Below are positions 1 to 64,000 of a DNA stretch of 64,000 nucleotides, piece after piece; the first letter of the stretch is position 1; each line of letters starts with the position of its first letter. Made by a program: the position numbers and the translations under genes. The stretch spans positions 53,637-117,636 of the forward strand of contig JAWCKR010000001.1 in the NCBI GenBank assembly GCA_038851755.1, read 5' to 3'. The notes beneath the pieces were generated by a model. It did no database searches and had not been told where the DNA came from. It was given only the letters and a program-made list of their open reading frames with translations. This DNA is from Candidatus Hadarchaeales archaeon. Its GTDB lineage: Archaea > Hadarchaeota > Hadarchaeia > Hadarchaeales > WYZ-LMO6.

Positions 1-1210
1 TGTCGCGGATCGCGAACCTGGCAAGCTGGGGTATGTCCGAGACCTTCTCGATCACGAGGGGCTTCGTGGGCCTCACCCTGATGGTGGCCATGTCCCCCCT
101 CTTTATGAACTGGGGATGCTCCTCCACCACCTGGCCCGTCTTCGGGTCCATCTTGTTGATGATTTCCGTGATCTGGCAGGCCACCTGAGCGGTGTGAACG
201 TGGAACACGGGCGTGTAGCCCGCCGCTATGGCCGTCGGGTGCTGCAGGACCGCTATCCTGGCCACGAACTCGCTAGCCACCGTTGGCGGGGAGCTCGGCA
301 GGCCCGCCACGTCACCCCTCCTGATCTCGTTCTTGGCTATACCCCTGATGTTGAACCCGATGTTGTCCCCTGGCTCCGCCTTGGGGATGGACTCGTGGTG
401 CATCTCTATGGACTTCACCTCGCCCGTCTTCCCGGAGGGCTCGAACACCAGGGTGTCACCCACCTTGAGCACGCCCGTCTCCACCCTACCCACGGGCACC
501 GTTCCCACACCCGTGATGGAGTACACGTCCTGGATGGGAATCCTGAGGGGCTTGTCTATGGGCTTGGGAGGTATCACGAAGGCGTCCAAGGCCTGCAGCA
601 TGGTGGGGCCGCTGTACCACTTCATTTTCTCGCTCGGCTTCGTCACGTTCTCTCCGTGGAAAGCCGCCACCGGTACGAAGGGGAACTTGTCCGCGTTCCT
701 GAAGCCAACCACCTTCAGCATCTCCATAATCTCCGACCTCAGCTTCTCGTAGACTTCCTTCTTGTAGTCCACGAGGTCCATCTTGTTGATGGCCACCGCC
801 AGCTGCCCCACCCCCAGCGTGAAGGCGAGGGCGGCGTGCTCCCTCGTCTGGGGCATGATCCCGTCGTCCGCAGCCACCACCAGGATGCCTGCGTCAGCCT
901 GGCTGGCCCCTGTAATCATGTTTTTGACGAAGTCCCTGTGACCGGGAGCATCTATCAGGGTGAAGTAGTACTTGTCGGTCTCGAACTTCCTGTGGGCGAG
1001 GTCTATCGTGAGCCCGCGCTCCCTCTCCTCCTTCAGATCGTCCATCACCCAGGCGAACTTGAAGGTCTTGCCCTTGTCCCCCAGGGCCTCGAACTTCTTT
1101 ATCTCCTCCTCCTTCACCGCTCCCTTCTCGAAGAGCAACCTCCCCAGGAGGGTGGACTTGCCATGGTCCACGTGCCCCATCGTCACCAGGTTCAGGTGTG
1201 GCTTGGCCAT
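1..1210 (-). CDS. tuf: Translation elongation factor EF-1alpha (aEF1A), 3' end truncated by window edge
   Basis: Reverse strand translates [26 protein letters not shown]...[20 protein letters not shown]...NKMD (GTPase G1-G4 motifs). ATG at 1210..1208. Reading frame runs off position 1. Confidence 0.95.
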
Positions 1211-1241
1211 CTTCTCGACCTTAGTCTCGATTGTCCTCCCG

Positions 1242-1251
1242 GATTTAAATC
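1242..1251. promoter_or_regulatory. Perfect 10-bp palindromic A/T box GATTTAAATC between rps7 stop and tuf start; candidate internal promoter (TATA-like) for tuf
   Basis: Sequence ccGGATTTAAATCt. Centre lies ~36 nt upstream of the tuf ATG, with a GGGAGG run between box and start. Only A/T-rich element in the S7-tuf spacer. Confidence 0.3.
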
Positions 1252-1261
1252 TTTTTGCGTT

Positions 1262-1861
1262 TCACCTGGCCTTTTCGGCTATCCTCTCTATCTCTTCCTT
1301 CCTGGCCACGGCGTAGCTCTTGGAGTCGTACTGGGAGGCCAGGATGATCTCCTCTGCCAGGCACTCCTCTATGGGCTTTTTGTTTCTGAAGGAGGCGGCG
1401 AAGGCCCCCGCCGCCAGGTTCATCAGGGCCACGTCAATCCCCCTGGCTGGAGAGGCGTCCACCGCCAGGTGGTAGGTGATGCCCCCGTAGGTGATCCTCG
1501 TCGTTTCCTCCCTGGGGGCGGCGTAGTGGATGGCGTCCACCAGCACCTGCAGGGGGTTCTTCTTCGTCCTCTCCTCTATGATCTCAAAAGCCCTCTTCAC
1601 GATGTTGTAGGCCTTGTGCTTCTTCCCGCACGCCCCTGCCCCCCTGATCACCTTCCCCCCTATCTTCTTGGCCCCGGGACCCGACCTCATGACCTTGTTG
1701 ATAAGGCGCTCCACTATGGGCACCTCCGCTTTGCCCAAGCTCCTGGAGGCCTGCCTCCCCCCGGAGGACAGGGCGAGGGTGGGCTGCAATCTCAGGTACC
1801 TCTTCATCCCCGGGTCCCTGATCTCCACCCCCTCCGCGGACCACTTCCCAAAGTACTTCAT
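1262..1861 (-). CDS. rps7: 30S ribosomal protein S7 (uS7)
   Basis: MKYFGKWSAEGVEIRDPGMKRYL...NKVMRSGPG...HYAAPREETTRITYGGITY typical uS7. The track ORF starts at TTG 1867; ATG (MKYFGKW) at 1861 is preferred. Confidence 0.92.
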   Translation of the reverse strand: MKYFGKWSAEGVEIRDPGMKRYLRLQPTLALSSGGRQASRSLGKAEVPIVERLINKVMRSGPGAKKIGGKVIRGAGACGKKHKAYNIVKRAFEIIEERTKKNPLQVLVDAIHYAAPREETTRITYGGITYHLAVDASPARGIDVALMNLAAGAFAASFRNKKPIEECLAEEIILASQYDSKSYAVARKEEIERIAEKAR

Positions 1862-1871
1862 CTCCAAGCCC

Positions 1872-2300
1872 TCACCTCGCCGGTTTTTCCTTCCTGCCCT
1901 TCACCAGCTCCTTCAGGGAGACACCGTTCACCTTCACCACCCTGTACCTCACCCCAGGGATGTCCCCCTTCGGACCCCCCTGGGCACCTCCTATCCCCTC
2001 TATGATCACCTCGTCGTGCTCGTCGATGAACCCTATGGCCCCGTCACCGGGGGCGAAGGCGGTGACCTGCCTGCCGTTCTTCACGATCTGTACCCTCACG
2101 CACTTCCTTATGGCCGAGTTGGGCTGCTTTGCCTCCATCCCCACCTTCTCCAGAACGATGGCCCTCGCCTGCGGGGCACCCTCCAAGGGATCGGCTTTCT
2201 TGTCCAGCTCCAGCACCCTCCGCTGGTAAGCCGAGTCCTTCCACCTGAACCTCTGCCTGCTGGACCTCAGCTTCCTGGCCGCAAATTCTCCCTTTCCCAT
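1872..2300 (-). CDS. rps12: 30S ribosomal protein S12 (uS12)
   Basis: [20 protein letters not shown]...[30 protein letters not shown] typical uS12. ATG at 2300..2298. Confidence 0.93.
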
Positions 2301-2321
2301 CTCATCCCTTCCGGCGCTCCC

Positions 2322-2746
2322 TCATTTTATTATTATGTTGTGGATTCCGCAGTTCCTCTGGGCAAGCTTCTTCGCCCTCTTGATCCTTGCCCCGCCCTTC
2401 CCTATCGCCAGCCCCTTGTCCTGCTGCCTCACCTCCAGCACCGCCACCTTCTTCCCGTCCTCCTCCATGAAGGTCAGGGAACCTATCTGGGCGGGGGAGA
2501 AGAGCAGCCTGAGGAACTCCTCCGGATCCTCCGAGTATCCCACCACCTCCACCTCCTTTCCGAGGAGCCTCCTGAGCTTCTTTATATGGCACCCGTTCTT
2601 CCCCACGCAGAGCCCCACCAGCTCCTTCTGCACCAGAAACACCAGCCTGTTCTCCCCCTCGCTGAGGATGCAATCCCTGGCCTTCACCCCGCTGACCATC
2701 TCCAGGAGGGAGATGTACCTCATCTCTTCCTCGCTGAGGGTGATGT

Positions 2747-2750
<4 letters not shown>
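2322..2750 (-). CDS. nusA: Transcription termination/antitermination factor NusA homologue (archaeal KH-domain form)
   Basis: 142 aa with two KH-like GXXG segments (GKNGCHIKKL, GKGGARIKRA). Conserved position between rpl30e and rps12. ATGA overlap with rpl30e. Confidence 0.88.
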
Positions 2751-6834
<4,084 letters not shown>

Positions 6835-6846
6835 TCCCTCACCTCC

Positions 6847-9800
6847 TCAGGCCTTGTCCCGCAGCCTTATGCGGGCATCCAGGCAGAGGGACCTGAGCTC
6901 ATCCAGCATCAGCTTGAAGGCATACGGCATCTCCACGGTGTAGATCTCCGACTCCTCCTCGCAGAAAGGACAGTAGGTCCTGCCCCTCCTCCTGTCATAA
7001 ACGGCGAAGTGCCCGCACCTACCGCAGACCAAAGCGTCGAACTTGTCCGAGCTCTCCAAAAGCCTGTCCCTGAGCAGCCTGGCCGCGCCGTACCCTATCA
7101 GGCAGTCCCTCTCCATCTCCCCGAACCTGAGCCCCCCTTCCCTCGCCTTTCCCTCCGTGGGCTGGTGGGTGAGGACCTGAACAGGCCCCCTGGACCTCAC
7201 GTGCACCTTGTCCGCCGCCATGTGGTGAAGCTTCTGGTAGTAGCAAACCCCTATGAAGATCTCTGCAGGAATCATCTCCCCGGTCATCCCGTTGTACATC
7301 ACCTCCTTCCCCACGGGGTGGAAGCCCCTCTCCTTCAGCATCTCCCTGATCCTCTCCTCCGGCTCTCCCTCGAAGGTGGTGCCATCCACCTCCTTCCCCA
7401 CCAGCGCGCCAGCCTTCCCCGCCACCATCTCCAGGAGCTGTCCTATCGACATCCTGGAGGGTATGGCATGGGGGTTGATGATGAGGTCGGGGACGATGCC
7501 GCTCTCCGTGAAGGGCATATCCGCTCCGTCCATCACCAATCCCACCACTCCCTTTTGTCCATGCCTGGAGGCGAACTTGTCCCCCACTTCGGGTATCCTG
7601 AGACTCCTCACTCTAACCCTTGCCGCCCTGTTCCCTTCAGCCGTCATCACCAGATAAACCATGTCAGCTATTCCCTCTTCCCCCGGCTTTACCCTGATGG
7701 AACTCTCCCTCCTTCCCACCTCCATCTTTACCCCAAACTCGTCCGTTTCCTCGAAGAATCGTGGGGGACTGGTCCTACCTATCACCACATCCTCCACCAC
7801 GAGCCTGGACTCCGGCTCCACTATTCCCTCCTCCCCGAGGCTGGCATAATGGGAGATGTCCGAGTACCCCCTGACTTCCTCGCTGGGTATCTCGAACTTG
7901 TCCCTCTGCCCACCGGAGTACCTTCCCTCCTCGGCCTCGTAGATGGTGAAGGAGGTGCTCCTTCCCAGTCCGCGGTCTATCGAATCCCTGTTGACTATGA
8001 GGGCATCCTCCATGTTGTAACCGCCGTAACATGCGATGGCCACCACCAGGTTCTGACCGCAGGGCCTCTCCCTGAATCCCAGGAGGTCCATCACCTTGGT
8101 CCCCACCAAGGGGCGCTGCGGATAGTGGAGGAAGTAGGCGTGAGTATCGGTTCTGGTGTGCATGCTCACGGAGAAAACCCCCAGGGCCTGCTTCGCCATG
8201 TTCGCCCCGTAGGTGTTGCGGGGTGACTGGTTGTGCTCGGCGTAGGGAATGAGGGAAGCGCTGCCACCCAGCATGGCTAGGGGGTGAAGCTCCAGATGGG
8301 TGTGCTCGGGGGTGAGCTCCTCGGGGTTGACCGCCACGTAGGTGTTCTCCTCCTCGTCCGCATCCAGGTACTCGACCACCCCGCTCCTGACGAGCTCGCT
8401 CCAGCTCATCCTGCCGCTCCTGAGCATCTCCAGGTGCTGATCGGTGACCAGGGGTTTGCCGTCCTTCACCACTATCAGGGGTCTCCGCACCCTTCCCGGA
8501 TCGCACCAGACCGTTACCTCGTTGGTGTCCTTCTTGAACCTGACGTTAACCTGGTCGCTGAGCTCCCCCTTCCTCCTTCTCTCCCTTATCTCGTTGGCCA
8601 GCTTCTCCCCGTCCTCCACCGTGCCTATCACCCTCCCGTTGAGGAAGACCGCCACCCTGCCGCTGCGCTCACCTCCCTTCCTGATGGGAAAGACCCCTAT
8701 CCCGTAGAGGGTCTTCTCCACCCTCCCCTCATCATCTCCCGTGGAGATTTCGGCGGTGAGGGCGAGGTTCTTCACCAGACCGCAATTGGGTCCCTCGGGA
8801 GTTTCCGACGGACATATCTTCCCCCAGTGGGTGGGGTGGAGGTCCCTAGCCTCGAAGTGCGGCTGGCTCCTGCTCAGCGGGGAGATGATCCTGCGAAGGT
8901 GCGAGAGGGTGGAGATGTAGTTGGTCCTGTCCAGGAGCTGGCTCACCCCCGTCCTCCCGCCGGGCCAGTTCCCGGTCGCGAGGGTGTGCCTGATCTGCTC
9001 GGTGAGGAGGTCCGCCCTGGCCGCCGTCCTGAGGTTGAGCTCCCTGCCCCTGGAGTGGGAGCGCTCCAGCTGATACTTGATGTCCTTTATGAGGTTGACG
9101 AGGGCCACCCTGAAGATGTTCTCCAGCATCTCCCCGCTCAGCTTCAGGCGCTTGTTCCCGTAGTGGTCCTTGTCGTCCACCCCCCTCCTGCCCAGGGAGA
9201 GCTCTATCACCCTCTCCACCATGCTGCCCAGGAAGTAGGCCTTGGCCAGCCTGTCCTCGGGGGAGGTGCCTATGTGGGGAAGGAGGTACTTGTCCAGGAC
9301 CTCCTGCGCCCTCTGGAGCCTGTAGCTCTTCACCTGCCCTATGGCCACCCTCTTCCCTATCACGTCCAGCGCGTCCTTCTCCGTCTTTATCTCCACGCCC
9401 TCCGTCAGGTTCTCGAAGAGCTCCCTCACGATCTCCGGGTCATCGGAGACCGCCTCCACGATGTCCTTGTCCTTGACCAGGCCCAGGGCCCTCATCACCA
9501 CGACCAGCGGCAGCTGCCCCGGGACAGAGGGGAAGGAAACCCGTATCAAGCCGTCCTTCTTGCGCTCCACCACCACCAGCGCGCGGAAGCCCCGGCGGCT
9601 GGAGAAAACCTTGGCCACCTCCACCCCCAGGCGCTCGTCCCTCTCCACCAGGATGGAGTTCGTGGCCAGATCATCCTGGATGACGATGACCCTCTCCGAC
9701 CCGTTGATGATGAAGTATCCCCCCGGATCCATGGGATCCTCCCCCATGGCCACCAGCTCCTCCTCGCTCTTTCCGCGGAGGACACATATTTTGGACTTCA

Positions 9801-10164
9801 GCATCACGGGAATTTCCCCTATCATCACCGTCTGGGGGGGAGACTTCTGTCCCTTGGAGACGATGCTCATCTCCAGGTGAAGAGGAGCCAGGTAGCTCAT
9901 GTTGCGCATCCTGGCGATGTGAGGGGTAACCGTGGGGGGCCTCGAATAGGACCCGTCCGCCTCCCGGAACCAGGGTTCTCCCACCGTGATCTTGCCGAAC
10001 TCTACATGGGTCCCCTCTATGTCCAGGTCTATCCCACCCACGTCGTCTATCACCCGCTGGAGGCCATTATCTATGAAATCGTTGTAAGAGTCCAGGTGCT
10101 GCCTGACCAGGCCCCTTTCCTTCAGGAAAGCCTCCACCAGAACCCATCGGTCCCGGAGCACCAA
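6847..10164 (-). CDS. rpoB: DNA-directed RNA polymerase subunit B, unsplit (single 1105-aa polypeptide)
   Basis: N-term ...GLVRQHLDSYNDFIDNGLQ, ...GQKGVVGLV..., C-terminal Zn ribbon CGRCGHFAVYDRRRGRTYCPFCEE. Not split into B'/B''. TTG start with GGAGGG 8 nt upstream. Confidence 0.97.
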   Translation of the reverse strand: MVLRDRWVLVEAFLKERGLVRQHLDSYNDFIDNGLQRVIDDVGGIDLDIEGTHVEFGKITVGEPWFREADGSYSRPPTVTPHIARMRNMSYLAPLHLEMSIVSKGQKSPPQTVMIGEIPVMLKSKICVLRGKSEEELVAMGEDPMDPGGYFIINGSERVIVIQDDLATNSILVERDERLGVEVAKVFSSRRGFRALVVVERKKDGLIRVSFPSVPGQLPLVVVMRALGLVKDKDIVEAVSDDPEIVRELFENLTEGVEIKTEKDALDVIGKRVAIGQVKSYRLQRAQEVLDKYLLPHIGTSPEDRLAKAYFLGSMVERVIELSLGRRGVDDKDHYGNKRLKLSGEMLENIFRVALVNLIKDIKYQLERSHSRGRELNLRTAARADLLTEQIRHTLATGNWPGGRTGVSQLLDRTNYISTLSHLRRIISPLSRSQPHFEARDLHPTHWGKICPSETPEGPNCGLVKNLALTAEISTGDDEGRVEKTLYGIGVFPIRKGGERSGRVAVFLNGRVIGTVEDGEKLANEIRERRRKGELSDQVNVRFKKDTNEVTVWCDPGRVRRPLIVVKDGKPLVTDQHLEMLRSGRMSWSELVRSGVVEYLDADEEENTYVAVNPEELTPEHTHLELHPLAMLGGSASLIPYAEHNQSPRNTYGANMAKQALGVFSVSMHTRTDTHAYFLHYPQRPLVGTKVMDLLGFRERPCGQNLVVAIACYGGYNMEDALIVNRDSIDRGLGRSTSFTIYEAEEGRYSGGQRDKFEIPSEEVRGYSDISHYASLGEEGIVEPESRLVVEDVVIGRTSPPRFFEETDEFGVKMEVGRRESSIRVKPGEEGIADMVYLVMTAEGNRAARVRVRSLRIPEVGDKFASRHGQKGVVGLVMDGADMPFTESGIVPDLIINPHAIPSRMSIGQLLEMVAGKAGALVGKEVDGTTFEGEPEERIREMLKERGFHPVGKEVMYNGMTGEMIPAEIFIGVCYYQKLHHMAADKVHVRSRGPVQVLTHQPTEGKAREGGLRFGEMERDCLIGYGAARLLRDRLLESSDKFDALVCGRCGHFAVYDRRRGRTYCPFCEEESEIYTVEMPYAFKLMLDELRSLCLDARIRLRDKA

Positions 10165-10168
10165 CCCC

Positions 10169-10423
10169 CTATCCCTCCACCACGTATCTGTACGCCACCG
10201 TTCTCCCTGCCGTGAAGCTCTCCCTCTTGATCTCCACGATATCCCCGGGCTTCGCCCCTATGACCCTCGCCACCGGGTCTGAACTCTTCAGCAGGGGAAG
10301 CTGATGGGGCCTCACCCTGTACCTCTTCAGGACCTCTTCCCCCTCCTCCTTTGACAGTACTCTATGCTCAGGCACCAGCGCGTGCCCCCGGGGATCGAAC
10401 TCCTCACTCATCCTCCCGCCCAT
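10169..10423 (-). CDS. rpoH: DNA-directed RNA polymerase subunit H (Rpb5 homologue)
   Basis: 84 aa; [51 protein letters not shown] matches the RpoH family. ATG 10423..10421 lies 1 nt from the tRNA-Lys 3' end. Confidence 0.9.
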
Positions 10424-10424
10424 A

Positions 10425-10499
10425 CGGGCCTGGTGGGATTCGAACCCACGACTCCCGGCTTAAAAGGCCGGTGCGCTAGCCAGACTGCGCTACAGGCCC
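10425..10499 (-). tRNA. tRNA-Lys (anticodon UUU)
   Basis: Reverse strand GGGCCTGTAGCGCAGTCTGGCTAGCGCACCGGCCTTTTAAGCCGGGAGTCGTGGGTTCGAATCCCACCAGGCCCG. 7-bp acceptor stem, D-arm GCGC/GCGC, anticodon stem CCGGC/GCCGG with loop CTTTTAA, T-arm GTGGG-TTCGAAT-CCCAC, discriminator G, no encoded CCA; 75 nt. Confidence 0.9.
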
Positions 10500-10524
10500 A
10501 ACTAACGGAGGGGTCGAAACTACT

Positions 10525-10534
10525 TATATTTATC
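10525..10534 (-). promoter_or_regulatory. TATA box of tRNA-Lys promoter (probably also drives the rpo operon)
   Basis: Reverse strand reads aaagagATAAATATAAgtagtttcgacccctccgttagtt then the tRNA 5' G. The A/T box is centred ~30 nt upstream of the mature tRNA 5' end. Confidence 0.45.
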
Positions 10535-10600
10535 TCTTTCGGATAAGGGCCTGACGTGCCGATTTCCCGGACTTTGACTCCTCCGGGGACCCCCAAGAGC

Positions 10601-12082
10601 TCACTCGGCTTCGTATACCCTCCCCTTCTCCACCTCTCCCCTCTCGAACCTCTCCCTCATCTCGTCCGCTATCTTCTGCGCCAGGGGGGTGGGGTATTTC
10701 CCCGTGAGGCAGCCGAGACAGAGTTCCTCCCTCTTCATCCCCGTTGCCCTCACGAAGCCCTCCAGGGACTGATAGTGAACGGAGTCCGCCCCTATCAGGC
10801 GGGCTATCTCCTCCTCCCGGTGGGTGGAGCCTATCAGCTCCCCGAAGGTGGCCATATCTATGCCATAAAAGCAGGGGGAAAGGATGCGCGGAAAGGTGAA
10901 GTACATGTGGACCTCCGCGGCCCCGGCCATCCTGAGCTTCCTTATCACCCTCCTGGAGGTGTCACCCCTCACTATCGAGTCCTCCACCACCGCTATCCTC
11001 TTTCCCTTGAGGCTCTCCGTGACGTTGATCTTCTTGGAAATGATCTTCTCCCTCTCCTCGGAACTCGAGATGAAGGCCCGGTCCACCACATACCTGTGCC
11101 TCCTCACTCCCCTTTCCCAGGGTATGCCCGTGACCTCGTGCATTCCATAAGCCGCATCGTCACCCGTGGAGGGTATGGAGACTATCGCATCCACCCTTCT
11201 CTCGAGCTCCGGGTCTTCTCTGGCCAGGTTCCTCCCGAACTCCTCCCTCACCTTATAAACTGGCCTGCCATCGTGGAGCACGGAGTCGGGCCTGGCGAAG
11301 TAGGCGAACTCGAAGCTGCAGAAGGCCCTCCTCTCCCCCTCCACTATCTTCTCCCTCCTGGCCCCCTGCCCGGACCATATCAGCAGCTCCCCAGGCTGGA
11401 CCTCCGCCTCGTACCTGAACTCGTTTATGTCCAACCCCACGCTCTCGGAAGAAACAGCGAAGGTCTGGTTGTCCGGGCTGCAGCCGTAGCACAGTGGCTT
11501 TATCCCCAGCGGGTCCCGGAAGGCGAAGAGCTCCCCCCTCTGTGTGATGCCCACCACGGAGAAGGCCCCTTCCACTTCCCTCATACAGCCTTCCACCGCC
11601 GAAACCAAGTCGGAGTTCTTCAACCCCTTAAGCAGCTTCCTGGAGAGAAGCTCTATGTCGGAGGAGGAGCAGGAGGGACCCCTCGTCTTCCCCCTCAGCT
11701 CCGCCCTGAGTTCCTTCACATTCACCAGATTTCCATTGAAGGCCAAAGCCACCCTCTCCTCCCCCCCCATCACAAAGGGCTGTATGTCCCTGAGGAGCCA
11801 GTATCTGGTGCTCCTTCCGGAGGTGGCGTACCTCACGTGCCCCATCCCCACGTGGCTCTTGAAAGCCCGGAAAAGCCTTCTCACCACGGGATGCCTCACG
11901 GGTGGGAGCAGGCCGAGGGAGCGGTGGGTGAAGAAGTCCCCCTCCCTGAACTCCGCGAACCCGTGAGAGTGATGTCCCCGATGGTTCTGGGAGATTAAAC
12001 CCCAGTACACGTAGGGGAAGACCCCCTTGCCCTCAAAATCGAAAGCACCGAAGACCCCGCAGGACTCTCCAGAAACTTCCAC
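10601..12082 (-). CDS. purF: Amidophosphoribosyltransferase (glutamine PRPP amidotransferase)
   Basis: Short propeptide MEVSGES then CGVFG N-terminal nucleophile Cys. C-terminal PRTase domain (VVEDSIVRGDTS) and Fe-S Cys ligands (CLGCLTGKYP). Confidence 0.95.
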   Translation of the reverse strand: MEVSGESCGVFGAFDFEGKGVFPYVYWGLISQNHRGHHSHGFAEFREGDFFTHRSLGLLPPVRHPVVRRLFRAFKSHVGMGHVRYATSGRSTRYWLLRDIQPFVMGGEERVALAFNGNLVNVKELRAELRGKTRGPSCSSSDIELLSRKLLKGLKNSDLVSAVEGCMREVEGAFSVVGITQRGELFAFRDPLGIKPLCYGCSPDNQTFAVSSESVGLDINEFRYEAEVQPGELLIWSGQGARREKIVEGERRAFCSFEFAYFARPDSVLHDGRPVYKVREEFGRNLAREDPELERRVDAIVSIPSTGDDAAYGMHEVTGIPWERGVRRHRYVVDRAFISSSEEREKIISKKINVTESLKGKRIAVVEDSIVRGDTSRRVIRKLRMAGAAEVHMYFTFPRILSPCFYGIDMATFGELIGSTHREEEIARLIGADSVHYQSLEGFVRATGMKREELCLGCLTGKYPTPLAQKIADEMRERFERGEVEKGRVYEAE

Positions 12083-12113
12083 TCCCCCACCAGAGGGGGT
12101 TGGAGGTCCTCCC

Positions 12114-12956
12114 TTAAAATTTCTTTCCCGTAACTCTCTCGTAGCACTCGACGTACTTCTTGGAGGTCTGGAGAACGACCTCGGGAGGGAGGCGGGGGGC
12201 TGGGGGCTTCTTGTCCCATCCCACGCTGATCAGGTAATCCCTCACGTACTGCTTGTCGAAGCTCGGGGGGTCCTTCCCCTCCTGGTACCCCTCCAAAGGC
12301 CAGAAGCGGGAGGAGTCCGGGGTTAGAACCTCATCTATCAGGAGAAGCTCCCCACGGCTGGAGCCGAACTCGAACTTGGTGTCGGCTATCAGAACTCCCC
12401 TCTTCTCGGCCAAGGAAAAGGCCCTCTCGTAAAGGGAAAGGGAGAGCTCCCTGATCTCCTCCGCCACTTTCCTTCCCAGTCTCTCCACCACCTCCTCCCA
12501 CCGCACCTCCCTGTCGTGCCCGCTCTCCTCCTTGGTGGTGGGGGTGAGAAGGGGCTCCGGCAGCCTGGAGGCCTTCTTGAGGCCTGGAGGCAAATGAACC
12601 CCGCACACGCTCTTGCCAGCCGCATAGCTCTCCCAGGCTGACCCGTACAGGAAGCCCCTGACGATGAACTCGAAGGGGAAAGGGGAGGCCTTCCTCACCA
12701 GCATGCTCCTTCCGTCCACCGCCTCCACGAAGTGGCTCGGAACATCACTGAAGAGGTTGAACCAGAAAACGGAGAGCCTGTTCAGGGCCTCACCCTTGTG
12801 GGGAATGCCGTTCGGGAGCACCACATCGAAGGCCGAAATCCTGTCGGTGGAAACCACGAGGAGGTTTTCCCCCAGCTCGTAAATGTCCCTGACCTTCCCC
12901 CTCTTGTAGAGTTTGAGGGGAAGCTCCGATTGTAAGAGGGGCTCCTCTACCTCCAT
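12114..12956 (-). CDS. purC: Phosphoribosylaminoimidazole-succinocarboxamide synthase (SAICAR synthetase)
   Basis: 280 aa; ...LYKRGKVRDIYE...ADTKFEFG... typical PurC. 10-nt overlap with purE. Confidence 0.93.
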   Translation of the reverse strand: MEVEEPLLQSELPLKLYKRGKVRDIYELGENLLVVSTDRISAFDVVLPNGIPHKGEALNRLSVFWFNLFSDVPSHFVEAVDGRSMLVRKASPFPFEFIVRGFLYGSAWESYAAGKSVCGVHLPPGLKKASRLPEPLLTPTTKEESGHDREVRWEEVVERLGRKVAEEIRELSLSLYERAFSLAEKRGVLIADTKFEFGSSRGELLLIDEVLTPDSSRFWPLEGYQEGKDPPSFDKQYVRDYLISVGWDKKPPAPRLPPEVVLQTSKKYVECYERVTGKKF

Positions 12957-13426
12957 CCTCTCACAGCAGATTCGTCCGCGGAGAGGACTTCTTCCCTCCT
13001 CCTCCTCTGCCAGGAAGAGAGCTTCTCCGCCAGTCCTCTGTCCAACAGGGAGAGGATTTTGGCGGCTGCCAGGGCCGCCCCCTCCGGGTCCATCACCACC
13101 AGGGGGGCCACACCCTTGGGCATGCGCAGGGAGGAGAAGATGTCAAGGGGAAAGCTCTCCACCTTCACGGGGCAGGCTATCACGGGATGTCTCACCTGTG
13201 CGTCCACCATCCCGGAGAGAGCGTTGGACCTTCCCGCGAACGTGAGGTAGACCAGCTCCTCCCCGCTGCGCTCGTATTCCTCCAGCATCCGCAGGAGCCT
13301 ATCGGGGGTCTTGTGGGCGGAGGCCACCCGCTCCTCGAACCTCACCCCAAGCTCCCTCAGGAGGGCCCTGGCGGGCTCCGCGAACTCCACATCCGCCCTG
13401 GACCCGTAGAGGACTACGACCTTCAC
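12947..13426 (-). CDS. purE: N5-carboxyaminoimidazole ribonucleotide mutase / AIR carboxylase catalytic subunit
   Basis: 159 aa; MKVVVLYGSRADVEFAEPA...ASAHKTPDRL...FAGRSNALSGMV typical PurE fold. Confidence 0.9.
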   Translation of the reverse strand: MKVVVLYGSRADVEFAEPARALLRELGVRFEERVASAHKTPDRLLRMLEEYERSGEELVYLTFAGRSNALSGMVDAQVRHPVIACPVKVESFPLDIFSSLRMPKGVAPLVVMDPEGAALAAAKILSLLDRGLAEKLSSWQRRRREEVLSADESAVRGWR

Positions 13427-13463
13427 TGCACCCGGGAGAGGGTCGGTGGGGAAGTTTTTAATC

Positions 13464-13859
13464 CTACCGCCCTCGTCCAGCTTTCGACTCCCGGCGGCCC
13501 ATCGCTTCTTCCACGGCCTTCTTGATCATCCTCTTGGGTGGATAGGGGTAGTGCCTCCCCCCGTAGAAGTAAACCCTGCACCCGAGCTTGCACTCCCTTC
13601 GAACGAAATGACCAGCGCTCTCGGCAAGCTCCTCGCAAGAAGGGCACCTCCCCTTCGTGACCTCCTCTTGAACATCCCTACCATCCACCAGCACGGTGGG
13701 CGAACCCAAAAACCCGTGCTCCTTGGCCTTTTCCTCCGTGTCTATCAGTATTTCTTCCACCTCCGCTTTTACCCCCAGTTCTCTCAGGACCTCTCTGACC
13801 ACCTCCTTGGTCTTCAGGCACCATGGGCAGTCCAATATGTACAGAATCTGAATCTTCAC
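13464..13859 (-). CDS. Thioredoxin/glutaredoxin-fold protein (CPWC active site) with a C-terminal Cys-rich (CPSC...C..C) extension, embedded in the pur operon
   Basis: KVKIQILYILDCPWCLKTKEVVREVL...GSPTVLVDG is a Trx fold; tail ...GRCPSCEELAESAGHFVRRECKLGC. The track ORF begins at GTG 13928 inside purQ with no RBS. GTG at 13859 follows the purQ stop, preceded by GAGGGAAAGAAG; preferred start. Confidence 0.6.
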   Translation of the reverse strand: MKIQILYILDCPWCLKTKEVVREVLRELGVKAEVEEILIDTEEKAKEHGFLGSPTVLVDGRDVQEEVTKGRCPSCEELAESAGHFVRRECKLGCRVYFYGGRHYPYPPKRMIKKAVEEAMGRRESKAGRGR

Positions 13860-13873
13860 CTTCTTTCCCTCGA

Positions 13874-14665
13874 TTATCTCCTTAAATTCTCCACTATGGA
13901 AGAGAAGATCTTTCTCCCGTCGCCCCACTCGGGAGGAGAATCACCCCCCGTCCAGTCGGGAAGCTGCCAGCCGAAGACCGCCCTCTCCGGATGGGGCATC
14001 AGGCCCATGATCCTGCCCGTGGAGTCGCATATGCCTGCAATATCGAAGAAGGACCCGTTGGGGTTCACCGGGTACCTCCCGCCCGCTGGCCTCCCCCTCC
14101 GGTCGCAGTACCTGAAGACCAGCTGATCCTTCTCACGGAGCTTCCTCAGGTACTCCTTCTCCCTGCCCGCCGGGAAAAGGAACTTCCCCTCCGCATGCGC
14201 CACGGGCATCCTCACCACCTCCCCCTTCCTCATCCCCCTCGTGAAGAGGCACTTCCCGCCGTTCTCCACCCTCAGATATGTCCACCTGCACTCGAACTTC
14301 GCCGAGTTGTTGAGGGCAAGGGCCGCCTGCACCTCCCCCCACTTGAAGCCTGGCAGGAGACCCGCCTCCACCAGCACCTGAAAGCCGTTGCAGATCCCCA
14401 GGATGGCCCCTCCTCCCTCCACGAACTCCCTAAGGACGGGGAGCATCCTCCCGGCAAGCTCCTTGCCCATGATCGCACCTGCCCTCACCCTGTCCCCGAA
14501 GGAGAAGCCACCGGGAATCACCAGCACGTCGTATCCCCTCAGTCCCTCCTCCAGCATCCTCCTGAAGTGGACCAGCTCCACCTCCGCACCAGCCTCCTCC
14601 AGAGCAACCTTCGTCTCGCCGTCGCAGTTGGTCCCGCCCGCCCTCACGACACAGGCCCTCACCAC
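13874..14665 (-). CDS. purQ: Phosphoribosylformylglycinamidine synthase subunit PurQ (glutaminase)
   Basis: VVRACVVRAGGTNCDGE...ILGICNGFQVLVEAGLLPG...MPHPER is a class-I glutamine amidotransferase triad. GTG start overlaps the purL stop (gcGTGGTGAgg). The track ORF (to 14986) is a Gly-rich over-extension running into purL. Confidence 0.9.
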   Translation of the reverse strand: MVRACVVRAGGTNCDGETKVALEEAGAEVELVHFRRMLEEGLRGYDVLVIPGGFSFGDRVRAGAIMGKELAGRMLPVLREFVEGGGAILGICNGFQVLVEAGLLPGFKWGEVQAALALNNSAKFECRWTYLRVENGGKCLFTRGMRKGEVVRMPVAHAEGKFLFPAGREKEYLRKLREKDQLVFRYCDRRGRPAGGRYPVNPNGSFFDIAGICDSTGRIMGLMPHPERAVFGWQLPDWTGGDSPPEWGDGRKIFSSIVENLRR

Positions 14666-17010
14666 GCCGGATTCCTCCAGGCCTTCCTCAGCTCCTCCGC
14701 CCCCACCGTCCACCCACCTCCCTTCCCCCTGAACCTCAGTACCCCTTCCCCCACCACGTGCCCTATCCTCGCAGCTCTCCCCCCCGTCATCTCCCTGAAC
14801 TCCTCCTCCCTTTCCTCCCTCACCTCCAGCAGGAACCTGCTGTTGGACTCCGAGAAGAGGAGGAAGTCCTCTCTGAGCCTGCCCTCGGAGGGGACCAGCG
14901 AAAGGTCCACCTCCGCCCCCACTTCCCCCCCCAGCACCATTTCGGCCAGGGCTACCCCCAGCCCACCCTCGGAGAGGTCGTGACACGCCCTCACCAGTTC
15001 TCTCCCCACGGCCTCCTCCACCACCTCCAGGTTCCTTCTGGCCTCCCCCAGTCTCACCCTGGGCACGCTCCTTCCGAGGTAACCGAACAGGGCATAGTAC
15101 TCAGAACCACCCAGCTCCGGGAAGGTGGTTCCCACTAGGTAGAGGGGATCCCCCTCCCTCTTCAGCTCCACGGAAACGGCTCTTCTCACCTCCGGTATCA
15201 CACCCACTGCCGTGATCAGGAGGGTGGGGGTCACAGGACCCAGCGGTGACTCGTTGTACAGGCTGTCCTTTCCCGAGATGAAGGGGGTACCCAGCCCCTT
15301 AGCGAAGCGGTAGCAGGCCTCGCAGGCCCTGACGAGCGAACCGAGCTGCTCCTCCTTCTCGGGGCTCCCCCACACGAAGTTGTCCAGCAGGGCTATCCTC
15401 CTGCCCCCCACGGCCACGTTGTTCCTCACCGCCTCCTCCAGGCTCGAAGCGGCCATCCAGTAAGGATCTATCTTCCCGTACCTGGGCTTCAGCCCGCAGG
15501 AGAGCACCACCCCCTTCTCCGAACCCCTGAGGGGTTTCAGGACCACCCCATCGTTGGGTCCCCCATGCTCCCCCTGCAGGGGCTTCAGAGCGGTGGCCCC
15601 CTGGACCTCGTGGTCGTAGGTCCTGATCACTTCCTCCCTGCTGCAGAGGTTGGGGGAGGAGAGGAGCCTGAGAAGGGCCTTCCTGGGCTCCGGAGGAGAA
15701 AAGCTCGGCTCCTCCAGGGGAGGTGCCCTCCACCTGGCCCTCCTCTCCACCAGCGGAGGAGAGAAGAGGAAGTCCAGATCAAGCTCGGCCACCCTGTGCC
15801 CGCGGTAAAAAACCCTGAGCGGGCCCTTCGTGAACCTTCCGATGGGGGTGGCCTCCACTTCCTCTTCCTCGAAGATCCTCACCACCTCCTCCACGTTCTC
15901 GGGAGGGACGCTCAGGGCCATCCTCTCCTGGGACTCCGAGACCCAGATCTCCCAGGGTTTCATGCCTGGGTACTTCAGCGGAACCTTCTCCAACCAAACC
16001 TCCACCCCGCAGCCGGCCTCCCTCGCCATCTCCCCGCTGGCGCAGGAAATCCCTCCTCCGCCCAGGTCGGTTACGGAGCTGGCCAGGCCCCTCTCCGCTA
16101 TCTCCAGGATCCCCCTCTTGAGTTTTTCCTCTTCTATGGGGTCGGGGATCTGAACGGCCGGCCTGGAGACTTCCTCCGATTCCTCGGAGAGCTCCAGGGA
16201 AGCAAAGGTGACCCCGTGGATGCCGTCCCTGCCCGTCCTTCCTCCCGCCAGGACCAGCAGGTCCCCAGGCCTCGTCCTCTTCACGTAGCTCCTGAGGGGG
16301 AGAAGCCCCACGCACCCGCAGTAGACCACGGGATTGCCCACATAGCTCTCGTCGAAGTATATGGCCCCCGCCACGGTGGGGATGCCCATGTTGTTGCCGT
16401 AAGCCCCTATCCCTGCCACCACCCCCCGGTAGATGTAACGAGGATGCTTGATTCCGGCGGGAAGCCGCTCGTGGGGGAAGCTGAGGGGCCCGAAGCCAAG
16501 CACGTCCAGGCAGGCTATGGGCTTCGCCCACACGCCCAGGATGTCCCTGATCACGCCCCCCACCCCGGTGGCCGCCCCACCGAAGGGCTCGATGGCCGAG
16601 GGATGATTGTGGGTCTCCACCTTAACGGCGAGGGCGTACCCGTCCTCGAACTCCACGATGCCCGCGTTATCCTTGAAGGTGGAGATGCACCAGGGGAGAG
16701 AAAGCTCTTCAGTGACACGGCTTATGAAATCCCTGAAGAGCCTGACCCTTTTCCCCCCCATCCTCACCACCCCCTTGAAGGTCTTGTGGAAGCAGTGCTC
16801 CGACCAAGTCTGGGCGATCCCCTGCAGCTCCACATCGGTGGGGTCCCTGCCTCTCCTGGAGAAGTACCCGCGGCACTCCTCCATCTCCCTCAGGCTCATG
16901 GCCAGGCCCATCTCCCTGCTTATCCTGGAGAGGTCCTCCCTGCCCGCCTCCCGCAACCCTATCTCATAAACCTCGAAGGGGAGCGGGAGCCTCCTGTAAA
17001 GCTCGCTCAA
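14659..17010 (-). CDS. purL: Phosphoribosylformylglycinamidine synthase subunit PurL (FGAM synthase II)
   Basis: 783 aa; ...VETHNHPSAIEPFGGAATGVGGVIRD... and a duplicated AIRS-like domain; typical small-type PurL. Confidence 0.95.
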   Translation of the reverse strand: MSELYRRLPLPFEVYEIGLREAGREDLSRISREMGLAMSLREMEECRGYFSRRGRDPTDVELQGIAQTWSEHCFHKTFKGVVRMGGKRVRLFRDFISRVTEELSLPWCISTFKDNAGIVEFEDGYALAVKVETHNHPSAIEPFGGAATGVGGVIRDILGVWAKPIACLDVLGFGPLSFPHERLPAGIKHPRYIYRGVVAGIGAYGNNMGIPTVAGAIYFDESYVGNPVVYCGCVGLLPLRSYVKRTRPGDLLVLAGGRTGRDGIHGVTFASLELSEESEEVSRPAVQIPDPIEEEKLKRGILEIAERGLASSVTDLGGGGISCASGEMAREAGCGVEVWLEKVPLKYPGMKPWEIWVSESQERMALSVPPENVEEVVRIFEEEEVEATPIGRFTKGPLRVFYRGHRVAELDLDFLFSPPLVERRARWRAPPLEEPSFSPPEPRKALLRLLSSPNLCSREEVIRTYDHEVQGATALKPLQGEHGGPNDGVVLKPLRGSEKGVVLSCGLKPRYGKIDPYWMAASSLEEAVRNNVAVGGRRIALLDNFVWGSPEKEEQLGSLVRACEACYRFAKGLGTPFISGKDSLYNESPLGPVTPTLLITAVGVIPEVRRAVSVELKREGDPLYLVGTTFPELGGSEYYALFGYLGRSVPRVRLGEARRNLEVVEEAVGRELVRACHDLSEGGLGVALAEMVLGGEVGAEVDLSLVPSEGRLREDFLLFSESNSRFLLEVREEREEEFREMTGGRAARIGHVVGEGVLRFRGKGGGWTVGAEELRKAWRNPAW

Positions 17011-17014
17011 CCCC

Positions 17015-17269
17015 TCACCTTCCCAGCTTCCTGACCTCGAAGGAGTAGTCGTCCTTCACCGGGTTGGAGAGGAGCCTCCTGCACATCTCCTCCGTGAGCT
17101 TCCTGGCCTCCTGGAGGCTGGAGGCGGTGAACTCTATCTCGTATACCTTCACCACCCCCACGCGGTGGACCCTGTACCTGAGGTCCTGCAGAGCCTCCTT
17201 GGTGCTCTCCCCCTCCGGGTCCAGGTAGCCTGGCTTCAACCTCACCTCCACCCTGCTCAGATATTTCAT
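17015..17269 (-). CDS. purS: Phosphoribosylformylglycinamidine synthase subunit PurS
   Basis: MKYLSRVEVRLKPGYLDPEGESTKEALQDLRYRVHRVGVVKVYEIEF; ~84 aa PurS fold. ATG at 17269 forms an ATGA overlap with the purM stop. The track ORF is over-extended to 17344. Confidence 0.85.
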   Translation of the reverse strand: MKYLSRVEVRLKPGYLDPEGESTKEALQDLRYRVHRVGVVKVYEIEFTASSLQEARKLTEEMCRRLLSNPVKDDYSFEVRKLGR

Positions 17270-18411
17270 GCCCTCCACCCGTACTCGAACTTTCCGGTTC
17301 CGCTCTTTATGATCACCCGGTTCCCCCCCTTTCCCCTTTCGCACCTCCCTATCACCCCTGCCTCCAGCTTAAATCCCTCCGAAACCCTCACCACCTCCTC
17401 CACGTCCTCCGGGTCCACCACCAGCTCAAAACCCACCCCCATGTTGAACACCTCGTACATCTCCCTCCACTCCACCCTCCCCTCCCTCTGCACGAGGAGG
17501 AAGATGGGATCGGGCTCGGGCAACCGGTCCTTCACATAAACGAGGTTCTTCCCCACCCTCAAACTCTTGGTGAGGCCTCCTCCCGTGTTGTGCACCATGA
17601 GCTTCACCCCTTCCCCCACCCTCTTGAGGATCCTCAGAACTACGGGAGCGAAGACGCGGGTGGGTGAGAGGATGGCCTCCCCCACCGTCATGCCCAGCTC
17701 GTCCAGATAATCGTCGAACCTGAACCTGCCCCGGTAACCCCCCCTGTCCACGAGCTCGGGATACCTCCGGGTGTACTCCCCCCTCATGAGCACGTGCCTG
17801 GCGAGGGTGATGCCGTTGCACATCATGCCGCTGTTTTCCCTCTTCTCGTACCTCGTCCTCCCTCCGCTCCTGAGGCCCACGATCAAATCTCCCGCTTTCA
17901 CCCTCTCCCCCTTCCTCACCTCCGACAACCTCACTCTGGCCGCCAGGACACCGGCGAGGTCCAGCGTCCTCACCTGATCGGGAAGATCCGCCGTCTCCCC
18001 GCCCAGGAAAGGTATCTCCAGCCCCAGGGCCTCCAGCTCCTTGAGGGCCCTCCGGAAGCCGGAAACCAGGTGGAAGAGGAGCTCGCGCTTGGGGAGGAGG
18101 CGGGGGTTGAGGGTGAGGTAGTCCGCGAAGGCGAGGGGGTGGAAGGGACCCACGCAGACCACGTCGTCCACGTTCATGGCCAGGACATCCTGGGCCAGCC
18201 CCTCGAACCAGGACGGGTCCCCGGTCTCCCTCCAGTGGAGGTAGCTCTGCTGGGGCTTGCTCCCCGCCCCATCAGCATGCAGGATCAGCCCCGTCTCCCT
18301 TCCCTCCCTCCCCACCGGGCAGAAGGGTACCAAATCCGCGTCCAGGAGGGAGAGGAAGAGTTCCGTTCCCTCCTTCTTCGCGTCCACTCCTAGGGAACGG
18401 TAGAGGCTCAA
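17266..18411 (-). CDS. purM: Phosphoribosylformylglycinamidine cyclo-ligase (AIR synthetase)
   Basis: 381 aa AIRS/AIRS_C two-domain protein (...GGETADLPD...; ...NTGGGLTKSL...). Position in pur operon. ATGA overlap with the folD stop. Confidence 0.88.
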   Translation of the reverse strand: MSLYRSLGVDAKKEGTELFLSLLDADLVPFCPVGREGRETGLILHADGAGSKPQQSYLHWRETGDPSWFEGLAQDVLAMNVDDVVCVGPFHPLAFADYLTLNPRLLPKRELLFHLVSGFRRALKELEALGLEIPFLGGETADLPDQVRTLDLAGVLAARVRLSEVRKGERVKAGDLIVGLRSGGRTRYEKRENSGMMCNGITLARHVLMRGEYTRRYPELVDRGGYRGRFRFDDYLDELGMTVGEAILSPTRVFAPVVLRILKRVGEGVKLMVHNTGGGLTKSLRVGKNLVYVKDRLPEPDPIFLLVQREGRVEWREMYEVFNMGVGFELVVDPEDVEEVVRVSEGFKLEAGVIGRCERGKGGNRVIIKSGTGKFEYGWRA

Positions 18412-19277
18412 CCCTTTCCCCCCAGCGCCTCCGAGGCCAGGAGGGTGTTGTGGAGGAGCATCACGCGCGTCATGGGGCCCACCCCGCCAGGCACGGGCGC
18501 GAGGTGGGAGGCCTTTCGGCTCACCCCCTCAGGGTCCGCATCCCCCATCAGCTTCCCGCCCACGTAGTTCATGCCCACATCCACCACCACGGCACCCTCC
18601 CCCACCATTTCCTCGGTGAGGATGAAGGAAGGCCTCCTCCCCACCGCCGAGACCAGCAGCTCGGCTTCCCTGGTCCTCTCCTCCAGTTTCTTCGTCTTGG
18701 AGTGGCAGAGGAGGACGCTGGCATCCCTGTCCAAAAGGAGCTTGGCCAGGGGCTTCCCCACCAGGTCACTCCTGTTGATGATGACCGCCAGCTTCCCCCT
18801 CACCTCTATCCTGTACTTGTCCAGCAGCCTCAGGATGCCCTTGGGCGTGCACGGGAGGAGGCTTCTCTCTGGATCGTACTGTCCCTTCCACAGCTTCCCC
18901 ACGTTGTAGGGGTGGAGGCCGTCCACATCCTTTTCTGGGGAGATCTCCTCCACCAGACGCTTCGGGTCAAGGTGGGGAGGAACGGGGAGCTGCACGAAGA
19001 TTCCGTGAACTCTCCTGTCCTCGTTCAGACGGTGGATGAGCCCCTCCAGCTCCCCCTCCTCCACGGAAGAGGGAAAAGCGTGCAGCTCGAAGGAGATTCC
19101 CACCTCCGCGCAGTCCCTCCTCTTCCCCTCCACATAGATCTTGGAGGCCGGGTTGTCCCCCACCAGAAGGGTGGCAAGGGTGGGGGTTATCCCCCTCCTC
19201 TTCAGGCCCGCGACCCTCGCGCGCAGTTCCACCTTAATTTCTTCGGCCAGGGCCTTCCCGTCCATGAGCACGACCAT
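18408..19277 (-). CDS. folD: Bifunctional 5,10-methylene-tetrahydrofolate dehydrogenase / methenyl-THF cyclohydrolase
   Basis: MVVLMDGKALAEEIKVELRARVAGLKRRGITPTLATLLVGDNPASKIYV...VPGGVGPMTRVMLL is a canonical FolD. Confidence 0.9.
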   Translation of the reverse strand: MVVLMDGKALAEEIKVELRARVAGLKRRGITPTLATLLVGDNPASKIYVEGKRRDCAEVGISFELHAFPSSVEEGELEGLIHRLNEDRRVHGIFVQLPVPPHLDPKRLVEEISPEKDVDGLHPYNVGKLWKGQYDPERSLLPCTPKGILRLLDKYRIEVRGKLAVIINRSDLVGKPLAKLLLDRDASVLLCHSKTKKLEERTREAELLVSAVGRRPSFILTEEMVGEGAVVVDVGMNYVGGKLMGDADPEGVSRKASHLAPVPGGVGPMTRVMLLHNTLLASEALGGKG

Positions 19278-19285
19278 GCTCTCCC

Positions 19286-20734
19286 TCAGAAGGAGGGAGT
19301 CGCCTTCTTCCCCAGCCTCTCCGCGTACCTGGAGAGCACCGGGGCCACCTCCCTCTCAAGAAAGCGATCGCACCTCTCCACGGCATCCCCCACATGCCTG
19401 GAGGGGTCGAGGACCTCCTCCAGCTCCTCAGGCGTCAGGAGACGACCCACCACGGGATCCTCCCTCAGAAGGGAAGGCAGGGGATTCTCCCTTCCTTCCC
19501 TGACCCTCTCCCAAGCCTGGAAGGAAAGCTTCCTCAGCCTCTCGTGCATCTCCTGCCTGTTCTCCCCCTTCCTCACCAGAAGCATCAGGAGGGGCTCCAG
19601 GGCGGAGAAGGGGGAGAAGAGCTTGAGGTTGCGGGTGATCATGGCCTGGTTCACCGTCATCCCCTCCACCACCTTCTGATATACCATAAGAACTTCTTCC
19701 ACCGCCAGGAAGCTCTCCGCTATGATCACCCTTCGGTTGGCGGAATCATCCAGGGTGCGCTCGAGAAGGGTGTGGGAGGCGTTCTCCCAGGCCACCCTGG
19801 GCAGGGAGGCCACGTACCTGGCCAGCGAGCACATGCGCTCCGAGAGGACGGGATTGCGCTTGAAGGGCATGGCGGAGGAGCCCACCTGCGCCTCCCCCAG
19901 GGGCTCGGAGAGCTCCCCCCACACGGGTGAGTGCAGGTGCCTGAGGTCGGCCCCGAACTTGTGGGCGCTCTGGGCTATCCCTGCCAGAACGGAGAGGACC
20001 ATGAAGTCCAGCTTCCTGGGGGCGGTCTGCCCCGAGATGGTGAAGTAGGAAAGGCCCAGCTTCTCCATCACCTTGGCCTCAAGCTCCGCAGGTTCGGCCT
20101 TTCCCCCAAGCAACCTCTTGAAGCTGGCGGAGGTTCCCACCGCCCCCTTCACTCCCTTCCCCTTCAGAAACTCTGAGAGCAGAAGCTCCACCGCCCTCAG
20201 GTCGAGGAGGAGGTCCTGGGCGTAGAAAGCCAGCCTGTACCCCACCGTGGTGGGCTCGGCCGGCTGGAGGTGGGTCCAGCCCATGCAGACGGTGGCCCTG
20301 TGCTCCTTTATCCTGAGGGAGAGGGAATGGAGGCAGTTGACCAGCCTGGTGAGGAGGAGGTCGAGGGCCCTCCTCATCCTCAGCACGTCCGCGTTGTCCT
20401 CTATGTCCATCGAGGTGGCCCCGAGGTGGAGCTTCCCTCCCCCTCTGGGACACTGCTGGGAGAAGACCTTGAGCTCCGCCATGAGGTCGTGCCTTATTTC
20501 CTTCTCCACCCTCTGGGAGAGCTCCAGGTCCACATGTTCCTTCCCCGCCTTCTCCCTGATCTCCCTCAGCTCCTCCTCGGAGATCAGACCGTACTCCGCC
20601 TGGGCCTCGGCCAGTGCTTTCCACACCTTCCTCCAGAGGGCCCTGTACTCCAGCTCTGAGAAGAGGGAGCGCATCTCCTCGCTCCCGTATCTCCAAGTGA
20701 AGGGAGACAGAAAGGTACGGTAGTCGAAGCCCAT
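19286..20734 (-). CDS. purB: Adenylosuccinate lyase
   Basis: 482 aa; ...GATSMDIEDNAD..., ...HLQPAEPTTVGYRLA..., signature ...GSSAMPFKRNP... of the fumarase/ASL family. Confidence 0.93.
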   Translation of the reverse strand: MGFDYRTFLSPFTWRYGSEEMRSLFSELEYRALWRKVWKALAEAQAEYGLISEEELREIREKAGKEHVDLELSQRVEKEIRHDLMAELKVFSQQCPRGGGKLHLGATSMDIEDNADVLRMRRALDLLLTRLVNCLHSLSLRIKEHRATVCMGWTHLQPAEPTTVGYRLAFYAQDLLLDLRAVELLLSEFLKGKGVKGAVGTSASFKRLLGGKAEPAELEAKVMEKLGLSYFTISGQTAPRKLDFMVLSVLAGIAQSAHKFGADLRHLHSPVWGELSEPLGEAQVGSSAMPFKRNPVLSERMCSLARYVASLPRVAWENASHTLLERTLDDSANRRVIIAESFLAVEEVLMVYQKVVEGMTVNQAMITRNLKLFSPFSALEPLLMLLVRKGENRQEMHERLRKLSFQAWERVREGRENPLPSLLREDPVVGRLLTPEELEEVLDPSRHVGDAVERCDRFLEREVAPVLSRYAERLGKKATPSF

Positions 20735-20756
20735 TTCTTCCTTCCTCTCCTTGAAA

Positions 20757-20766
20757 GGTTTTTAAC
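20757..20766. promoter_or_regulatory. Shared A/T box (GGTTTTTAAC) centred 28 nt from both divergent start codons (purB ATG 20734, purH ATG 20790)
   Basis: 55-nt divergent spacer. The single TTTTTAA element is equidistant from both ATGs; purine-rich runs (ggaggagagagggggagg / aggagaggaagg) flank it on each side. Confidence 0.4.
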
Positions 20767-20789
20767 TTTGGGGAGGAGAGAGGGGGAGG

Positions 20790-22322
20790 ATGCGGGTCAG
20801 AAACGCCCTGATAAGCGTTTGGGACAAGAGGGATCTGGAGGAGTTCGCGAGGGGTTTGACGGAACTGGGGGTTCAAATCTTCTCGAGCGGGGGAACGGCA
20901 AGGTTTCTGCGGGAGAGGAGGATACCCGTGAAGGAGGTGAGCGAACTCACGGGCTTCCCCGAGATCCTGGACGGAAGGGTCAAGACCCTCCACCCCATCA
21001 TCCACGCCGGCATTCTGGCCAGGAGGGATTTGCCCTCCCACCTGAACACCCTCAGGGAGAAGGGAATCCCCGCCATAGACCTGGTGGCCGTGAACCTCTA
21101 CCCCTTCGTTGAGACCATCAGCAAGGCCGGGGTCACGCTGGAGGAGGCGCTGGAGAACATAGACATAGGGGGACCCGCCATGGTGAGGGCTGCCGCCAAG
21201 AACTACAGGGACGTGATCGTGGTGGTCAGGCCAGAGAGGTACGGGGAGGTCCTGAGGGAGCTGAGGGAGAAGGGGGACCTGAGCGAGGAGAAGAGGCTGG
21301 AGCTGGCCGTGGAGGCCTTCGCCCACACCTCCTCCTACGACTCGTCCGTTCAGGCCTACTTGGCGGGACTGACCCACGACAAAGGATTGCCGCCCTTCCT
21401 GGGGCTGAGCTACAGGAAGGTCTCCGACCTAAGGTACGGGCAGAACCCCCACCAGAGGGGGGCACTCTACACCGAGACCCCTGCCTGGGGAATAGCGAGC
21501 GCCAGGCTCCACCAGGGGAAAGAGCTCTCCTTCAACAACCTGATGGACCTGGATGCCGCCCTGGACCTCCTCAGGGAGTTCGAGGAGACGACGGCGGTGG
21601 TGATCAAGCACACCAACCCCTGCGGGCTGGCCTCGGACCCGGAGGTCAGGAGGGCCTACGTGAAGGCCAGGGAGTGCGACCCCATCTCCGCCTTCGGTGG
21701 GGTGGTGGGGATAAACCGGAGGGTCGACAGGGGAACGGCGGAGGAGATCACCTCCACCTTCATCGAGGCCGTGGTGGCGCCCTCCTACGAACCTGAGGCC
21801 CTGGAGGTGATGAAGAAGAAGACGAACATGAGGGTGCTGGAGCTCCCCTCCTTCGAAAGCAGGGCAAGGCTCCGCTTCAGGCAGATAAGCGGTGGGCTCC
21901 TGGTGGAGGACGAGAACTCCCTCCTCCTGCGCCCCCAGGAGCTCAGGGTGGTCACGGAGAGGAAGCCCACGCCGGAGGAGATGGAACAGCTCCTCTTCGC
22001 CTGGAAGGTGGTGAAGCACGTGAAATCCAACGCCATCGTGGTGGCCAGGGACAAGCAGGCGGTGGGGGTGGGGGCGGGACAAACCAGCAGGGTGGACTCC
22101 ACGGAGATAGCCCTGAAAAAGGCGGGTCCGAGGGCCAGGGGGGCGGTCCTGGCCTCAGACGCCTTCTTCCCCTTCCCCGACTCCGTGCAGAAGGCCGCCG
22201 AGGCTGGAATCACGGCCATCATCCAGCCCGGAGGTTCCATCAGGGACCAGGAGTCCGTGAACGAGGCGAACAGGCACGGGATGGCCATGGTGTTCACCGG
22301 AGTGAGGCACTTCAAGCACTGA
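20790..22322 (+). CDS. purH: Bifunctional AICAR transformylase / IMP cyclohydrolase (bacterial-type PurH)
   Basis: MRVRNALISVWDKRDLEEFARGLTELGVQIFSSGGTARFL... (MGS-like IMPCH domain) plus C-terminal AICARFT domain (...GAGQTSRVDS...); 510 aa. Confidence 0.95.
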   Translation: MRVRNALISVWDKRDLEEFARGLTELGVQIFSSGGTARFLRERRIPVKEVSELTGFPEILDGRVKTLHPIIHAGILARRDLPSHLNTLREKGIPAIDLVAVNLYPFVETISKAGVTLEEALENIDIGGPAMVRAAAKNYRDVIVVVRPERYGEVLRELREKGDLSEEKRLELAVEAFAHTSSYDSSVQAYLAGLTHDKGLPPFLGLSYRKVSDLRYGQNPHQRGALYTETPAWGIASARLHQGKELSFNNLMDLDAALDLLREFEETTAVVIKHTNPCGLASDPEVRRAYVKARECDPISAFGGVVGINRRVDRGTAEEITSTFIEAVVAPSYEPEALEVMKKKTNMRVLELPSFESRARLRFRQISGGLLVEDENSLLLRPQELRVVTERKPTPEEMEQLLFAWKVVKHVKSNAIVVARDKQAVGVGAGQTSRVDSTEIALKKAGPRARGAVLASDAFFPFPDSVQKAAEAGITAIIQPGGSIRDQESVNEANRHGMAMVFTGVRHFKH

Positions 22323-22349
22323 CCCGGCCTCGGGCTCGAAGGGGAAAGA

Positions 22350-23366
22350 ATGGAGGTGCTGGAGGAGGGAAGGGGGAAGCTGCTGGGATGGTGCGACCCA
22401 GAAGAGCACAGGGAATGGGTGAGGAAGAATAAGAGCAGGGAAATGGTGGAGAAGGTCACCACCCTGCAAGAGGCCGTCGCCCGCTTCGTGAAGAACGGGT
22501 GCCTGGTGGCCTTCGGGGGCTTCGGCCATGTGAGGGTCCCCATGGCCTTCATCTACGAGATGATCAGGCAGGGGAAGAGGGGCCTGAAGGTGGCCGGGAA
22601 AACTGCCGTGCACGACCTCGACTGCCTGATCGCGGCGGGCTGCGTGGCGGAGGTGGAGGTGGCCTACTCCTTCGGGCACGAGCTCAGGGGGCTCTCCCCC
22701 GCCTCCAGGAGGGCGGTGGAGGGGGGGAAGGTGAAGGTGGTGGCGGAGCTGAGCAACGCGGCCTACCAGTGGAGGTTCAGAGCGGCCGCCGCCGGCCTGC
22801 CCTTCATGCCCGCCTACGTGATGCTGGGGACCGACACCCTCAGGAGGAGCTCCGCGAAGGTGGTGAGGGACCCCTTCACCAAGAGGCCGATCTGCCTCGT
22901 CCCCGCCTGCTTCCCTGACGTGGCGGTGATCCACGTGCACGAGTGCGACGCCTACGGGAACTGCAGAATAGAGGGGGCGCTGGTGGAGGATTTCGAGCTG
23001 GCGAGGGCGGCCAAGAGGCTGGTGGTGACCACGGAGAGGATCATCCCCAACGAGAGGATAAGGAAGGAGCCCTGGAGGACCGTCATTCCCTACCTCTGCG
23101 TGGACGCCGTGGTGGAGGTGCCCTACGGCTCCCATCCCTGCAACATGCCTGGCATGTACTACTTCGACGAGGAGCACCTGGCGGAGTACCTCTCCTTCAC
23201 CCGGACAGAGGAAGGCACGGCGGAGTACTTCAGGAAGTACGTGTACGGGGTGAAGGACTTCCCGCAGTACCTGGAGAGGGTGGGGGGGAAGAGGAAGCTG
23301 AGGTTGCTGGAGAGGCTGGAGAGGGGAAGGGGAACCTACTCCTACCCGTGGAGGGAGAAGGGATGA
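22350..23366 (+). CDS. Family-I CoA-transferase subunit A (glutaconate/3-oxoacid CoA-transferase-like)
   Basis: 338 aa; ...NGCLVAFGGFGHVRVPMAF... typical alpha subunit. Followed by the beta subunit with an ATGA overlap. Confidence 0.8.
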   Translation: MEVLEEGRGKLLGWCDPEEHREWVRKNKSREMVEKVTTLQEAVARFVKNGCLVAFGGFGHVRVPMAFIYEMIRQGKRGLKVAGKTAVHDLDCLIAAGCVAEVEVAYSFGHELRGLSPASRRAVEGGKVKVVAELSNAAYQWRFRAAAAGLPFMPAYVMLGTDTLRRSSAKVVRDPFTKRPICLVPACFPDVAVIHVHECDAYGNCRIEGALVEDFELARAAKRLVVTTERIIPNERIRKEPWRTVIPYLCVDAVVEVPYGSHPCNMPGMYYFDEEHLAEYLSFTRTEEGTAEYFRKYVYGVKDFPQYLERVGGKRKLRLLERLERGRGTYSYPWREKG

Positions 23367-24121
23367 AGTACAGCAGGACGGAGATGATGGTGGTGGCCGC
23401 CTCCCGCCTGCTGGAGGACGGGAAAACCGTTCTCACCGGGACGGGAATGCCCGTGCTGGCTGCCCTCCTGGCCAGGGCCACCAGGGCTCCCGGGCTCTCC
23501 ATCATCTTCGAAGCCGGAGGGGTGGCCCCACTGCAACCCCCCACCCTCCCCCTCTCGGTGGGAGACTCCATGACCGTGCACAGGGCGGTGATGGCCGCCA
23601 GTATGGACTACGTCATGTCGCTGGCGCAGGCGGGATACGCCGACTACGCCTTCCTGGGGGCTGCACAGATAGACCCCTACGGCAACCTCAACACGACGGT
23701 GATAGGCCCCTACGAGCATCCGAGGGTCAGGCTCCCGGGAAGCGGAGGGGCCAACGACTTCGGTTCTCTGTGCTGGAGGACCATCGTGCTGATGAAGCAG
23801 GAAAGGAACAGGTTCGTGGAGAAGCTGGACTTCCTCACCACCCCGGGCTACCTCACGGGAAAGGGTGCCAGGGAGAGGGCGGGGCTTCCCAGGAACACGG
23901 GGCCCTGGCGGGTGGTCACGCAGCTTGGAGTGTACGGGTTCGGGGAAGACCTGAGGCTCAGGCTCCTGCGGGTCTATCCTGGAGTGACGCTGGAAGAGGT
24001 GAGGAACTCCAGCGGCTTCGAGGTGGTGAGGGGAAGGGTGGAGGAAGAACCCGAACCCACCGCGAAGGAACTCAAAGCCCTGAGAAAGCTCGATCCCTAC
24101 GGGATAGTGGTGGGAAAGTGA
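23363..24121 (+). CDS. Family-I CoA-transferase subunit B
   Basis: MKYSRTEMMVVAASRLLEDGKTVLTGTGMPVLAA...LPGSGGANDFGS (beta-subunit motif). ATG at 23363 overlaps the subunit-A stop. The track ORF from 22943 is over-extended. Confidence 0.8.
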   Translation: MKYSRTEMMVVAASRLLEDGKTVLTGTGMPVLAALLARATRAPGLSIIFEAGGVAPLQPPTLPLSVGDSMTVHRAVMAASMDYVMSLAQAGYADYAFLGAAQIDPYGNLNTTVIGPYEHPRVRLPGSGGANDFGSLCWRTIVLMKQERNRFVEKLDFLTTPGYLTGKGARERAGLPRNTGPWRVVTQLGVYGFGEDLRLRLLRVYPGVTLEEVRNSSGFEVVRGRVEEEPEPTAKELKALRKLDPYGIVVGK

Positions 24122-24122
24122 A

Positions 24123-25553
24123 CTAGGTGCCCCTCTCCGACTCCGAGGGGAGGAGGACGTCGTGGGGCCTGGTCTCCTGGGCCCCCAGGGGAGAGAGAAC
24201 GGCGAACCTGGCCTTCTCCCAGAGGTCCCTGATGCTCCTAGCCCCCGCGTACCCCATGGAGGCCCTCAGGCCCAGCACCAGCTCCTTCACGGCCGTGCTC
24301 ACCTCACCCTTGTAGGGCACCCACCCCTCCACGCCCTCCGCTATCCCCTTGGAAGGAACGGAGTACCTGTCCAGCGAGTACCTCTTGGCCATGGCCGAGG
24401 GACTCCCCATCCCCCTGTACTGCTTGTAGTACCTTCCCCCTATGCTCACCAGCGTCCCTGGGGCCTCCTTGCACCTGGCGAAGAGGTTCCCCGCCATGAC
24501 CACGGAGGCCCCGGCAGCCAGCGCCAGCGCTATGTCTCCCGGGCCCCTGACCCCCCCGTCGGCCATCACCGGGAGCTCCAGCCCGTAGTCCCTCAGGGCG
24601 TCGGCCACGCTTGCGGTGGCGTAGAGGGTGGGGGATCCCGCCTTCGTGACCTCGGTGGTCACGCATATCGAGCCGGAGCCCACCCCCGCCCTGAAACCGG
24701 CCACACCCTCCAGCTTGGTGATCACGTCCTCCGCGGCCTGGTAGGTCCCCACGTTCCCCACCACCAGGTCCGCCTCCACCTCCTCCAGCATCCTCTTGGT
24801 GGCCTCCAGCACGGCTGAGTTGTGGAAGTGGGCCACGTCCGTCACCAGCACGTTGACGTACCTGTCCAGCTTCTTCGCCCTCTCCAGGTCGAAGGGGGAG
24901 ACCGCGGCCGCGCACAGGAGCTGTCCCTCCTCGTCCCTGGCCGCCTCCGGGTACTTTCCCCTGAGCATGATGTCCCTGAAGGTGATGAGCCCCCTGAGGT
25001 TCCCGTTCTCGTCCACGATGGGGAGCTTCTCGATCTTGTGCTGGTGGAGAAGGTCCTTCGCCTCCTCCAGGCTTATCCCTTCCCTGGCCGTCACCACCTC
25101 CTTCGTCATCACGCTTTCCACCCTGAACTCGGGGTTGGCGAAGCGCACGTCCCTGCCCGTCAGGATGCCCACCAGCTTCCCACCCTTCACCACCGGAAGA
25201 CCCGAGATGTGGTGGGCCTCCATGAGCTTCATGGCCTCGCCCACCGTCTGGTCAGGGGCCACGGTCACCACCTCCCTTATCACCAGGGACTCCGCCCGCT
25301 TCACCTTCTTGGCCATCTCCACCTGCTCCTCCACGCTGCAGTTGCGGTGGAGGACGCCCACCCCTCCCTCCCTCGCCATCGCTATCGCCATCTCGGTCTC
25401 CGTGACGGTGTCCATCGGGGAGGAGACAAGGGGAATGTTCAGGGAATAGTTCTTGGTGAACCTGGTCCTCACGTCGATCTCGGAGGGCTCGACCGCCAGC
25501 CCGGGGAGCAGGATGAGGTCGTGGAAGGTGAGGGCCAGTTCAGCCCCCGTCAC
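24123..25553 (-). CDS. guaB: Inosine-5'-monophosphate dehydrogenase with CBS pair
   Basis: ...ALTFHDLILLPG...; tandem CBS domains; catalytic loop GVGSGSICVTTEVTKAGSP; ...GGVRGPGDIALALAAGA... GTG at 25553 is preceded by AGGAGGaaa. The track ORF to 25835 is a Gly-rich over-extension overlapping the upstream gene. Confidence 0.9.
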   Translation of the reverse strand: MTGAELALTFHDLILLPGLAVEPSEIDVRTRFTKNYSLNIPLVSSPMDTVTETEMAIAMAREGGVGVLHRNCSVEEQVEMAKKVKRAESLVIREVVTVAPDQTVGEAMKLMEAHHISGLPVVKGGKLVGILTGRDVRFANPEFRVESVMTKEVVTAREGISLEEAKDLLHQHKIEKLPIVDENGNLRGLITFRDIMLRGKYPEAARDEEGQLLCAAAVSPFDLERAKKLDRYVNVLVTDVAHFHNSAVLEATKRMLEEVEADLVVGNVGTYQAAEDVITKLEGVAGFRAGVGSGSICVTTEVTKAGSPTLYATASVADALRDYGLELPVMADGGVRGPGDIALALAAGASVVMAGNLFARCKEAPGTLVSIGGRYYKQYRGMGSPSAMAKRYSLDRYSVPSKGIAEGVEGWVPYKGEVSTAVKELVLGLRASMGYAGARSIRDLWEKARFAVLSPLGAQETRPHDVLLPSESERGT

Positions 25554-25618
25554 TTTCCTCCTGAAGCCTCCCTCCGGCACTCTTCCACCTTCTATCAAGG
25601 AAAGGGGGGAGTTTAACC

Positions 25619-26128
25619 CTATCGGGAGACGGGGGGTCCTCCCTCGAACTCCCTCAGCAGTCTCTCCACTTCGCCCCTCACCTTCTCCACCTCCACCACC
25701 ACCACTCCCTCTCCCGGCTGCCCGTACAGGACCACGGTGCCCGGAGGGGACTTCGCCACGGCCGCGAGCGTGGCCAGGTCCTCCTCCCCCTCCACCACTA
25801 TCTTCAGGGGAGGGGGGAGGTCGAAGGTCTCCCACAGCTCCCTGGAGAGGGTGGCCGGTGGATTCACCACCCTCCTCTCGGGAAAATCCAGCTCCTCCAC
25901 CCTCCTCCTCTCCTCTCCAGACAGGGGGGAGCGGAGGGTCTTGAAGTCCACCACGCAGACATCGGGCCTCACCCCCTCTCCCAGGAGGGTGGCGGTGACC
26001 ATGTCCCCCACCGTCACTATCCTTCTCGGTCGGAGGGTTCTCACGTGCCTCAGGGCCTCCCCCATGCTTGGGAAGACCCTGCCCAGCGGCCTCTTGAGCC
26101 TGTCCCTGAGGTGCTCCGGAAGCCTCAT
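25619..26128 (-). CDS. DUF359/COG1909 protein, probable GTP-dependent dephospho-CoA kinase
   Basis: 169 aa; MRLPEHLRDRLKRPLGRVFP...IVTVGDMVTATLL...VVDFKT... matches the small DUF359 family assigned as archaeal DPCK. ATGA overlap with the DGGGP synthase stop. Confidence 0.55.
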   Translation of the reverse strand: MRLPEHLRDRLKRPLGRVFPSMGEALRHVRTLRPRRIVTVGDMVTATLLGEGVRPDVCVVDFKTLRSPLSGEERRRVEELDFPERRVVNPPATLSRELWETFDLPPPLKIVVEGEEDLATLAAVAKSPPGTVVLYGQPGEGVVVVEVEKVRGEVERLLREFEGGPPVSR

Positions 26129-26994
26129 CCCAACCTCCCCAGCAGGAAGGCCAGCAGGCCGAAGAGCATCCAGAGGAGGGAGAGGCGCTTGAGCTCCGCT
26201 GCCTTACTGGCCGAGGGCTTCCTCAGGGAGAGGAAACCCGTGGAGAGGAAGCCCGCGTCCGCCAGCACCACGGGAGGAAGGTACCAGGGGGAGACCTCAC
26301 CCAGCAGAAGGGGGAGGGGGCTCAGCGCCACGGCCGAGAGGTAGAAGAGGAGGACGAAGGAAGCCGCACCCTTCTGGCCTCTGGAGACCGCGAGCGTCCT
26401 GATCCCCCTTCTCCTGTCCCCCTCCACATCCGCCATCCCCTTCAAAATCTCTCTCCCCGTGTTGGAAAGGAAAGCCATGAGCAGGAAGAAGGAGAGGGTA
26501 AGGGTGGGTTCTTCGCCCACCACCAGGGGACCGTAGAGGAAAGGTATGGCCACGCAGGTGCTCACCATCAGGTTGCCGGGCAGCCCCGTCCTCTTCCCCC
26601 TCGCGTTGTAGTAGGTGGAAAGAAGGAAGGAGAGAACGGCGACGAGCAGGGGATAGAGGGTCCCCCTCTCCACCCAGCTCCCGGCCGCGGAGAGAAGGCC
26701 GAGCGCCGCCAGCCAGGAAGCGAAGAGGAGGGCCTCTCCCGTCGAAACGAGGCCGCTTGGGATGGGCCGGCCAGGCTGGTTCACCTCGTCCACGAAGCGG
26801 TCGAAGTAATCGTTCACCGTCATGGAGGCCCCTGTGAGGAAGAAAGCCGTGGAGAAACCGAGAAGGCTCGGGAGGAACTCCAGCCTGCCCACGGCCAGGA
26901 TCTCCCCCACCAGGACGGCGAGCCCCATCATGAGGCAGTTGGGAAGCCTGAGAAGGGAGAGAAAAGCCCGGAGCCTGCGCAGGGGGGTCTTCAT
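26125..26994 (-). CDS. Digeranylgeranylglyceryl phosphate synthase (UbiA prenyltransferase family)
   Basis: Multi-TM protein with NDYFDRFVDEVNQPGRPIPSG (UbiA Asp-rich motif 1) and a second D-rich region. ATG (MKTPLRRLRAF) at 26994; the track start at TTG 27021. Confidence 0.85.
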   Translation of the reverse strand: MKTPLRRLRAFLSLLRLPNCLMMGLAVLVGEILAVGRLEFLPSLLGFSTAFFLTGASMTVNDYFDRFVDEVNQPGRPIPSGLVSTGEALLFASWLAALGLLSAAGSWVERGTLYPLLVAVLSFLLSTYYNARGKRTGLPGNLMVSTCVAIPFLYGPLVVGEEPTLTLSFFLLMAFLSNTGREILKGMADVEGDRRRGIRTLAVSRGQKGAASFVLLFYLSAVALSPLPLLLGEVSPWYLPPVVLADAGFLSTGFLSLRKPSASKAAELKRLSLLWMLFGLLAFLLGRLG

Positions 26995-27096
26995 GACTTT
27001 CAAGGGGGATGAACCCTCCAAGTTTTAACCCTACCGAAATCCCCTCCGAAAAAGCTCACCCTATAATAACCCTACGCGCCAAAAACACCGAAGGAC

Positions 27097-28689
27097 ATGG
27101 AGCTCAAGAAAACCACCTCACTCTGCCCGGAGTGCCTCAGTATTCTCCAGGCGACCCTTTACGAGAAAGATGGCAAGGTCTGGATGAAGAAGGTCTGCCC
27201 GGAGCACGGGGAGTTCGAGGAGGTTTACAGCGGGTCCTCCGAGTGGTACAGGAGGGCCGAACGGTACGCGATGGACGGAAGGGGGGTGGAGAACCCGCAG
27301 GTGACCAAGAAGGATCCCTCCTGCCCTCAAGACTGCGGCCTGTGCAGCCTCCACCTGAGCCATACGGCGCTTGCAAACATCGTGCTGACGAACAGGTGCG
27401 ATCTGACGTGCTGGTATTGCTTTTTTTTCGCCCAGCGACTCGGCTACGTCTACGAGCCCACCCTCAAGCAAATTGAGGAGATGCTCAAGGTCCTCAAGAG
27501 CGAGAAACCCATCGCGTGCAACGCGGTGCAACTGACGGGTGGGGAGCCCTGCCTGAGGGAGGATCTCCTCGAGATCATAAGGCTGATCAAATCTTACGAC
27601 TTCGACCACATCCAGCTCAACACCAACGGGATAAGGCTGGCGCAGGAACCGGAACTCGCGTCGAAGGTCCGCGAGGCCGGGGTGAACACCCTCTACCTCA
27701 GTTTCGATGGGGTGAGCGAGAAAACGAACCCCAAAAACCACTGGGAGTTCCCCCTGGCCCTGGAGAACTGCCGGAAAGCGGGACTGGGGATAGTGCTCGT
27801 ACCCACCGTCATCAAGGGAGTGAACGACCATGAGATCGGGGACATCGTGAAGTACGCCTTCAGGAACCTCGACATCGTCAGAAGCGTGAACTTCCAGCCG
27901 GTTTCCCTCGTGGGGAGGATGCCCCGCGAGGAGAGGGACCGGTACAGGATAACCATCCCCGACGTCATCAAGAAACTGGAGGAGCAGACCAACGGGGAGG
28001 TAACCCTGCAGGACTTTTTCCCCGTGCCCACGGCCCTCGTGATAAGCAGGTTCATCGAGGGGCTCACGGGCAGACCGAGCTACGACCTCAGCTCCCACTT
28101 CGCGTGCGGAGCGGCGACCTACGTGTTCAGGGAGAACGGAAGGATGATCCCGATCACCAGGTTCATAGACGTGGAGGGCTTCCTGGAGTACATGAGGGAG
28201 AAGACGGAGGAGCTGAAGAGGGGAAAGAGCAGGACCCTCATGAAACTGAAGCTCCTCGCCTCCATAGGGAAGTTCATAGACTCGAGGAAGAAGCCCAGGG
28301 ACCTCAAGCTGGGCAGGCTCATCTATCAGATTTTCGTGAGACGGAACTACGGCGCCCTCGGCCAGTTCCACATGAAGTCCCTCTTCATAGGGATGATGCA
28401 CTTCATGGACCTCTACAACTACGACGTGGAGAGGGTGAAGAGGTGCTGCATCCACTACGTGATGAGCGACAACAGGGTGGTTCCCTTCTGCGCCTTCAAC
28501 GTCATCCCCGAGTGGTACAGGGACAAGGACCAGGAGAGCCAGGGAGTCCCCATAGAGGAGTGGGAGAGGAGGACCGGGAAGAAGCTCAGGGACGACCTCT
28601 ACAAGCGCGACGTGGAAAGGCTCAAGCGGACGGACGCTTACCGTAAGTTCGAGCAGGATCTGAAGGAGATAAAGTCAGGCCTTTACTAG
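27097..28689 (+). CDS. Radical-SAM protein, probable tetraether lipid synthase (Tes / GDGT-MAS-like)
   Basis: 530 aa; N-terminal Cys/His knuckles (CPECLS...CPEHG, rubredoxin-like); radical-SAM CX3CX2C (NRCDLTCWYC); long C-terminal domain with further Cys (CCIHY...C). Sits between DGGGP synthase and GGR/GGGPS/G1PDH. TATA-like ctATAATAAc centred ~31 nt upstream of the ATG. Confidence 0.6.
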   Translation: MELKKTTSLCPECLSILQATLYEKDGKVWMKKVCPEHGEFEEVYSGSSEWYRRAERYAMDGRGVENPQVTKKDPSCPQDCGLCSLHLSHTALANIVLTNRCDLTCWYCFFFAQRLGYVYEPTLKQIEEMLKVLKSEKPIACNAVQLTGGEPCLREDLLEIIRLIKSYDFDHIQLNTNGIRLAQEPELASKVREAGVNTLYLSFDGVSEKTNPKNHWEFPLALENCRKAGLGIVLVPTVIKGVNDHEIGDIVKYAFRNLDIVRSVNFQPVSLVGRMPREERDRYRITIPDVIKKLEEQTNGEVTLQDFFPVPTALVISRFIEGLTGRPSYDLSSHFACGAATYVFRENGRMIPITRFIDVEGFLEYMREKTEELKRGKSRTLMKLKLLASIGKFIDSRKKPRDLKLGRLIYQIFVRRNYGALGQFHMKSLFIGMMHFMDLYNYDVERVKRCCIHYVMSDNRVVPFCAFNVIPEWYRDKDQESQGVPIEEWERRTGKKLRDDLYKRDVERLKRTDAYRKFEQDLKEIKSGLY

Positions 28690-28746
28690 CTCGGCGAGCG
28701 ATGCGCAACGCTTCCCTTATAAGTCCACCGGAAAAGTTAGCTGAAG

Positions 28747-29916
28747 ATGTCAGAGCAACAGGAGTACGACGTGATCGTGGTGGGTGCAGGGCCCGCGGGC
28801 CTGATGGCTTCCAGGAAGGCCGCTGAGGCCGGGGCCAGCACCCTCCTGCTGGAGAGGGAGAACTCCCTGGGGAAAAAGCCCTGCGGGGAGGCTGTGTCCG
28901 TGTCCACGCTCGAGGACGCCGGAGTGAAGGGAGGGAGGTTCATCCGCAACCGCGTGGAGATCTTCAGGGTGCACGCCCCTGACGAGCGGAAGTACGTGGA
29001 CATCCTCTCCCGCAAGCTGGGAACGGCGGGATACGTGATAGAGAAGGGACTCTTCCTGAAAGAGCTGGCCTACCTGGCCGTCAAGAGGGGAGTGGAGATG
29101 AGGATGGGTTCGCCCGTGCTGGACCTGAGGAGGGTGGAGGGGTGGTGGGAGGTCCTAGTCAAGCAGGGGGCGGAGAGGAGGAAGTTCAGGGGAAAGATAG
29201 TGATAGGATGCGACGGGGTGAACTCGGTGGTGGCCGGGAAGGCCCTGCGGGTGAAAAAGCCCGAGGTCATCCCCTGCTTCCAGTACAAGATGGTGAACTG
29301 CGGGGTAGAGGACCCGCACACGCTGGAGGTCTACCTGGGGAAGGAGGTGGCCCCCGGGGGCTACGTGTGGCTCTTCCCGAAGGACGGGGGGGAAGCCAAC
29401 GTGGGGATAGGGGTGAGGGGGGCGCCGGCCAAGCCCTACCTAGACCGCTTCCTCTCCTCCCATCCCGAGCTCTTCGGCGGGGCCGGCGTGGTGGAGGTGG
29501 GCGCTGCACCCGTGCCGGTGGGGGGGGAAGTCGAGAGGGTGGTGGGGGAGGGGGTGATGGTGTGCGGGGATGCGGGCGGGCAGGTGATACCCCTCACGGG
29601 GGGAGGAATCCACTCCTCCGTGGTCGCGGGGAAGATGGCGGGAGAGGTGGCGGGAGAGGCCGTGAAGGGGGGCAGGGAACTGCAGGAATACCCCCGGAGA
29701 TACGAGGAGTGGAGCGAAAGGATCTCCCGGAGCCTGAAGGTGCTCAGGCTCATAGAGAAGCTGAGCGACAAGGAGCTGAACCAGCTGGCCGACCTCCTCA
29801 CCGGCCAGGACGTGGTGGACCTGGCCAACGGGACCAACCTGAAAAGGGTGGGGAGGAAGCTCCTGCGGCATCCTCACTTCGCCCTCCGCCTGGCGAGGGG
29901 GCTGCTGGGTGGTTGA
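28747..29916 (+). CDS. Geranylgeranyl reductase (digeranylgeranylglycerophospholipid reductase), FAD-dependent
   Basis: YDVIVVGAGPAGLMASRKAAEAGASTLLLER...KPCGEAVS... (FAD Rossmann + conserved Cys); 389 aa typical GGR. Confidence 0.9.
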   Translation: MSEQQEYDVIVVGAGPAGLMASRKAAEAGASTLLLERENSLGKKPCGEAVSVSTLEDAGVKGGRFIRNRVEIFRVHAPDERKYVDILSRKLGTAGYVIEKGLFLKELAYLAVKRGVEMRMGSPVLDLRRVEGWWEVLVKQGAERRKFRGKIVIGCDGVNSVVAGKALRVKKPEVIPCFQYKMVNCGVEDPHTLEVYLGKEVAPGGYVWLFPKDGGEANVGIGVRGAPAKPYLDRFLSSHPELFGGAGVVEVGAAPVPVGGEVERVVGEGVMVCGDAGGQVIPLTGGGIHSSVVAGKMAGEVAGEAVKGGRELQEYPRRYEEWSERISRSLKVLRLIEKLSDKELNQLADLLTGQDVVDLANGTNLKRVGRKLLRHPHFALRLARGLLGG

Positions 29917-30676
29917 GCTGGGCAGGGTGGAGAAGTACCTGAGGGAGGGGATGCGAAAGCATCCGCTGCACCTCACGCTGGTGGACCCCGAGAAGACCCG
30001 CGGGGACAAAGCGGGGGAACTCTGCAGGAGGGCGGAGAAAGCGGGGACCTCGGCCATCATGGTCGGGGGCTCCACCGTGTGCTCCACCACCCTCGTGGAC
30101 GAAACGGTGAAGGCCATCAAGAAGGAGGTGGAGCTCCCCGTCATCCTTTTTCCCAACAACCTCTCCGGCATCAGCAGGTACGCCGACGCCATCTTCTTCA
30201 TGTCCCTCCTCAACTCCTCCAACCCCTACTTCCTCATCGACGCGCAGGCCCTGGGGGCTCCCCTCGTGAGGGAGTACGGCCTGGAGGTCCTCCCCATGGG
30301 CTACCTCATCCTGGGACCGGGGGGAACGGCGGGCTTCGTGGGGCAGGCGAGGTTCCTCCCGCTGGAAAAGGCGGAGCTGGCGGCAGCCTACGCTCTAGCC
30401 GCCCAGTACCTGGGGATGCACTTCGTCTACCTGGAAGCGGGCTCGGGGGCCCCCACGCCCGTTCCACCCCAGACCATCTCCGCCGTCCGGAAGTGCGTGG
30501 ACCTCCCCCTCATCGTGGGAGGGGGAATAAGGACGGGAGAGGAGGCCAGGAGGGCGGCGCAGGCCGGGGCGGACCTGGTGGTGACGGGAACGGTGGTGGA
30601 GGAGGGAAGGGTGGAGGAGAAGATAGGGGAAATGGTGGAGGCCCTCCGAAAGGTGCGCCGGGGTAAGGAGCGTTGA
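29909..30676 (+). CDS. Geranylgeranylglyceryl phosphate synthase (PcrB family)
   Basis: ...HLTLVDPEKT...AIMVGGS...YLEAGSGAP...LIVGGGIRTGEEA is a TIM-barrel GGGPS. GTG start overlaps the GGR stop (GTGGTTGA). Confidence 0.9.
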   Translation: MVELGRVEKYLREGMRKHPLHLTLVDPEKTRGDKAGELCRRAEKAGTSAIMVGGSTVCSTTLVDETVKAIKKEVELPVILFPNNLSGISRYADAIFFMSLLNSSNPYFLIDAQALGAPLVREYGLEVLPMGYLILGPGGTAGFVGQARFLPLEKAELAAAYALAAQYLGMHFVYLEAGSGAPTPVPPQTISAVRKCVDLPLIVGGGIRTGEEARRAAQAGADLVVTGTVVEEGRVEEKIGEMVEALRKVRRGKER

Positions 30677-31713
30677 GGGACATCCACACCATCGACCTCC
30701 CCACCAGAGTGGTGGTGGGGAGAAAGGTGATCGAGAAGGTGGGGGAGACCTGCAGGGAGCTGGGCTTGAGGGGGAGGGTCCTGGTGCTCTCTGGTCCCCA
30801 CACCCAAACCAGGGCCGGAAGGAGGGTGATCACCTCACTGGAGGAAGAGGGCTTCGAGCCCAACCTCCTCAGGGTGGAGGGGGAACCCCTGGAGGAGGTG
30901 GAGGAGGAGATCCGGAGGACCAGGCCCTCCTTCCTGGTGGGGGTGGGGGGAGGGAGGGTGATAGACCTGGCCAAGTACTCCTCCTCGAGGGCCCGTCTTC
31001 CCTTCCTCAGCGTCCCCACCGCCGCCTCCCACGACGGCATCGCCAGCTCCAGGGCCTCCCTGCGCAGGCTGGGACCCCTCTCCGTGGACGCACGCACCCC
31101 CCTCGCCATCCTGGCCGACGTGGAGGTGATCTCCCGTTCCCCCCACCGCCTCACGGCGAGCGGGTGCGGTGACCTGATGGCCAAGTTCACCGCCGTGAGG
31201 GACTGGAGGCTCTCCCACCTCCTCACGGGGGAGTACTACGGGGACTACTCCGCACAGCTGGCCCTGATGAGCGCGGAGGTGACGGCGCGCAACTCCAAGC
31301 TGATAGGGGAGGGAAAGGAGGAAGGGGTGAGGGTGGTGGTGGAGGCCCTCATCAGCTGCGGGGTGGCCATGTGCATCGCCGGCAGCTCCAGGCCCTGCAG
31401 CGGCTCGGAGCACTCCTTCGCCCACGCGCTCGAGGAGGTCTCCCCCAACCCCTCCCTGCACGGGGAGAGGTGCGGGGTGGGCACCATCCTCATGGCCTAC
31501 CTCCACGGGATGAACTGGAAGAGGGTGCGCAGGGTCCTCTCGGAGGTGGGAGCACCCACCACGGCGGAGGAGCTGGGAGTGGAGGGGGAGGCGGTGGTGG
31601 AGGCCATGCTCAGGGCCAGGGAAATCAGGCCCGAGAGGTTCACCATCCTGAACAGGAAAAAGCTGAACAAGGAGATGGCGAGGAGGATAGCGGAAAAAAC
31701 GGGAGTGGTCTAG
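30673..31713 (+). CDS. egsA: Glycerol-1-phosphate dehydrogenase [NAD(P)+]
   Basis: 346 aa of the DHQS/glycerol-DH superfamily: ...VLSGPHT..., ...VGVGGGRVIDLAKY..., ...SHDGIAS..., metal ligands H..H. TTG start overlaps the GGGPS stop (TTGA). Confidence 0.88.
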   Translation: MRDIHTIDLPTRVVVGRKVIEKVGETCRELGLRGRVLVLSGPHTQTRAGRRVITSLEEEGFEPNLLRVEGEPLEEVEEEIRRTRPSFLVGVGGGRVIDLAKYSSSRARLPFLSVPTAASHDGIASSRASLRRLGPLSVDARTPLAILADVEVISRSPHRLTASGCGDLMAKFTAVRDWRLSHLLTGEYYGDYSAQLALMSAEVTARNSKLIGEGKEEGVRVVVEALISCGVAMCIAGSSRPCSGSEHSFAHALEEVSPNPSLHGERCGVGTILMAYLHGMNWKRVRRVLSEVGAPTTAEELGVEGEAVVEAMLRAREIRPERFTILNRKKLNKEMARRIAEKTGVV

Positions 31714-32804
31714 GAGGGAAAGCCCGTCTCGGAGAGGAGCTCCCGGGAAGAGTTCCCGAAGACCTCCTTTCTCATCTCCTCGAGCAGGAGGTCAAGGTTC
31801 CTCCCCTCCTTCGCGGAGATGGGGAGGACGGGAAGGGGGAGCCTGCCCAGCACCTCCATCTTCTCCCCCAGCTCCTGAGGGGAGAGGAGGTCCACCTTGT
31901 TGAGGGCCACCAGGATCCTCAGTCCCCTCTCCGAGAGGATCTCCAGACTCACCTTGAGCTTCCTGAGGATCTCCGACATGGGGTCGCTTCCGTCCACCAC
32001 CAGGACCACCAGGTCCGCGGAGTAAATCTCCTCGAGGGCCGCCTTGAAGGCCTCCACCATCCAGGGGGGCAGTCCCTCGATGAAGCCCACGGAGTCCGTC
32101 ATCAGGACCCTCTCGCAGCCCTTCACGGCCCTCGTCCTGACCGTCAGGGTGGTGAACATCCTGTCGTCCACCTCCACATCGGAGCGGGTGAGGGCGTTCA
32201 GGAGGGTGGACTTGCCGGCGTTGGTGTACCCCGCCAGAGCCACCAGCCTGAAACCCCTCCTCCTGCGCTGACCCCTCCTCTTCTCCCTCGACTCCGCCAG
32301 GGCCCTGAGCTTCTTCCTAAGGATGGCCATCCTCCTCTTCACCATGTCCAGGTACATGTTGAGCTCGTACTCACCCCTCCCCCGGAACCCTGGCTGCTCG
32401 ACCGAGAGGAGGTTCCTTATCCTCTCCCTCAGCCTGGGGAATTCGTAGCTGAGCCTGGCGTACTCCACCTGCAGCTTCGCCTCCGGTGATCCGGCCCTGC
32501 GGGCGAAGATCTCCAGGATGAGCTGAAACCTGTCCATCACCTCCACCCCCAGGGCCCTGTTCAGGTTGAAGAGCTGCGAGGGGGTGAGCTGGTTGGCGAA
32601 GATCACGAGCTCCGCCCCCTTCAGCCTCACGAGCTCGGCCACCTCCCCCACCTTCCCCCTTCCTATCTGGAAGGCCGGATCGGCCTCCCTCACCTGCACC
32701 ACCTTCCCCACCACCTCGTGCCCCATGGTCTCGGCCAGCTCCTGCAGCTCCCCCAGCTCGTCCCTTCCGCCCGGCTGCACCCTCTGCACGAGAACGGTAC
32801 GCAT
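31710..32804 (-). CDS. hflX: GTPase HflX
   Basis: N-terminal HflX domain plus G-domain: GYTNAGKSTLLNALT (G1), DSVGF (G3), NKVD (G4); 364 aa. Confidence 0.9.
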   Translation of the reverse strand: MRTVLVQRVQPGGRDELGELQELAETMGHEVVGKVVQVREADPAFQIGRGKVGEVAELVRLKGAELVIFANQLTPSQLFNLNRALGVEVMDRFQLILEIFARRAGSPEAKLQVEYARLSYEFPRLRERIRNLLSVEQPGFRGRGEYELNMYLDMVKRRMAILRKKLRALAESREKRRGQRRRRGFRLVALAGYTNAGKSTLLNALTRSDVEVDDRMFTTLTVRTRAVKGCERVLMTDSVGFIEGLPPWMVEAFKAALEEIYSADLVVLVVDGSDPMSEILRKLKVSLEILSERGLRILVALNKVDLLSPQELGEKMEVLGRLPLPVLPISAKEGRNLDLLLEEMRKEVFGNSSRELLSETGFPS

Positions 32805-32879
32805 CTCAGTAACTGGGTTTCCTGGAGTTTAATCCTGCCCCTCGGCGTCCCTATAAAGTGTACCTCCCAAGGGGGGAAG

Positions 32880-34649
32880 ATGCGGAGGCATGCGCACGCA
32901 GACCCCGGAGGGAAGAGGAAACGCGCCTCTCTCCTCATGGCCGCGCTGACGATGTCCCCCCTCATCCTTTCCCTCTCCCTCCCGCCAGCCGGTGCCCTCC
33001 GCCTCTCCCCCTCCTACACCTCGGTGGTGGTGGAGTTCCAGATCCTGGAGGACAGGACGGTAAGGGTGGGAGAGAACTGCGTCCTCAACCTCCCAAGTTT
33101 CTATTCTTCTATCACCATCAAGCGCACCCTTCCCTCCGAGAACGTGCAGGAGCTGGAGGCCTGGTGCGAACCTGGGGAGCTGAGGCTGGAGAACCGAACC
33201 GTGGAGGAGGGGACCGAGGTGACCCTCACCATCTCGTTCAGCTCTCCCTTCCGGGGGGAGCTGAGGTACGGGCTCTCCTACAGGGCGGCGGGATGGGTGG
33301 GCGGGGCTGGGCCCAAGTACGAGGCGGTGCTCGGGGGGGTGAGGATAGGGGCTGGAGGCTACCCCTACGAGAGCTACCGGATCACCATCAGGGGACCTCC
33401 CGGAAGCAAACTCTTCTGGCACGAGCCCAGGGATGCCGTTCCCTCGGCCGATGGCCTCTCCGTCACCTACTCCACCTCCGTGGGGGCACCAGGAAGCTTC
33501 GGAGGGATGCTCGCCACCTTCTACACCACGCCCGTCTACTACAAGCTCACCCTCACGGAGAGCCTGGGGAACTCCGGTGGGAGCAGCTGCGACCTGGTGA
33601 TGAACCTCCTCCTCTTCAGCGAGGGGAAGGCGCATTTCGCCTCGCTGGTTACCTCCGACCCTTCGCCCGGCAGCCTCTACGCGGACGAGGAGAACAACTT
33701 CTACGCCTCCTTCAGGCTGAAGCTGGCGCCAGGTGAGAACAAACGGGTAAAGGTGGAACTGGTGTGGAAGGTGGAGCTGTACGATCCGGGGATTTCCTCC
33801 GAGAACTCAGGTACCCTCGACGACCTGCCCCAGGGCATGGAGGAGTACACGGTGGAAAGGAAGTGGTGGGAGGTGGAGGAGCTGCGCCCCCTCTCCCTCC
33901 AGCTCACGGGAGGGGAGAGGAACCTCTACCTCCTCTGCCGCGAGCTTCTCCGGTGGATGGACGGCGCCATCGCCTACGTGCCCACCCAGGAGAGGCAGGG
34001 GGCCCTGGAGACCTACCGAAGGGGAGCGGGGGACTGCGACTGCCTGAGCGACCTCCTCATCGCCCTGCTCCGGTCCCTGGGCGTGCCCTCCCGCCTCTCC
34101 TTCGGCTGGACCGCGGAGGAAAACGGGGCTGGGAACCACGCCTGGGTGGAGGTCCATCTCCCGGGATGGGGGTGGCAACCGGTGGACCCCACCTGGTCGA
34201 AGGGCTCCGAGAAGTACCTCTTCAGGATGGACCCCCTCCACCTCTGCAGGGGCTCCAGGGGGCTGACCTCCTCCGACTCCTACCTCTCCAGGGCCTACTA
34301 CGGGGGCTACCCGGAGGTGGGGCTCGAGGAAGTCTCCCTCGTCCTCCTCTCGGAGGAGGAGGCCCTGCAGGAGTTCCTCCTCTCCGCCCGCACCCTTCTG
34401 TGCCTGGCGGAGGAGGGGGGGGAGGACCCCAGGCTGGAGGTGGCCCGGGAGAGCCTCCGGAGAGCCGAGAACGGCGGGGGAATGGAAGAAGCCCTTCGAT
34501 CCCTCTCCCTTTCCCTCTCGGTGCTGAGGGAAAGGGGGAAACCGCTCGAACTCCCCCGCAGGGTTCCCACCTGGGCTCTGGCGCTACTGGCGGGAAGTGC
34601 GGCGGCGCTGGCGTTGGCGCTGGGGCTGGGCCTGAGGAGGAGAGCCTGA
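32880..34649 (+). CDS. Secreted, C-terminally membrane-anchored transglutaminase-like (papain-fold Cys-His-Asp) protein
   Basis: N-terminal signal-like [22 protein letters not shown]; core [29 protein letters not shown]...[22 protein letters not shown] (TGase-like C/H/D); C-terminal TM helix [24 protein letters not shown] 32880 (alternative 32937); TATA-like ctATAAAg at 32861-68. Confidence 0.75.
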
Positions 34650-36008
34650 CCCGACCCTGGGCAACTCCTTCAGGGCCTTCTCCACCAGCTCCCTCGGGTA
34701 CTCGTAGTCCTCCAGCTTCCCCTGCAGGTAGGCGTCCCACGCCCCCAAATCGAGCATGCCATGCCCGCTGCAGTTGAAGAGGATCACCTTTTCCTCCCCC
34801 GTGCGCTTGCACCTCAGGGCCTCGTCCACCACCGCCCTTATCGCGTGGGCCGTCTCGGGGGCGACCACGAAGCCCTCCGCCCTGGCGAAGAGGTTGGCCG
34901 CCTCGAACACCTCGTTCTGGTGGTAGGCCAGGGCACCCACGTAACCCTCCTTGGTGAGCTTGCAGAGGAGGGGGGCGTCACCGTGGTACCTGAGACCACC
35001 CGCGTGGATGGGCGGGGGAACGAAGGTGTGCCCGAGGGTGTACATCTTCAGGAGAGGTGTGAGCCCGGCCGAGTCACCGTGGTCGTAGGTGTAAATCCCC
35101 TTGGTGAGGGTGGGACAGGCTTTGGGCTCGCAGGAGAAGGCCTGCAGCTCGGGCTTTTTCCCCGTGAGCTTGTCCATCAGGAAGGGGAAGAGGAGACCCG
35201 CGTAGTTGCTCCCCCCTCCCACGCACCCGAGGATCACGTCGGGATACTCCCCCGCCAACTCCATCTGTTTCTTGGCCTCCAGCCCCACCACGGTCTGGTG
35301 CAGGAGAACGTGGTTCAGCACGCTTCCCAGGGAGTACTTGGTGTTCCTGTGGGTGACGGCGTCCTCGATGGCCTCGGAGATGGCTATGCCCAGACTGCCG
35401 GGGTTCTGCGGATCCTCCTCCAGAATCCTCCTGCCGTACTCCGTCCTCTCGCTGGGACTGGGAACGCACTCCGCCCCCCATATCTCCATGAGGATCCTCC
35501 GGTAGGGCTTACCCTCGTAGCTAACCCTGACCATGTACACGGTGCACTCCAGCCCGAAGAGCATGGTGGCGAAGGCCAATGCACTTCCCCACTGTCCCGC
35601 CCCCGTTTCCGTGGTCAGCCTCTCCACGCCCTCCTTCATGTTGTAGTAGGCCTGGGCCACCGAGGTGTTCGGCTTGTGGCTCCCCGCGGGGCTCACCCCC
35701 TCCCACTTGTAGTAAATCCTGGCGGGGGTCTTCAGCATGCGCTCCAGCCTGACCGCCCTGTAGAGGGGGGTGGGCCTCCAGATCCTGTAGACCTCCCTCA
35801 CCTCCTCGGGGATGGGTATCCACCTCTCCTGGCTGACCTCCTGCTTGATCAGCTCCCTGGGGAAGATGGGCTCCAGATCCTGTGGGCCCACGGGCTTCCC
35901 CGTGGCCGGGTTGAGGGGGGGATCCAGAGGGGAGGGAAGGTCCGCCTGGATGTTGTACCAGGCCTTGGGCAGCTCCTCCTCGTCCAGCAGGAACTTCACG
36001 CGCTCCAT
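34584..36008 (-). CDS. trpB2: Tryptophan synthase beta-like protein TrpB2 (stand-alone)
   Basis: [25 protein letters not shown]... (TrpB2-type N-terminal extension); PLP-binding ...SHKPNT... and GGGSNYAG. No trpA neighbour. 66-nt convergent overlap with the preceding gene. Confidence 0.88.
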
Positions 36009-36046
36009 CGGCTCTTCTTTTTTTTCACAAAGAATAAAAATGTTCC

Positions 36047-36769
36047 TTAAGGCACAAATCTGTTCTTCCCCAGGGAAAGGAGGAACTCACGGGTCTTGGT
36101 CCCCAGACCCAGCGTCTCAGCCCTCAGGAGGTCCTCCACCCCATCCACGTCCGTGGCCACCGTCTCCGACCGGTAAATCTTGGGCCTTATCCCCGCCCTG
36201 AGGCTCTCCCTCACATGGAGGGGGAAGCTCTCCCCTCCGAACCTGAGGGGGATCACGTCGGGCGGGCGCAGGAACAGGGCGTTGGTCCCCCGGGCGTAAG
36301 AGGGGGCGATCACCACCTCCCTCTCGGAGGAAGCCATCCCCACTATCCCCTCCACATCATCCACCCTGAGGAAGGGAAGATCGGCGGGGAGGATCAGGAC
36401 CTCCCTCGCTCCCTCCCTCACCGCCCTCCCCACCGCCAGCGAGAGGGCCAGGTTCAGCTCCAGCCCGGGCTCCCTCAGGACCTCCGCGCCCATCCCGGAG
36501 GCGAGGCGCAGGACCTCCTCGTCCGGTGAGACCACCACCCTCCTCATCCTCACCCTGGAGAGGACCCCCAGCATGTCAGAAAGCATGCACAGGACCAGTT
36601 CCCTCCTCTCCGGGGGAGTGAGGACCCCCTCGAAGGTGGACTTGGCCCTAGAGAGGGGTTTCAGGGGCAGAACCACCCAGCCTTTTCCTTCCTCCACGGT
36701 CTCCATGAACTCACGGAAGAAGACGCTTTTACCCCTTCGGAGGGATACGTGATTTATTACCGGGGGCAT
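36047..36769 (-). CDS. cofC: 2-phospho-L-lactate (or PEP) guanylyltransferase CofC
   Basis: ...[15 protein letters not shown]...; MobA-like NTP-transferase fold; 240 aa. ATG at 36769; a later in-frame ATG (36706, METVEEG...) is also possible and would remove the head-to-head overlap with cofG. Confidence 0.78.
36753..36760 (+). promoter_or_regulatory. TATA-like box (ATTTATTA) ~26 nt upstream of the cofG ATG (leaderless geometry)
   Basis: gtgATTTATTAccgggggcatcgaggaaagggtATG. Box centre to ATG 36782 is ~25.5 nt. Confidence 0.4.
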
Positions 36770-36781
36770 CGAGGAAAGGGT

Positions 36782-37795
36782 ATGGACCCCCCCCGCAAGG
36801 TGGTGACCTATTCCCTGAACGTCTTCGTGCCCCTCACCAACTTCTGTAGGAACCGATGCGCCTACTGCGGCTTCAGAAGGGAGGAGGGGGAAGCCACCTT
36901 CCTCTCTCCACAGGAGGTCTTCTCCCTCGTGCTAAGGGGGAAGAAGGCCGGATGCTCGGAAGTGCTGCTCACGCTGGGGGAGAGACCCGAGGTCTACCCC
37001 TCAGCGAGGGAGAAGCTCAGGGAGCTGGGCTACCGGACCACCTCCGAGTACCTGGAGGACCTGTGCAGGCACATCCTCAGGTTGGGCCTTCTCCCCCACA
37101 CCAACGCGGGGGTGCTGAGCGAGGAAGAGCTGGGCAGGCTCAGGAGGTACAACGCCAGCATGGGGTTGATGCTGGAGTGCGCCGCCAGGCTCGAGGCCCA
37201 CCGGGAGAGTCCAGGGAAGGACCCGGAGCTCAGGCTGAGGTTCATAGAGAAGGCCGGGAGGCTCAGGATCCCCTTCACCACGGGCCTCCTGGTGGGGATA
37301 GGGGAGAACCGAGAGGACAGGAGGAGGTCGCTGGAGGAGATAAGAAGACTGCACGAGGAGTACGGGCATATCCAGGAGGTCATCGTCCAGCCCTTTTCTC
37401 CCAAGCCAGGGACCCCGATGGGCGGTTTTCCCCCTCCCAGCCCGGAGGAGCTGCTGGACACCGTGAGGATGGCCGCGGAGATCCTTCCCCCAGACATGGG
37501 CATCCAGATCCCCCCGAACCTGGTTCCGGATGTGGTGCCCTTCCTCGAGGCTGGGGCCAACGACCTCGGAGGCCTCTCCGAGGTCACCCCTGACTTCGTG
37601 AATCCGGAGCACAACTGGCCTCCGCTGGGGGAGCTCCGGAGGAAGGTGGAGTCCGCAGGTTTCGAGCTCAGGGAAAGGCTACCCCTTTATCCCAAATACG
37701 CGACCGATGCCTCTTTCATGTCCGAGGAGGTCAGGAAGGTCACCTCCAGGCTGGCCGATGGGGAAGGCTACAGGCGTCCTCTCCAAAAAGATTAA
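36782..37795 (+). CDS. cofG: FO synthase subunit 1 (7,8-didemethyl-8-hydroxy-5-deazariboflavin synthase CofG), radical SAM
   Basis: ...VTYSLNVFVPLTNFCRNRCAYCGF... (CX3CX2C) and the remainder typical of CofG. ATG (MDPPRK) at 36782; the track start is GTG 36749. Confidence 0.9.
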   Translation: MDPPRKVVTYSLNVFVPLTNFCRNRCAYCGFRREEGEATFLSPQEVFSLVLRGKKAGCSEVLLTLGERPEVYPSAREKLRELGYRTTSEYLEDLCRHILRLGLLPHTNAGVLSEEELGRLRRYNASMGLMLECAARLEAHRESPGKDPELRLRFIEKAGRLRIPFTTGLLVGIGENREDRRRSLEEIRRLHEEYGHIQEVIVQPFSPKPGTPMGGFPPPSPEELLDTVRMAAEILPPDMGIQIPPNLVPDVVPFLEAGANDLGGLSEVTPDFVNPEHNWPPLGELRRKVESAGFELRERLPLYPKYATDASFMSEEVRKVTSRLADGEGYRRPLQKD

Positions 37796-37820
37796 GAACG
37801 TGGGAACCAGAGGCTCCAAC

Positions 37821-38975
37821 ATGAAAGGGGGAAGAGCGAGGGGCTCCTCCGCCCTGGAGGGACGGTGGGAGAAAAGGCTGGCGGAGATAGACCCCCTCGT
37901 GGCCGGGGCCCTGGACAGATCCCTCTCCGGCAAAAGCCTGAGTTTGAGGGAGACGGCAGAGCTGCTCAGGACGGAGGGGAGGGAACTGCAGCTCCTCCTC
38001 CTGGCGGCGGACCTGGTGAGGAGAGGGCTCGTGGGTGAGGTCGCCACCTACGTGGTCAACCGGAACATCAATCACACCAACATCTGCACGGGCTCCTGCA
38101 GGTTCTGCGCCTTCCGCCGCCCCCCCTCCCATCCGGAGGCCTACTCCCTCACCCCCCAGCAGCTGAGGGCGAAGGTGGAGGAGGCCGTGAGGATGGGGGC
38201 CACCGAAATCTGCCTGCAGGGTGGTCTCCACCCCGACTTCGGACTGGAAACTTACCTGGACCTCCTCCGCATCATCAGGGGGGTTTCGGAGGAGCTCCAC
38301 ATCCACGCCTTCTCCCCCGCCGAGCTCGACCACCTCTCCCGGAAAGAGGGGATGTCCGTGGATGAGGTGCTGAAACCTCTCAAGGAAGCCGGCCTGAACT
38401 CGGTTCCGGGGACGGCCGCGGAAATCCTGAGCGACAGGGTGAGGGAGATCATCTGCCCGACGAAGATCAAGACGAAGAGGTGGGTGGAAATCGTCAAGAC
38501 CTGTCACCGGAGGGGGATACCCACCACCTCCACCATGATGTACGGAACGGTGGAAACTCCCGAGGAAAGGGCCGGACACCTCCTGCTCCTGAGGGAAATC
38601 CAGAAGGAAACGGGAGGCTTCACGGAGTTTGTCCCCCTTCCCCTGGTTCCCAAGAAGACCGAACTTTATTCCTCGGGCATCACCGGTCCCACCATAAGGG
38701 ACAACCTGAGGACGCACGCCGTGGCCAGGCTGGCCCTGGCGGGTTACATCAACCACGTGCAGGCCTCATGGGTGAAGCTGGGACCGGAGGGGGCCTGCGC
38801 CATGCTGATGGCCGGGGCGGACGACCTGGGAGGAACCCTGTTCGAGGAGAACATCACCAGGGAGGCGGGAGGGGAGTGGGGGCAGGGAATGACCCCCCAC
38901 CAGCTCAGGCTCCTCATCCTGCGGGCCGGAAGGATACCCAGGCAGAGGTCCACCCTCTACGAACTCCTGGACTGA
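37821..38975 (+). CDS. cofH: FO synthase subunit 2 (CofH), radical SAM
   Basis: ...YVVNRNINHTNICTGSCRFCAF... (CX3CX2C); ...LQGGLHPDF...; 384 aa from ATG (MKGGRARG) at 37821. The track ORF from 37707 overlaps the cofG 3' end. Confidence 0.9.
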   Translation: MKGGRARGSSALEGRWEKRLAEIDPLVAGALDRSLSGKSLSLRETAELLRTEGRELQLLLLAADLVRRGLVGEVATYVVNRNINHTNICTGSCRFCAFRRPPSHPEAYSLTPQQLRAKVEEAVRMGATEICLQGGLHPDFGLETYLDLLRIIRGVSEELHIHAFSPAELDHLSRKEGMSVDEVLKPLKEAGLNSVPGTAAEILSDRVREIICPTKIKTKRWVEIVKTCHRRGIPTTSTMMYGTVETPEERAGHLLLLREIQKETGGFTEFVPLPLVPKKTELYSSGITGPTIRDNLRTHAVARLALAGYINHVQASWVKLGPEGACAMLMAGADDLGGTLFEENITREAGGEWGQGMTPHQLRLLILRAGRIPRQRSTLYELLD

Positions 38976-39898
38976 CGGCCCATCTCCTCCAGGACCCTCC
39001 TGGCCAGCCTCCTCCTCTCCGCCAGATTCCTCATCCAGAGGTTGGCCAGATGCACCCTCATCCCCACCTCCTCCACGGAGGGAGCGAACTCCCTGTCCGA
39101 GAGGTGCAGGAAGAAGTGCCCTGCCACCTCCCTGTAGTACTCGGCCACCCCCCTGGGGCTCACCTCGAACCCCAGGGCCTCCATCAACTTCCCCGCGGGA
39201 CCGCTCACCGGGGCCCTCCCCAGAATGGGACTCACCACCCCCACCTCCTCCTTCCTCCTCCTCAGCTCCTCCCGGATCTTCCTGAGGGAGAGGATGGGCC
39301 CTATGCTGGTCACGGGGTTGCTGGGCCCTATCAGCACGAAGTCGCTCTCCCTGAGCGCGCGCAGAACCCCGGGGGCGGGCTCAGCCTCCTCAGAACCCCT
39401 GAACCTCACCCCCCTGACCCTCTCCCTCCCCCCTCGACCCACCCAGAACTCCTGGAAATGCACCCAGCCCCGGGGGGTGAGGATTTCCGTGACCACCCTG
39501 TCGTCCGTCATGGGCAGGACCCTGGCCCTCACCCCCCATCTCCTGCAGAGCTCGGAGGTGAACCGGGAGAGCCTCTTCCCCCTCCTGAGCTCCAGGGTCC
39601 TGAGAAGGCAGGTCGCCCTGTCCCTGTCCCCCAGCCTGAGGAGCTCCTTCACCCCCAGTTCCCGCAGGGCGAGGTGGGTCTCAAAGGTGTCGCCCCTTAT
39701 CCCCCACCAGGTCTCCTCGTTGATGAGACCGGAAAGGGTGTAGACCACGGCATCCAGGTCGGGGGAAACGTGCAGACCCGACACCTCCACGTCGTCTCCG
39801 GTGTTGACCACCACGCACAGCTCATCCTCCTCCACCTCCCTCACCATCCCCTGCAGGAGCTTCGGGGTGCCCGTGCCCCCGGAAAGGAGGGCGATCAT
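38957..39898 (-). CDS. cofD: 2-phospho-L-lactate transferase (LPPG:FO transferase) CofD
   Basis: MIALLSGGTGTPKLLQGM... and the rest of the CofD/YvcK-like fold; 313 aa. Confidence 0.9.
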   Translation of the reverse strand: MIALLSGGTGTPKLLQGMVREVEEDELCVVVNTGDDVEVSGLHVSPDLDAVVYTLSGLINEETWWGIRGDTFETHLALRELGVKELLRLGDRDRATCLLRTLELRRGKRLSRFTSELCRRWGVRARVLPMTDDRVVTEILTPRGWVHFQEFWVGRGGRERVRGVRFRGSEEAEPAPGVLRALRESDFVLIGPSNPVTSIGPILSLRKIREELRRRKEEVGVVSPILGRAPVSGPAGKLMEALGFEVSPRGVAEYYREVAGHFFLHLSDREFAPSVEEVGMRVHLANLWMRNLAERRRLARRVLEEMGRQSRSS

Positions 39899-39921
39899 CT
39901 CCCCAGCTCCCCCTCCCCCCT

Positions 39922-39939
39922 AAAAAGGGTGGGCTTTTT
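39922..39939. promoter_or_regulatory. Palindromic bidirectional promoter element AAAAAG-GGTGGG-CTTTTT between divergent cofD and the HAD gene
   Basis: Arms AAAAAG/CTTTTT are reverse complements. The minus-strand CTTTTTA centre is ~26 nt from the cofD ATG (39898). The plus-strand CTTTTTTT run is ~32 nt from the HAD ATG (39970). Confidence 0.4.
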
Positions 39940-39969
39940 TTCTTCCCCCTCCAGGTATCGGGGACCTGG

Positions 39970-40593
39970 ATGAGGGTAAAGGCTGTGCTCTTCGACCTGG
40001 ACGGGGTGCTGGTGGACTCCCTAGACGTCTGGTACAGGTCGATGAACGAGACCCTGAGCAAGTTCGGAAGGGAGAGGGTGGGGAAGGGGGAGTACCTCAA
40101 GAGGTACTGGGGCTTCAGCCTCTCCAAGAACTTCGAGAGGCTGGGGCTGGGAAGGGAAGCCGTGGACTACTGCCTCTCCCGATACGAGCACCACCTGGAA
40201 GAGATCCAACCTTTCCCCGAAACGAGGGAGGTGCTGGAAGAACTCAGGAGGAGGAGGTTCAAGCTGGCCCTCGTCACCAACACCCCCTCCCGCATGGTGC
40301 AGCGCCTCCTCTCCAAACTGAACCTGAGGGAGTTCTTTCACGCCGTCATCACGGGGGACGATGTGAGGAAGGCCAAGCCACATCCAGACGCCGTGAGAAA
40401 GGCCTGCCGCCAGCTGGAGGTCCCTCCGGAGCAGGCTGTGCTGGTGGGGGACACCAGAAGCGACGTGCTGGCGGGAAGGAGCGCCAAAGTGGTGGTGGTG
40501 GGAGTGGGGGTGGAGGGAGATGTCAGGATCGAGAACCTGAGAGACCTCCTCCTCTTCCTGAGGACCTCAGGAGAAGAGGTCCTTCTCCCTTGA
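39970..40593 (+). CDS. HAD-superfamily hydrolase (phosphatase / beta-phosphoglucomutase-like subfamily IA)
   Basis: MRVKAVLFDLDGVLVDS (motif I DxDG); ...LALVTNTP... (motif II); ...KAKPHPD...LVGDTRSD... (motifs III/IV). Confidence 0.8.
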   Translation: MRVKAVLFDLDGVLVDSLDVWYRSMNETLSKFGRERVGKGEYLKRYWGFSLSKNFERLGLGREAVDYCLSRYEHHLEEIQPFPETREVLEELRRRRFKLALVTNTPSRMVQRLLSKLNLREFFHAVITGDDVRKAKPHPDAVRKACRQLEVPPEQAVLVGDTRSDVLAGRSAKVVVVGVGVEGDVRIENLRDLLLFLRTSGEEVLLP

Positions 40594-41325
40594 CCTCACC
40601 AGCTCCCTGGCTCTCCCCTTTCCCTTCTCGTAGACCGCTCCCCTCACCAGCACCACCGGGGTACCCTCCCCCGCCTCGCCCATCATCAGAACGGCCGCGG
40701 CCGCCAGGGCATCGGCCTGGGCCAGCACCGTGACCTTCAGCTCCTTCCCGTACAGGTCCCTTCTTCCCCTGAGGTCGAGCAGGGGTTTCATTCCCGCCAC
40801 ACCTATGGCCACGCCCAGGCACCCCGTCCTGAAGGCCCTGCCCTGGGTGTCGGAGATGATCACGGCCACCTCCACTCCCAGTTCCTCCCTGATCCTCCTC
40901 CTGATCTTCTCGGCGCTACCGTCGGGGTCCCGTGGGAGGAGGGTCACATGGTCCTTCTCCACGTTGGAGTGATCCACCCCGGCGTTGGCGCACACGAAGC
41001 CGTGCTCCGTTCTTGTGATGAGCACGTGAGAGGACCTCAGGATTTCCCTGGCCTCCCTGAGGATCACCTCCACCTCCCTGGCGTCCTTCTCCAGACGCGA
41101 GGCCAGCCTCTTCGCCGCTTCTGAGGGCCTGATCCTTCTGAGGTCCACGACCGCACCCTCCGCCTTGGAGACTATGGACTGGGCAACCACGAGCACGTCC
41201 CCGGATTGGAGGGAGAGCCCCTGGGAGCGAAGGGCCTTCACCACCAGCTCCCCTATGTCGTCCCCCTTCTTCACCATGGGAAAACCGGGGAGGGGGATCA
41301 CCTCCATCCTGGAGAGTTCGGGCAT
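40567..41325 (-). CDS. cofE: Coenzyme F420-0:L-glutamate ligase CofE (paralogue 1)
   Basis: ...MEVIPLPGFPMVKKGDDIGELV...SKAEG...ANAGVDHSN... typical CofE. ATG at 41325 (MPELSRMEV...) lies ~26.5 nt from the centre of the palindromic TATA at 41343-60 (leaderless geometry). The track start is GTG 41343 inside the palindrome. Confidence 0.85.
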   Translation of the reverse strand: MPELSRMEVIPLPGFPMVKKGDDIGELVVKALRSQGLSLQSGDVLVVAQSIVSKAEGAVVDLRRIRPSEAAKRLASRLEKDAREVEVILREAREILRSSHVLITRTEHGFVCANAGVDHSNVEKDHVTLLPRDPDGSAEKIRRRIREELGVEVAVIISDTQGRAFRTGCLGVAIGVAGMKPLLDLRGRRDLYGKELKVTVLAQADALAAAAVLMMGEAGEGTPVVLVRGAVYEKGKGRARELVRSREKDLFS

Positions 41326-41342
41326 CCTAGCAGTTTCCCACA

Positions 41343-41360
41343 CCGGGATTTTATACCCGG
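41343..41360. promoter_or_regulatory. Palindromic TATA element CCGGG-ATTTTATA-CCCGG shared by the two divergent cofE paralogues
   Basis: 5-bp perfect inverted arms around an 8-bp A/T box. Centre is 26.5 nt from the minus-strand cofE ATG (41325) and ~56 nt from the plus-strand cofE GTG (41408). Confidence 0.45.
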
Positions 41361-41407
41361 CTTAGAACCCGAACACCTTCATAAGGGGGGAGAACCACTT
41401 CTCACCC

Positions 41408-42175
41408 GTGGAAGTGAGGCTGATAGGCATCAGGACACCCCTGGTGAGGCCGGGGGACCATCTCCCCAGCCTGCTCCTGAAGACCCTGAGGAAGGCGGGG
41501 GGGCTGAGGAACGGCGACATCCTGGTCCTCTCCTCCAAGGTGGTGGCCGTCTCCCAGGGAAGGATGGTGAAGCTCTCGGAAGTCAGGCCCAGCGCCAGAG
41601 CCCTGCGCCTCTCCAGGAAGGCCGGCCTGGACCCCTCCTTCGTGGAAGTGGTGCTGAGGGAGGCTGACGCGGTGCTCGGAGTCTCCAGGGGGGCCCTCCT
41701 CACCCTGGTGAAGGGTCTCCTCTGCGCCAACGCGGGGGCGGACCTCTCCAACGCCCCACCCGGTTACGCCATCCTCCTCCCCTCCGAACCGCAGCGGTTC
41801 GCGGAGGGGCTGAGGGAATACCTCAGGAAAGAGGAGGGGGTGGAGGTGGGAATAGTCCTCTCCGACAGCACGGTGCGACCCCTCAGGCTGGGAACGGTGG
41901 GGCAGGCGGTGGGAATCTCCGGGGTGCCGGGGGCTCTCGACTGCCGGGGAAGGCGTGACCTCTTCGGCAGGAGGCTGAGGGTGACGAGAAGGGCCATCGC
42001 CGATCAGCTGGCCACGGCCGGTGAACTCCTGATGGGGGAGGCGGGGGAGAGGATTCCCCTAGTGGTGGTGAGGGGCCTCAGGATAAGGGGCAAAGGTGTG
42101 GGCACTCCTGCAGTGAAACCGGAGGAGTGTCTTTACTCCCAGCTGCTGGCGGGGAAGATCAGGAGGAGCGGCTGA
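41408..42175 (+). CDS. cofE: Coenzyme F420-0:L-glutamate ligase CofE (paralogue 2)
   Basis: MEVRLIGIRTPLVRPGDHLPSLLL...SSKVVAVSQG...CANAGADLSN... is a second full-length CofE. GTG is the first in-frame start after an upstream TAG. Confidence 0.85.
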   Translation: MEVRLIGIRTPLVRPGDHLPSLLLKTLRKAGGLRNGDILVLSSKVVAVSQGRMVKLSEVRPSARALRLSRKAGLDPSFVEVVLREADAVLGVSRGALLTLVKGLLCANAGADLSNAPPGYAILLPSEPQRFAEGLREYLRKEEGVEVGIVLSDSTVRPLRLGTVGQAVGISGVPGALDCRGRRDLFGRRLRVTRRAIADQLATAGELLMGEAGERIPLVVVRGLRIRGKGVGTPAVKPEECLYSQLLAGKIRRSG

Positions 42176-42935
42176 GGGGCTTCAGCTCAACGCCCCTCCT
42201 GTCGGAATGTACCTCAAAGCAAACCTCTTCCAGCAGGGTCCCGGAGAGCTTCTCGCACACCATCAGTTCCCTCCCTCCCGGGGAGGGCTCCTTGCGGAAG
42301 CTTATGATTCCGTCCGCCTTGGAGAGGATGTTGGCCTCGAAGGAGGGGTCCAGGGTCCCGGGAATGAGGGGGGCTATTATGGTAAAGCCCCACTTCCTGC
42401 AGGCCTCGCTTAGCTCCTCCAGGAAGGCCAGGAACTCCACCTTCTCCTCCTCGGAGAAGAAGAGGGCGAAGTCGTTGAGGGGGAAGAAGATCAGGACGGA
42501 GTTGGAGGCCTCCCTCTCCAGGAACTTCGAGAGGTCGGAGAAGATCTTGGACTTGGCATCCCTCACCACCTTCCCATCCGTCTGCTTGAGCCACCTGGCC
42601 AGGTCCACGAAGGACTCGGGGAGTTCCCAGAAGGAGCGGAAGAAGACCTTATGGGAGAACGCCTTGCAGAAGTCCTCCGAGAACTTCCCCCCCACATCCT
42701 GCAGCACGCTCTCCTTGCTGGTGGTGAGGGTGAGATACCAGACACGCTCGGGAAGGACCTGGTTCTCGCGCAGCTTGGAACCGTTGAGTTTCGCCAGCCT
42801 CACGGAGAGGGTGTGGAGAAAGTCCTCCTTCCTGGTCCCTGGTGGCCCCACCAGCACGACCATGGCGCCCACGGGAAGCCCGCCTTGACAGACTTTATCT
42901 AGGGGCTCAAAACCAGTGGGGATCCGGAGGATCAT
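42159..42935 (-). CDS. KaiC/RadA-like RecA-superfamily ATPase domain protein with degenerate Walker A
   Basis: MILRIPTGFEPLDKVCQGGLPVGAMVVLVGPPGTRKEDFLHTL... ; the P-loop reads GPPGTRKE instead of GxxxxGK[ST]. ATG at 42935 is preceded by a purine-rich leader (aaaggaaagaaagtgaaaggaaatgga) and an A/T box (ttataatttaaaa) ~31 nt upstream. Confidence 0.7.
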   Translation of the reverse strand: MILRIPTGFEPLDKVCQGGLPVGAMVVLVGPPGTRKEDFLHTLSVRLAKLNGSKLRENQVLPERVWYLTLTTSKESVLQDVGGKFSEDFCKAFSHKVFFRSFWELPESFVDLARWLKQTDGKVVRDAKSKIFSDLSKFLEREASNSVLIFFPLNDFALFFSEEEKVEFLAFLEELSEACRKWGFTIIAPLIPGTLDPSFEANILSKADGIISFRKEPSPGGRELMVCEKLSGTLLEEVCFEVHSDRRGVELKPLSRSS

Positions 42936-43068
42936 TCCATTTCCTTTCACTTTCTTTCCTTTTAAATTATAACACCCTTGCTGTACTATATCCAATCTTG
43001 GAATATCTCTAACTTAAAAATCCTCCACAAAGGTTTATGCCGGACCCTCCCACTTCTCCAGAGGCCCC

Positions 43069-44316
43069 ATGGAGACCCTCAAGTGGTTCACCCTGCTCGT
43101 CCTCCTGGGATGCTACTCGCTGGTGATCTCCCGCAGGACCAGAATTTCCCTGGTCTCCCTCTCCTCCGCCCTCCTCCTCCTGGTGGTGGGGGCCCTGAGC
43201 CCCCGAGAAGCCGCGGACTCCGTAAGATGGGGCGTCCTGGGCCTCTACTGGGGCTTCCTCCTCCTCTCCCTTCTCTTCTCGGAGAGCGGACTGCCCTCCG
43301 TGCTGGCCCACCGCCTCCTCAGGACCTCCGGGAGCGAGGGGAGGGCCCTCCTCCTCCTCTGCGGCCTCACCGCCCTCTTCTCCGCCTTTCTGGAGAACGT
43401 GGGGGTGGTCCTCATGATGGCCCCCATAGCGCTGGAGCTGGCGAGGAAGACCCGCTCCTCTCCCTTCCTCCCCCTCATCTCCGTGGCCCTCTCCTCCAAC
43501 ATGGTGACCACCGTGAGCATGGTCGCCGATCCCCCCTCCATCATCCTGGCCTCGGAGACCGGCATGCACTTCGCGGACTTTTACTGGTTCAAGGGCAGGC
43601 CCGGCCTGGGCACCCTCTCGGTGGTCGGGGTGCTGGCCGGTCTCCTCACCCACTATTTCCTCCACCTCAGGAAGAGAGGCGAACCCGTGAGAGTGAGGGA
43701 GGAAAAGAAGAAGGTGGACTACTCCCCCCTCCTCCTCTTCCTGGCGGGCATCCTCCTCCTCTGCCTGGACCCCTACCTGGGGATAGGTCCTGGCGTCATA
43801 GGGATGGGGGTGGGAGCGGGCTCCCTCCTGCTGGGCTGGAGAAGGGCCGGCAGAATCCTCAGGGAGTTCGACTGGGATTCCCTTCTCTTCCTGGTGGGCA
43901 TCTTCGTGGTGATAGGGGCCGCCCAGAACGTGGGGCTCCTGGGGGACCTGGCCAGGGGTCTCAGGGATCTCAGGCTCGGTCCGGCCTTCACCCTCCTCCT
44001 GCTCACCTACCTCTCCGTGGCCCTCTCCTCTTTCATGGACAATGTCCCCCTCACCGTGCTGATGCTCCCCGTCTGCGCGGACCTGGGAGCTTCCCTGGGC
44101 ATGAGTCCTCTCCCCCTGATGTACGGGGTGTTGATGGGGACGGGGATAGGGGGGAATATCACTCCGGTGGGGGCCACCGCCAACGTCTTCGCCTGCAGGA
44201 TGCTGGAGAAAAGGGGCTACAGGATAAGGCTGAAGGAGTACCTGAAGCTCAGCCTGCCCCTCTCCCTCGTCTCCGTGTCCGTCTCCTATCTCCTCCTGCA
44301 GCTTTTCTGGATGTAG
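43069..44316 (+). CDS. Polytopic membrane permease, ArsB/NhaD (ion-transporter) superfamily
   Basis: 415 aa, ~10-12 hydrophobic helices with an internal repeat architecture (halves 1-190 / 230-415) typical of ArsB/NhaD/CitMHS-type anion permeases. Confidence 0.7.
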   Translation: METLKWFTLLVLLGCYSLVISRRTRISLVSLSSALLLLVVGALSPREAADSVRWGVLGLYWGFLLLSLLFSESGLPSVLAHRLLRTSGSEGRALLLLCGLTALFSAFLENVGVVLMMAPIALELARKTRSSPFLPLISVALSSNMVTTVSMVADPPSIILASETGMHFADFYWFKGRPGLGTLSVVGVLAGLLTHYFLHLRKRGEPVRVREEKKKVDYSPLLLFLAGILLLCLDPYLGIGPGVIGMGVGAGSLLLGWRRAGRILREFDWDSLLFLVGIFVVIGAAQNVGLLGDLARGLRDLRLGPAFTLLLLTYLSVALSSFMDNVPLTVLMLPVCADLGASLGMSPLPLMYGVLMGTGIGGNITPVGATANVFACRMLEKRGYRIRLKEYLKLSLPLSLVSVSVSYLLLQLFWM

Positions 44317-44355
44317 CCAGGAAACCGATTTAGGCGGACGGACAGAGAGAATAAG

Positions 44356-45804
44356 ATGACCGTGAAGCTCAGGAGGATAGACGAGGTCAGGTGGGAGATC
44401 CCGCAGGACTACAAGCCCCACATGAGCGTTCCCGCCCGCATCTACGCGGACGAAGAGATGATAAGGGAGATGGGAAAGGACCTGACGCTCGAGCAGGCGG
44501 CCAATGTCTCCTCCCTCCGCGGGATCTACAGGTACAGCATCACCCTCCCCGACGGACACCAGGGCTACGGTTTTCCCATCGGTGGTGTGGCTGCCACCGA
44601 CGCCGACACCGGGGTGATAAGTCCCGGGGGTGTGGGATACGACATCAACTGTGGAGTCCGGCTGATACGTACCGAACTCCACAAACCGGAGGTGGAGCCC
44701 AAGCTCAAGGAGCTGGTGGAGACCCTCTTCAAGAATGTCCCCTCCGGTCTCGGCAGCACCGGGCACGTGAGGCTCACCCCCTCCGAGCTTGACCAGGTGC
44801 TGGAGAACGGGGCGCTGTGGGCGGTGGAGAACGGCTTCGGCTGGCGCGAGGACCTCGAGCGGCTGGAGGAAGGAGGACGCATGGAAGGCGCGGACCCGCG
44901 GAAGGTGAGCGCCGAGGCCAAGCGTCGGGGCTTCCCCCAGCTCGGCAGCCTGGGAAGCGGGAACCACTTCCTGGAGGTCCAGGTGGTGGACAAGATCTAC
45001 CTCCCGGAGGTGGCCAAGGTCTTCGGTCTGGAGGAGGAGGGTCAGGTCACGGTGATGATCCACACGGGATCCCGTGGCCTGGGGCACCAGGTCTGCTCCG
45101 ACTACCTCAGGACGATGGAGAGGGCGGCCCACCAGTACCGCATCTCCCTTCCCGACAGGGAACTCGTCAACGTCCCCTTCACCTCACCCGAGGGACAGGC
45201 GTACTTCTCCGCCATGAAGGGGGCCGCCAACTTCGCCTGGGCCAACAGGCAGATGATCACCCACTGGGTGAGGCAGAGCTTCGAGCACGTCTTCGGAAGG
45301 GGAGCCGAGGCCCTGGGGCTTCACGTGGTCTACGACGTGGCGCACAACATCGCCAAGCTGGAGGAGCACAGGGTGAACGGGGAAAGGAGGAAGGTGGTGG
45401 TGCACAGGAAGGGTGCCACGAGGGCCTTCGGTCCCGGGCACCCCCAGCTCCCCTCCCCCTACAGGGGGGTGGGCCAGCCCGTCCTCATCCCGGGTGACAT
45501 GGGCACGGCCTCCTACCTGCTGGTGGGTACGGATAAAGCCATGGAAGAGACCTTCGGCTCCACCGCCCACGGAGCGGGGAGGCACCTCTCCAGGACGGCC
45601 GCCCTCAGGCAGTTCAGGGGGGAGGAGATCAGGGGCAGGCTGTGGGAGAGGGGGATCTACGTCAGGGCCGCCAAGCTCTCCGTGGTAGCGGAAGAGGCCC
45701 CGGAGGCCTACAAGAGCGTGGACAAGGTGGTGGAGATCACGCACCGGGCTGGCCTCTCCTTGAAGGTCGCCAGGCTCACCCCCCTGGGAGTGGCCAAGGG
45801 CTGA
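44356..45804 (+). CDS. rtcB: RNA-splicing ligase RtcB (tRNA-splicing / 3'-P RNA ligase)
   Basis: 482 aa with full RtcB signature: ...[10 protein letters not shown]..., ...[13 protein letters not shown]..., ...[10 protein letters not shown]..., metal-ligand His/Cys and the guanylylated His region (...TAHGAGR...). Confidence 0.95.
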
Positions 45805-45806
45805 GG

Positions 45807-46643
45807 ATGAGCTCCCTCTCCGTTCTGCTCCCCTCCTCCCTGGTCTCCGACGGCAGGAGCCAGCTGGAGAAGACCTTCAAGCTCGGGACGGTGGCACGTG
45901 CCCTGGCCATCTTCAGGGTGGAGGAAGTGGTGATCTACCGGGACGGGGACCCCCACGTCAGGGACCACCGAAGGGAGGCCGAGTTCATCAGCACGGTGCT
46001 GAGGTACGCGGAGACCCCCCAGTACCTCAGGAGGCTCCTCTTCCCGAAAAAGGAGGCCCTCAAATACGTGGGAGTCCTTCCTCCCCTCCGCACCCCCCAC
46101 CACCCCCTCCAGGGTGAGAAGAACCAGCCCGGGGCCTTCAGGGAAGCCGCGGTGGTGAGGGCGGAGAGGGGGAGGAGCCTGCTGGAGCTGGGACTGGCGG
46201 AGAAGGGGGTGGCGGAGAGGAGGCTGGAGGAAGGAAGCAGGGTGACCGTGAGGCTGGTGGAGAGGGAAGGGAACCTTTGGAGGGTGGAGGTGGTGCCCAG
46301 GGAGAGCACCGGGGAATACTGGGGGTACCGAGTGCTGGAGAAGGGGGGCCTGGCGGAGGCCGTCAGGCGGTATGAGGCTTACTTTAAAATAGGAACGTCG
46401 AGATACGGTAAAAAACTGGAGGAGCTGAGAAGGAGCCTGAGGGAGATGAAACCCGAACGGATCATGGTGGCCTTCGGAGGCCCTTACGGCGGCCTGCTCT
46501 CCGTGTGCGAGAGGGAGGGCAGGAGAGCGGAGGAACTCTTCCACCTCCTGGTGAACACCCTCCCGGGACAGGGGGCGGCCACGGTGAGGACGGAGGAGGC
46601 CCTGATGGCCACGCTTGCCCTCCTGCGTGCGGAGGTGGAGTGA
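45807..46643 (+). CDS. SPOUT-class (trefoil-knot) putative RNA methyltransferase, DUF171/COG2106-like
   Basis: MSSLSVLLPSSLVSD...LGTVARALAIFRVEEVVIY... and C-terminal knot region ...MVAFGGPYGGL...LVNTLPGQGAATVRTEEAL... ATG at 45807, 2 nt after the rtcB stop. The track ORF from 45642 overlaps rtcB. Confidence 0.6.
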   Translation: MSSLSVLLPSSLVSDGRSQLEKTFKLGTVARALAIFRVEEVVIYRDGDPHVRDHRREAEFISTVLRYAETPQYLRRLLFPKKEALKYVGVLPPLRTPHHPLQGEKNQPGAFREAAVVRAERGRSLLELGLAEKGVAERRLEEGSRVTVRLVEREGNLWRVEVVPRESTGEYWGYRVLEKGGLAEAVRRYEAYFKIGTSRYGKKLEELRRSLREMKPERIMVAFGGPYGGLLSVCEREGRRAEELFHLLVNTLPGQGAATVRTEEALMATLALLRAEVE

Positions 46644-47639
46644 GTGGGAAGGAGAGCACACAGGCCCAGGCGCGGATCCCTTGCCTACTCACCCAGGGTG
46701 AGGGCACCCTCCCCGGTACCGCATATCAGGGCCTGGCCCGAAGTCAAGGAAACGCGCCTGCTGGGCTTCGCGGGCTACAAGGCGGGGATGACCCATGTCT
46801 TCTACGTGGACGACAGGAAGAGCAGCCCCACCTCGGGGAAGGAAATCCTCTCTCCCGCCACCGTCATCGAGGCTCCACCCCTGAGGGTCTGCGGGATAAG
46901 ATTGCTGGGCAAAACCGACCACGGGCTCAGGACGCTCACCGAGGTCTGGGCCGGTGACCTCCCCAAGGAGCTGGGCAGGAAACTGAACCTTCCCAAGGCT
47001 TCCCCGGAGGAGGGAAGGAAGAAGGCGGAGGAACTCGTGAGGGAGGGGAAGGTGGAGGAGGTCAGGGCCCTCGTGTGCACCCAGCCCTGGCTCTGCTCGG
47101 GACCCAAGAAAAAACCGGACGTCTTCGAGGTAGGGGTAGGAGGACCCGACGTGGCCTCAAGGTGGGAGTACTGCAAGAACCTGCTGGGCAAGGAGGTGAA
47201 GGCCTCGGAGGTGTTCAAGCCAGGGGAGTACGTGGACGCCACCGCCATCACGAAGGGCAAGGGGTTCGAGGGACCCGTGAAGAGGTGGGGTGTGAAGATC
47301 CTGCCCAGGAAGACGGACGAGGGAAGGAGGCAGGTGGGTACCCTGGGACCCTGGACCCCCGCCAGGATCATGTGGAGTGTCCCCGCCGCCGGGCAGATGG
47401 GCTATCACCAGAGAACGGAGCTGAACAAGCGCATCCTGAAGATAGGGAAGGGGGAGGAGGTGACTCCTCCGGGAGGGTTCAGGAGGTGGGGACCCGTGAA
47501 GAGCGAGTACCTGCTGGTGGCCGGATCCCTCCCAGGTCCCACCAAGAGACTGGTCCAGCTGAGACCGGCGAGGAGGGCTGAGGGAACCGGGGGCGTCCCC
47601 GTGCTGACCTACATGGCGGGTACGGGTGTGGAGAGATGA
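46644..47639 (+). CDS. rpl3: 50S ribosomal protein L3 (uL3)
   Basis: MGRRAHRPRRGSLAYSPRVRA... typical archaeal uL3 N-terminus. GTG start directly after the upstream TGA, with GGAGGTGGAG upstream. Confidence 0.95.
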   Translation: MGRRAHRPRRGSLAYSPRVRAPSPVPHIRAWPEVKETRLLGFAGYKAGMTHVFYVDDRKSSPTSGKEILSPATVIEAPPLRVCGIRLLGKTDHGLRTLTEVWAGDLPKELGRKLNLPKASPEEGRKKAEELVREGKVEEVRALVCTQPWLCSGPKKKPDVFEVGVGGPDVASRWEYCKNLLGKEVKASEVFKPGEYVDATAITKGKGFEGPVKRWGVKILPRKTDEGRRQVGTLGPWTPARIMWSVPAAGQMGYHQRTELNKRILKIGKGEEVTPPGGFRRWGPVKSEYLLVAGSLPGPTKRLVQLRPARRAEGTGGVPVLTYMAGTGVER

Positions 47640-48412
47640 AAGCTCCCGTTTTCTCCCTCGAGGGAGCGAAGGTGGAAGAGGTGGAGCTCCCCGAGGTCTT
47701 CCAGGAAGAGTACAGGCCCGACCTCATCAGGAGGGCCGTCCTCTCCTCCCAGACCGCCCGCTTGCAACCCAAGGGAGTGGACCCCATGGCCGGAAAGCGC
47801 ACCTCGGCCGAGACCTGGGGGAAGGGATACGGGGTGGCCAGGGTGCGGAGGGTGAAGGGAAGGGGGTCTCCCGCCTCCGGCAGCGGGGCCTTCGCTCCTC
47901 ACACGGTGGGCGGCAGGAGGGCCCATCCACCCCTCCCCCAGAAGGTCCTCCGGGAGAGGATAAACCGGAAGGAAAAGAAGCTGGCCTTCCGCTCCGCGGT
48001 GGCCGCCACGGCCAGGAAGGAACTGGTGAGCTCCCGAGGCCACCTGACGGAGAAGGTCCCCTCCCTTCCCCTGGTGGTGGAGGACGGGCTGGAGGAACTC
48101 TCCGAGACCAAGAGGGTGAAGGAGGTCTTCCAGAAACTGGGGCTCTGGGAGGAGGTGGAGAGGGTCTACCAGCGTGTGAAGATCAGGGCGGGGAGGGGAA
48201 AGATGAGGGGCAGGAGGTACAGGAGCCCCGTGGGGCCCCTGGTGGTGGTCTCCGGGGACAGGGGTATAAAGAAGGGGGCGGGGAACCTTCCTGGGGTGAA
48301 GGTGGTGGAGGTTAGGAACCTGGGGGTGGAGGACCTCGCTCCGGGGGGGATGCCCGCCAGGCTCACCCTCTGGACCCGCTCCGCCCTGCGGCAGCTGGAG
48401 GGCAGGATATGA
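47636..48412 (+). CDS. rpl4: 50S ribosomal protein L4 (uL4)
   Basis: 258 aa; ...GKGYGVARVRRVKGRGSPASGSGAFAPHTVGGRRAHPP... typical uL4. ATGA overlap with rpl3. Confidence 0.95.
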   Translation: MKAPVFSLEGAKVEEVELPEVFQEEYRPDLIRRAVLSSQTARLQPKGVDPMAGKRTSAETWGKGYGVARVRRVKGRGSPASGSGAFAPHTVGGRRAHPPLPQKVLRERINRKEKKLAFRSAVAATARKELVSSRGHLTEKVPSLPLVVEDGLEELSETKRVKEVFQKLGLWEEVERVYQRVKIRAGRGKMRGRRYRSPVGPLVVVSGDRGIKKGAGNLPGVKVVEVRNLGVEDLAPGGMPARLTLWTRSALRQLEGRI

Positions 48413-48672
48413 AGGATCCCCACAAGGTAATCCTGTACCCGCTCGCCACCGAGAAGGCCGTGAGGCTGATAGAGGCGGAGAACAAGCTGACCTTCGTGGT
48501 CTCCCCCGATGCCAACAAGACGGATGTGAAAAGGGCGGTGGAGCTCCTGTACGGGGTGGAGGTGGAAAGCGTGAACGTGGAGCGGGACCGGGAGGGGAAG
48601 AAGCGGGCCTACGTGAAGCTCACCCCAAGATTTATTGCGGATGAAGTGGCATCCAAGCTGGGGGTGATCTGA
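48409..48672 (+). CDS. rpl23: 50S ribosomal protein L23 (uL23)
   Basis: MKDPHKVILYPLATEKAVRLIEAENKLTFVVSPDANKTDVKRAVE... typical uL23. Confidence 0.93.
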   Translation: MKDPHKVILYPLATEKAVRLIEAENKLTFVVSPDANKTDVKRAVELLYGVEVESVNVERDREGKKRAYVKLTPRFIADEVASKLGVI

Positions 48673-49376
48673 TGGGAAAGATCATAAGGGCGCAGAGGAT
48701 CGGGAAGGGCTCCCCCACCTACAGGGCGAAGAGCTGGAGGAGGGTGGGGGAGGTGAGGCTTCCCCCTCCCAAGGCGAGCAGGGGGGTGGTGGTGGACCTC
48801 GTGCACGAGCCCGGCAGGGGATACCCGCTCATGCTGGTGAAGTTCGAGGAGGGCTTCAGGGTGGTGCTGCCCGCCCCTGAGGGCATAAAGGTGGGGGAGG
48901 AAGTGGAGTGCGGCCCCGGGGCCAGCGACAGGCCCGGGAACATCAAGCCCCTGGCGGAGATACCTGAGGGCACCAGGATCTTCAACATCGAGTCCCTGCC
49001 GGGGGACGGGGGAAAGTTCGTCAGGACCTCAGGATCCCACGGTATCCTGGTCGCCAAGGAGGCGGGGAGGGCGATGGTGCAGCTGCCCTCCGGGGAGATA
49101 AAGACCCTGGACCTCAGGTGCAGGGCCGTCATAGGAACGGTCTCCGGAGGGGGGAGGATCGAAAAACCCTTCCTCAAGGCGGGGAAGAGGTATCACGCCA
49201 TGCTGGCCAGGGGGAAACCCTACCCGCGTGTGAAGGGTGTGGCCATGAACGTGGTGGACCATCCCTTCGGAGGGGGGAGGGGAAGGCACGCGGGAAGGCC
49301 CAAGATAGTGTCGAGGAGGGCGCCCCCGGGACAGAAGGTGGGCCTCATCGCCGCCAGAAGGGTGGGCAAGAGGTAG
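48672..49376 (+). CDS. rpl2: 50S ribosomal protein L2 (uL2)
   Basis: ...[13 protein letters not shown]...[19 protein letters not shown]... is the uL2 signature. Confidence 0.95.
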
Positions 49377-49380
49377 GCGA

Positions 49381-49788
49381 ATGCCCAAGAAGTTCACTTA
49401 CCGCGGGTACACCCTGGAGGAGCTGAAGAAGCTCCCTCTCGAGGACTTCGCCAAGCTCCTTCCCTCCCGCCAGCGCAGGGCCATCCTCAGGCTCGTGCGC
49501 GGGCTCCGCCCGGAGGAGAAGAAGCTCCTCTCGAAGGTGAGGGAAATCTCCAAGAAGGGCGATGGGGAGACCATCATACGCACCCACCTGAGGGAGATGG
49601 TCATCCTCCCCGAGATGGTGGGGTTGAAGTTCGGGGTGCACAATGGAAAGGAGTTCGTGGTGGTGGAGATAAAGCCGGAGATGATCGGGCACCGGCTGGG
49701 GGAGTTCAGCCAGACCAGGAAGAAGGTGACGCACGGGGCCCCGGGCATAGGGGCCACCCGCAGCTCCATGTTCGTGCCCCTGAAGTGA
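49381..49788 (+). CDS. rps19: 30S ribosomal protein S19 (uS19)
   Basis: [18 protein letters not shown]...[30 protein letters not shown]... typical uS19. Confidence 0.95.
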
Positions 49789-49792
49789 TGAG

Positions 49793-50248
49793 ATGCCCAA
49801 GTTCGGTTACTCCTGCAAGGTGGAAGAACCCTGCGCCAAGGCCATGGGCAGGGAGCTCAGGATCTCCCCCAAGGACGCGGTGGAGATCTGCAGGGAGATA
49901 AAGGGCATGAAGCTCCGCGAGGCCCAGTCCTACCTGGAGGAAGTGGTCAAGGGGGAGAGGGCCGTGCCCTTCAGGAGGCACGCCAAGAAGGTGGCCCACC
50001 ACAAGGGCACGAAGGGGGCAGGGGCCTTCCCCGCCAAGGCCGCGAAGGCCATCCTGGAGGTGCTGAAAAACGCGGAAGCCAACGCCGCCTACAAGGGACT
50101 GGACGCCGAAAAGCTGAAGGTGGTGCACGCCAGCGCCAGCAGGGGCATCATCCTGCCTGGCATCCTGCCCAGGGCCTTCGGAAGGGCCACCCCCTACAAC
50201 AGGCCCCTCACCAACGTGCAGATCGTGCTGAAGGAGGCCCAGGCTTGA
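49793..50248 (+). CDS. rpl22: 50S ribosomal protein L22 (uL22)
   Basis: 151 aa; ...AKAMGRELRISPKDAVEICREIKGMKLREAQSYLE... typical uL22. Confidence 0.93.
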   Translation: MPKFGYSCKVEEPCAKAMGRELRISPKDAVEICREIKGMKLREAQSYLEEVVKGERAVPFRRHAKKVAHHKGTKGAGAFPAKAAKAILEVLKNAEANAAYKGLDAEKLKVVHASASRGIILPGILPRAFGRATPYNRPLTNVQIVLKEAQA

Positions 50249-50904
50249 GGGTGGACAAGCTCTTCGTGAAGAGGGCCATAGATTTCGCGGAGCTGAACGA
50301 GTACCTGGAGAAGGAACTTGAGCATGCGGGCTATGCGGGAGTGAGCATGAGCAGGGTGCCCACGGGCACCAGGATCACCCTCTACGTGGAGCGTCCGGGG
50401 GCCGTCATAGGGAAGAAGGGGAAGAGCGTGCAGGAGCTGACGGACGAGCTGACCAAGAGGTTCAAGGTGGAGAACCCGCAGGTGGAGGTGGTGGGAATAG
50501 AGAAGCCCGAGCTGAGCGCACCCATCATGGCGAAGAGGATAGCCTTCGCCCTGGAGAGGGGGGCCCACTTCAGGTCACTGGGATACACCTTCATGAACAG
50601 GATCATGGAGGCCGGGGCCAGGGGGGTGGAGATCGTGATCTCGGGGAAGCTGGGTGGGGAGAGGGCCAAGCGGATGAGGTTCTATCAGGGATACCTGAGC
50701 AAAGCCGGGGACCCCGCCCACAGGCTGGTGAGCTACGGCTACGCCTACGCCAAGCTGAAGCCCGGGGTGGTGGGGGTGAAGGTCAGGATCATGCCTCCCG
50801 TGCCCACGCCGGACGAGATAAAGATGAGGACCGAAACCCAGAAAACCGAGGAACCACCAACGGAAAAGGCTGCGGAGGGAGAGAGTGGCGGTGCTGAGGG
50901 CTGA
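50245..50904 (+). CDS. rps3: 30S ribosomal protein S3 (uS3)
   Basis: KH domain (...VIGKKGKSVQELTDEL...) plus uS3 C-domain. TTG start overlapping the rpl22 stop (TTGA); GTG at 50251 is an alternative. Confidence 0.92.
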   Translation: MRVDKLFVKRAIDFAELNEYLEKELEHAGYAGVSMSRVPTGTRITLYVERPGAVIGKKGKSVQELTDELTKRFKVENPQVEVVGIEKPELSAPIMAKRIAFALERGAHFRSLGYTFMNRIMEAGARGVEIVISGKLGGERAKRMRFYQGYLSKAGDPAHRLVSYGYAYAKLKPGVVGVKVRIMPPVPTPDEIKMRTETQKTEEPPTEKAAEGESGGAEG

Positions 50905-51097
50905 TGAGATAAGGGGAATGAGCCTGGAGGAGATGAAGGCCAAGCTCAGGGAGCTCCGCGCTGAGCTGGCCAGGGAGAGGGCGGTGAGGAGGGGGGGAGT
51001 CCCCTCCGACAACCCCATGAGGGCCAGGGAGCTCAAGCGCGCCATAGCAAGGATTTTAACGGTGGTGCGAGAAAAGGAAAGGGTGAAAGTTCCATAA
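50885..51097 (+). CDS. rpl29: 50S ribosomal protein L29 (uL29)
   Basis: MAVLRADEIRGMSLEEMKAKLRELRAELARERA... is the uL29 coiled-coil. GTG start. Confidence 0.85.
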   Translation: MAVLRADEIRGMSLEEMKAKLRELRAELARERAVRRGGVPSDNPMRARELKRAIARILTVVREKERVKVP

Positions 51098-51408
51098 TGC
51101 AGGGAATCTGTCCACGCTGCGGCCTTCCCACCGAACTCTGCGTCTGCGGTGAAATCTCCCGGGAACAGCAGAAGATCACCGTCTACTCGGAGAGCCGCAG
51201 GTTCGGGAAGGTGGTGACGGTGATAGAGGGGCTGGACGAGAAGAAGAGCGACCTGAAGGAGCTGCTGAAGAAGCTGAAGAGCAAAATGGCCTGCGGGGGG
51301 ACGATGAGGGAGAGGAGCATCGAACTCCAGGGGGACCACAAGGACAGGATAAAGGAAGTGCTGGTGGAGCTCGGGTTTTTACCCGAGTCCATAGACGTTA
51401 TCGAGTGA
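51097..51408 (+). CDS. Translation initiation factor SUI1 (aIF1/eIF1 homologue) with N-terminal Zn ribbon
   Basis: MQGICPRCGLPTELCVCGE...KITVYSESRRFGKVVTVIEGL...KELLKKLKSKMACGGT... is the SUI1 fold. TAATG overlap with rpl29. Confidence 0.88.
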   Translation: MQGICPRCGLPTELCVCGEISREQQKITVYSESRRFGKVVTVIEGLDEKKSDLKELLKKLKSKMACGGTMRERSIELQGDHKDRIKEVLVELGFLPESIDVIE

Positions 51409-51409
51409 G

Positions 51410-51679
51410 ATGCCCCTGCGGCCCGCCAACCTGCCCAGGCACGAGCTGATAGGACTGGAGGTGGAGGTGCTGGAGAGCAGGGACCCTGGGCTGAAGGGCC
51501 TGCGTGGCAGGGTGGTGGACGAGACGAAGAACATGCTTAAAATACGGGTGGGGGGAAAGGTAAAAAGCGTGCCGAAGTCCATAGTCTACCTGAGGTTCGT
51601 CCTGCCGGAGGGAGAAGAAGTGAGGGTGGAAGGAAAGAGGCTGGTGGCGAGGCCCGAGGAGAGGGTGAGGAAGGTATGA
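51410..51679 (+). CDS. rnp1: Ribonuclease P protein component 1 (Rpp29/Pop4)
   Basis: 89 aa; ...[35 protein letters not shown]... is the Rpp29 Sm-like fold. Conserved position between SUI1 and rps17. Confidence 0.8.
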
Positions 51680-51996
51680 AGAGCGTGCTGGGAATGAGGG
51701 CCCCAGAGACCCCTTGCTCCGATCCGCGCTGTCCCTTCCACGGGAGCCTCTCCGTGAGGGGGAGGGTGCTGGAGGGGACGGTGGTGAGCGACAAGAGGGC
51801 GAAGACCGTGACGGTGGAGATCCCCCGCGTCCACAGGGTGGAGAAGTACGAGAGGTTCGAGAAGAGAACCTCCAGGATCCACGCCCACAACCCCCCCTGC
51901 ATCAACGCCAGGGTGGGGGAGAGGGTGAAGATAGCGGAGTGCCGGAGGCTGAGCAAGACGAAGGCCTTCGTGGTGATAGGGAAGGAGGGGGGCTGA
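51676..51996 (+). CDS. rps17: 30S ribosomal protein S17 (uS17)
   Basis: ...[45 protein letters not shown]... typical uS17 OB fold. Confidence 0.92.
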
Positions 51997-52419
51997 ATGG
52001 GGAAGAGGGCAGGAGGCATCATGGCCACGGGCATGGCCGCCCCCGTCCGCGCGCTGCCCATAGGCGCCAGGCTGAGCTGCGCCGACAACACGGGGGCCAA
52101 GGAGATTCAGATCATCTCGGTGGTGGGGTTGAAGGGGAAGAGGAGGAGGCTGCTCTCGGCGGGGGTGGGTGACCAGGTCGTGGCCTCCGTGAAGAAGGGG
52201 ACCCCCGAGCTCAGGAAGCAGATCGTGCGCGCCGTGGTGGTCAGGCAGAGGAAGCCTTACCTCAGGAGCGACGGGATCAGGATCAAGTTCGAGGACAACG
52301 CCGCCGCCATCATCACCCCGGACGGCTCCCCCAAGGGCTCGGAGATCAGGGGGCCCATAGCCAAGGAGGCGGCCGAGCGCTGGCCCAAGCTGGCGGGAAT
52401 AGCCACGATGGTGGTGTGA
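51997..52419 (+). CDS. rpl14: 50S ribosomal protein L14 (uL14)
   Basis: ...[24 protein letters not shown]...[13 protein letters not shown]... typical uL14. Confidence 0.95.
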
Positions 52420-52800
52420 GTGAAGAGCAAAAAGCCTGGAAGGCAGAGGCTCAGGCTCCACACCATGCCCCTCCACAGAAGGCACAAACTGCTCTCCGCC
52501 ACCCTCAGTCCGGAACTGAGGGAGAAGTACGGCAGGAGGTCCCTCCCCGTGAGGAAGGGGGACAAGGTGAGGATCCTCAGGGGGGACTTCAGGAAGCTGG
52601 AGGGGGAGGTGCTGGGGGTGGACCTGAAGAGGGTGGCGGTGACGGTGGGAGGAGCCAGCACCAGGAAGGCGGACGGGACAGAGGTCCCGAGGAAGATCCA
52701 CCCCTCCAACCTCATGATCCTGAAGCTGGCCCAGGACAAGGAGAGGGAGAAGGCCCTCGCCAGGTCAAAACAGCAAAAAATTCCTACAAAATCTCTTTAA
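52420..52800 (+). CDS. rpl24: 50S ribosomal protein L24 (uL24), KOW domain, with A-rich low-complexity 3' tail
   Basis: ...VRKGDKVRILRGDFRKLEGEVLGVDLKRVAVTV... (KOW). GTG start after the rpl14 TGA. Last ~12 codons (SKQQKIPTKSL) are encoded by an A-rich stretch. Confidence 0.88.
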   Translation: MKSKKPGRQRLRLHTMPLHRRHKLLSATLSPELREKYGRRSLPVRKGDKVRILRGDFRKLEGEVLGVDLKRVAVTVGGASTRKADGTEVPRKIHPSNLMILKLAQDKEREKALARSKQQKIPTKSL

Positions 52801-52831
52801 ATCTCATTTCAAAAGAAAAAAAACGAAGAAC

Positions 52832-53962
52832 ATGGACCGGAGAGGGATTGCGCCCATCTTGCTGGTGGCAGTAATAGCAGTGGTAGCGGTGGTGGCTGGC
52901 GCTGCAGTGGTGGTGATGAGGGGAGGCGCGAAGTCAGGGACTCCTGTGTACGCTGGATCGCAGGAAGCCTCCATGCCCTCGTACCTCGCCGGACAGCTCT
53001 GGTACATGGATGTGGAAGGAATCACCATCCACGCCTACTTCATTCAGGGAAAAACCGCGGGCGAGATCCTGAGCTGGTACAGAGAGGAGATGGCTGACAG
53101 GGGCTATGAGAACTACGCGGAGCTGTTTGCAGCTACCCTTCCCATACCCCCATACGGTACCTTCGAGTGGGGGTGGATAGCGTTCAGGAAAGGGGACCGA
53201 GCTGTGGTGGTGGGTGCCTTCAGCGGGACCACGGAAGGTCAGACGGGATGCTGGTACGCCGTAGCGGAAGGACCGTTGAACAAGCTGATGCCACCCGGAG
53301 CACCGGGAGGAGGTCCGGAGCAGCTCCCTGGCTCCGACCAGGCGAGCGGTGTCGAGCCCATTAGCAGGTACCCAGGATCGATAATGCTATCGCACGAAAC
53401 CTCAGGACCTTGGCCGGACCGGATCTCGATCGGCTATGGAAGCACAGAAAACCGACACCGCGTTATAGGGAGCTGGTTCGAAACCCACCTCACCCAGGCT
53501 GGGTGGAGCGTCATAGAAGAGAGTGAAAGCGAAGAGGAGGTCGTCCTGTGGTTCAGAAAAGGTGAGAACGAGGTGGGCCTGTACGTGTACCCGCCGGAGG
53601 AGCAGAGAGCGTACTCCAGGATAAACGTGGTTTTCGATTGCTGGAGGATCCCCGAAAGGGATCTCAAATCCGGAGAGGAACCTGTCGAGCGGTACCCGGG
53701 AGCGGTGATCATCGAGTATTTGCAAGTCGTCATGCAAGGGGGAAAAACCATCACCATCAACTACGTCAGCAAAGCAGGGGCTGACAACATCTTCAACTGG
53801 TACCTGAACTCCCTGCCCCAACAGGGATGGACCATCATCGCCTATTCCCCGAGCGAGTGGGGCATCTCCGCTACGAAGGGTTACAGCACGCTGACGGTGG
53901 AGGTTTCCCCCAACGAGCGACAGTATGCGGAGATAGACGTAATGTACATGGGACCAGCATAA
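52832..53962 (+). CDS. Hypothetical secreted/membrane-anchored protein with three tandem ~95-aa repeats; atypical codon usage
   Basis: N-terminal hydrophobic anchor IAPILLVAVIAVVAVVAGAAVVV. Repeats aa 46-140, 172-270, 281-376 share EP[IV]xRYPG[SA][IV]...I.I.Y...i.[SN]W[FY]..L..[AQ]GW[ST][IV]I...W...[RK]KG...[LV].V. Codon usage (frequent GAA, AAA, TAC, GGA, GCA) differs from neighbours. Confidence 0.6.
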   Translation: MDRRGIAPILLVAVIAVVAVVAGAAVVVMRGGAKSGTPVYAGSQEASMPSYLAGQLWYMDVEGITIHAYFIQGKTAGEILSWYREEMADRGYENYAELFAATLPIPPYGTFEWGWIAFRKGDRAVVVGAFSGTTEGQTGCWYAVAEGPLNKLMPPGAPGGGPEQLPGSDQASGVEPISRYPGSIMLSHETSGPWPDRISIGYGSTENRHRVIGSWFETHLTQAGWSVIEESESEEEVVLWFRKGENEVGLYVYPPEEQRAYSRINVVFDCWRIPERDLKSGEEPVERYPGAVIIEYLQVVMQGGKTITINYVSKAGADNIFNWYLNSLPQQGWTIIAYSPSEWGISATKGYSTLTVEVSPNERQYAEIDVMYMGPA

Positions 53963-53963
53963 G

Positions 53964-53980
53964 TCTCTTCTCTTTTTTTT
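53964..53980 (+). terminator. Oligo-T tract (archaeal terminator-like) after the repeat-protein gene
   Basis: gtctcttctcTTTTTTTTg immediately 3' of the TAA stop. Confidence 0.4.
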
Positions 53981-54025
53981 GAAACCGGCATAAACAGATA
54001 AGAGGGAGCAGGCCCTAGAGGGAAG

Positions 54026-54685
54026 ATGCGCATAGACCTGCACACCCACTCCCTCCTGAGCGACGGGAAGGTCCTGCCCGTGGAGCTCGCCAGGAGGGCG
54101 GAGGTCATGGGGCACGTGGCCCTGGCCATCACCGACCATGCCGATCCCTCCAACCTCGAGAGGCTCGTGCCCCAGATCCTCAAGGCCTCCGAGGAGGTGA
54201 ACAGGAGCATGAAGATCAGGCTCGTGCCGGGAGTGGAGCTCACCCATCTCCCCCCCTCCAGCATAGGAAAGATGGCGAAGCTGGCGAGAAAGCTGGGGGC
54301 CGCCCTGGTGGTGGTGCACGGGGAGAGTCCCGTGGAGCCCGTCCCCCCGGGAACCAATGAGGCCGCGCTGAACTGCGGGGAGGTTGACCTGCTTGCCCAT
54401 CCAGGTTTCCTCTCCCCACAGCTGGCCGAGAAGGCGGAGAAGGAGGAGGTGTACCTGGAGCTGACCTCCAGGAGGGGACATTCCCTCACCAACGGGTGGA
54501 TAGCCAGGGTAGCGGGGGGGTCCGGATGCAGGCTGCTGGTGAACACCGACGCCCACGACCCGGAAGACCTCCTCACCCAGGAGGAAGCCAGGAAGGTGGC
54601 GCTGGGGGCGGGGTTGGAGAAGAGGGAAGCGGAGAGGGCCGTGAAGGAGAACCCGAGGGCCCTCCTCAAGAGGTTAGGATATTGA
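54026..54685 (+). CDS. PHP-family phosphoesterase, probable histidinol-phosphatase (HisJ/HisK-type)
   Basis: MRIDLHTHSLLSDG... (PHP motif I), ...AITDHAD..., ...HPGF..., ...NTDAHDPE... metal-binding His/Asp. Translationally coupled (TTGA) to hisC and followed by the his operon. Confidence 0.7.
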   Translation: MRIDLHTHSLLSDGKVLPVELARRAEVMGHVALAITDHADPSNLERLVPQILKASEEVNRSMKIRLVPGVELTHLPPSSIGKMAKLARKLGAALVVVHGESPVEPVPPGTNEAALNCGEVDLLAHPGFLSPQLAEKAEKEEVYLELTSRRGHSLTNGWIARVAGGSGCRLLVNTDAHDPEDLLTQEEARKVALGAGLEKREAERAVKENPRALLKRLGY

Positions 54686-55764
54686 GGCTCCTCTCGAGGA
54701 GGGTCAGGGAGTTCCTGAAGGCGGGGAGGGCCTACCCCTACGCCGGAGAGTACGGGAGGAGGAGGGAGGTGGTGAACCTTGCCTCCAACGAGAGCCCCTT
54801 TGGTCCCTCCCCCCTCGTCCTCAGGGCCCTGAGGGAGGCCCTCCCCCAGGTGGGCTACTATCCCGACCCGAAGGCGGAGGGACTGAGGAAGGCCGTGGGA
54901 AGGTACGTAGGACTTGGAGGGGAGGAGGTGCTGCTCGGGAACGGGTCGGATGAGCTCATGGACCTCCTCTGCCGGGCCCTCCTCGATCCGGGGGACCGCG
55001 TCCTCCTCCCCCTCCCCACCTTCAGCTTCTACGAGACCGGGGTGCTGCTGAGCGGCGGAGTGCCGAGGTTCTACAGGGGGAGGGGGGTGGAGTGGGACCC
55101 GGAGGAGCTGGTCTCGGCCTGCAGGGGGGTCAAGCTGGTCTTCCTGGGGCGGCCGAACAACCCCACCGGGAGCTGCCTGGAGGAGGAAGCGGTGGAGGGG
55201 CTGCTGGACACCGGGGCCCTGGTGGTGGCCGACGAGGCCTACGTGGAGTTCTCCTCCAGGGGGTCCCTGGCGCGGTGGGTCAGGAGGAGGGAGAACCTGG
55301 CGGTGCTCAGGACCTTCTCCAAGGCCTTCGGGCTGGCCGGGCTCCGGGTGGGCTACCTGCTCGCCCGACCCGAGCTGGTCTCCGTGCTGGAGAGGCTGCG
55401 CCAGCCCTTCAACGTGAACAGGCTGGCCCAGGTGGCCGCCGAAGCCGCCCTCAGGGACCTGAAGCACATGAAGAGGGTGGTGGGGGAGGTGAGGAGGGAA
55501 AGGGAGCGTTTGAGGCACGAGCTCCTCTCCCTGGGGCTGAAGGTCCTCCCCTCGGAGGCCAACTTCCTGATGGTGGGGACCTCTCCCTGGGGGAAGACGG
55601 CGCCCGAGCTCTGCAGGGAGCTCTACCGCGAAGGGATCCTCATAAGGGACCTCTCCGGCTTCAGGGGGGCGGGAAAGGAGTGGGTGAGGATCACGGTGGG
55701 GAGAAAGGAAGAAAACGAAAGACTCATAGAGGCGCTTGGAAAGGTGAAGGGGGGAAGAAAGTGA
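54682..55764 (+). CDS. hisC: Histidinol-phosphate aminotransferase
   Basis: ...NLASNESPFGP..., ...LGNGSDELMD..., ...FSKAFGLAGLRVGY... (PLP Lys); class-II aminotransferase. TTG start overlapping the upstream stop. The track ORF from 54496 is over-extended. Confidence 0.88.
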   Translation: MRLLSRRVREFLKAGRAYPYAGEYGRRREVVNLASNESPFGPSPLVLRALREALPQVGYYPDPKAEGLRKAVGRYVGLGGEEVLLGNGSDELMDLLCRALLDPGDRVLLPLPTFSFYETGVLLSGGVPRFYRGRGVEWDPEELVSACRGVKLVFLGRPNNPTGSCLEEEAVEGLLDTGALVVADEAYVEFSSRGSLARWVRRRENLAVLRTFSKAFGLAGLRVGYLLARPELVSVLERLRQPFNVNRLAQVAAEAALRDLKHMKRVVGEVRRERERLRHELLSLGLKVLPSEANFLMVGTSPWGKTAPELCRELYREGILIRDLSGFRGAGKEWVRITVGRKEENERLIEALGKVKGGRK

Positions 55765-56627
55765 AGCTGACGATGAGCGTGCCCAAGGGACACCTGGAGG
55801 AGCCCACGGTGAGGCTGCTCCAGAACTCCGGCATAGGGGTGGTGGGGAGGGACGGCAGGCAGCTCTTCTGCCGGACCCACGACCCGGAGCTGGAGCTGGT
55901 GTTCGTGAGAGCGGAGGACATACCCGACTTCGTGGCCGGGGGAGCCACCGAGCTGGGCATCACGGGATACGACCTGGTGTGCGAGAGCGGGAGGGAGAAG
56001 GAGGTGGTGGAGCTGCTGGACCTGGGATACGGCTTCACCAGGATGGTGATAGCCTCCCCCGAGGGGTCCGGGATAGCCTCGCCCTCCGACTACCGCCCGG
56101 GGCTGAGGGTGGCCACGGAGTTCCCCAACCTCACCCGCCAGTACTTCTCGAAAAGGGGGATAGAGGTGGAGGTGGTCAACCTCACCGGGGCCGCCGAGAT
56201 CGCCCCCCTCATAGGGGTGGCCGACCTGATCGTGGACGTGACCAGCACGGGAACCACCCTGCGCACCCACCGCCTGCGGGTGGTGGACACCATCCTGGAG
56301 AGCACCGCCAGGCTGGTGGCCAACAGGAAAAGCATGGGGGAGAAGGGGGAGAAGATCGAGGAGATCAGGACGGCCCTGAGGAGCGCCACGGAGGCCGAGG
56401 GTAAGAAGCTGATCCTCCTCAACCTGCCCGAGAACAGGCTGGAGGAGGTCAAGAAGATACTCCCGGGCATGTCGGGCCCCACCGTCTCCCGGGTGGAGGC
56501 CAAAGAGCCCATGCTGGCCGTTCAGGCGGTGGTGAAGGAGTCGGAGGTGTACAGGGTGGTGAGGGAGCTCAAGAGGGCGGGGGGGAGGGACATCCTGGTG
56601 CTTCCCATCGAGCGCGTCCTCCCCTAG
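55761..56627 (+). CDS. hisG: ATP phosphoribosyltransferase (long form)
   Basis: ...KLTMSVPKGHLEE..., ...DIPDFVAGGATELGITGYDL..., ...DVTSTGTTLR... typical HisG plus C-terminal regulatory domain. GTG (GTGA overlap) at 55761 or ATG at 55773. Confidence 0.9.
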   Translation: MKLTMSVPKGHLEEPTVRLLQNSGIGVVGRDGRQLFCRTHDPELELVFVRAEDIPDFVAGGATELGITGYDLVCESGREKEVVELLDLGYGFTRMVIASPEGSGIASPSDYRPGLRVATEFPNLTRQYFSKRGIEVEVVNLTGAAEIAPLIGVADLIVDVTSTGTTLRTHRLRVVDTILESTARLVANRKSMGEKGEKIEEIRTALRSATEAEGKKLILLNLPENRLEEVKKILPGMSGPTVSRVEAKEPMLAVQAVVKESEVYRVVRELKRAGGRDILVLPIERVLP

Positions 56628-56635
56628 GTGCCAGC

Positions 56636-57343
56636 TTGCTGGTGATTCCCAGCGTGGACATCAGGAGGGGGAGGTGCGTCAGGCTGAGGGAGGGGAGGGT
56701 GGAGGGGGAGAAGGTCTACGGGAATCCCCTGGAGTGGGCGAGGAGGTGGGAAGGAGAGGGGGCCCGCCTCCTGCATGTGGTGGACCTCGACGCCGCCATG
56801 GGCATGGGGAGCAACCTGGGGCTGATCCTGGACCTCCTCAGGGGAAAGAGGTGCAGGATCCAGGTGGGTGGTGGGATAAGGTCCCTGGAGGTGGCGAGGA
56901 GGTACCTCGAAGGGGGGGCTGAGAGAGTGGTGGTGGGCACCTCCGCCGTTAAAAACCCCGGGCTGGTGAAGAGGTTAGTGGAAGCCCTGGGAGGGGAGAG
57001 GGTGGTGGTGGCCCTGGACTCCAGGGGAGGAAAGGTGGTGGTGGAGGGCTGGAGGGAGGAGACGGGAAGGGAAGTGGTGGAGGTGGCCAGGGAAATGGAG
57101 GAGCTGGGGGTAGGGTGCCTCCTCTACACCGACGTGGAGGCCGATGGCACGATGCGGGGGATAGGGGAGAGGGTGGCGGAGATCCTCTCCAGGATAAGGC
57201 TCCCGGTGATCCTCTCGGGGGGGGTTCGCTCCCTGGAGGACGTGAGGAGGGCGAAGGAGGCGGGGGCGGCGGGGCTGATCGTGGGCACGGCCCTCTACGA
57301 GGGAAGGTTCACCCTGGGGGAGGCCATGGAGGTGGCGGAATGA
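56636..57343 (+). CDS. hisA: ProFAR isomerase (1-(5-phosphoribosyl)-5-[(5-phosphoribosylamino)methylideneamino]imidazole-4-carboxamide isomerase)
   Basis: MLVIPSVDIRRGRCVRL... LHVVDLDAA... VGGGIRS... ILSGGVRSLEDV is a TIM-barrel HisA. TTG start. Confidence 0.9.
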   Translation: MLVIPSVDIRRGRCVRLREGRVEGEKVYGNPLEWARRWEGEGARLLHVVDLDAAMGMGSNLGLILDLLRGKRCRIQVGGGIRSLEVARRYLEGGAERVVVGTSAVKNPGLVKRLVEALGGERVVVALDSRGGKVVVEGWREETGREVVEVAREMEELGVGCLLYTDVEADGTMRGIGERVAEILSRIRLPVILSGGVRSLEDVRRAKEAGAAGLIVGTALYEGRFTLGEAMEVAE

Positions 57344-57908
57344 GGAGGTGCAGGCTGGAGAGGAAGACCGGGGAGACGGAGGTGGAGGTCTCCCTCAAGC
57401 TCGACGGTGAGGGCGAGGCCGAGGTGGAGACGGGAATAAGGTTCCTGGACCACCTCCTCTCCCACCTGGCCAAGCACTCGGGCTTTGACCTGCAGGTGAA
57501 GGCGAAGGGTGACATGGAGCACCACGTGGCCGAGGACGTGATGCTCGTGCTGGGACAGTGCCTGGAGAGGGCCCTGGGGGACAAGAAAGGGATAAGGAGG
57601 ATGGGGGACGCGATCGTGCCCATGGACGAGACCCTGGTGATGGTCTCCGTGGACCTGAGCGGGAGGGGCTACTCCTCCCTCGAGCTCAAGCTCAGGGCCA
57701 AGAAGGTGGAGGATCTGGACGCGGACCTGCTCGAGCACCTCCTCCAGACCTTCGCCCAGAACGGAAGGTTCAACCTGCACGTGCAGGTGCTGAGGGGCAG
57801 GAACGACCACCACAAGGCGGAGGCGGTCTTCAAGGCCCTGGGGCTGGCCCTGGGGGAGGCCTGCAGCAGGAGGGGGGGAGGAATCCCCAGCACGAAGGGT
57901 GTGCTCTC

Positions 57909-57912
<4 letters not shown>
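57340..57912 (+). CDS. hisB: Imidazoleglycerol-phosphate dehydratase
   Basis: MRRCRLERKTGETEVEVSLKLDG...FLDHLLSHLAKHSGFDL...GRNDHHKAEAVFKALG typical IGPD. ATGA overlap with hisA. Confidence 0.92.
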
Positions 57913-59182
<1,270 letters not shown>

Positions 59183-59186
<4 letters not shown>

Positions 59187-59611
59187 AGCTGAAACCCGAA
59201 CGGGCGGAGGAGCTGGTGAGGGGGCTGAACTTCAGGGAGGGTCTGGTGACGGCGGTGGTGCAGGACGAGAGGACGGGGGAGGTGCTGATGGTGGCCCACC
59301 AGGACCCGGAGGCCGTGAGGAGGACCCTCACCACGGGGCTGATGCACTACTGGAGCCGCTCCAGGGGGAAGCTCTGGCTGAAGGGGGAGAGCTCCGGGCA
59401 CGTGCAGCGCCTGAGGGGTGTGAGGGTGGACTGCGACGGTGACGCCCTCCTCTACAGGGTAAGGCAGGTGGGGGGCGCCTGCCACGAGGGCTACCGCTCC
59501 TGCTTCTTCAGGGGACTGAAGGGTGGAAGGCTGGCGGAGGTGGAGAGGAGGATCTTCGACCCGGAAAAGATTTACGGGGAGGAGGGGAAGCGGAGGAAGG
59601 CGGTGAGATGA
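59183..59611 (+). CDS. hisI: Phosphoribosyl-AMP cyclohydrolase
   Basis: ...[56 protein letters not shown]...[10 protein letters not shown] is a canonical PRA-CH. ATGA overlap with hisD. Confidence 0.88.
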
Positions 59612-60795
59612 AGTACGTGGTGGTGCTGGGGGACGGGATGGCGGACCACCCCGTCCGGAGGCTGGGGGGGAAGACCCCTCTGGAGGTGGCCCACAAGCCC
59701 AACCTGGACTCCCTGGCCAGGGAAGGAGAGATGGGGATGCTGAGGACCGTTCCGAACGGCATGCCCCCGGGATCGGATGTGGCCAACCTCTCCATCCTGG
59801 GGTACAGGCCCGAGACCTGCTACACGGGAAGGGGGCCGCTGGAGGCGGCTGACCTGGGGGTGAGGCTCGGGCCCAACGATGTGGCCTTCAGGTGCAACCT
59901 GATCACCGAGAAGGACGGGAGGATGCACGACTACTCCGCCGGGCACATCACCACGGAGGAGGCGGCGGAGCTCCTAGGGGAGCTGGGGCGCAGGTTCAGG
60001 AAGGGGGAGTTCCACGTGGGGATCACCTACCGCCACGTCTTCGTCCTCAGGAACTGCGATCCCAGGCTGGAGACCGATCCGCCCCACGAGATCCCGGGGG
60101 AGCCCATAGCCCGGCACCTGGTCAGGCCCCCCGACGATCCCCTGGCCAGGGAACTGAACCGCCTGATGCTGGAGTCCAAGCGGGTCCTCTCGGAGCACCC
60201 CGTCAACAGGGCCAGGGAGATGCAGGGGAAGAACCCTGCGAACATGATCTGGCTCTGGAGCCAGGGGGGGAGGCCCAGGCTGCAGAACTTCAGGAAGAAG
60301 TACGGGGTGAAGGCCGCCCTGATCTCCGCCGTCCCCCTCATCCGCGGGATAGGGGTGTACACGGGGATGACCCTGGTGAAGGTGCCTGGCGCCACGGGCT
60401 ACTTCGACACCAACTACGAGGGGAAGGCCCTGTACGCGCTCAGGGCGCTGGAAGACCACGACTTCGTCTACCTGCACGTGGAAGCCCCTGACGAGGCCGG
60501 GCACGAGGGCAACCTGGAGATGAAGGTGAAGGCCATAGAGGACCTGGACCGGAGGCTCCTCGGCCCCCTCCTGGACGGTCTGCCCGAGGGGTGCAGGATA
60601 GCCGTCCTCCCGGACCACCCCACGCCCCTGGAGGTCAAGACCCACGTGGCCGAGCCCGTGCCCTTCGTCATCCACGGCCCCGGGGTGAAAGGGGACGGCA
60701 TGACCTTCTCCGAGAGGAACGGGGAGAAGGGATCGGCGGGCTTCCTGGAGGGGGAAGGGTTCATGCGGAGGTTCCTGGCCACCGGACGCCGGTAG
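59608..60795 (+). CDS. apgM: 2,3-bisphosphoglycerate-independent phosphoglycerate mutase, archaeal type
   Basis: [40 protein letters not shown]...[16 protein letters not shown]...[13 protein letters not shown] is the aPGAM signature. ATGA overlap with hisI. Confidence 0.9.
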
Positions 60796-60801
60796 GGTGG
60801 T

Positions 60802-61890
60802 CTACGCCAACCCCTCGAGCGCCTCCACGATCGCGTCCGCCATCTCCCTGGTCCCCACCGCCGAGGGATCGGAGGGGTCGGGCTTCATGTCGTAGGTCAC
60901 CCTCTTCCCCTCCGCTATCACCTGCGCCACGGCCCTCTCCAGCCTGGAGGCGGCGTCCACCTCCCCCAGGTACCTGAGCATCATCACCGCGCTCAGGATG
61001 GTGGCCGTGGGGTTCACCTTGTTCTTCCCCGCGTACTTGGGGGCACTGCCGTGGACGGGCTCGAACACCGCTCCCCTCTCCCCGATGTTGGCGCTGGGGG
61101 CCACCCCCAGTCCACCCACCAGACCGGCGCAGAGGTCGGAGAGGATGTCCCCGTAGAGGTTGGGACACACGAGGACATCGTAGAGTTCGGGCTTCTGGAC
61201 CAGCTGCATGGACATGTTGTCCACGATCCTGTCCTCGAACTCTATATCGGGATACTCGTTCGCCACCCTCCTGGCGGTCTCCAGGAAGAGCCCGTCAGAG
61301 AACTTCAGGATGTTGGCCTTGTGCACGGCGGTGACCTTCCTCCTCCCGTTCCTCCTGGCGTACTCGAAGGCGAACCTCACGATCCTCTCCGAGGCTGCCA
61401 CCGAGATGGGCTTCAGGCTCACCCCGGAGTCCTCCCTGAGGGAGATCCCCCTGAGCCTCCTGAGGAACTCCAGGAACTGCCTGGTGTCCTCCTTCCCCCT
61501 CTCGAACTCCACCCCTGCGTACAGGTCCTCGGTGTTCTCCCTGATCACCACCAGGTCCACCCCCTCATACCTGCTCCTCACCCCCCTGTACCACCTGCAG
61601 GGCCTGACGTTGGCGTAGAGGTCCAGGGCCTGCCTGAGGGCCACGTTCACGCTCCTGAAGCCCTTCCCCACGGGGGTGGTGATGGGCCCCTTGAGGGCAA
61701 CGCCGTTTCTCCTCACCGACTCCAGCACCTCCTCCGGGAGGGGAGTTCCCTTCTCCCGCATGACCTTCTCCCCGGCCTCCACCACCTCCCACTCTATCCT
61801 CACCCCCGTGGCCTCCACGCACCTCCGAGCCGCCTCCGTGACCTCGGGGCCCACTCCATCCCCAGGGATGAGGGTGACGCGGTGGACCAT
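60802..61890 (-). CDS. Beta-decarboxylating dehydrogenase of the isocitrate/homoisocitrate/3-isopropylmalate dehydrogenase family
   Basis: [17 protein letters not shown]...[36 protein letters not shown]...[14 protein letters not shown]... is closest in motif pattern to IDH/HICDH. The track ORF 60802..63108 is a chimeric read-through across the next gene. Confidence 0.8.
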
Positions 61891-61895
61891 TCTCC

Positions 61896-63209
61896 TCAGA
61901 CCTCGAAACCCGCCTTCCTGGCCAGCTGCCTGAACTCCTCGTCCCTCAGGGGCATCCTGCGGGTTCCGTTGACGAACTTCTCCTTGATGACCTCCACCAG
62001 CTGCTCGAGCCTGGGGTCCTTCTCCTCCACCGGCCTCCCCAGTATCTCCTGCAGCCTGAGCCTGATCCCGTGCTTCCCGGACCTCTTCCCTATCACGATG
62101 GTCCTGCGCTGTCCCACCAGCTCGGGAGGGAAGGGCTCGTACGTGAGGGGAAGGGCGGAGATCCCCTGCAGGTGGATCCCGGACTCGTGGGCGAAGGCCG
62201 CGTCCCCCACGATGGCCTTGTTGAGGGGGAGGTGGTACCCGGTGGCGGAGGAGAAGAGGAGGGCCAGCTCCCTGAGGGGGGCGAAGTTCCACTTGGTCAC
62301 GTCGTGGTGCAGGTAGCAGTTGAGCATGACCTTCTCCGTCTCCGCGTTCCCCGCCCTGTCCCCCACCCCCAGGAAGGTCGTGCTCACGTAAACCTTGTCG
62401 TAGAGCCCCGAGGCCGCCCTCACCGCCGCCATGGTGTTCTCCACCGCGTTCCCGAGATCGTCGTGCGCGTGGATCTCCACGTAGGGGATCCTGGTCTCCC
62501 TGCGGATGTGCCTGATCTTGGCCGGGATGCCGTTGGGGAGGGTGGCGAGGGGATCGGAGAGGCCCACCCCCACCGTGTCGCAGATGCGGTAGACCGTGGC
62601 ACCGGCCTCCGCCACGGCGTTGATGAACAGCCTCTCGAACTCCCAGTCCGCCCTGGTGCTGTCCTCCCCGTGCACGAAGACGGTGAGGCCGTGCTCCGCC
62701 GCGTAGGAGACCACCTCCACCACCCTCTCCAGCAGCTGGAGGGGGGTGCTCTCCCACTTCTCGAAGTGGATGTAGGAGACCGGATGCGAGATGCCCACCT
62801 GCTTGAAGTCCAGGGAGAGGGCCGCGTCCACGTCCTCCTTGGAGGCCCTGCACCAGGCCGCCATCATGTCCCCCAGCCCGGCATCCCTCATGAGCTTCAC
62901 GGCCTGCTGGTCCGTCTTCGTGAAGGTGAGGACCTCCAGCCTCTCCACCCCCAGGTCCCTCAGGAGGCAGGCGATGCGGCAGGTGTCCTCGGGCTTCGGG
63001 GTGACCATCCCGGCCATCTGCAGGCCCTCCCGGAGGGTGGTGTCGTCCACCACCACCTCCACGTTGAGCGGGACGGGACGGTATACCAGCTTGCGCAGGC
63101 GCTCCCACTTCTCCCTGTCGAAGTGGGGGGAGGAGAGCTCCCTCAGCAGGGTAAGCTCCTGCAGCCTCTTCTTCTGGAAGGAATCCTCTCCGGGTTTCAA
63201 AGGCTCCAC
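61896..63209 (-). CDS. Homocitrate synthase / 2-isopropylmalate synthase / citramalate synthase family (DRE-TIM metallolyase), short form without LeuA regulatory domain
   Basis: ...[13 protein letters not shown]..., ...YRICDTVGV..., ...[19 protein letters not shown]..., ...AHESGIH...; 437 aa. GTG start. Confidence 0.8.
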
Positions 63210-63230
63210 GATTTTTAACGGGGGTTCTGC

Positions 63231-64000
63231 CTAATTAGCCTTCCGAAAGCCTTTCCCCTCCACCGAGAGCTTGGAGGGACTCCCCAATCCCCCTTCCACC
63301 GAGAACTTCACCCCGAGCATCCCCTCCACCAGCTCCACGTTGGTGAGGGCGTGGAGGGTGAGATGGGTGCTCCAGAGCTCCGACCTCCCCTCCGCCAGGG
63401 CCACATAGGGGACGAGCTGATCCGTGAGGTACCTGTCCACGGCATGCCCCGTCCTCAGCTCCTCCAGCAGGAACTCCGCCGCCTCCCTTCCCACCTTCTC
63501 CGCGGGCTTCCCCGGCCTGCCCAGGGAACTGCTCCCCAGGATCCCTCCCCTCGAGGTGAGGGCCCAGAGGACCACCCCGCTCCCGGGCCCTGGAGAGGGT
63601 CCCTCCGGTGTTTCCACCCTCACCCTGGCCCCGTATCCCTCCTTCAGGAGGCGAAGCTTGGCGGCATGGGCCTGCCTGGTGGCCACATGGGGGGGCAAAC
63701 CCGCGCAGTGGGAGATCCCCTCCACCCTCTCCACCCTCCCCGCCTCGGTGAGCTCCAGGGATCGAAGCACCTCCACGGGATGGGTCCTCACCACCACCTT
63801 TCCCCCTCCCTTCGGGTAGTGACCCCTCCGGAGGCACTCCAGCTCCACCCTGTATCCCATCCTGGCCAGCACGGGAAGGGTCACGTGCCTGAAGTAATCC
63901 ACCGGAGGGGCGAGGGGATTGTCCGTTCCCCCCGTCACCTCCACCTCCGCGGGCCCCGAGGCGAAAGCCAGGGGGGGAAGCAGGGCCTGCAGGAGGAGGA
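63231..64000 (-). CDS. rtcA: RNA 3'-terminal phosphate cyclase (C-terminal part; continues past window end)
   Basis: ...[48 protein letters not shown]... and the insert domain; frame stays open to position 64000. Confidence 0.85.

Follow-up and report, generated by a model that had tools for sequence, protein, structure and literature searches.

A Hadarchaeota orthologue of the tetraether lipid synthase Tes and the core lipid genes beside it

Identity of the encoded protein

A radical-SAM protein encoded among genes for archaeal membrane lipid synthesis raises the question of whether it belongs to the enzymes that couple lipid chains into tetraethers, and how its gene came to lie in such company. 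We addressed this question for an open reading frame at 27097..28689 (+) in a 64,000-nt stretch of Hadarchaeota DNA (hereafter, the window), for which a first-pass annotation had proposed the function of a tetraether lipid synthase (Tes; GDGT/macrocyclic archaeol synthase). The frame starts with ATG, specifies a protein of 530 aa and ends with a TAG stop codon at 28687-28689. Its GC3 value is 0.86 vs. 0.52 for the antisense reading frame and it was therefore regarded as coding. A pseudogene or an intein-split gene was rejected as the frame is intact, colinear with PDB entry 7TOL and devoid of an intein. In line with this, the model for intein-containing Tes proteins (NF045703; intein in the radical-SAM domain) gave 662 bits in two pieces vs. 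a cutoff of 1700.

The NCBIfam equivalog model NF045702, 'tetraether lipid synthase Tes', recognized the protein with 724.8 bits as compared with a cutoff of 450 bits, and this match was full-length, pairing aa 5-482 with positions 1-482 of the 486 profile positions. When the protein was aligned with MJ0619 from Methanocaldococcus jannaschii (GDGT-MAS; PDB 7TOL and 7TOM), a colinear match over aa 4-492 was obtained with E=9e-145 and 46.9% identity across 499 columns. Matches with E=4e-218 and 9e-145 place the identity of the protein far above chance. An observation that counts against the assignment is that the identity to MJ0619, the sole biochemically dissected member, amounts to only 47%.

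Structure prediction led to the same result. The AlphaFold (AF2) model of the protein (pLDDT 88.1, pTM 0.90) was superimposed by Foldseek on 7TOM and 7TOL with TM scores of 0.86 and 0.92, respectively, over 507-514 columns. The second-best fold was MoaA with TM scores of 0.39-0.40, leaving GDGT-MAS as the sole full-length match. Family membership and fold are thereby established. The nearest homologues reside in Hadarchaeota and are 66-86% identical, several of them already carrying the name 'tetraether lipid synthase Tes' at NCBI. These orthologues (e.g. P0013 and P0020, both named Tes, and those of the loci L001, L002 and L019) are equal in length to the window protein. MA_1486 from Methanosarcina acetivorans, Maeo_0574 from Methanococcus aeolicus and Saci_0703 from Sulfolobus acidocaldarius fall into the same NCBIfam equivalog family, their membership being taken from the literature (PMC8941075) and that of the window protein from its score.

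For this family, formation of the biphytanyl C-C bond has been demonstrated in vitro together with a structure for MJ0619 (PMC9433317), and Tes function has been shown by heterologous expression of MA_1486 and Maeo_0574 (PMC8941075). We conclude with high confidence that the open reading frame encodes the Hadarchaeota orthologue of Tes/GDGT-MAS, a radical-SAM enzyme with four predicted metal sites. It is an enzyme of a conventional, already characterised type and leaves the current picture of Tes unchanged.

Metal sites and proposed chemistry

The four-domain layout of the window protein is the same as that of MJ0619 and consists of a rubredoxin-like domain, an N-terminal auxiliary cluster, the radical-SAM core and a C-terminal cluster domain. 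Pfam matches were limited to Zn_ribbon_HMPTM and Radical_SAM, together with a weak hit to Fer4_12. Every metal-site residue of MJ0619 that is named in the structural work (PMC9433317) has an aligned counterpart, and conservation was evaluated across 198 homologues. The rubredoxin-like zinc-ribbon domain spans aa 3-45 (27103..27231, +; PF23545 Zn_ribbon_HMPTM, 3.3e-20) and contains the pair CPEC (aa 10-13) and CPEH (aa 34-37) that had been noticed at first reading. The predicted Fe ligands C10, C13, C34 and H37 are spaced C10-X2-C13-X20-C34-X2-H37, just as in the rubredoxin-like Fe site of MJ0619, C9X2C12X20C33X2H36 (PMC9433317). C34 is present in 198/198 homologues and H37 in 196/198; for C10 and C13 the figure is 194/198, with gaps in the remaining four.

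A second CX3CX2C motif, which the first-pass annotation had not mentioned, would provide the N-terminal auxiliary [4Fe-4S] site (27322..27354, +). It is formed by C76-X3-C80-X2-C83 and followed by H86; these residues align with C73/C77/C80 and the conserved His (H83) of MJ0619, and each of them is invariant among the 198 homologues. In the AF2 model, pLDDT fell below 50 for aa 69-76 and averaged 45-65 in the blocks of aa 61-90, which is expected because a cluster-binding loop was modelled free of metal. The radical-SAM core follows at aa 95-253 (27379..27855, +; Pfam PF04055, 1.4e-28). Its CX3CX2C motif lies in the stretch NRCDLTCWYC, as originally pointed out, and consists of C101/C105/C108 (nt 27397-27420), which correspond to C98/C102/C105 of MJ0619 and are likewise invariant. 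The contacts to SAM and 5'-deoxyadenosine, F109, Q267, S270 and R274, are kept relative to MJ0619. One exception, to be counted against the assignment although Asn is usual in the family, is Arg210 of MJ0619, a further 5'-deoxyadenosine contact carried on a 4-residue loop insertion, which is replaced by Asn211 in the window protein and by Asn in 197/198 homologues.

The Tes-specific domain with the C-terminal auxiliary cluster and the lipid pocket extends over approximately aa 310-482 (28024..28542, +) and is covered by the Tes HMM. The additional C-terminal cysteines of the earlier reading are indeed found here, in CCIHY (aa 450-454) and at position 465, and a further one that had gone unmentioned, C337, joins them. 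C337, C450 and C465 are probable ligands of the C-terminal cluster, as judged from their invariance in the 198 homologues. C451 varies, being Cys in 144/198. M434 and Y454, the counterparts of the labile Met439 and of Tyr459 in MJ0619, are also invariant, and Cys438 of MJ0619 is replaced by Met433. The conservation of the published cofactor and SAM-site residues is hence established. Beyond this domain, a C-terminal helical tail (aa 493-530) extends the window protein about 38 aa past MJ0619. This tail is common to Hadarchaeota and MSBL1 orthologues; the aligned Hadarchaeota orthologues have it as in the window protein. One orthologue, P0005 of locus L019 (708 aa), contains an intein (PF14890), which is absent from the window copy.

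Chemistry, substrates and products can be proposed by analogy with MJ0619, MA_1486 and Maeo_0574. Going by homology to MJ0619, the substrates would be fully saturated archaeal diether phospholipids. They would be supplied by the enzymes encoded next to tes, i.e. G1PDH, GGGPS, DGGGPS and GGR, the latter performing saturation, followed by attachment of the head group. The radical-SAM cluster at C101/C105/C108 would cleave SAM reductively, and the resulting 5'-deoxyadenosyl radical would take a hydrogen from one phytanyl chain at its terminal methyl carbon. This first substrate radical would be stored by forming a C-S bond with a sulfide in the C-terminal [4Fe-4S] cluster, with C337/C450/C465 as probable ligands and M434 as the labile one. 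A second SAM molecule would then generate a radical on the terminus of a second phytanyl chain, whose attack on the sulfur-bound carbon would join the two chains into biphytanyl through a C(sp3)-C(sp3) bond. One coupling inside a single lipid would lead to macrocyclic archaeol, and two couplings between two lipids would first give GTGT and finally GDGT. Electrons are probably relayed by the rubredoxin-like Fe site together with the N-terminal cluster. The ratio of GDGT to macrocyclic archaeol in the organism is beyond prediction from sequence.

Related radical-SAM enzymes and other outputs

Instead of being a genuine GDGT-forming enzyme, the protein could be a paralogue within the Tes family whose products are fewer or of another kind, for example only macrocyclic archaeol, only the GTGT intermediate or lipids in which non-standard chains are coupled. 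Several findings argue against this. The tes gene is single-copy in the window, where a tblastn search for a second paralogue matched only tes itself. The Tes score lies well over the equivalog cutoff, and the cofactor and active-site residues are all canonical. Moreover, the protein is 58-63% identical to homologues in the genomes of Nitrososphaerales and Archaeoglobi, both of which are GDGT producers. A precedent for narrow output is nevertheless provided by Methanosarcina acetivorans, whose second homologue, MA_1114, yielded no GDGT and only traces of macrocyclic archaeol, and by certain Halobacteria, which carry Tes homologues without detectable GDGT (PMC8941075). According to Zeng et al., the outcome with MA_1114 may reflect poor expression (PMC8941075). 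In another report, MJ0619 itself is described as initially favouring the macrocyclic product in vitro, with a GDGT to macrocyclic archaeol ratio of 1:1.65 (10.64898/2026.09.04.749484). We consider such an output improbable for the window protein.

MJ0619 was originally annotated as a class D radical-SAM methylase acting on C7 and C9 of the pterin in methanopterin biosynthesis, and the Pfam name of the N-terminal domain, Zn_ribbon_HMPTM, still points to such a function. The window also contains an F420 cluster, so C1-cofactor metabolism is present in the organism. However, Lloyd et al. were unable to reproduce methylase activity of MJ0619, observed biphytanyl formation in vitro and described a long hydrophobic lipid tunnel that is unsuited to a pterin substrate (PMC9433317). 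In addition, the genes next to tes are lipid genes and not pterin genes. The label 'HMPTM' is a historical carry-over of the old MJ0619 annotation. For the Tes family the pterin-methylase reading is effectively refuted, and for the window protein we give it hardly any credence.

Equally negligible is the probability that the protein belongs to a different radical-SAM family with which it shares its N-terminal half, be it the TrsS (seleno)protein family or a lipid-modifying enzyme such as Grs, Gms or Cds. The TrsS model NF045646 matched aa 5-309 with 354.4 bits, which reveals a common layout in which the zinc ribbon, the motif for the auxiliary cluster and the radical-SAM core are homologous. 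Yet this score stays below the cutoff of 490 for the 441-position profile, the match does not reach into the C-terminal domain, and the Tes model spans the whole protein at twice the TrsS score. In the fold search, GDGT-MAS alone matched over the full length. TrsS, MoaA, the SPASM maturases and further families of radical-SAM enzymes were all rejected, their matches being far under the Tes model or under their own cutoffs. No GDGT-ring synthase, calditol synthase or GMGT synthase model was among the 25 best NCBIfam families listed. A B12-dependent enzyme of the GrsA/B type was discarded since Pfam found no N-terminal cobalamin-binding domain (PF02310). The ring or crosslink synthase that had been kept as a fallback is therefore not needed. 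The assignment as Tes thus held up where it might have failed, as the best hits were not to non-lipid radical-SAM families and the Tes pattern of cysteines is present.

Core lipid genes adjoining tes and their distribution

All genes of the pathway to saturated diethers, i.e. those for G1PDH, GGGPS, DGGGPS and GGR, adjoin tes (26125-27021, 28747-31713). The pathway context is hence established, and the location of tes between DGGGPS and GGR genes, noted at first reading, was borne out. Divergent from tes lies a gene for a UbiA-family, DGGGPS-like prenyltransferase (26125..27021, -; Pfam UbiA, 7.2e-39). Its best PDB match was 6m31, a digeranylgeranylglyceryl phosphate synthase (1.1e-37), and with NCBIfam PRK12884 it reached 256 bits, slightly below the cutoff of 269. 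Downstream of tes, the gene for geranylgeranyl reductase (28747..29916, +) was identified by TIGR02032 (209 bits, cutoff 158.8), Pfam GGR_cat (5e-22) and PDB 3oz2 (1.4e-54). It is followed by that for GGGPS of the PcrB family (29909..30676, +; NF003198, 333.6 bits, cutoff 247; TIGR01769, 271 bits, cutoff 161.55), the two frames sharing 8 nt at the GGR stop. After another overlap of 4 nt, the gene for glycerol-1-phosphate dehydrogenase follows (G1PDH/EgsA; 30673..31713, +; NF002022, 458 bits, cutoff 413). The encoded protein is 100% identical to P0121 from the NCBI entry 'Ca. Hadarchaeales archaeon' GCA_038846705.1. Neither CarS nor head-group enzymes turned up in the 64,000-nt window, and no additional lipid genes were evident in the gene-caller gaps when the first residues of candidate ORFs were read. 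MA_1486 is located beside ferredoxin and GGR genes (PMC8941075), and the window tes likewise adjoins GGR; unlike the MA_1486 locus, the window has no ferredoxin gene between the two.

As the host is an archaeon, for which sigma-70 promoter and terminator scanning is unsuited, intergenic regions were read directly. The divergent intergenic region of 75 bp contains the TATA-like box TATAATAA (27062..27069, +), which ends 27 nt 5' of the tes ATG. L001, L002 and L019 each have an A/T-rich box in the corresponding place of the alignment, some 20-30 nt 5' of the ATG, and we infer that TATAATAA is a putative promoter element of tes. Another TATA-like box, CTTATAAG (28716..28723, +), lies about 25 nt 5' of the GGR ATG. 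L001 and L002 carry this box unchanged and L019 a similar one; it is a putative promoter element of GGR.

L001, L002 and L019 have their gene neighbourhood in common with the window. Among 80 genome loci, the complete five-gene set occurred only in L001 and L019; on the truncated contig L002, the gene order matches that of the window as far as GGR. A five-gene cluster as a general Hadarchaeota or Tes-linked trait was rejected on the basis of this confinement. At the other Hadarchaeota loci examined, which encode Tes proteins of 66-75% identity and include Ca. Hadarchaeum MAGs, flanks of up to 10 kb contain no gene of the four that accompany tes in the window. Because the compact cluster is lineage-specific, genomic context, which the first-pass annotation had regarded as its strongest argument, carries less weight than the protein-level evidence.

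In a more distant relative (ERZ25515360 NODE_14), a tes-UbiA unit and a GGR-GGGPS-G1PDH unit are situated about 8.6 kb apart. They are separated by an ApbE/Rnf/rSAM-SPASM block, and tes has the opposite orientation. The idea that tes was merely inserted beside an unrelated trio was refined accordingly, given that both units are already linked in this relative. The named matches of G1PDH outside the clade stem from Bathyarchaeia and Hecatellales and do not include other Hadarchaeota, for which reason the GGR-GGGPS-G1PDH trio may derive from horizontal transfer, tes and DGGGPS having joined it later. This scenario appears rather unlikely, as does the reading it belongs to, in which the 5.6-kb DGGGPS/tes/GGR-GGGPS-G1PDH block would be a recently condensed and co-regulated core membrane lipid module of a single Hadarchaeota lineage (the L001/WYZ-LMO6/L019 clade). 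A limited literature search did not retrieve a published description of the five-gene cluster, which is no proof of novelty.

Judged by its genes, this uncultured Hadarchaeota lineage, a non-methanogen in contrast to the methanogenic host of MJ0619, has the genetic capacity for membrane-spanning GDGT and/or macrocyclic archaeol. This is of relevance for attributing environmental GDGT signals in habitats of the lineage. In published surveys, Tes homologues have been reported in nearly all archaeal phyla (24/27 surveyed). The five-gene cluster might serve as a handy cassette for the heterologous rebuilding of tetraether synthesis and as a small case study in the condensation of dispersed archaeal lipid genes. 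The practical value of the finding is small, and NCBI already names Hadarchaeota orthologues Tes. Other radical-SAM genes in the window (36749-38975) encode CofG and CofH, both scoring over their NCBIfam cutoffs, and the window also carries a cluster for F420 biosynthesis.

Family assignment and active-site residues

The tes reading frame (27097-28689, + strand) is intact, running from an ATG start to a TAG stop and encoding 530 aa. Its GC3 is 0.86 and that of the long antisense ORF 0.52, in line with the coding signature of the confident comparison genes. The first-pass annotation had proposed a tetraether synthase, and this identity was borne out by profile, BLAST and structural comparisons. 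The protein scored 724.8 bits against the NCBIfam equivalog NF045702 "tetraether lipid synthase Tes" (curated cutoff 450), aligning end to end (aa 5-482 with profile positions 1-482 of 486). Pfam placed a PF23545 zinc ribbon at the N terminus (aa 3-45, 3.3e-20) and a Radical_SAM core at aa 95-253 (1.4e-28). In a PDB search the sole strong match was GDGT-MAS of Methanocaldococcus jannaschii, MJ0619 (7TOL/7TOM, E=9e-145, aa 4-492), followed by MoaA at 5e-11; BLASTP against the crystallised MJ0619 sequence, rebuilt from the PDB-search alignment, gave 46.9% identity across 499 columns. An AlphaFold2 model built from an input alignment of 50 sequences (mean pLDDT 88.1, pTM 0.90) was matched by Foldseek to 7TOM/7TOL over about 510 columns with TM scores of 0.86 (query-normalised) and 0.92 (target-normalised). 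MoaA was the next fold, at TM 0.39-0.40, which fits a match confined to the radical-SAM core.

MJ0619 has four metal sites (Lloyd et al., PMC9433317). Its rubredoxin-like Fe is bound by C9-X2-C12-X20-C33-X2-H36, its N-terminal [4Fe-4S] cluster by C73/C77/C80 and a conserved His, and besides the radical-SAM cluster there is a C-terminal [4Fe-4S] cluster, where Met439 is labile, with the strictly conserved Tyr459 alongside (PMC9433317). The corresponding residues of the window protein are C10-X2-C13-X20-C34-X2-H37 for the Fe site and C76/C80/C83/H86, C101/C105/C108, M434 and Y454 for the others. The motifs noticed at first reading all lie where they were described: the knuckle pair CPEC (aa 10-13) and CPEH (aa 34-37), the radical-SAM CX3CX2C within NRCDLTCWYC (C101/C105/C108), and the additional C-terminal Cys of CCIHY (aa 450-454) together with Cys 465. 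Overlooked there were the second CX3CX2C, C76/C80/C83 with H86 behind it, and the invariant C337. We aligned 198 homologues (120 database matches, 76 translated genome loci, MJ0619 and the window protein), in which the aligned metal-site residues, M434 and Y454 are invariant wherever the position is covered, except that the H37 position holds His in 196 and Asp in two. The invariant Cys of the C-terminal half are C337, C450 and C465, C451 being variable (144/198), so that the C-terminal cluster is predicted to be bound by C337/C450/C465 and M434. The MJ0619 contacts to 5'-dA, Phe106, Gln268, Ser271 and Arg275, are retained as F109, Q267, S270 and R274. MJ0619 differs at Arg210, which lies inside a four-residue loop insertion unique to it in this alignment; Asn is found there in the window protein and in 197 of the 198 homologues. 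Judged from its sequence, the window protein shows no departure from the family norm.

Among other identities, a Tes-family paralogue of narrower function, like MA_1114 of Methanosarcina acetivorans, is improbable given that tes is single-copy within the window, scores high against the family model and carries the canonical residues. Hardly any credence attaches to the old annotation of MJ0619 as a pterin methylase, a label that persists in the Pfam domain name, since that activity could not be reproduced and is implausible on structural grounds (PMC9433317). Scores, including those of the 25 best NCBIfam families, and domain content exclude TrsS (354 bits, cutoff 490, coverage limited to aa 5-309), Grs, Gms and Cds, leaving membership of any of these families only a very small chance; the fallback reading of a ring- or crosslink-type enzyme is not needed.

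For Tes, the mechanism can be sketched from MJ0619, which acts on a fully saturated diether phospholipid and uses two SAM per C-C bond (PMC9433317). A first 5'-deoxyadenosyl radical takes H from a terminal phytanyl carbon; the C-terminal cluster then holds the substrate radical in a C-S bond, and with SAM limiting a thiolated lipid was detected. Attack of a second radical on the S-bound carbon gives a biphytanyl chain (PMC9433317). Intramolecular coupling yields macrocyclic archaeol and intermolecular coupling GTGT and then GDGT (PMC9433317); a 2026 preprint gives an initial in vitro GDGT:macrocyclic ratio of 1:1.65 for MJ0619 (10.64898/2026.09.04.749484). Because every implicated residue is conserved, the window Tes would very probably join phytanyl ends by the same two-SAM route through a C-S intermediate, with a product ratio that is not predictable from sequence.

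Lipid-gene neighbourhood and its distribution

The gene was found, as the first-pass annotation had it, between a DGGGPS-like gene and GGR. Upstream and divergent from tes lies a UbiA-family prenyltransferase gene whose closest solved relative is DGGGPS 6m31 (1.1e-37). Downstream, on the + strand, follow GGR (TIGR02032, 209 bits against 158.8; 3oz2, 1.4e-54), GGGPS (333.6 bits, cutoff 247) and G1PDH (30673-31713, 458 bits, cutoff 413), with overlaps of 8 nt (GGR/GGGPS) and 4 nt (GGGPS/G1PDH). This context had been rated the strongest argument for Tes; it does support the assignment, yet the protein-level evidence is stronger. TATA-like boxes at 27062-27069 and 28716-28723, each about 25-30 nt upstream of the ATG of tes and GGR, respectively, are retained in three close relatives. 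We infer that tes has its own putative promoter and that GGR-GGGPS-G1PDH form a predicted operon.

The best protein matches of Tes are from Hadarchaeota (Hadesarchaea) MAGs (66-85% identity), and NCBI names several of them "tetraether lipid synthase Tes". Among reference-genome loci the best is L001, with a Tes of 86% identity; the Tes of a second relative, L019 (2942-5059), is a protein of 708 aa (82%). The latter carries an intein (PF14890) and the window protein does not, its score against the intein-containing Tes model being far under the cutoff; NCBIfam keeps this model separate. A protein with 100% identity to the window G1PDH is present in GCA_038846705.1 ("Candidatus Hadarchaeales archaeon"), where the 3.4-kb contig JAWCOU010000141.1 is broken within GGR, a break that probably accounts for the absence of the window's Tes from the protein collection (best match 85%).

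Neighbour genes of the window were searched by tblastn against 80 Tes-encoding genome loci. The full arrangement, IMPDH, dephospho-CoA kinase and DGGGPS, then tes, GGR, GGGPS and G1PDH, then HflX, was complete in L001 alone; it runs through G1PDH in L019 and through GGR in a third relative, L002, where the contigs end. At thirteen further Hadarchaeota loci (L004-L017, L021; Tes 66-75% identical), tblastn found none of the four lipid genes in flanks of at most 10 kb, one side being much shorter in some. L003 (Tes 78%) is a 3-kb contig, too short for a neighbourhood call. Ca. Hecatella (L027), where GGR and G1PDH are both divergent from tes, shows a partial association, as does L020, one Aenigmatarchaeota MAG; an earlier example of tes associated with GGR is MA_1484-1486 of M. 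acetivorans (PMC8941075). Context in other Hadarchaeota varies: no lipid genes lie near tes in L088, and L089 (GCA_046761105.1, Hadarchaeaceae) has a different, lipid-associated neighbourhood with a CarS-like CDP-archaeol synthase gene two genes upstream. Genes for a PAP2 phosphatase, an LPG-synthase-like membrane protein, a glycosyltransferase and a B12-binding radical-SAM protein were also seen there, 5-8 kb downstream.

A more distant relative, ENA ERZ25515360 NODE_14 (Tes 64%, G1PDH 66%), keeps the window backbone in two parts, PurC, PurF, IMPDH, dephospho-CoA kinase (DUF359), UbiA and tes on one side and GGR, GGGPS, G1PDH, HflX, the transglutaminase-like and TrpB-like genes and the F420 cluster on the other, parted by an 8.6-kb block of ApbE, an RnfCDGEAB operon and a radical-SAM/SPASM gene. 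Its tes is co-directional with UbiA, whereas the two are divergent in the window (region 24123-31713). The best reading of the window's compact cluster is therefore that an older neighbourhood, more loosely arranged, became condensed in this lineage. The radical-SAM/SPASM protein of NODE_14 (L084:6499-7968, - strand, 489 aa), divergent beside GGR at the position of the window tes, has AhbD/NirJ-like top NCBIfam matches of about 265 bits, well under the cutoffs.

The family, structure, mechanism and Hadarchaeota occurrence of Tes are all already known, and a standard annotation pipeline would call this gene Tes, a finding correct but ordinary. Mild novelty lies solely in the compact cluster of five core-lipid genes and its apparent evolutionary condensation; a limited literature search found no published description of the cluster.

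The matches of G1PDH comprise a close clade (85-100% identity), then a nameless 66% match from the syntenic relative and, at about 60%, named entries from Bathyarchaeia/Bathyarchaeota and Hecatellales; most of the top 120 matches are nameless, and those with a name include no further Hadarchaeota. Tes differs, its next matches (66-75%) being Hadarchaeota. The contrast could reflect horizontal transfer of the GGR-GGGPS-G1PDH trio or merely unequal evolutionary rates.

Remaining genes of the window

Elsewhere the window is made up of housekeeping genes: RNA polymerase and ribosomal-protein operons (assigned by gene order, sizes and N-terminal sequences only), one tRNA-Lys, a purine biosynthesis cluster and histidine biosynthesis genes. 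PurH and IMPDH are separated by two neighbouring genes for CoA-transferase subunits (PF01144; 22350-23366 and ~23363-24121, +). Called from its first GTG, the IMPDH ORF (24123-25835, -) is extended at its N terminus by about 100 aa rich in Gly, Pro and Arg; the Pfam domain starts at aa 101, the NODE_14 orthologue has 489 aa, and translation probably begins at an internal codon. The same probably holds for a transglutaminase-like gene (32718-34649, +, 643 aa), because its first possible start overlaps the HflX start by 87 nt. It adjoins a TrpB-like PLP enzyme gene (34584-36008, -; NF009057, 745 bits), and the pair has the same order in NODE_14.

An apparently complete coenzyme F420 biosynthesis cluster (36047-42175), a block also conserved in NODE_14, contains the window's other radical-SAM genes, CofG (36749-37795, +, 426 bits, cutoff 209) and CofH (37707-38975, +, 451 bits, cutoff 374), together with CofC (36047-36769, -), CofD (38957-39898, -), a HAD hydrolase (39970-40593, +) and divergent CofE/F420-glutamyl-ligase paralogues (40567-41343, -; 41408-42175, +). 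A 278-aa ORF (42159-42995, -) has coding-like GC3 and only weak KaiC/FlaH-like similarity, and a 136-aa ORF (61208-61618, +, GC3 0.95) had no Pfam or NCBIfam match. An RtcB RNA ligase gene (44356-45804, +; PF01139, 3e-178) lies about 17 kb from an RtcA-like RNA 3'-phosphate cyclase ORF (63231-63944, -), which may be truncated or mis-started because, as called, it covers only the C-terminal half of the RTC profile.

Follow-up and report, generated by a model that had tools for sequence, protein, structure and literature searches.

What does an archaeon of the phylum Hadarchaeota make from the gene that lies back to back with its hflX, and what would the product do at the cell surface? Hadarchaeota are uncultured archaea of the subsurface and hot springs, and for them the transglutaminase-like protein considered here is one of the few cell-surface components with a predictable catalytic role. 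Archaeal genomes very commonly carry transglutaminase-like thiol enzymes, and we know of almost none with a known substrate. The gene lies in a stretch of 64,000 nucleotides (the 64-kb window) and is genuine, belonging to an uncultured member of the Hadarchaeota: its 589-aa product equals NCBI protein P0001 in a database comparison (100% identity and coverage), and its GC3 of 0.87 is the same as that of the neighbouring genes. It is also a known one, being correctly labelled as transglutaminase-like in GenBank and other public databases. The reading frame (Table 1) is nested in a longer mechanical ORF opening at GTG 32718, a start that would run 87 nt into hflX and bury the signal segment, and a start at ATG 32937 would lose the basic n-region; both are disfavoured because homologue N-termini and the position of the TATA-like element speak against them. 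The product is very probably a membrane-tethered, outward-facing member of the well-known transglutaminase-like (Cys-His-Asp) family. An earlier note on this DNA, made from the letters alone, had proposed just such an exported protein with a C-terminal anchor, and it is borne out by the domain search, the invariance of the triad, the fold matches, the hydropathy and the gene order.

Table 1. Features of the transglutaminase-like gene and its flanks (nucleotide positions are those of the window; aa, residues of the product).
Feature	Position (nt)	Strand	Basis
hflX GTPase gene, conserved divergent partner	31710..32804	-	ORF; Pfam GTP-bdg_N/M and MMR_HSR1 on orthologues
TTTAAT (ATTAAA on minus strand), 29 nt upstream of hflX ATG at 32804; likely TATA element	32828..32833	-	sequence and relative loci
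TATAAA box-like element, 28 nt before ATG; candidate promoter element	32852..32857	+	read from sequence; 'cctataaac' at 80%-identical locus L003
Complete CDS, transglutaminase-like surface protein, 589 codons and stop	32880..34649	+	P0001 identity, GC3
Signal-peptide-like N-terminus, aa 1-39: basic n-region, hydrophobic core aa 17-34, c-region PPAGA↓L	32880..32996	+	hydropathy, family conservation; cleavage predicted
Beta domain 1, aa 45-216; fold of M1-aminopeptidase/LTA4H N-domain, Ost1/ribophorin I, BDI_1141 N-domain	33012..33527	+	
Beta-sandwich 2, aa 219-298; counterpart of the sandwich before the core in 3isr	33534..33773	+	
Transglutaminase-like papain-fold core, aa 320-490 (Pfam part aa 339-437, nt 33894-34190)	33837..34349	+	Pfam, alignment, AF2, fold matches
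10-residue Cys motif, aa 384-393	34029-34058	+	read from sequence
Cys386 codon, predicted catalytic, motif GDC	34035..34037	+	invariant 24/24; aligns with Cys of 3isr and TgpA 6g49
NHAWVEV motif, aa 419-425	34134-34154	+	read from sequence
His420 codon, predicted catalytic, motif NHAW	34137..34139	+	invariant; aligns with HAW His of TgpA
VDPT motif, aa 435-438	34182-34193	+	read from sequence
Asp436 codon, predicted catalytic, motif VDPT	34185..34187	+	invariant; aligns with DPT of TgpA
Three-helix bundle stalk, aa 492-552, then 11-residue linker	34353..34535	+	AF2, pLDDT >90 in stalk
C-terminal transmembrane helix, aa 564-585, and predicted cytoplasmic RRRA tail	34569..34646	+	hydropathy, AF2 helix 564-588, family conservation
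66-nt convergent overlap with trpB2 (34584..36008, -)	34584..34649	both	ORF coordinates, locus comparison

Family membership rests on the core. Pfam Transglut_core (PF01841, papain-like clan CA) matched at 66 bits (E=4.4e-18; cut-off, 23 bits), as it did in all 24 aligned homologues, and the motifs GDC...NHAWVEV...VDPT, found exactly where the earlier note had placed them, follow the canonical Cys-His-Asp order. The triad conservation on which that note had staked its claim holds as well: Cys386, His420 and Asp436 are invariant in both a 10-sequence and a 24-sequence alignment of homologues, down to 28% identity, and align with the catalytic residues or motifs of 3isr and TgpA (6g49). An AlphaFold (AF2) model of the protein (pLDDT 83, pTM 0.74) predicts a papain-like alpha+beta core, which structure comparison matched to 3isr, TgpA, TG2, TG3, LapG, PeiW and PNGase, with 3isr as the best match. 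The same fold might also have been retained in a surface adhesin or scaffold without enzymatic activity, given that transglutaminase-like domains are present in methanogen adhesin-like proteins (PMC11532034) and that members of the wider family carry added Ig-like, CARDB and CarboxypepD_reg domains. We regard this as extremely improbable, however: Cys, His, Asp and their flanking motifs stay invariant at 28-80% identity while the remainder of the protein diverges quickly, as one expects of an active enzyme.

Hydropathy finds just two hydrophobic segments in the protein, aa 16-37 and aa 561-586, the second followed by RRRA, in agreement with the single C-terminal transmembrane helix and tail that had been claimed for it. 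The N-terminal segment is kept in 52 of 57 full-length relatives and the C-terminal helix in 48, and the both-ends layout is the same as in our protein in 45. A signal peptide, likewise anticipated by the earlier note, is predicted from the hydropathy, the charged n-region, the AGA↓L site and the conservation of the segment among relatives; cleavage would probably fall at AGA↓L. Basic residues stand both at the extreme N-terminus and behind the C-terminal helix, and the positive-inside rule would turn the ectodomain outward, with the three-helix stalk and the transmembrane anchor placed C-terminal of the core in the AF2 model.

The transmembrane helix would not be the final anchor if the motif near the C-terminus, the helix after it and the basic tail together formed a sortase-like tripartite signal, at which an archaeosortase cleaves the protein and transfers it to lipid or envelope. 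The three parts (GKPLELPxRxPxW, a hydrophobic helix and RRR) are indeed conserved in close homologues, and in P0048, a bathyarchaeal protein of distant kinship, the C-terminus is a textbook PGF-CTERM signal (…GIPGFPITSIMMGILVGIILVKWCRGG), showing that archaeosortase surface anchoring does occur in the wider family. In our protein, however, no PGF, PEF, PEP or VPXXXP motif abuts the C-terminal helix; the motif that is there lies about 5-10 residues off the helix and is degenerate in the 32%-identical P0010. Many relatives have an (A)LG(K/E)PP-type motif at the stalk end, and because the distance from (A)LGKPP to the helix is variable in the wider family, the end of a helical stalk fits better than a cleavage site. 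A scan of the window for similar C-termini returned one other match, at 24745..25449 (+), which runs antisense inside the IMPDH gene and leaves no other real gene of the window with such an end, and the window genes checked include no apparent archaeosortase. Sorting of this kind is thus very unlikely, and the processing by an archaeosortase or PEP-CTERM system that the earlier note had entertained finds no backing at the helix or in the rest of the window.

Ahead of the core, the earlier note had described a region of ~380 aa with an unknown fold, possibly of beta-sandwich repeats. The region is really about 280-300 aa long (aa 40-320), and fold matches resolve it into two recognisable beta domains, so that the fold is not unknown. 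The second, a small sandwich, carries a conserved DEENN loop (aa 269-273), in which N273 alone is strictly invariant. The Pfam DUF2207 N-terminal domain (PF09972, gathering score 24.4 bits) had no match in our protein; sub-threshold matches of 14.6-21 bits in 4 of 24 relatives, three of which begin at position 3 of the profile, around aa 30, suggest a remote kinship with beta domain 1. The Ost1-like look of this first domain might be taken for a means of recognising N-glycoproteins, in which case the enzyme would be an amidase for non-peptide amide bonds in glycoconjugates of the envelope, for instance a PNGase-like deglycosylating or deamidating one. But the fold similarity is equal for Ost1, M1 aminopeptidase N-domains, TAF2, ITIH1 and lpg2210, and beta domain 1 is therefore a general fold that carries no OST signature; Pfam Ribophorin_I had no match in our protein or in 24 relatives, and among the fold matches PNGase comes far behind 3isr, the transglutaminases, LapG and PeiW. 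An amidase of this description is highly improbable.

Around the gene lie housekeeping genes (hflX, trpB2, and genes for the synthesis of lipids and F420), which offer no clue to its function. The divergence from hflX that had been pointed out is nonetheless a conserved arrangement: the two genes are 75 nt apart, and hflX is adjacent and divergent upstream in 10 of 10 relative loci having an upstream flank. This makes a small, clean case of a divergent pair that was kept while both outer flanks were reshuffled; in deeper lineages, PAN lies downstream. Each gene of the pair has a candidate promoter. The TATAAA, already noticed just upstream of our gene, is probably a promoter element, and its spacing would fit an archaeal mRNA with no leader or a very short one. 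The TTTAAT probably serves the divergent promoter of hflX as its TATA element: of eight relative loci that were compared, five (L003, L004, L001, L008 and L009) have a TTTAAT/TTTAAA/TTAAAT-type element spaced much the same from the hflX ATG, and L002, L007 and L010 show none. At the other end of the gene, the overlap with trpB2 has exactly the 66 nt given for it before, and codes for the transmembrane anchor on the plus strand and for a low-complexity TrpB2 tail on the minus strand. It measures 72 nt in L003 and 4 nt in L004 and L005, is absent in L001, and is a clade-specific by-product of a ~20-aa extension of the TrpB2 tail rather than a conserved trait. Except for its constant back-to-back position with hflX across the phylum the gene is ordinary, and its analysis leaves current understanding unchanged.

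The close relatives all come from Hadarchaeota. GC content and the neighbouring genes had at first pointed to a Methanopyrus or pseudomurein origin, which the exact NCBI match and nine GTDB loci, every one from Hadarchaeota, reject. In a sequence search of the big database the next-best matches were TgpA-like proteins; a second search there, with a profile of the 24-sequence alignment, brought up the same ten proteins and no others. The N-terminal module is found together with a transglutaminase core in 74 non-redundant clusters at 50% identity. A literature search for Hadesarchaea plus transglutaminase found nothing; Rv2569c, considered as a supporting case, was set aside, as one paper calls it a serine protease and none was found naming it together with transglutaminase.

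Sequence and fold cannot tell hydrolysis from transamidation. We favour a hydrolase, that is, a cysteine protease, isopeptidase or amidase rather than a transamidating enzyme, with a probability of roughly 0.45 and with catalytic competence presumed from the conserved triad. The protein would be exported and type-I-like, with an N-terminal signal or anchor segment that carries it across the membrane and one Arg-tailed helix at the C-terminus that keeps it there, leaving about 520 residues outward: the M1/Ost1-type beta domain, the small beta-sandwich, the papain-fold core and the membrane-adjacent three-helix stalk, in this order. Cys386, activated by His420 and Asp436, would attack the carbonyl of an amide in a protein substrate to give a thioester, most likely resolved by water; the two beta domains would supply substrate binding, and the enzyme might trim or process membrane-proximal proteins of the envelope space or extracellular polypeptides. 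Counted for this reading were the strength of the Transglut_core match, the invariant triad, the AF2 model, the layout shared with 45 of the 57 relatives and the JGI name given to several family members, 'transglutaminase-like putative cysteine protease', together with the M1-N/BDI_1141-type first domain and the M20 and M24 peptidase genes that adjoin the gene of one bathyarchaeal relative. Microbial transglutaminase homologues were, moreover, first predicted as proteases (Makarova et al., 1999, cited in PMC10318531).

Against a hydrolase counts the periplasmic domain of TgpA (Pseudomonas aeruginosa PA2873; PDB 6g49/6g4h), the closest sequence homologue with biochemistry, whose transglutaminase activity was measured in vitro (PMC3507681). 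Were our protein a true transglutaminase, the archaeal equivalent of TgpA in bacteria, a Lys epsilon-amine or some other amine would resolve the Cys386 thioester, and the resulting isopeptide cross-links would stabilise envelope proteins (the S-layer or its anchoring). The rank of TgpA-like proteins in the sequence search speaks for this, and the stalk-borne, membrane-proximal position would suit envelope cross-linking; yet the top structural match is the putative protease 3isr, and no candidate substrate gene is linked to ours. The flanks that define TgpA are absent too: its N-terminal multi-pass membrane domain (PF11992) had no match in our protein, with its one N-terminal and one C-terminal hydrophobic segment, or in 24 relatives, and DUF4129 (PF13559) found no counterpart at E<=1 in our protein or at E<=0.1 in those relatives, which disposes of the DUF3488/4129-type architecture that had been put forward for checking. 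TgpA, in turn, is without the two N-terminal beta domains. A transglutaminase is accordingly possible but doubtful. A fuller version, in which the Ost1/M1-like domain of a TgpA analogue selects substrates for envelope cross-linking and the pairing with hflX (and PAN) reflects envelope remodelling co-regulated with translational and proteostatic stress responses, seems improbable; if true, no isopeptide cross-linking system would have been defined before it in an archaeal cell envelope, pseudomurein aside.

The pseudomurein endoisopeptidases PeiW and PeiP and the periplasmic protease LapG match our protein far more distantly than 3isr does. PeiW and PeiP are recognised by pseudomurein-binding repeats together with a C71 catalytic domain; our protein lacks this combination, a Pfam search having found no such repeats in it, and neither the link to pseudomurein nor the S-layer cross-linking envisaged earlier gains support. 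Hadarchaeota are not known to make pseudomurein. The N-domains of M1 aminopeptidases and LTA4H and the luminal domains of Ost1/ribophorin I resemble beta domain 1 at the level of fold only (5-15% identity, no Pfam match), a likeness that implies neither aminopeptidase nor oligosaccharyltransferase function. The putative protease BDI_1141 (Parabacteroides distasonis, PDB 3kd4) shares an M1-aminopeptidase-N-like beta domain upstream of its core, but it is bacterial, has no sequence-level match to our protein and ends in a beta domain, where the AF2 model of ours ends in a three-helix bundle and a transmembrane helix. The CHU putative cysteine protease of Cytophaga hutchinsonii, 3isr, shares the small beta-sandwich packed before Transglut_core, at an identity of only about 15%. 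It is a soluble two-domain protein of 293 aa, whereas ours also has a signal peptide, a further large beta domain, the three-helix stalk and the membrane-spanning anchor. The whole series, from the signal peptide through the M1/Ost1-like beta domain, the beta-sandwich and the core to the helical stalk and the anchor, defines one coherent, uncharacterised architecture.

The transglutaminase-like gene is real, and the earlier note's reading of it is essentially right. It lies in an enclosing plus-strand reading frame running from a GTG at 32718 to 34649 (mechanical ORF list of the window), and its 589-aa product from the ATG at 32880 matches an NCBI protein at 100% identity over 100% of its length, which is encoded on a 135-kb contig. 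Because its third-position GC (0.87) equals that of the flanking genes, the gene is native and not a GC-rich phantom. Several further ORFs overlap it, out of frame or antisense; their translations are rich in Pro, Gly and Arg, which phantom ORFs typically show in DNA of 64% GC. The 75-nt spacer between this gene and hflX looks like two back-to-back archaeal promoters, which would yield leaderless or short-leader mRNAs.

The match to Pfam Transglut_core spans aa 339-437 (E=4.4e-18; 66 bits against a threshold of 23), and NCBIfam returned zero matches above threshold for the 589-aa protein. The motifs first taken to mark the core do occur, at aa 384-393, 419-425 (NHAWVEV) and 435-438 (VDPT). A search of 5.8 billion proteins yielded ten full-length homologues (32-100% identity), beneath which there were only weak TgpA-like bacterial matches. 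The proposed Cys-His-Asp triad was not lost on alignment: Cys386, His420 and Asp436 are invariant among the ten and still invariant among 24 sequences with identity down to 28%, as are G384, D385, D391, R398, W410, E424, P437 and W439. A PDB profile search recovered 3isr (a putative cysteine protease of Cytophaga hutchinsonii; E=1.4e-12), in which the catalytic Cys and His align, and TgpA (6g49; E=6e-8), in which the full triad does. These alignments show an intact, strongly conserved triad in what is predicted to be a membrane-tethered, outward-facing transglutaminase-like thiol enzyme.

Only two segments are hydrophobic in a Kyte-Doolittle scan, aa 16-37 and aa 561-586. A basic n-region precedes the first, and PPAGA|L, a classical small-x-small site, comes after it; the second has RRRA behind it. 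The positive-inside rule would put both ends in the cytoplasm and ~520 residues outside, and signal cleavage would leave a mature type I protein anchored at its C-terminus. The N-terminal segment and the C-terminal helix with its basic tail are kept in the ten-homologue alignment. In the wider family, 57 full-length relatives were compared: 52 have the N-terminal segment, 48 the helix and 45 both, and an internal hydrophobic segment occurs in just one. Hydropathy and conservation thus agree with the suggested signal peptide and membrane anchor, cleavage of the signal being presumed. Archaeosortase or PEP-CTERM processing, also suggested, is unsupported: no such signature motif adjoins the C-terminal helix, and no second protein within the 64-kb window has a like tail.

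Features of the window and of homologous loci, and domains of the predicted protein
Feature	Location	Strand	Remarks
Radical SAM protein, 530 aa	27097-28689	+	N-terminal 'HMPTM' zinc-ribbon domain (Pfam PF23545)
Ether-lipid trio	28747-31713	+	geranylgeranyl reductase, GGGP synthase (PcrB), glycerol-1-phosphate dehydrogenase (Fe-ADH type)
hflX	31710-32804	-	divergent from transglutaminase-like gene
AT element TTTAAT	32828-32833	other strand	29 nt upstream of hflX ATG
TATAAA	32852-32857	+	28 nt upstream of ATG 32880
Phantom-type ORFs (190-340 aa)	32829-33635; 32858-33736; 33764-34777; 34222-34812	-; +; +; -	overlap the gene
trpB2-type gene	34584-36008	-	convergent
trpB2 overlap, window	34584-34649		66 nt
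trpB2 overlap, L003	6657-6728		72 nt; 80% identical
trpB2 overlap, L004 and L005			4 nt
F420 biosynthesis cluster	36047-42175		cofC-like, cofG, cofH, cofD, HAD hydrolase, two F420-ligase/CofE-type genes
tRNA-Lys(TTT)	10424-10500	-	ARAGORN/Rfam
PAN gene	L002 9851-11068; L013 6788-7912; L014 4861-5943	same as transglutaminase-like gene	follows it
Distant relative, L012	5001-7469 + flanks		GCA_000349625.1, ALXK01000022.1; single-cell genome labelled Thaumarchaeota SCGC
Beta domain 1	residues 45-216		AlphaFold2 model
Beta-sandwich 2	residues 219-298		AlphaFold2 model
Alpha/beta core	residues about 320-490		AlphaFold2 model
Three-helix bundle	residues 492-552		AlphaFold2 model
Transmembrane helix	residues 564-588		AlphaFold2 model

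The divergent hflX reported earlier is present, and nothing else in the neighbourhood is as well conserved as the pair that it forms with the transglutaminase-like gene. Among the loci holding homologues, tblastn of the window neighbours places hflX divergent and adjacent in L001/L006, L002, L003, L004 and L007 to L010, and L013 and L014 are arranged likewise. With a spacing of 35-140 nt, the pairing is kept in every Hadarchaeota relative locus having an upstream flank, and it survives at transglutaminase identities of 29-38% and HflX identities of 59-63%, where every other neighbour is different; it is absent at the locus of a bathyarchaeal relative. The pairing may reflect either shared regulation or mere inertia. 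Near the pair, egsA, trpB2 and cofC are variably present. In two deeper-branching lineages, the gene for the proteasome-activating nucleotidase (PAN) comes next on that strand, after a tiny gap or with overlapping gene calls, suggesting possible co-transcription; in the window's clade, the convergent trpB2 holds this position.

The trpB2 overlap is exactly as long as claimed, and L001 has none. Its length differs among loci because the TrpB2 of the window and of L003 is lengthened at its C-terminus by a low-complexity tail of some 20 aa, an antisense reading of the Ala/Leu/Gly-rich membrane-anchor codons of the neighbouring gene; relatives without this tail (70-72% identity) overlap by only 4 nt. 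The overlap is recent and probably neutral, and stems from a stop codon that has shifted in GC-rich DNA. A conserved regulatory device was rejected.

The surroundings are housekeeping genes (purine biosynthesis, ether-lipid genes, hflX, trpB2, F420 cluster, RtcB). The F420 cluster lies directly downstream of trpB2 and is syntenic with L001; the ether-lipid genes are consecutive and reach 4 nt into the hflX 3' end. The radical SAM protein is possibly a methylase of pterin or methanopterin type, which in a non-methanogen would be unexpected. The tRNA is the sole structured RNA found by ARAGORN or Rfam in the 64-kb window.

Searched alone against 1.84 billion representatives, the N-terminal-module profile matched 97 proteins at E<=1e-3 (22 at E<=1e-30). 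Within a local HMM set of 99 sequences (96 newly fetched matches and three redundant cluster members), 77 have the transglutaminase core at about residues 290-480, or 74 without the redundant members. The core is present in essentially all matches except fragments and giant repeat proteins, and the N-terminal module is therefore its dedicated partner. Giant Calx-beta repeat adhesins with type IX secretion tails (P0036, P0037, P0039, P0047) also matched, at E down to 3e-26; with only 12-16 bits per repeat and an alignment that does not keep step with the Calx-beta units, these are probably repeat-amplified noise. In more remote family members, CARDB, Ig-like or CarboxypepD_reg domains are present as well. 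One of them, EMR73931.1 ("Thaumarchaeota archaeon SCGC…"), carries extra Ig-like and CarboxypepD_reg domains and ends in a PGF-CTERM archaeosortase signal, a tail that shows surface display to be a family theme. M20 and M24 peptidase genes lie beside it, at L012 downstream on the same strand. Scanning GTDB species genomes with close-family patterns gave nine loci, all in Hadarchaeota/Hadesarchaea MAGs.

The transglutaminase-like annotation was already known, and the superfamily has been on record since 1999; new are the Hadarchaeota-wide hflX pairing, the explanation for the trpB2 overlap, the identification of the N-terminal folds and the delineation of a coherent, uncharacterised architecture. 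The N-terminal region, previously called an unknown fold, resolves into two known domain kinds when an AlphaFold2 model built on the ten-sequence alignment (mean pLDDT 83, pTM 0.74) is compared with the PDB by Foldseek: 3isr ranks first (E=4e-16, its whole 286-residue chain covered), followed by BDI_1141 (3kd4; E=1e-10), Ost1/ribophorin I of oligosaccharyltransferase (4e-7 to 4e-6, about 330 columns), TgpA (4e-7) and then many M1 aminopeptidases via their N-terminal domains. At the level of sequence, the only matches were sub-threshold ones to DUF2207_N (14.6-21 bits, cut-off 24.4) in 4 of 24 relatives; three of them begin near aa 30, at position 3 of the profile.

As to the reaction, we favour resolution of the acyl-enzyme by hydrolysis, at a probability of roughly 0.45: the closest structure, 3isr, belongs to a putative protease; domains of the accessory kind are found in peptidases and in BDI_1141, itself a putative protease; and those prokaryotic enzymes of the transglutaminase fold whose envelope substrates are known (LapG, PeiW/PeiP) are hydrolases. 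Proteases were also the original prediction for microbial homologues (Makarova et al. 1999, as cited in PMC10318531). Cross-linking, in which transamidation resolves the acyl-enzyme, is a less probable outcome that draws on TgpA, the nearest relative with biochemistry, which has transglutaminase activity (PMC3507681); minor alternatives share the remainder. Pseudomurein chemistry, raised by the earlier note, is unsupported, as no pseudomurein-binding repeats were found in the window protein; Hadarchaeota are not known to have a pseudomurein wall. Set against known systems, the modelled beta domain 1 resembles the N-terminal domains of M1 aminopeptidases, Ost1 and BDI_1141, and sandwich 2 together with the core has the architecture of 3isr.

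Follow-up and report, generated by a model that had tools for sequence, protein, structure and literature searches.

The canonical archaeal F420 biosynthesis pathway of Methanocaldococcus jannaschii and Archaeoglobus fulgidus relies on five protein families, CofC, CofD, CofE, CofG and CofH, with radical-SAM motifs in CofG and CofH. In M. jannaschii the cof genes are dispersed. The bacterial counterparts (fbiA/fbiB, fbiC and fbiD), such as those of Mycetohabitans and the Thermomicrobia, are physically clustered and mostly co-directional, with an FbiC that is a CofG-CofH fusion; they also draw on PEP or 3-PG and encode a reductase, either as a domain of a fused FbiB or as a stand-alone protein. 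Among archaeal head-to-head genes, a single TATA box is known to drive transcription in both directions in Pyrococcus furiosus (Grünberger et al. 2019, PMC6640164); very short spacers separate the units there, and A/T boxes lie ~25 nt from where transcription initiates. The haloarchaeal gas-vesicle promoters PA and PD are divergent and back-to-back (PMC2241852), comprising two separate, opposite core promoters tens of nucleotides apart that serve functionally related genes and have a defined activator site in common (GvpE UAS).

The same five families are encoded within 6.1 kb in a 64,000 nt stretch of DNA (hereafter the window) of an uncultured hot-spring Hadarchaeales archaeon, in an F420 biosynthesis cluster that is real but ordinary. 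Physical clustering is shared with the bacterial systems, while their co-directional order, FbiC fusion, reductases and donor types are not seen here. Unlike in M. jannaschii, all the genes are found at this single locus. The cluster further departs from the canonical pathway in encoding two CofE paralogs that belong to different deep clades and in containing an extra HAD phosphatase gene. The explanation favoured here, with a probability of roughly 0.7, is that the locus would comprise six independent transcription units (cofC, cofG-cofH, cofD, HAD, cofE1 and cofE2) with their own promoters, and that its zig-zag orientation would be inherited from an ancestral cluster to which clade-specific additions were made.

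Gene content and family assignments

The products of cofC, cofG, cofH, cofD and both cofE genes (Table 1) all pass curated family cut-offs (NCBIfam, Pfam), and their enzymatic activities are predicted. CofC scores 157.5 bits against TIGR03552 (cut-off 105; match from residue 32 of the long ORF), CofG 426.6 bits against NF004884 (cut-off 209), CofH 450.9 bits against TIGR03551 (cut-off 374) and CofD 350.9 bits against TIGR01819 (cut-off 257). The CxxxCxxC motif of CofG reads CRNRCAYC, while in CofC the 3PG-diagnostic position (motif RFGGES; position per PMC8764529) is occupied by Gly, which marks the enzyme as 2-PL/PEP-type rather than 3-PG-type. Two deep clades are evident in the CofE tree. 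CofE1 is a type 1 enzyme close to A. fulgidus CofE, with scores of 304.5 bits against TIGR01916 (cut-off 181), 294.6 bits against NF009809 (cut-off 274) and 229 bits against 2PHN. CofE2, which shares 43% identity with CofE1, belongs to type 2 together with copies from the Methanomicrobiales and Methanosarcinales, and reaches 212.1 bits against TIGR01916 but only 191.6 bits against NF009809, below the cut-off for that family.

The original prediction of a compact F420 cluster of head-to-head and tail-to-tail units is supported. Its statement that all five steps are present holds in the sense of CofC, CofD, CofE, CofG and CofH; CofB, the source of 2-phospho-L-lactate, and CofF are absent from the cluster, in which neither these nor CofA were recognised. 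Homology supports the starts of cofC (36706), cofG (36782), cofH (37821), cofE1 (41325) and the KaiC-like gene (42935). The cofH start is backed by alignment with relatives, whereas public gene calls place it at ATG 37758, and the longest ORFs of cofC and cofG, unlike the homology-supported ones, overlap by 21 nt. The possibility raised at the outset as one that would count against the original prediction, that revised cofC and cofG starts would shift the promoters, was borne out. The cofG stop and the cofH start are 25 nt apart, and the two genes form an operon. The exact cofD sequence also occurs in GCA_038849165.1, and database entries identical to CofE1, CofE2 and HAD are labelled Candidatus Hadarchaeales archaeon.

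Table 1. Genes and predicted signals of the F420 cluster and its flanks (window coordinates).
Feature	Position	Strand	Length	Remarks
trpB2, TrpB-like PLP enzyme	34584..36008	-		left flank; NF009057, 745 bits
T5 run	36036..36040	-		7 nt past cofC stop; overlaps trpB2 TATA-like box
cofC, 2-phospho-L-lactate guanylyltransferase	36047..36706	-	219 aa	ATG 36706; longest ORF to 36769; NCBI 219 aa
Weaker A/T box, GTAAAAG	36727..36732	-		22 nt between box and cofC ATG
Strong A/T box, TTTATTA	36753..36759	+		centre 27 nt upstream of cofG ATG
cofG, FO synthase subunit, radical SAM	36782..37795	+	337 aa	NF004884
cofH, FO synthase subunit, radical SAM	37821..38975	+	384 aa	TIGR03551
cofD, 2-phospho-L-lactate transferase	38957..39898	-	313 aa	TIGR01819
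A/T box, CTTTTTAG	39920..39927	-		~25 nt upstream of cofD ATG
A/T box, CTTTTTTTCTT	39934..39944	+		centre 31 nt upstream of HAD ATG
HAD-IA phosphatase gene	39970..40593	+	207 aa	PF13419, 143 bits; antisense between cofE1 and cofD
cofE1, type-1 F420:glutamate ligase	40567..41325	-	252 aa	TIGR01916, NF009809
Strong A/T box, GTATAAAATC	41347..41356	-		centre 26.5 nt upstream of cofE1 ATG
Weaker A/T box, TTCATAA(G)	41378..41384	+		centre ~27 nt upstream of cofE2 GTG
cofE2, type-2 F420_ligase-family paralog	41408..42175	+	255 aa	TIGR01916; GTG start
KaiC/RadA-paralog-like P-loop protein gene	42159..42935	-	258 aa	weak DUF7125 match

Gene order in the Hadarchaeales

From 30.7 to 43.1 kb the coding strand switches at 10 of 12 gene junctions, compared with four of 47 elsewhere in the window (Fisher p = 9e-7). 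The remaining sequence includes an all-minus block (1-20.7 kb) and an all-plus block with a ribosomal-protein operon (43-60 kb). The proposed contrast between alternating and co-directional regions is thus supported by this enrichment, but the alternation begins 5' of the F420 genes, at G1PDH, HflX, transglutaminase (TGase) and TrpB2, and is therefore not confined to the island.

Gene order was compared across approximately 25 Hadarchaeales loci. The clade containing the window has the order HflX(-), TGase(+), TrpB2(-), cofC(-), cofGH(+), cofD(-), HAD(+), cofE1(-), cofE2(+), KaiC-like(-), which is kept in relatives with CofE2 identities as low as 57%. In 19 metagenome loci, where CofD is 54-59% identical, cofE1 instead immediately precedes cofD in the same orientation, usually at a distance of 10-35 nt, and the longer loci mostly continue with cofH-cofG on the opposite strand and then a divergent cofC. 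The cofE and cofD genes are likewise co-directional in nine more distant loci. The common Hadarchaeales cluster (L098-L120 and L095) has the same cofC, cofG-cofH, cofD and cofE1 backbone and orientations as the window clade, the same head-to-head cofC/cofG pair, also present in the Methanomicrobiales, and the same neighbours TrpB2, transglutaminase and HflX, trpB2 being found near the cof cluster across the order. It differs in that the antisense HAD gene of the window clade splits the cofE1-cofD operon and that cofE2 and the KaiC-like gene are attached there; in L095 the HAD slot is occupied by a YaaH family gene and cofE2 is located ~70 kb away.

The comparison shows a probable ancestral Hadarchaeales layout of three units, with cofC divergent from cofG-cofH and the latter convergent with a cofE1-cofD operon. 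Insertion of the HAD gene between cofE1 and cofD, in the reverse orientation, would have split this operon, so that a new cofD promoter would have been needed. A second, type-2 cofE would have been set head-to-head with cofE1, and the KaiC/RadA-like gene tail-to-tail with cofE2. That the HAD event was an insertion is suggested by outgroup comparison. The zig-zag would appear to be historical rather than a purpose-built regulatory device. As the conserved neighbourhood includes non-F420 genes, synteny is no proof of selection on the cluster.

Promoter boxes in the divergent spacers

TATA-like boxes are present in the divergent spacers as originally proposed, although not as one shared symmetric element: each of the three F420 spacers (start-to-start 76, 72 and 83 nt) contains two oriented A/T boxes, one strong (at least 7/8 A/T) and one weaker (6/7), each preceding the start codon of its own gene by ~23-31 nt. 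Every predicted unit would thus have its own oriented box, and the mRNAs, like those of other genes in this genome, probably have little or no leader, with transcription start sites predicted from box geometry. The same box-to-start geometry is common to the F420 genes and to trpB2 (box centre 28.5 nt upstream of the ATG), GGR, HflX, the KaiC-like gene and purH, and therefore points to a genome-wide leaderless promoter layout rather than an F420-specific device. Recognition of a TATA box by the general factor TBP cannot by itself give pathway-specific co-regulation, and the proposed co-regulation of the F420 genes through symmetric TATA elements is not supported.

The cofC box is kept as CTTTTAC in the related loci L083 and L085, while in L083, L085 and L087 an equivalent of the cofG box precedes the ATG by 17-20 nt. 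The cofD box is kept in L083 and L085 and missing in L087, where cofD and HAD have one box between them, and the cofE2 box, which is 23 nt from the GTG, is kept in L083 and L087 and missing in L085. Spacer length tracks box number in these relatives, with two boxes in spacers of 65-83 nt and one in those of 53-58 nt. The single boxes of the L085 cofE1/cofE2 (53 nt) and L087 cofD/HAD (58 nt) spacers are central, 22-27 nt from both starts, and one truly shared box also occurs in the purH pair of the window (56 nt). These resemble the P. furiosus type, for which a start-to-start distance of ~50 nt is expected (PMC6640164), unlike the longer, two-box F420 spacers of the window. The latter resemble gvp PA/PD in their two separate, opposed elements, but no shared specific motif or significant palindrome was found in them. 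Any co-regulation would derive from the closeness of the divergent core promoters, which are merged into one shared box in sister lineages, rather than from palindromic operators.

Alternative readings of the arrangement

The HAD phosphatase, the type-2 CofE and possibly the KaiC-like protein may be functional additions to the F420 pathway, which we consider unlikely. Their positions are fixed in all clade members down to 57% identity, also where the downstream context differs, but those of the unrelated TGase, TrpB2 and HflX are equally conserved. The HAD protein could dephosphorylate 5-amino-6-ribitylamino-uracil 5'-phosphate for CofH, as every phosphatase previously reported for this riboflavin/FO precursor step is a HAD superfamily member and most organisms have no dedicated enzyme assigned (PMC12051542), or could control the phospholactyl donor pool, the source of 2-phospho-L-lactate (CofB) being still unidentified (PMC8498797). 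However, it reaches no NCBIfam equivalog cut-off and resembles a generic phosphoglycolate/sugar phosphatase, its best PDB match being the A. aeolicus phosphoglycolate phosphatase 2NYV, and its closest homologs outside the clade occur in unrelated contexts; those in other Hadarchaeales (49-52% identity) belong to a RIO-kinase <> HAD-Fe-ADH arrangement that has no cof genes in its vicinity. For CofE2, a part in lengthening or modifying the glutamyl tail, or as a heterodimer partner of CofE1, is conceivable, given that the CofE active site is at the dimer interface (PMC10861534) and that type-2 CofE differs in a segment and a C-terminal residue contacting the deazaflavin ring in Af-CofE. Type-2 CofE is, however, the copy adjoining cofC <> cofG in the Methanomicrobiales, and is therefore perhaps simply a normal CofE. 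The KaiC-like protein is a weak KaiC/FlaH-like match (best PDB match SSO2452, 2W0M, E = 1e-7), and its degenerate Walker A motif (GPPGTRKE) argues against such a role. Read-through antisense transcription across the convergent 3' overlaps, causing mutual repression of neighbouring units, is very improbable. The predicted overlaps of cofH/cofD (38957-38975, 19 nt), HAD/cofE1 (40567-40593, 27 nt) and cofE2/KaiC-like (42159-42175, 17 nt) are exact from the ORF coordinates and persist in relatives (4 to 27 nt), and no run of four or more T was found in the 400 nt that follow the stops of cofH, cofD, HAD, cofE1, cofE2 and the KaiC-like gene, the T5 after cofC being the sole oligo-T terminator-like signal of the island. 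Yet factor-dependent termination exists in archaea, the overlap lengths vary and are lost in L088, and overlaps also occur at further convergent pairs of the window (TGase/TrpB2 by 66 nt, G1PDH/HflX by 4 nt), so that 3' overlap looks like genome compaction. Under the favoured explanation, the overlaps and the short back-to-back promoter spacers would be general traits of a compact, GC-rich genome.

The original prediction of a single symmetric or palindromic TATA promoter common to both genes of every head-to-head pair, with this symmetry co-regulating the F420 genes as a set, is improbable. It draws on the near-symmetric binding of TBP to TATA and the bidirectional promoters of P. furiosus (PMC6640164), as well as on the central boxes of L085 and L087 and the plainly unequal strength of the paired boxes in the window. 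Against it, the spacers exceed the length expected for shared boxes, the partner gene has a correctly spaced second box that relatives retain, and the layout recurs at unrelated genes. The palindromes themselves are at chance level: the best inverted-repeat arms in the three spacers (4, 6 and 5 nt) were matched by 99%, 16% and 70% of 2000 shuffles, respectively. The sole 6-nt repeat, AAAAAG/CTTTTT, is formed by the cofD and HAD boxes, and relatives do not retain the 5-nt arms CCGGG/CCCGG that flank the cofE1 box. No specific motif common to the three spacers was evident when their oriented upstream regions were inspected by eye. A point against the favoured explanation is that a lone strong box firing both ways could yield one leaderless and one short-leader mRNA. 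The starts of cofG and cofD are preceded, at 8-14 nt, by GAGG or GGAG strings, which would be Shine-Dalgarno candidates under such a single-box alternative.

The F420 gene cluster and its strand arrangement

A complete cofCDEGH set is documented here in a non-methanogenic member of the Hadarchaeales, and the island is best explained as a conventional F420 gene cluster that would be expressed from six separate leaderless units. The presence of the island is confirmed, with all of the genes called in the original prediction recovered by ORF listing and family scans, and the 19, 27 and 17 nt overlaps proposed for the 3' ends are exact in the ORF listing. Curated equivalog cut-offs are reached by all five Cof families, with bit scores against the NCBIfam equivalogs of 157.5 for CofC (cut-off 105), 426.6 for CofG (209), 450.9 for CofH (374.1) and 350.9 for CofD (257.45), while CofE1 attains 304.5 bits on TIGR01916 (180.65) and 294.6 on NF009809 (274). 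The radical-SAM CxxxCxxC motif is present in the translations of CofG (CRNRCAYC) and CofH (CTGSCRFC), both of which show PF04055 matches. At their longest, the cofC and cofG ORFs would share 21 nt, but public annotations and the family matches alike set both starts further in. The exact cofD sequence is also found in assembly GCA_038849165.1.

Genes of the F420 cluster and their upstream A/T-rich boxes (coordinates use the homology-supported starts; each box is given in the orientation of its own gene, with its position in nt relative to the start codon)
Gene	Coordinates	Strand	Upstream box	Box position	Remarks
cofC	36047-36706	(-)	GTAAAAG, weaker	about -23 to -27	
cofG	36782-37795	(+)	TTTATTA, strong	centred -27	
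cofH	37821-38975	(+)			
cofD	38957-39898	(-)	CTTTTTAG, weaker	about -23 to -27	
HAD-IA hydrolase	39970-40593	(+)	CTTTTTTT, strong	centred -31	
cofE1	40567-41325	(-)	TATAAAAT, strong	centred -26.5	
cofE2	41408-42175	(+)	TTCATAAG, weaker	about -23 to -27	43% identity to cofE1
KaiC/RadA-paralog-like	42159-42935	(-)			top PDB match SSO2452, E = 1e-7

The residue at the 3-PG-diagnostic position of CofC (position according to PMC8764529) is Gly, neither Ser nor Thr, which speaks against a 3PG-type enzyme, and a 2-PL/PEP-type CofC is thus expected. The same Gly is indirect evidence that 2-phospho-L-lactate may be the side-chain donor. The 'Ca. H. archaeon' of that study was considered as a Hadarchaeon and rejected, being a Hydrothermarchaeota MAG. 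Neither a DF420 reductase nor a lactate kinase was recognised within the cof cluster, and Rfam searches at gathering thresholds identified neither riboswitches nor other structured RNAs within the island, the sole match being a tRNA-Lys at 10.4 kb.

In the composition-filtered gene map of the window (GC ~63%), ten of the 12 neighbouring gene pairs from 30.7 to 43.1 kb switch strand, versus four of 47 elsewhere (Fisher p = 9e-7), and the flanks of this zone are long one-strand blocks, the right-hand all-plus block including the ribosomal-protein operon. The alternation proposed for the island therefore exceeds chance. The switching zone, however, begins upstream of the F420 genes, with a G1P dehydrogenase (+), HflX (-), a transglutaminase (+) and TrpB2 (-), where convergent ends also overlap, by 66 and 4 nt. 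As both switching and overlapping ends are seen outside the F420 genes, they represent regional or genomic habits rather than an F420-specific feature. The 66-nt overlap is that between the longest ORFs of the transglutaminase-like gene (32718-34649) and trpB2 (34584-36008). Long spurious ORFs shadow real genes in other frames throughout this GC-rich window, so that raw ORF lists inflate overlaps and gene counts. Just left of the switching zone is an archaeal membrane-lipid gene group (26125-31713), which comprises a UbiA-family prenyltransferase (-), a radical-SAM protein carrying a zinc ribbon of the HMPTM type (27097-28689, +) and a co-directional run coding for a geranylgeranyl reductase, a PcrB/GGGP synthase and an Fe-ADH_2 (G1P dehydrogenase-like) protein.

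Upstream boxes in the divergent spacers

Two A/T-rich boxes are present in every one of the three divergent F420 spacers. Archaeal TATA boxes are centred ~26 nt upstream of the initiation site. The position of the boxes would place initiation at or beside the start codon, suggesting that the F420 gene mRNAs are leaderless. The same geometry is observed at the unrelated genes trpB2 (-28.5), purH (-26.5), the divergent partner of purH (-29.5), GGR (-26.5) and HflX (-25.5), as well as at the KaiC-like gene (-31.5).

The original prediction suggested that the divergent genes are co-regulated through shared palindromic promoters, and this mechanism is only partly supported. The spacers measure 76 nt (cofC/cofG), 72 nt (cofD/HAD) and 83 nt (cofE1/cofE2) from start to start and hold two boxes each, rather than a single shared one. 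The best inverted-repeat arms in the three spacers are only 4, 6 and 5 nt long, and arms at least as long arise in 99%, 16% and 70% of 2000 shuffled sequences, respectively. Conservation of CCGGG/CCCGG and the other arms was not found in three relatives of the same clade (loci L083, L085 and L087), and palindromic promoters were rejected on these two grounds. A repeat search of the spacers returned AAAAAG/CTTTTT only. What stands is that members of this lineage may have a box common to two genes. The two-box layout recurs in L083, L085 and L087, but a single box located 22-27 nt from both starts occurs in the shorter cofE1/cofE2 spacer of L085 (53 nt) and cofD/HAD spacer of L087 (58 nt). The co-variation of spacer length and box number in these sequences is the best internal evidence that each start would need a box ~25 nt upstream, and likewise that a box may be shared in the lineage, yet is not in the three F420 spacers of the window. 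With changing spacer length, core promoters appear to separate into two boxes or fuse into a single one. Shared-TATA bidirectional promoters have been demonstrated experimentally in Pyrococcus furiosus, with two transcription start sites 49-50 nt apart (PMC6640164). The one-box spacers of L085, L087 and the window's purH pair (56 nt) would be of this type, unlike the three two-box F420 spacers.

The purH spacer, between purH (AICARFT/IMPCHase, 20790, +) and a gene ending at 20734 (-), contains a single A/T box, GTTTTTAAC (20758-20769), at distances of 26.5 and 29.5 nt from the respective starts, which makes it the strongest candidate in the window for a bidirectional TATA element that really serves both genes. 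It also contains a 7-nt inverted repeat (CTCTCCT/AGGAGAG), a length reached in only 36 of 2000 shuffles. Side-by-side inspection of the six oriented F420 upstream regions for a specific common motif gave only a generic A/T box followed by a G-/C-rich stretch. No run of four or more T was found within 400 nt past the stops of the convergent partners, an oligo-T run being present after cofC only. Scans for sigma-70 promoters and intrinsic terminators have no bearing on archaeal genes, and the terminator-like matches fell below the shuffle expectation.

History of the cluster layout

The order and orientations of the HflX, transglutaminase, TrpB2, cofC, cofGH, cofD, HAD, cofE1, cofE2 and KaiC-like genes are retained in relatives whose CofE2 is as little as 57% identical, including those with other genes downstream. 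A wider comparison, by a metagenome scan with the CofD alignment, identified 19 loci (54-59% CofD identity) in which cofE1 immediately precedes cofD in the same orientation, the gap being 10-35 nt in most cases. In the longer of these, cofH-cofG follow on the other strand, next to a divergent cofC and with TrpB2 close by, and cofE and cofD are also co-directional in nine more distant loci. The co-directional cofE1-cofD pair in loci outside the clade suggests an ancestral cluster in which cofC is head-to-head with cofG-cofH, the latter being tail-to-tail with a cofE1-cofD unit. What sets the window's clade apart is a HAD gene lying antisense between cofE1 and cofD, together with cofE2 and the KaiC-like gene on the far side. 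Another Hadarchaeales locus (L095) has a YaaH-family gene in the HAD slot and a luciferase-like gene beside cofE1, with cofE2 ~70 kb away beside radA. The head-to-head cofC/cofG pair also occurs in many Methanomicrobiales loci, and cofG and cofC have neighbouring locus tags in Haloferax volcanii (PMC8305020); judging from this distribution, the pair would be older than the ancestral Hadarchaeales cluster. The zig-zag layout was accordingly probably inherited from a three-unit ancestor, and would then have been increased by one antisense insertion (HAD) and two additions (cofE2 and the KaiC-like gene). As such, the cluster provides a worked example of biosynthetic genes kept together without an operon, on an old backbone of head-to-head and tail-to-tail units into which a gene can be inserted antisense.

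The TrpB2 gene (NF009057, 745 bits) and cofC are a few kb apart at most in the majority of the longer cof loci compared among Hadarchaeales (L095, L104, L106, L109, L119 and L120), and are immediate neighbours in the window's clade. We know of no functional link between TrpB2 and F420.

The CofE paralogs, HAD phosphatase and KaiC-like protein

A comparison of cofE2 (41408-42175) and loci L003-L082 places the two CofE paralogs in two deep clades. CofE1 groups with 2PHN in the type-1 clade, which contains the A. fulgidus CofE and the copies from cofE-cofD operons, and is of the canonical type, with the DTxGRxFR segment conserved as DTQGRAFR and, in LVRSREKDL near the C-terminus, the Arg that stacks on the deazaflavin (R234 of Af-CofE). 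CofE2 exceeds the cut-off of TIGR01916 (212.1 versus 180.65 bits) but not that of NF009809 (191.6 versus 274), and lacks the canonical features, the segment being DSTVRPLRLG and the C-terminal Arg being replaced by P-x-x-C-L; it falls in the type-2 clade. The NAGxDxSN, KDL[YF]G and MGE family motifs are retained in both types. In the type-2 clade, which includes Methanomicrobiales, Methanosarcinales, Asgard, Methanomethylicia and Bathyarchaeia sequences, the deazaflavin-contacting parts of Af-CofE (segment G153-C155 and residue R234; PMC10861534) are replaced by DSxxxPLRLG and a conserved C-terminal P-x-x-C-[LM]. Several further Hadarchaeales assemblies carry the two paralogs on one contig, which was confirmed for GCA_009619155.1. 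The presence of two deep CofE clades side by side in one genome, differing at deazaflavin-contacting residues of the A. fulgidus structures, is of more use to F420 specialists and could bear on the setting of tail length.

The HAD protein (PF13419, 143 bits) has intact catalytic motifs in its translation (FDLDGVLVDS, LVTNT and VGDTRSDV) and is most like phosphoglycolate or sugar phosphatases, and reaches the equivalog cut-off of no NCBIfam family. The homologs closest to it beyond the clade (49-52% identity) occur in unrelated contexts or in a HAD-Fe-ADH unit divergent from a RIO kinase, and no cof genes are found near them in the two Hadarchaeales lineages and one Methanophagales genome examined. 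A conserved F420-linked gene was rejected on this basis, and together with the equivalog result this leaves a pathway role unproven. 5-Amino-6-ribitylamino-uracil is the substrate of CofH. The reported phosphatases yielding this compound in E. coli, B. subtilis and A. thaliana are all HAD enzymes (PMC12051542), and the source of 2-phospho-L-lactate is still to be found (PMC8498797), so that a role of the HAD protein in the F420 pathway is conceivable. It is a weak candidate for one of the unassigned phosphatase steps feeding F420 and riboflavin synthesis.

Were the clade-specific remodelling adaptive, the HAD protein would be a dedicated supplier of 5-amino-6-ribitylamino-uracil to CofH or an editor of the phospholactyl-donor pool, the type-2 CofE, with its differing deazaflavin contacts, would have a role apart from CofE1 (tail elongation, another acceptor or a CofE1/CofE2 heterodimer), and the degenerate KaiC-like protein would regulate the set. 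This combined reading is considered improbable, and a conventional cluster is preferred, with some potential for new biology limited to the HAD gene inside the cluster and the pair of CofE proteins from two clades.

The best PDB match of the HAD protein is a HAD enzyme of A. aeolicus, but this is not one of the A. aeolicus phosphatases of the riboflavin step, which are IMPase-like and histidine-family enzymes. In L090-L093 (8001-9625), the nearest HAD homolog and an iron-type alcohol dehydrogenase form a two-gene unit with a 4-10 nt overlap, divergent from the RIO-type kinase. This Fe-ADH and the G1P dehydrogenase-like gene of the window are not closely homologous, and a simple local relocation of HAD from the lipid operon is thus unsupported.

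Similarity of the KaiC-like protein to SSO2452 (2W0M) is full-length, while its KaiC, FlaH and DUF7125 matches are weak and all below cut-off. Its Walker A motif, GPPGT[RSK]K[ES] in all five orthologs (the window, L083, L085, L087 and L088), is degenerate relative to the canonical GxxxxGK[ST], suggesting an NTPase that is inactive or non-canonical. The cofE2 gene of a distant Hadarchaeon (L096) is head-to-head with a genuine radA rather than a KaiC-like gene. Downstream of the cluster in the close relative L085 (12937-15777), the RtcB RNA ligase is 946 aa long and contains an intein (Intein_splicing and LAGLIDADG matches), while the window RtcB (44356-45804; 482 aa) is intein-free.

Follow-up and report, generated by a model that had tools for sequence, protein, structure and literature searches.

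The question raised by this locus is why a single gene of strongly atypical codon usage stands between a ribosomal-protein cluster and a histidine operon in a Hadarchaeales archaeon, and what role its protein would have. The whole stretch of DNA analyzed, hereafter the window, is 64 kb long, and its ORF listing places the gene, here called X, at 52832-53962 (+) with a length of 376 aa. The genes 5' of X on the same strand encode L3, L4, L23, L2, S19, L22, S3, L29, SUI1, Rpp29, S17, L14, and L24, the last of which is the final gene of a truncated r-protein cluster (L3...L14-L24). On the 3' side, a gene for a PHP-type phosphatase is followed by hisC, hisG, hisA, hisB, and hisD. X is separated from L24 by 31 nt and from the PHP gene by 63 nt. 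No copy of S4e, L5, or S8 was found anywhere in the 64-kb window. The initial annotation of this DNA had placed X exactly where the canonical L24-S4e linkage is broken, and this position was confirmed, with the PHP/his genes coming next. The three genes concerned are:

52420 to 52800 (+): gene for L24 (Pfam Ribosomal_L26 PF16906, 8.8e-28; TIGR01080, 3.2e-41).
52832 to 53962 (+): X, encoding a predicted membrane-anchored protein with three AF_1845 (PF27226) domains (dN/dS 0.20).
54026 to 54685 (+): gene for a PHP-type histidinol-phosphate phosphatase, which opens the his operon (NCBIfam NF004981, 2.2e-89; synteny).

A "hypothetical protein" with 100% identity (P0001) is encoded on a 135-kb contig of a Candidatus Hadarchaeales MAG, and it is shorter than X by the first 11 residues. 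The N-terminus MDRRGIAP(I/V)LL of X is kept in P0002, an orthologue with 71% identity, and because of this conservation the ATG at 52832 is a better start than that of P0001, which lies 11 codons later.

Flanks in related genomes were checked for an intact L24-S4e junction, as the initial annotation had proposed. L24 is followed by S4e in a distant Hadarchaeota contig (L011) and, in the same scan, at about 30 other archaeal loci. The order L24-X-PHP-his occurs in seven contigs of a second species (L001 clade, GC 58%), the flanking proteins of which are 77-93% identical to those of the window, with a DNA identity of about 81%. In a third lineage, L010 (CALJER010000051, GC 66%), the flanking proteins are 87-97% identical to the window, and the DNA identity is about 92% and extends as far as the two junctions. 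X is absent from it, and the same PHP/his operon begins 70 nt past L24. X is thus present in some close relatives (the L001 clade) and missing in another (L010). X is the sole ORF of the 1.2-kb variable segment.

Since the L24-his junction exists in L010 without X, the cluster break is independent of X. The simplest history would make this junction a property of the sub-clade rather than a consequence of X, and the earlier view that X interrupts the r-protein cluster had to be given up. Codons of the A-rich L24 tail (about 52765-52797, SKQQKIPTKSL) are common to the window and the L001 clade and are replaced in L010. The 45-nt L010 spacer found in place of X holds no recognizable remnant of it; its identity of about 26% is that of random sequence, at which deletion end-points are not readable.

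In the comparison of the window with L001, X has a dS of 0.79, and that of 12 flanking genes ranges from 0.48 to 1.16 with a median of about 0.79. The dS of X falls in the middle of the range of its flanks and its dN/dS is 0.20, so X diverged along with the flanks and under purifying selection. Most likely, X was present in the common ancestor of the window, L010, and L001 and was lost in L010. This loss is argued from parsimony and the dS match on the topology ((window, L010), L001), which represents three lineages at one locus. X would so have entered the L24/his junction, or the junction would have formed beside X, in the ancestor of the sub-clade. Beyond this sub-clade, an orthologue-like gene with 41.5% identity (P0015, on a contig of 1.8 kb with a GC of 54%) is not beside L24, and more distant homologues lie in unrelated gene neighborhoods.

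The history proposed in the initial annotation was a different one, namely a horizontally acquired insertion, considered here as a recent island in which X would have come from a foreign donor and split the r-protein cluster. The absence of X from the closest relative, L010, speaks for it, as does a cassette bracketed by A/T-rich flanks and by a 16-nt direct repeat. The repeat lies in the following elements:

52742 to 52757 (+): left copy of the repeat (16 nt, AGAGGGAGAAGGCCCT), located in the coding sequence of L24.
53996 to 54025 (+): conserved his-operon leader, GATAAGAGGGAGCAGGCCCTAGAGGGAAG, with no difference between the window and L001 and 3 substitutions in L010.
54001 to 54016 (+): right copy of the 16-nt direct repeat, in the his leader.

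The 16-nt repeat occurs at these two places and nowhere else in the 64-kb window, where 0.04 matches would be expected, in a test made post hoc. The empty site of L010 has the repeat region in both copies as well, and the repeat is therefore not a target-site duplication. No integrase, transposase, or tRNA was found near X by the tRNA scan and the ORF listing, with the sole tRNA of the window at 10424-10500, and Rfam and tRNA scans around the X locus returned no matches. A scan of metagenomes for the conserved his leader yielded one further contig only, which belongs to the L001 clade and adds no new lineage. The lack of nearby mobile-element genes and of a target-site duplication, a junction that is occupied in L001 at a flanking dS of about 0.8, a dS of X equal to that of its flanks, and a junction that exists in L010 without X make a recent insertion very unlikely. 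Synteny in L001, the empty junction of L010, and the dS comparison largely refute it.

Codon usage is the remaining point in favor of a recent island, as it is strongly atypical in X. Among 50 window genes, X is the most codon-atypical one, with a log-likelihood z of -10.5 under pooled synonymous usage. Its GC3 is 0.70 compared to a window mean of 0.857 (sd 0.05), and the difference in GC-ending codons has a Fisher p of 3e-15. Enriched in X relative to the window are GAA (35% vs 15%), AAA (67% vs 11%), GGA (43% vs 20%), and GCA (21% vs 4%), while AGG (39% vs 74%) and GGG (21% vs 50%) are depleted. The initial annotation had named these codons correctly, but it had also counted TAC among them. 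TAC is the host-preferred Tyr codon and makes up 77% of Tyr codons in X versus 90% in the window; it is frequent in X because the protein is Tyr-rich. As a separate observation, a second gene of the window, encoding a thioredoxin-like DUF2703 protein at 13464-13928 (-), carries the same signature (GC3 0.68, z = -7.3).

The L001 orthologue of X is likewise the most deviant gene of its locus, only mildly so (GC3 0.65 vs about 0.71, z = -4.8), and homologues in four other lineages match their own neighbors in composition. The GC3 of X is nearly constant at 0.70 in the window, 0.65 in L001, and 0.69 in P0015, and the GC3 of the host flanks varies by about 0.15. X has therefore not kept pace with the shift of its host to high GC3, and we infer that its low GC3 is a persisting compositional lag and not a sign of recent transfer. 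Such a lag is compatible both with a partly ameliorated old acquisition of lower GC and with weaker selection for G/C-ending codons.

Two short elements frame the gene:

52796 to 52802 (+): TTTAAAT, a TATA-box-like element that overlaps the L24 stop and lies about 33 nt before the ATG, identified from the sequence.
53973 to 53980 (+): run of eight T (T8), 11 nt past the X stop, a candidate archaeal oligo-T terminator, also identified from the sequence.

In L001, the counterpart of the first element is TTTTAAAA, about 30 nt upstream of its ATG, and T-runs are found at the same place as in the window. No T-run occurs in L010, which is without X; the TATA-like element and the T-run both recur in L001 and are both missing at the empty L010 site. 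The A-rich stretch formed by the L24 tail and spacer (52755-52831) and the oligo-T run, which had been described as bracketing the gene, are both there. TTTAAAT may be the promoter of X itself, from which a leaderless mRNA or one with a very short leader would arise, and X is probably a transcription unit of its own. No significant RNA fold was obtained for the X terminator together with the his leader (z -1.2). A sigma-70 promoter scan was set aside as not applicable to an archaeon.

A functional coupling of X to its neighbors, in which X would be co-transcribed with one of the two operons (r-protein or his) and would take part in their regulation or assembly, would fit the shared strand, the shortness of both spacers, and the synteny kept in two species. 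Against this stand the TATA-like element and oligo-T run of X, a protein that is predicted to be extracytoplasmic, the dispensability of X in L010, and the unrelated contexts of homologues in other archaea. Coupling is accordingly considered extremely unlikely.

The 376-aa product was described in the initial annotation as a protein with an N-terminal membrane anchor and three tandem repeats, and both parts of this description held. Its segments in the window are:

52847 to 52918 (+): N-terminal hydrophobic helix, residues about 6-29, after MDRRG (Kyte-Doolittle maximum 3.19).
52937 to 53281 (+): Domain 1 (D1), residues about 36-150, divergent, with longer strands and an insertion (hhalign; AF2 topology).
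53345 to 53641 (+): Domain 2 (D2), residues about 172-270, beginning with EPISRYPGS (109 bits against the domain profile).
53675 to 53959 (+): Domain 3 (D3), residues about 282-376, beginning with EPVERYPGA.

The hydrophobic segment at residues about 6-29 is the only one in X, and the remainder of the protein is acidic with a pI of 4.6. The AF2 model has a helix at residues 8-29, which could anchor the protein in the membrane or could form the H-domain of a class III signal peptide. The three domains measure about 95-115 aa each and are joined by linkers rich in Pro, Gly, and Ser. Self-alignment recovers the relation of D2 and D3 (BLASTP E = 2e-12, 31% identity, Smith-Waterman z = 16 against shuffles). 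The pairwise signal of D1 is faint, with z = 4.4 against D3 and none against D2. A D1 profile of 11 sequences aligned to a D2/D3 profile with a probability of 96.3% and E = 1.9e-9 in hhalign. The AlphaFold model has a pLDDT of 80 for the whole of X and 95.9 for a single domain. In it, D2 and D3 share the topology beta-beta-alpha-beta-beta-beta-beta, and D1 has beta-alpha-beta-beta-beta-beta, with a helix at 50-59 in place of the first strand of D2/D3. Profile comparison and predicted fold thus show D1 to be related to D2/D3 despite its divergence.

The repeat had been regarded as a family without a name, and this was mistaken. It is already catalogued as Pfam PF27226.1 "AF_1845", which the precomputed annotation of the database assigns to the identical protein P0001 and to all close homologues, among them P0002-P0006, P0015, and P0165, an assignment taken over without re-scoring. 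PF27226 is named after AF_1845 of Archaeoglobus fulgidus and is a Pfam family of unknown function. Scanning X and six family members against Pfam and NCBIfam at E <= 10 produced no informative hit, as the Pfam set used does not contain the PF27226 model. A literature search on "AF_1845" found no papers.

A single-domain profile built from D2 and D3 matched 999 cluster representatives (clusters at 50% identity) from archaea and bacteria, 81 of them with E <= 1e-10. The matches carry 1-7 copies of the domain per protein, and those with a named source are from Candidatus Hadarchaeaceae, Chloroflexota/Anaerolineae, and Desulfobacterales. Few proteins have the three-domain architecture: 16 cluster representatives reach E < 1e-30, and most of these are three-domain proteins of about 330-390 aa. 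Named members of this group belong to Hadarchaeales, Bathyarchaeia, Thermoplasmata, and Methanocaldococcus lauensis, where the protein is listed as "conserved exported protein of unknown function". Many AF_1845 homologues bear lipoboxes or membrane anchors. Partner domains in some of the proteins are FecR with a zinc ribbon, DUF4352, and DUF5667, and one protein has a peptidase M23 match below threshold.

The conserved pattern of the domain consists of EPxxRYPG at its start, W-Y/F in the helix, G-W after the helix, and two Tyr. Invariant positions are E, R-Y-P-G, Y, W, G, and Y, and the P of E-P and the W of G-W are kept in at least 90% of family sequences. Judged by residue type, these conserved positions are structural, with no catalytic-type residues among them. 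X shares the three-domain, membrane-anchored or lipoprotein architecture of other PF27226 members. It differs from them in a D1 that is far more divergent than D2/D3, and the window clade has an RRG + helix N-terminus in place of a lipobox. X is thus an uncharacterized accessory envelope protein from an already catalogued domain family.

The solved structure closest to the AF_1845 domain is that of PA1624 from Pseudomonas aeruginosa (PDB 6td9), on which the domain can be superposed. PA1624 is a protein of unknown function described as distantly Mog1p/PsbP-like (PMC7716261). The matched part is presumably its Mog1p/PsbP-like N-terminal domain. Sequence identity between the two is 14%, and no sequence homology of the X domain to PA1624 was detectable by hhalign (probability 0.1%). 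Neither phmmer with the protein nor hmmsearch with the domain profile found a significant match among PDB sequences. In PA1624, such a domain occurs once, carries insertions, and is accompanied by an OmpA-like domain; the protein is bacterial and periplasmic, whereas X has three tandem domains. Further structure matches of the single-domain model were SciW (10.4), Ms6760 (10.4), and DcrB (9.8), along with START/SRPBCC proteins, BamC, LpqN, Mtc28, and Mog1.

With an antiparallel sheet and a helix packed on one face, the modeled domain corresponds to the Mog1p/PsbP-like, DUF1795 fold. Six AF_1845 family members had no match to Pfam DUF1795 or PsbP at E <= 10, and DUF1795 and Mog1p/PsbP-like proteins are without the EPxxRYPG / W-Y / G-W signature of AF_1845. 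DcrB (6e8a), the SciW/EagT6 chaperones (6xrb), LpqN, and Mtc28 differ in being larger single domains of about 140-180 aa that form no tandem arrays. The SRPBCC / START / Bet v 1 helix-grip proteins have only the sheet and one helix in common with AF_1845, which has neither the closed hydrophobic cavity nor the long C-terminal helix by which the helix-grip fold is defined. The initial annotation had offered PepSY as a possible identity. PepSY and AF_1845 are alike as small extracytoplasmic alpha+beta modules that occur in tandem beside a membrane anchor, but no PepSY (PF03413) match was obtained at E <= 10 and the predicted fold is that of PA1624, DcrB, SciW, and Mog1p/PsbP, which leaves this suggestion without a basis.

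The lack of conserved catalytic-type residues, combined with nearest folds that are those of non-enzymatic envelope or partner-binding proteins, argues for a binding or scaffold role. Extracytoplasmic tethering, tandem arrays, and the anti-sigma-like sensor partners seen in other proteins point to the same non-enzymatic role. From sequence and model, X is most likely an envelope protein that binds a partner or serves as a scaffold and has no enzymatic activity.

A related reading concerns the mode of anchoring only and is compatible with this role in every other respect. It takes the N-terminus of X (MDRR-G/IAPILLV...) as a class III signal peptide cleaved by PibD, by which X would be a type IV pilin-like protein on or in a surface filament or bindosome-like structure, by analogy with the substrate-binding proteins of Sulfolobus. 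Archaeal class III signal peptides have G, A, or S at -1 and a charged residue at -2, directly before the N-terminal hydrophobic domain (PMC4371748). Compared with these criteria by eye, MDRR-G-IAPILLVAVIAVVAVVAGAAVVV has R at -2 and G at -1, and its hydrophobic domain of about 23 residues comes directly at the N-terminal end; the motif is conserved in P0002. However, this loose rule would be satisfied by any anchor of the type "RRG + membrane helix". No Pfam pilin N-terminal model matched at E <= 10, including with the N-terminal 47-48 residues, homologues of other lineages use lipoboxes or plain anchors, and no pilus-assembly genes adjoin X. Processing as a pilin is therefore viewed as rather unlikely.

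Taken over all evidence, the best explanation, to which we give a probability of roughly 60%, is that X is an accessory gene that has long resided in one sub-clade of Hadarchaeales, encoding a non-enzymatic envelope protein and having its own transcription. The protein displays three tandem AF_1845 domains, each a small alpha+beta sandwich, and is predicted to be tethered outside the cytoplasmic membrane by one N-terminal hydrophobic helix. It would most likely work in the cell envelope as a module for binding or scaffolding, with its exposed sheet face turned to a protein, peptide, or lipid partner. X would be transcribed alone, from the TATA-like box at the L24 stop to the oligo-T terminator, with no functional tie to the ribosomal or histidine genes. 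As the comparison of loci shows, the L24-S4e link was broken in the ancestor of the sub-clade and the his operon came to follow L24. X was already at the L24/his junction before the window and L001 split and has stayed under purifying selection since; in L010 it was most likely lost.

A bolder combination, which we hold to be improbable, makes tandem AF_1845 proteins a widespread archaeal and bacterial class of extracytoplasmic receptors or scaffolds, X a PibD-processed pilin-like subunit, and its low GC3 the product of gene-specific codon selection. If this joint reading were true, GC3 would reflect codon choice, for example for slow translation during export, and not foreign origin. In other proteins, AF_1845 modules could serve, for example, as the sensor part of FecR/zinc-ribbon anti-sigma-like proteins.

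X and its flanks have descended together across a dS of about 0.8, and the break in the operon did not depend on X, so its codon atypicality is not proof of recent transfer. The locus thereby has a corrective value, in that strong codon atypicality beside an operon breakpoint need not mean recent horizontal transfer. AF_1845 is a large extracytoplasmic family, and a confident model with structural neighbors such as PA1624 and DcrB provides a starting point for its study. For one uncultured sub-clade of Hadarchaeales, the joining of the first half of the r-protein cluster to the his operon can serve as a synapomorphy.

At 46644-58000 of the window, the ribosomal-protein cluster is represented by its first half (L3 to L24), which is fused to a complete his operon. 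This arrangement also occurs in L010, the closer relative without gene X, and in L001, the second-species contig carrying X at the same junction. The his operon joined to L24 comprises the PHP phosphatase, hisC, G, A, B, D, and I, while the S4e-L5-S8 half of the ribosomal-protein cluster is located elsewhere in this Hadarchaeales sub-clade. In contrast, L24 is still followed by S4e in L011, a distant Hadarchaeota contig. The elements bordering X at this junction are as follows.

52742-52757 and 54001-54016: 16-nt direct repeat AGAGGGAG(A/C)AGGCCCT, flanking the X cassette
53996-54025 (window), 6770-6798 (L001), and 2072-2099 (L010): his operon leader GATAAGAGGGAGCAGGCCCTAGAGGGAAG-ATG

The first copy of the repeat lies inside the L24 coding sequence and the second inside the his leader. 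Only these two matches occurred in 64 kb vs 0.04 expected, in a post hoc test. Degenerate versions of both regions are also present at the L010 site that lacks X, which rules out a target-site duplication as the origin of the repeat. The window and L001 have exactly the same his leader despite a dS of ~0.8 in neighbouring genes. This leader contains overlapping AGGG/CCCT/AGGG palindromes and could be a promoter, a ribosome-binding or a regulatory element.

The A-rich L24 tail is common to the window and L001 (…ARSKQQKIPTKSL*, …SRSGSQKASTKR*), while the tail in L010 (…ARTAPS*, 2020-2041) is shorter and different. This difference indicates that the event removing X in L010 also replaced the last L24 codons.

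The public database entry for the X protein, P0001, is annotated with 365 aa from a start 11 codons downstream, omitting the region 52832-52864 of the window. As the longer N-terminus MDRRGIAPILL is kept in the orthologue P0002, the annotated start is probably too far downstream and the annotated protein too short.

A thioredoxin-like DUF2703 gene at 13464-13928 (-), within a purine-biosynthesis gene cluster, ranked second in codon atypicality among window genes with a GC3 of 0.68 and a z of -7.3, a low-GC3 signature of the same kind as that of gene X.

In another archaeal lineage, a small gene encoding 147-155 aa sits directly upstream of the three-domain gene at the following two loci.

L083, 5514-7146: three-domain gene and small upstream gene
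L007, 7528-9146: three-domain gene and small upstream gene

A gene for a MamF/MmsF-family membrane protein lies just upstream at both loci. The small-gene counterpart in L007 has no Pfam match on record. The small gene in L083 matches AF_1845 weakly, which makes it a possible single-domain paralogue.
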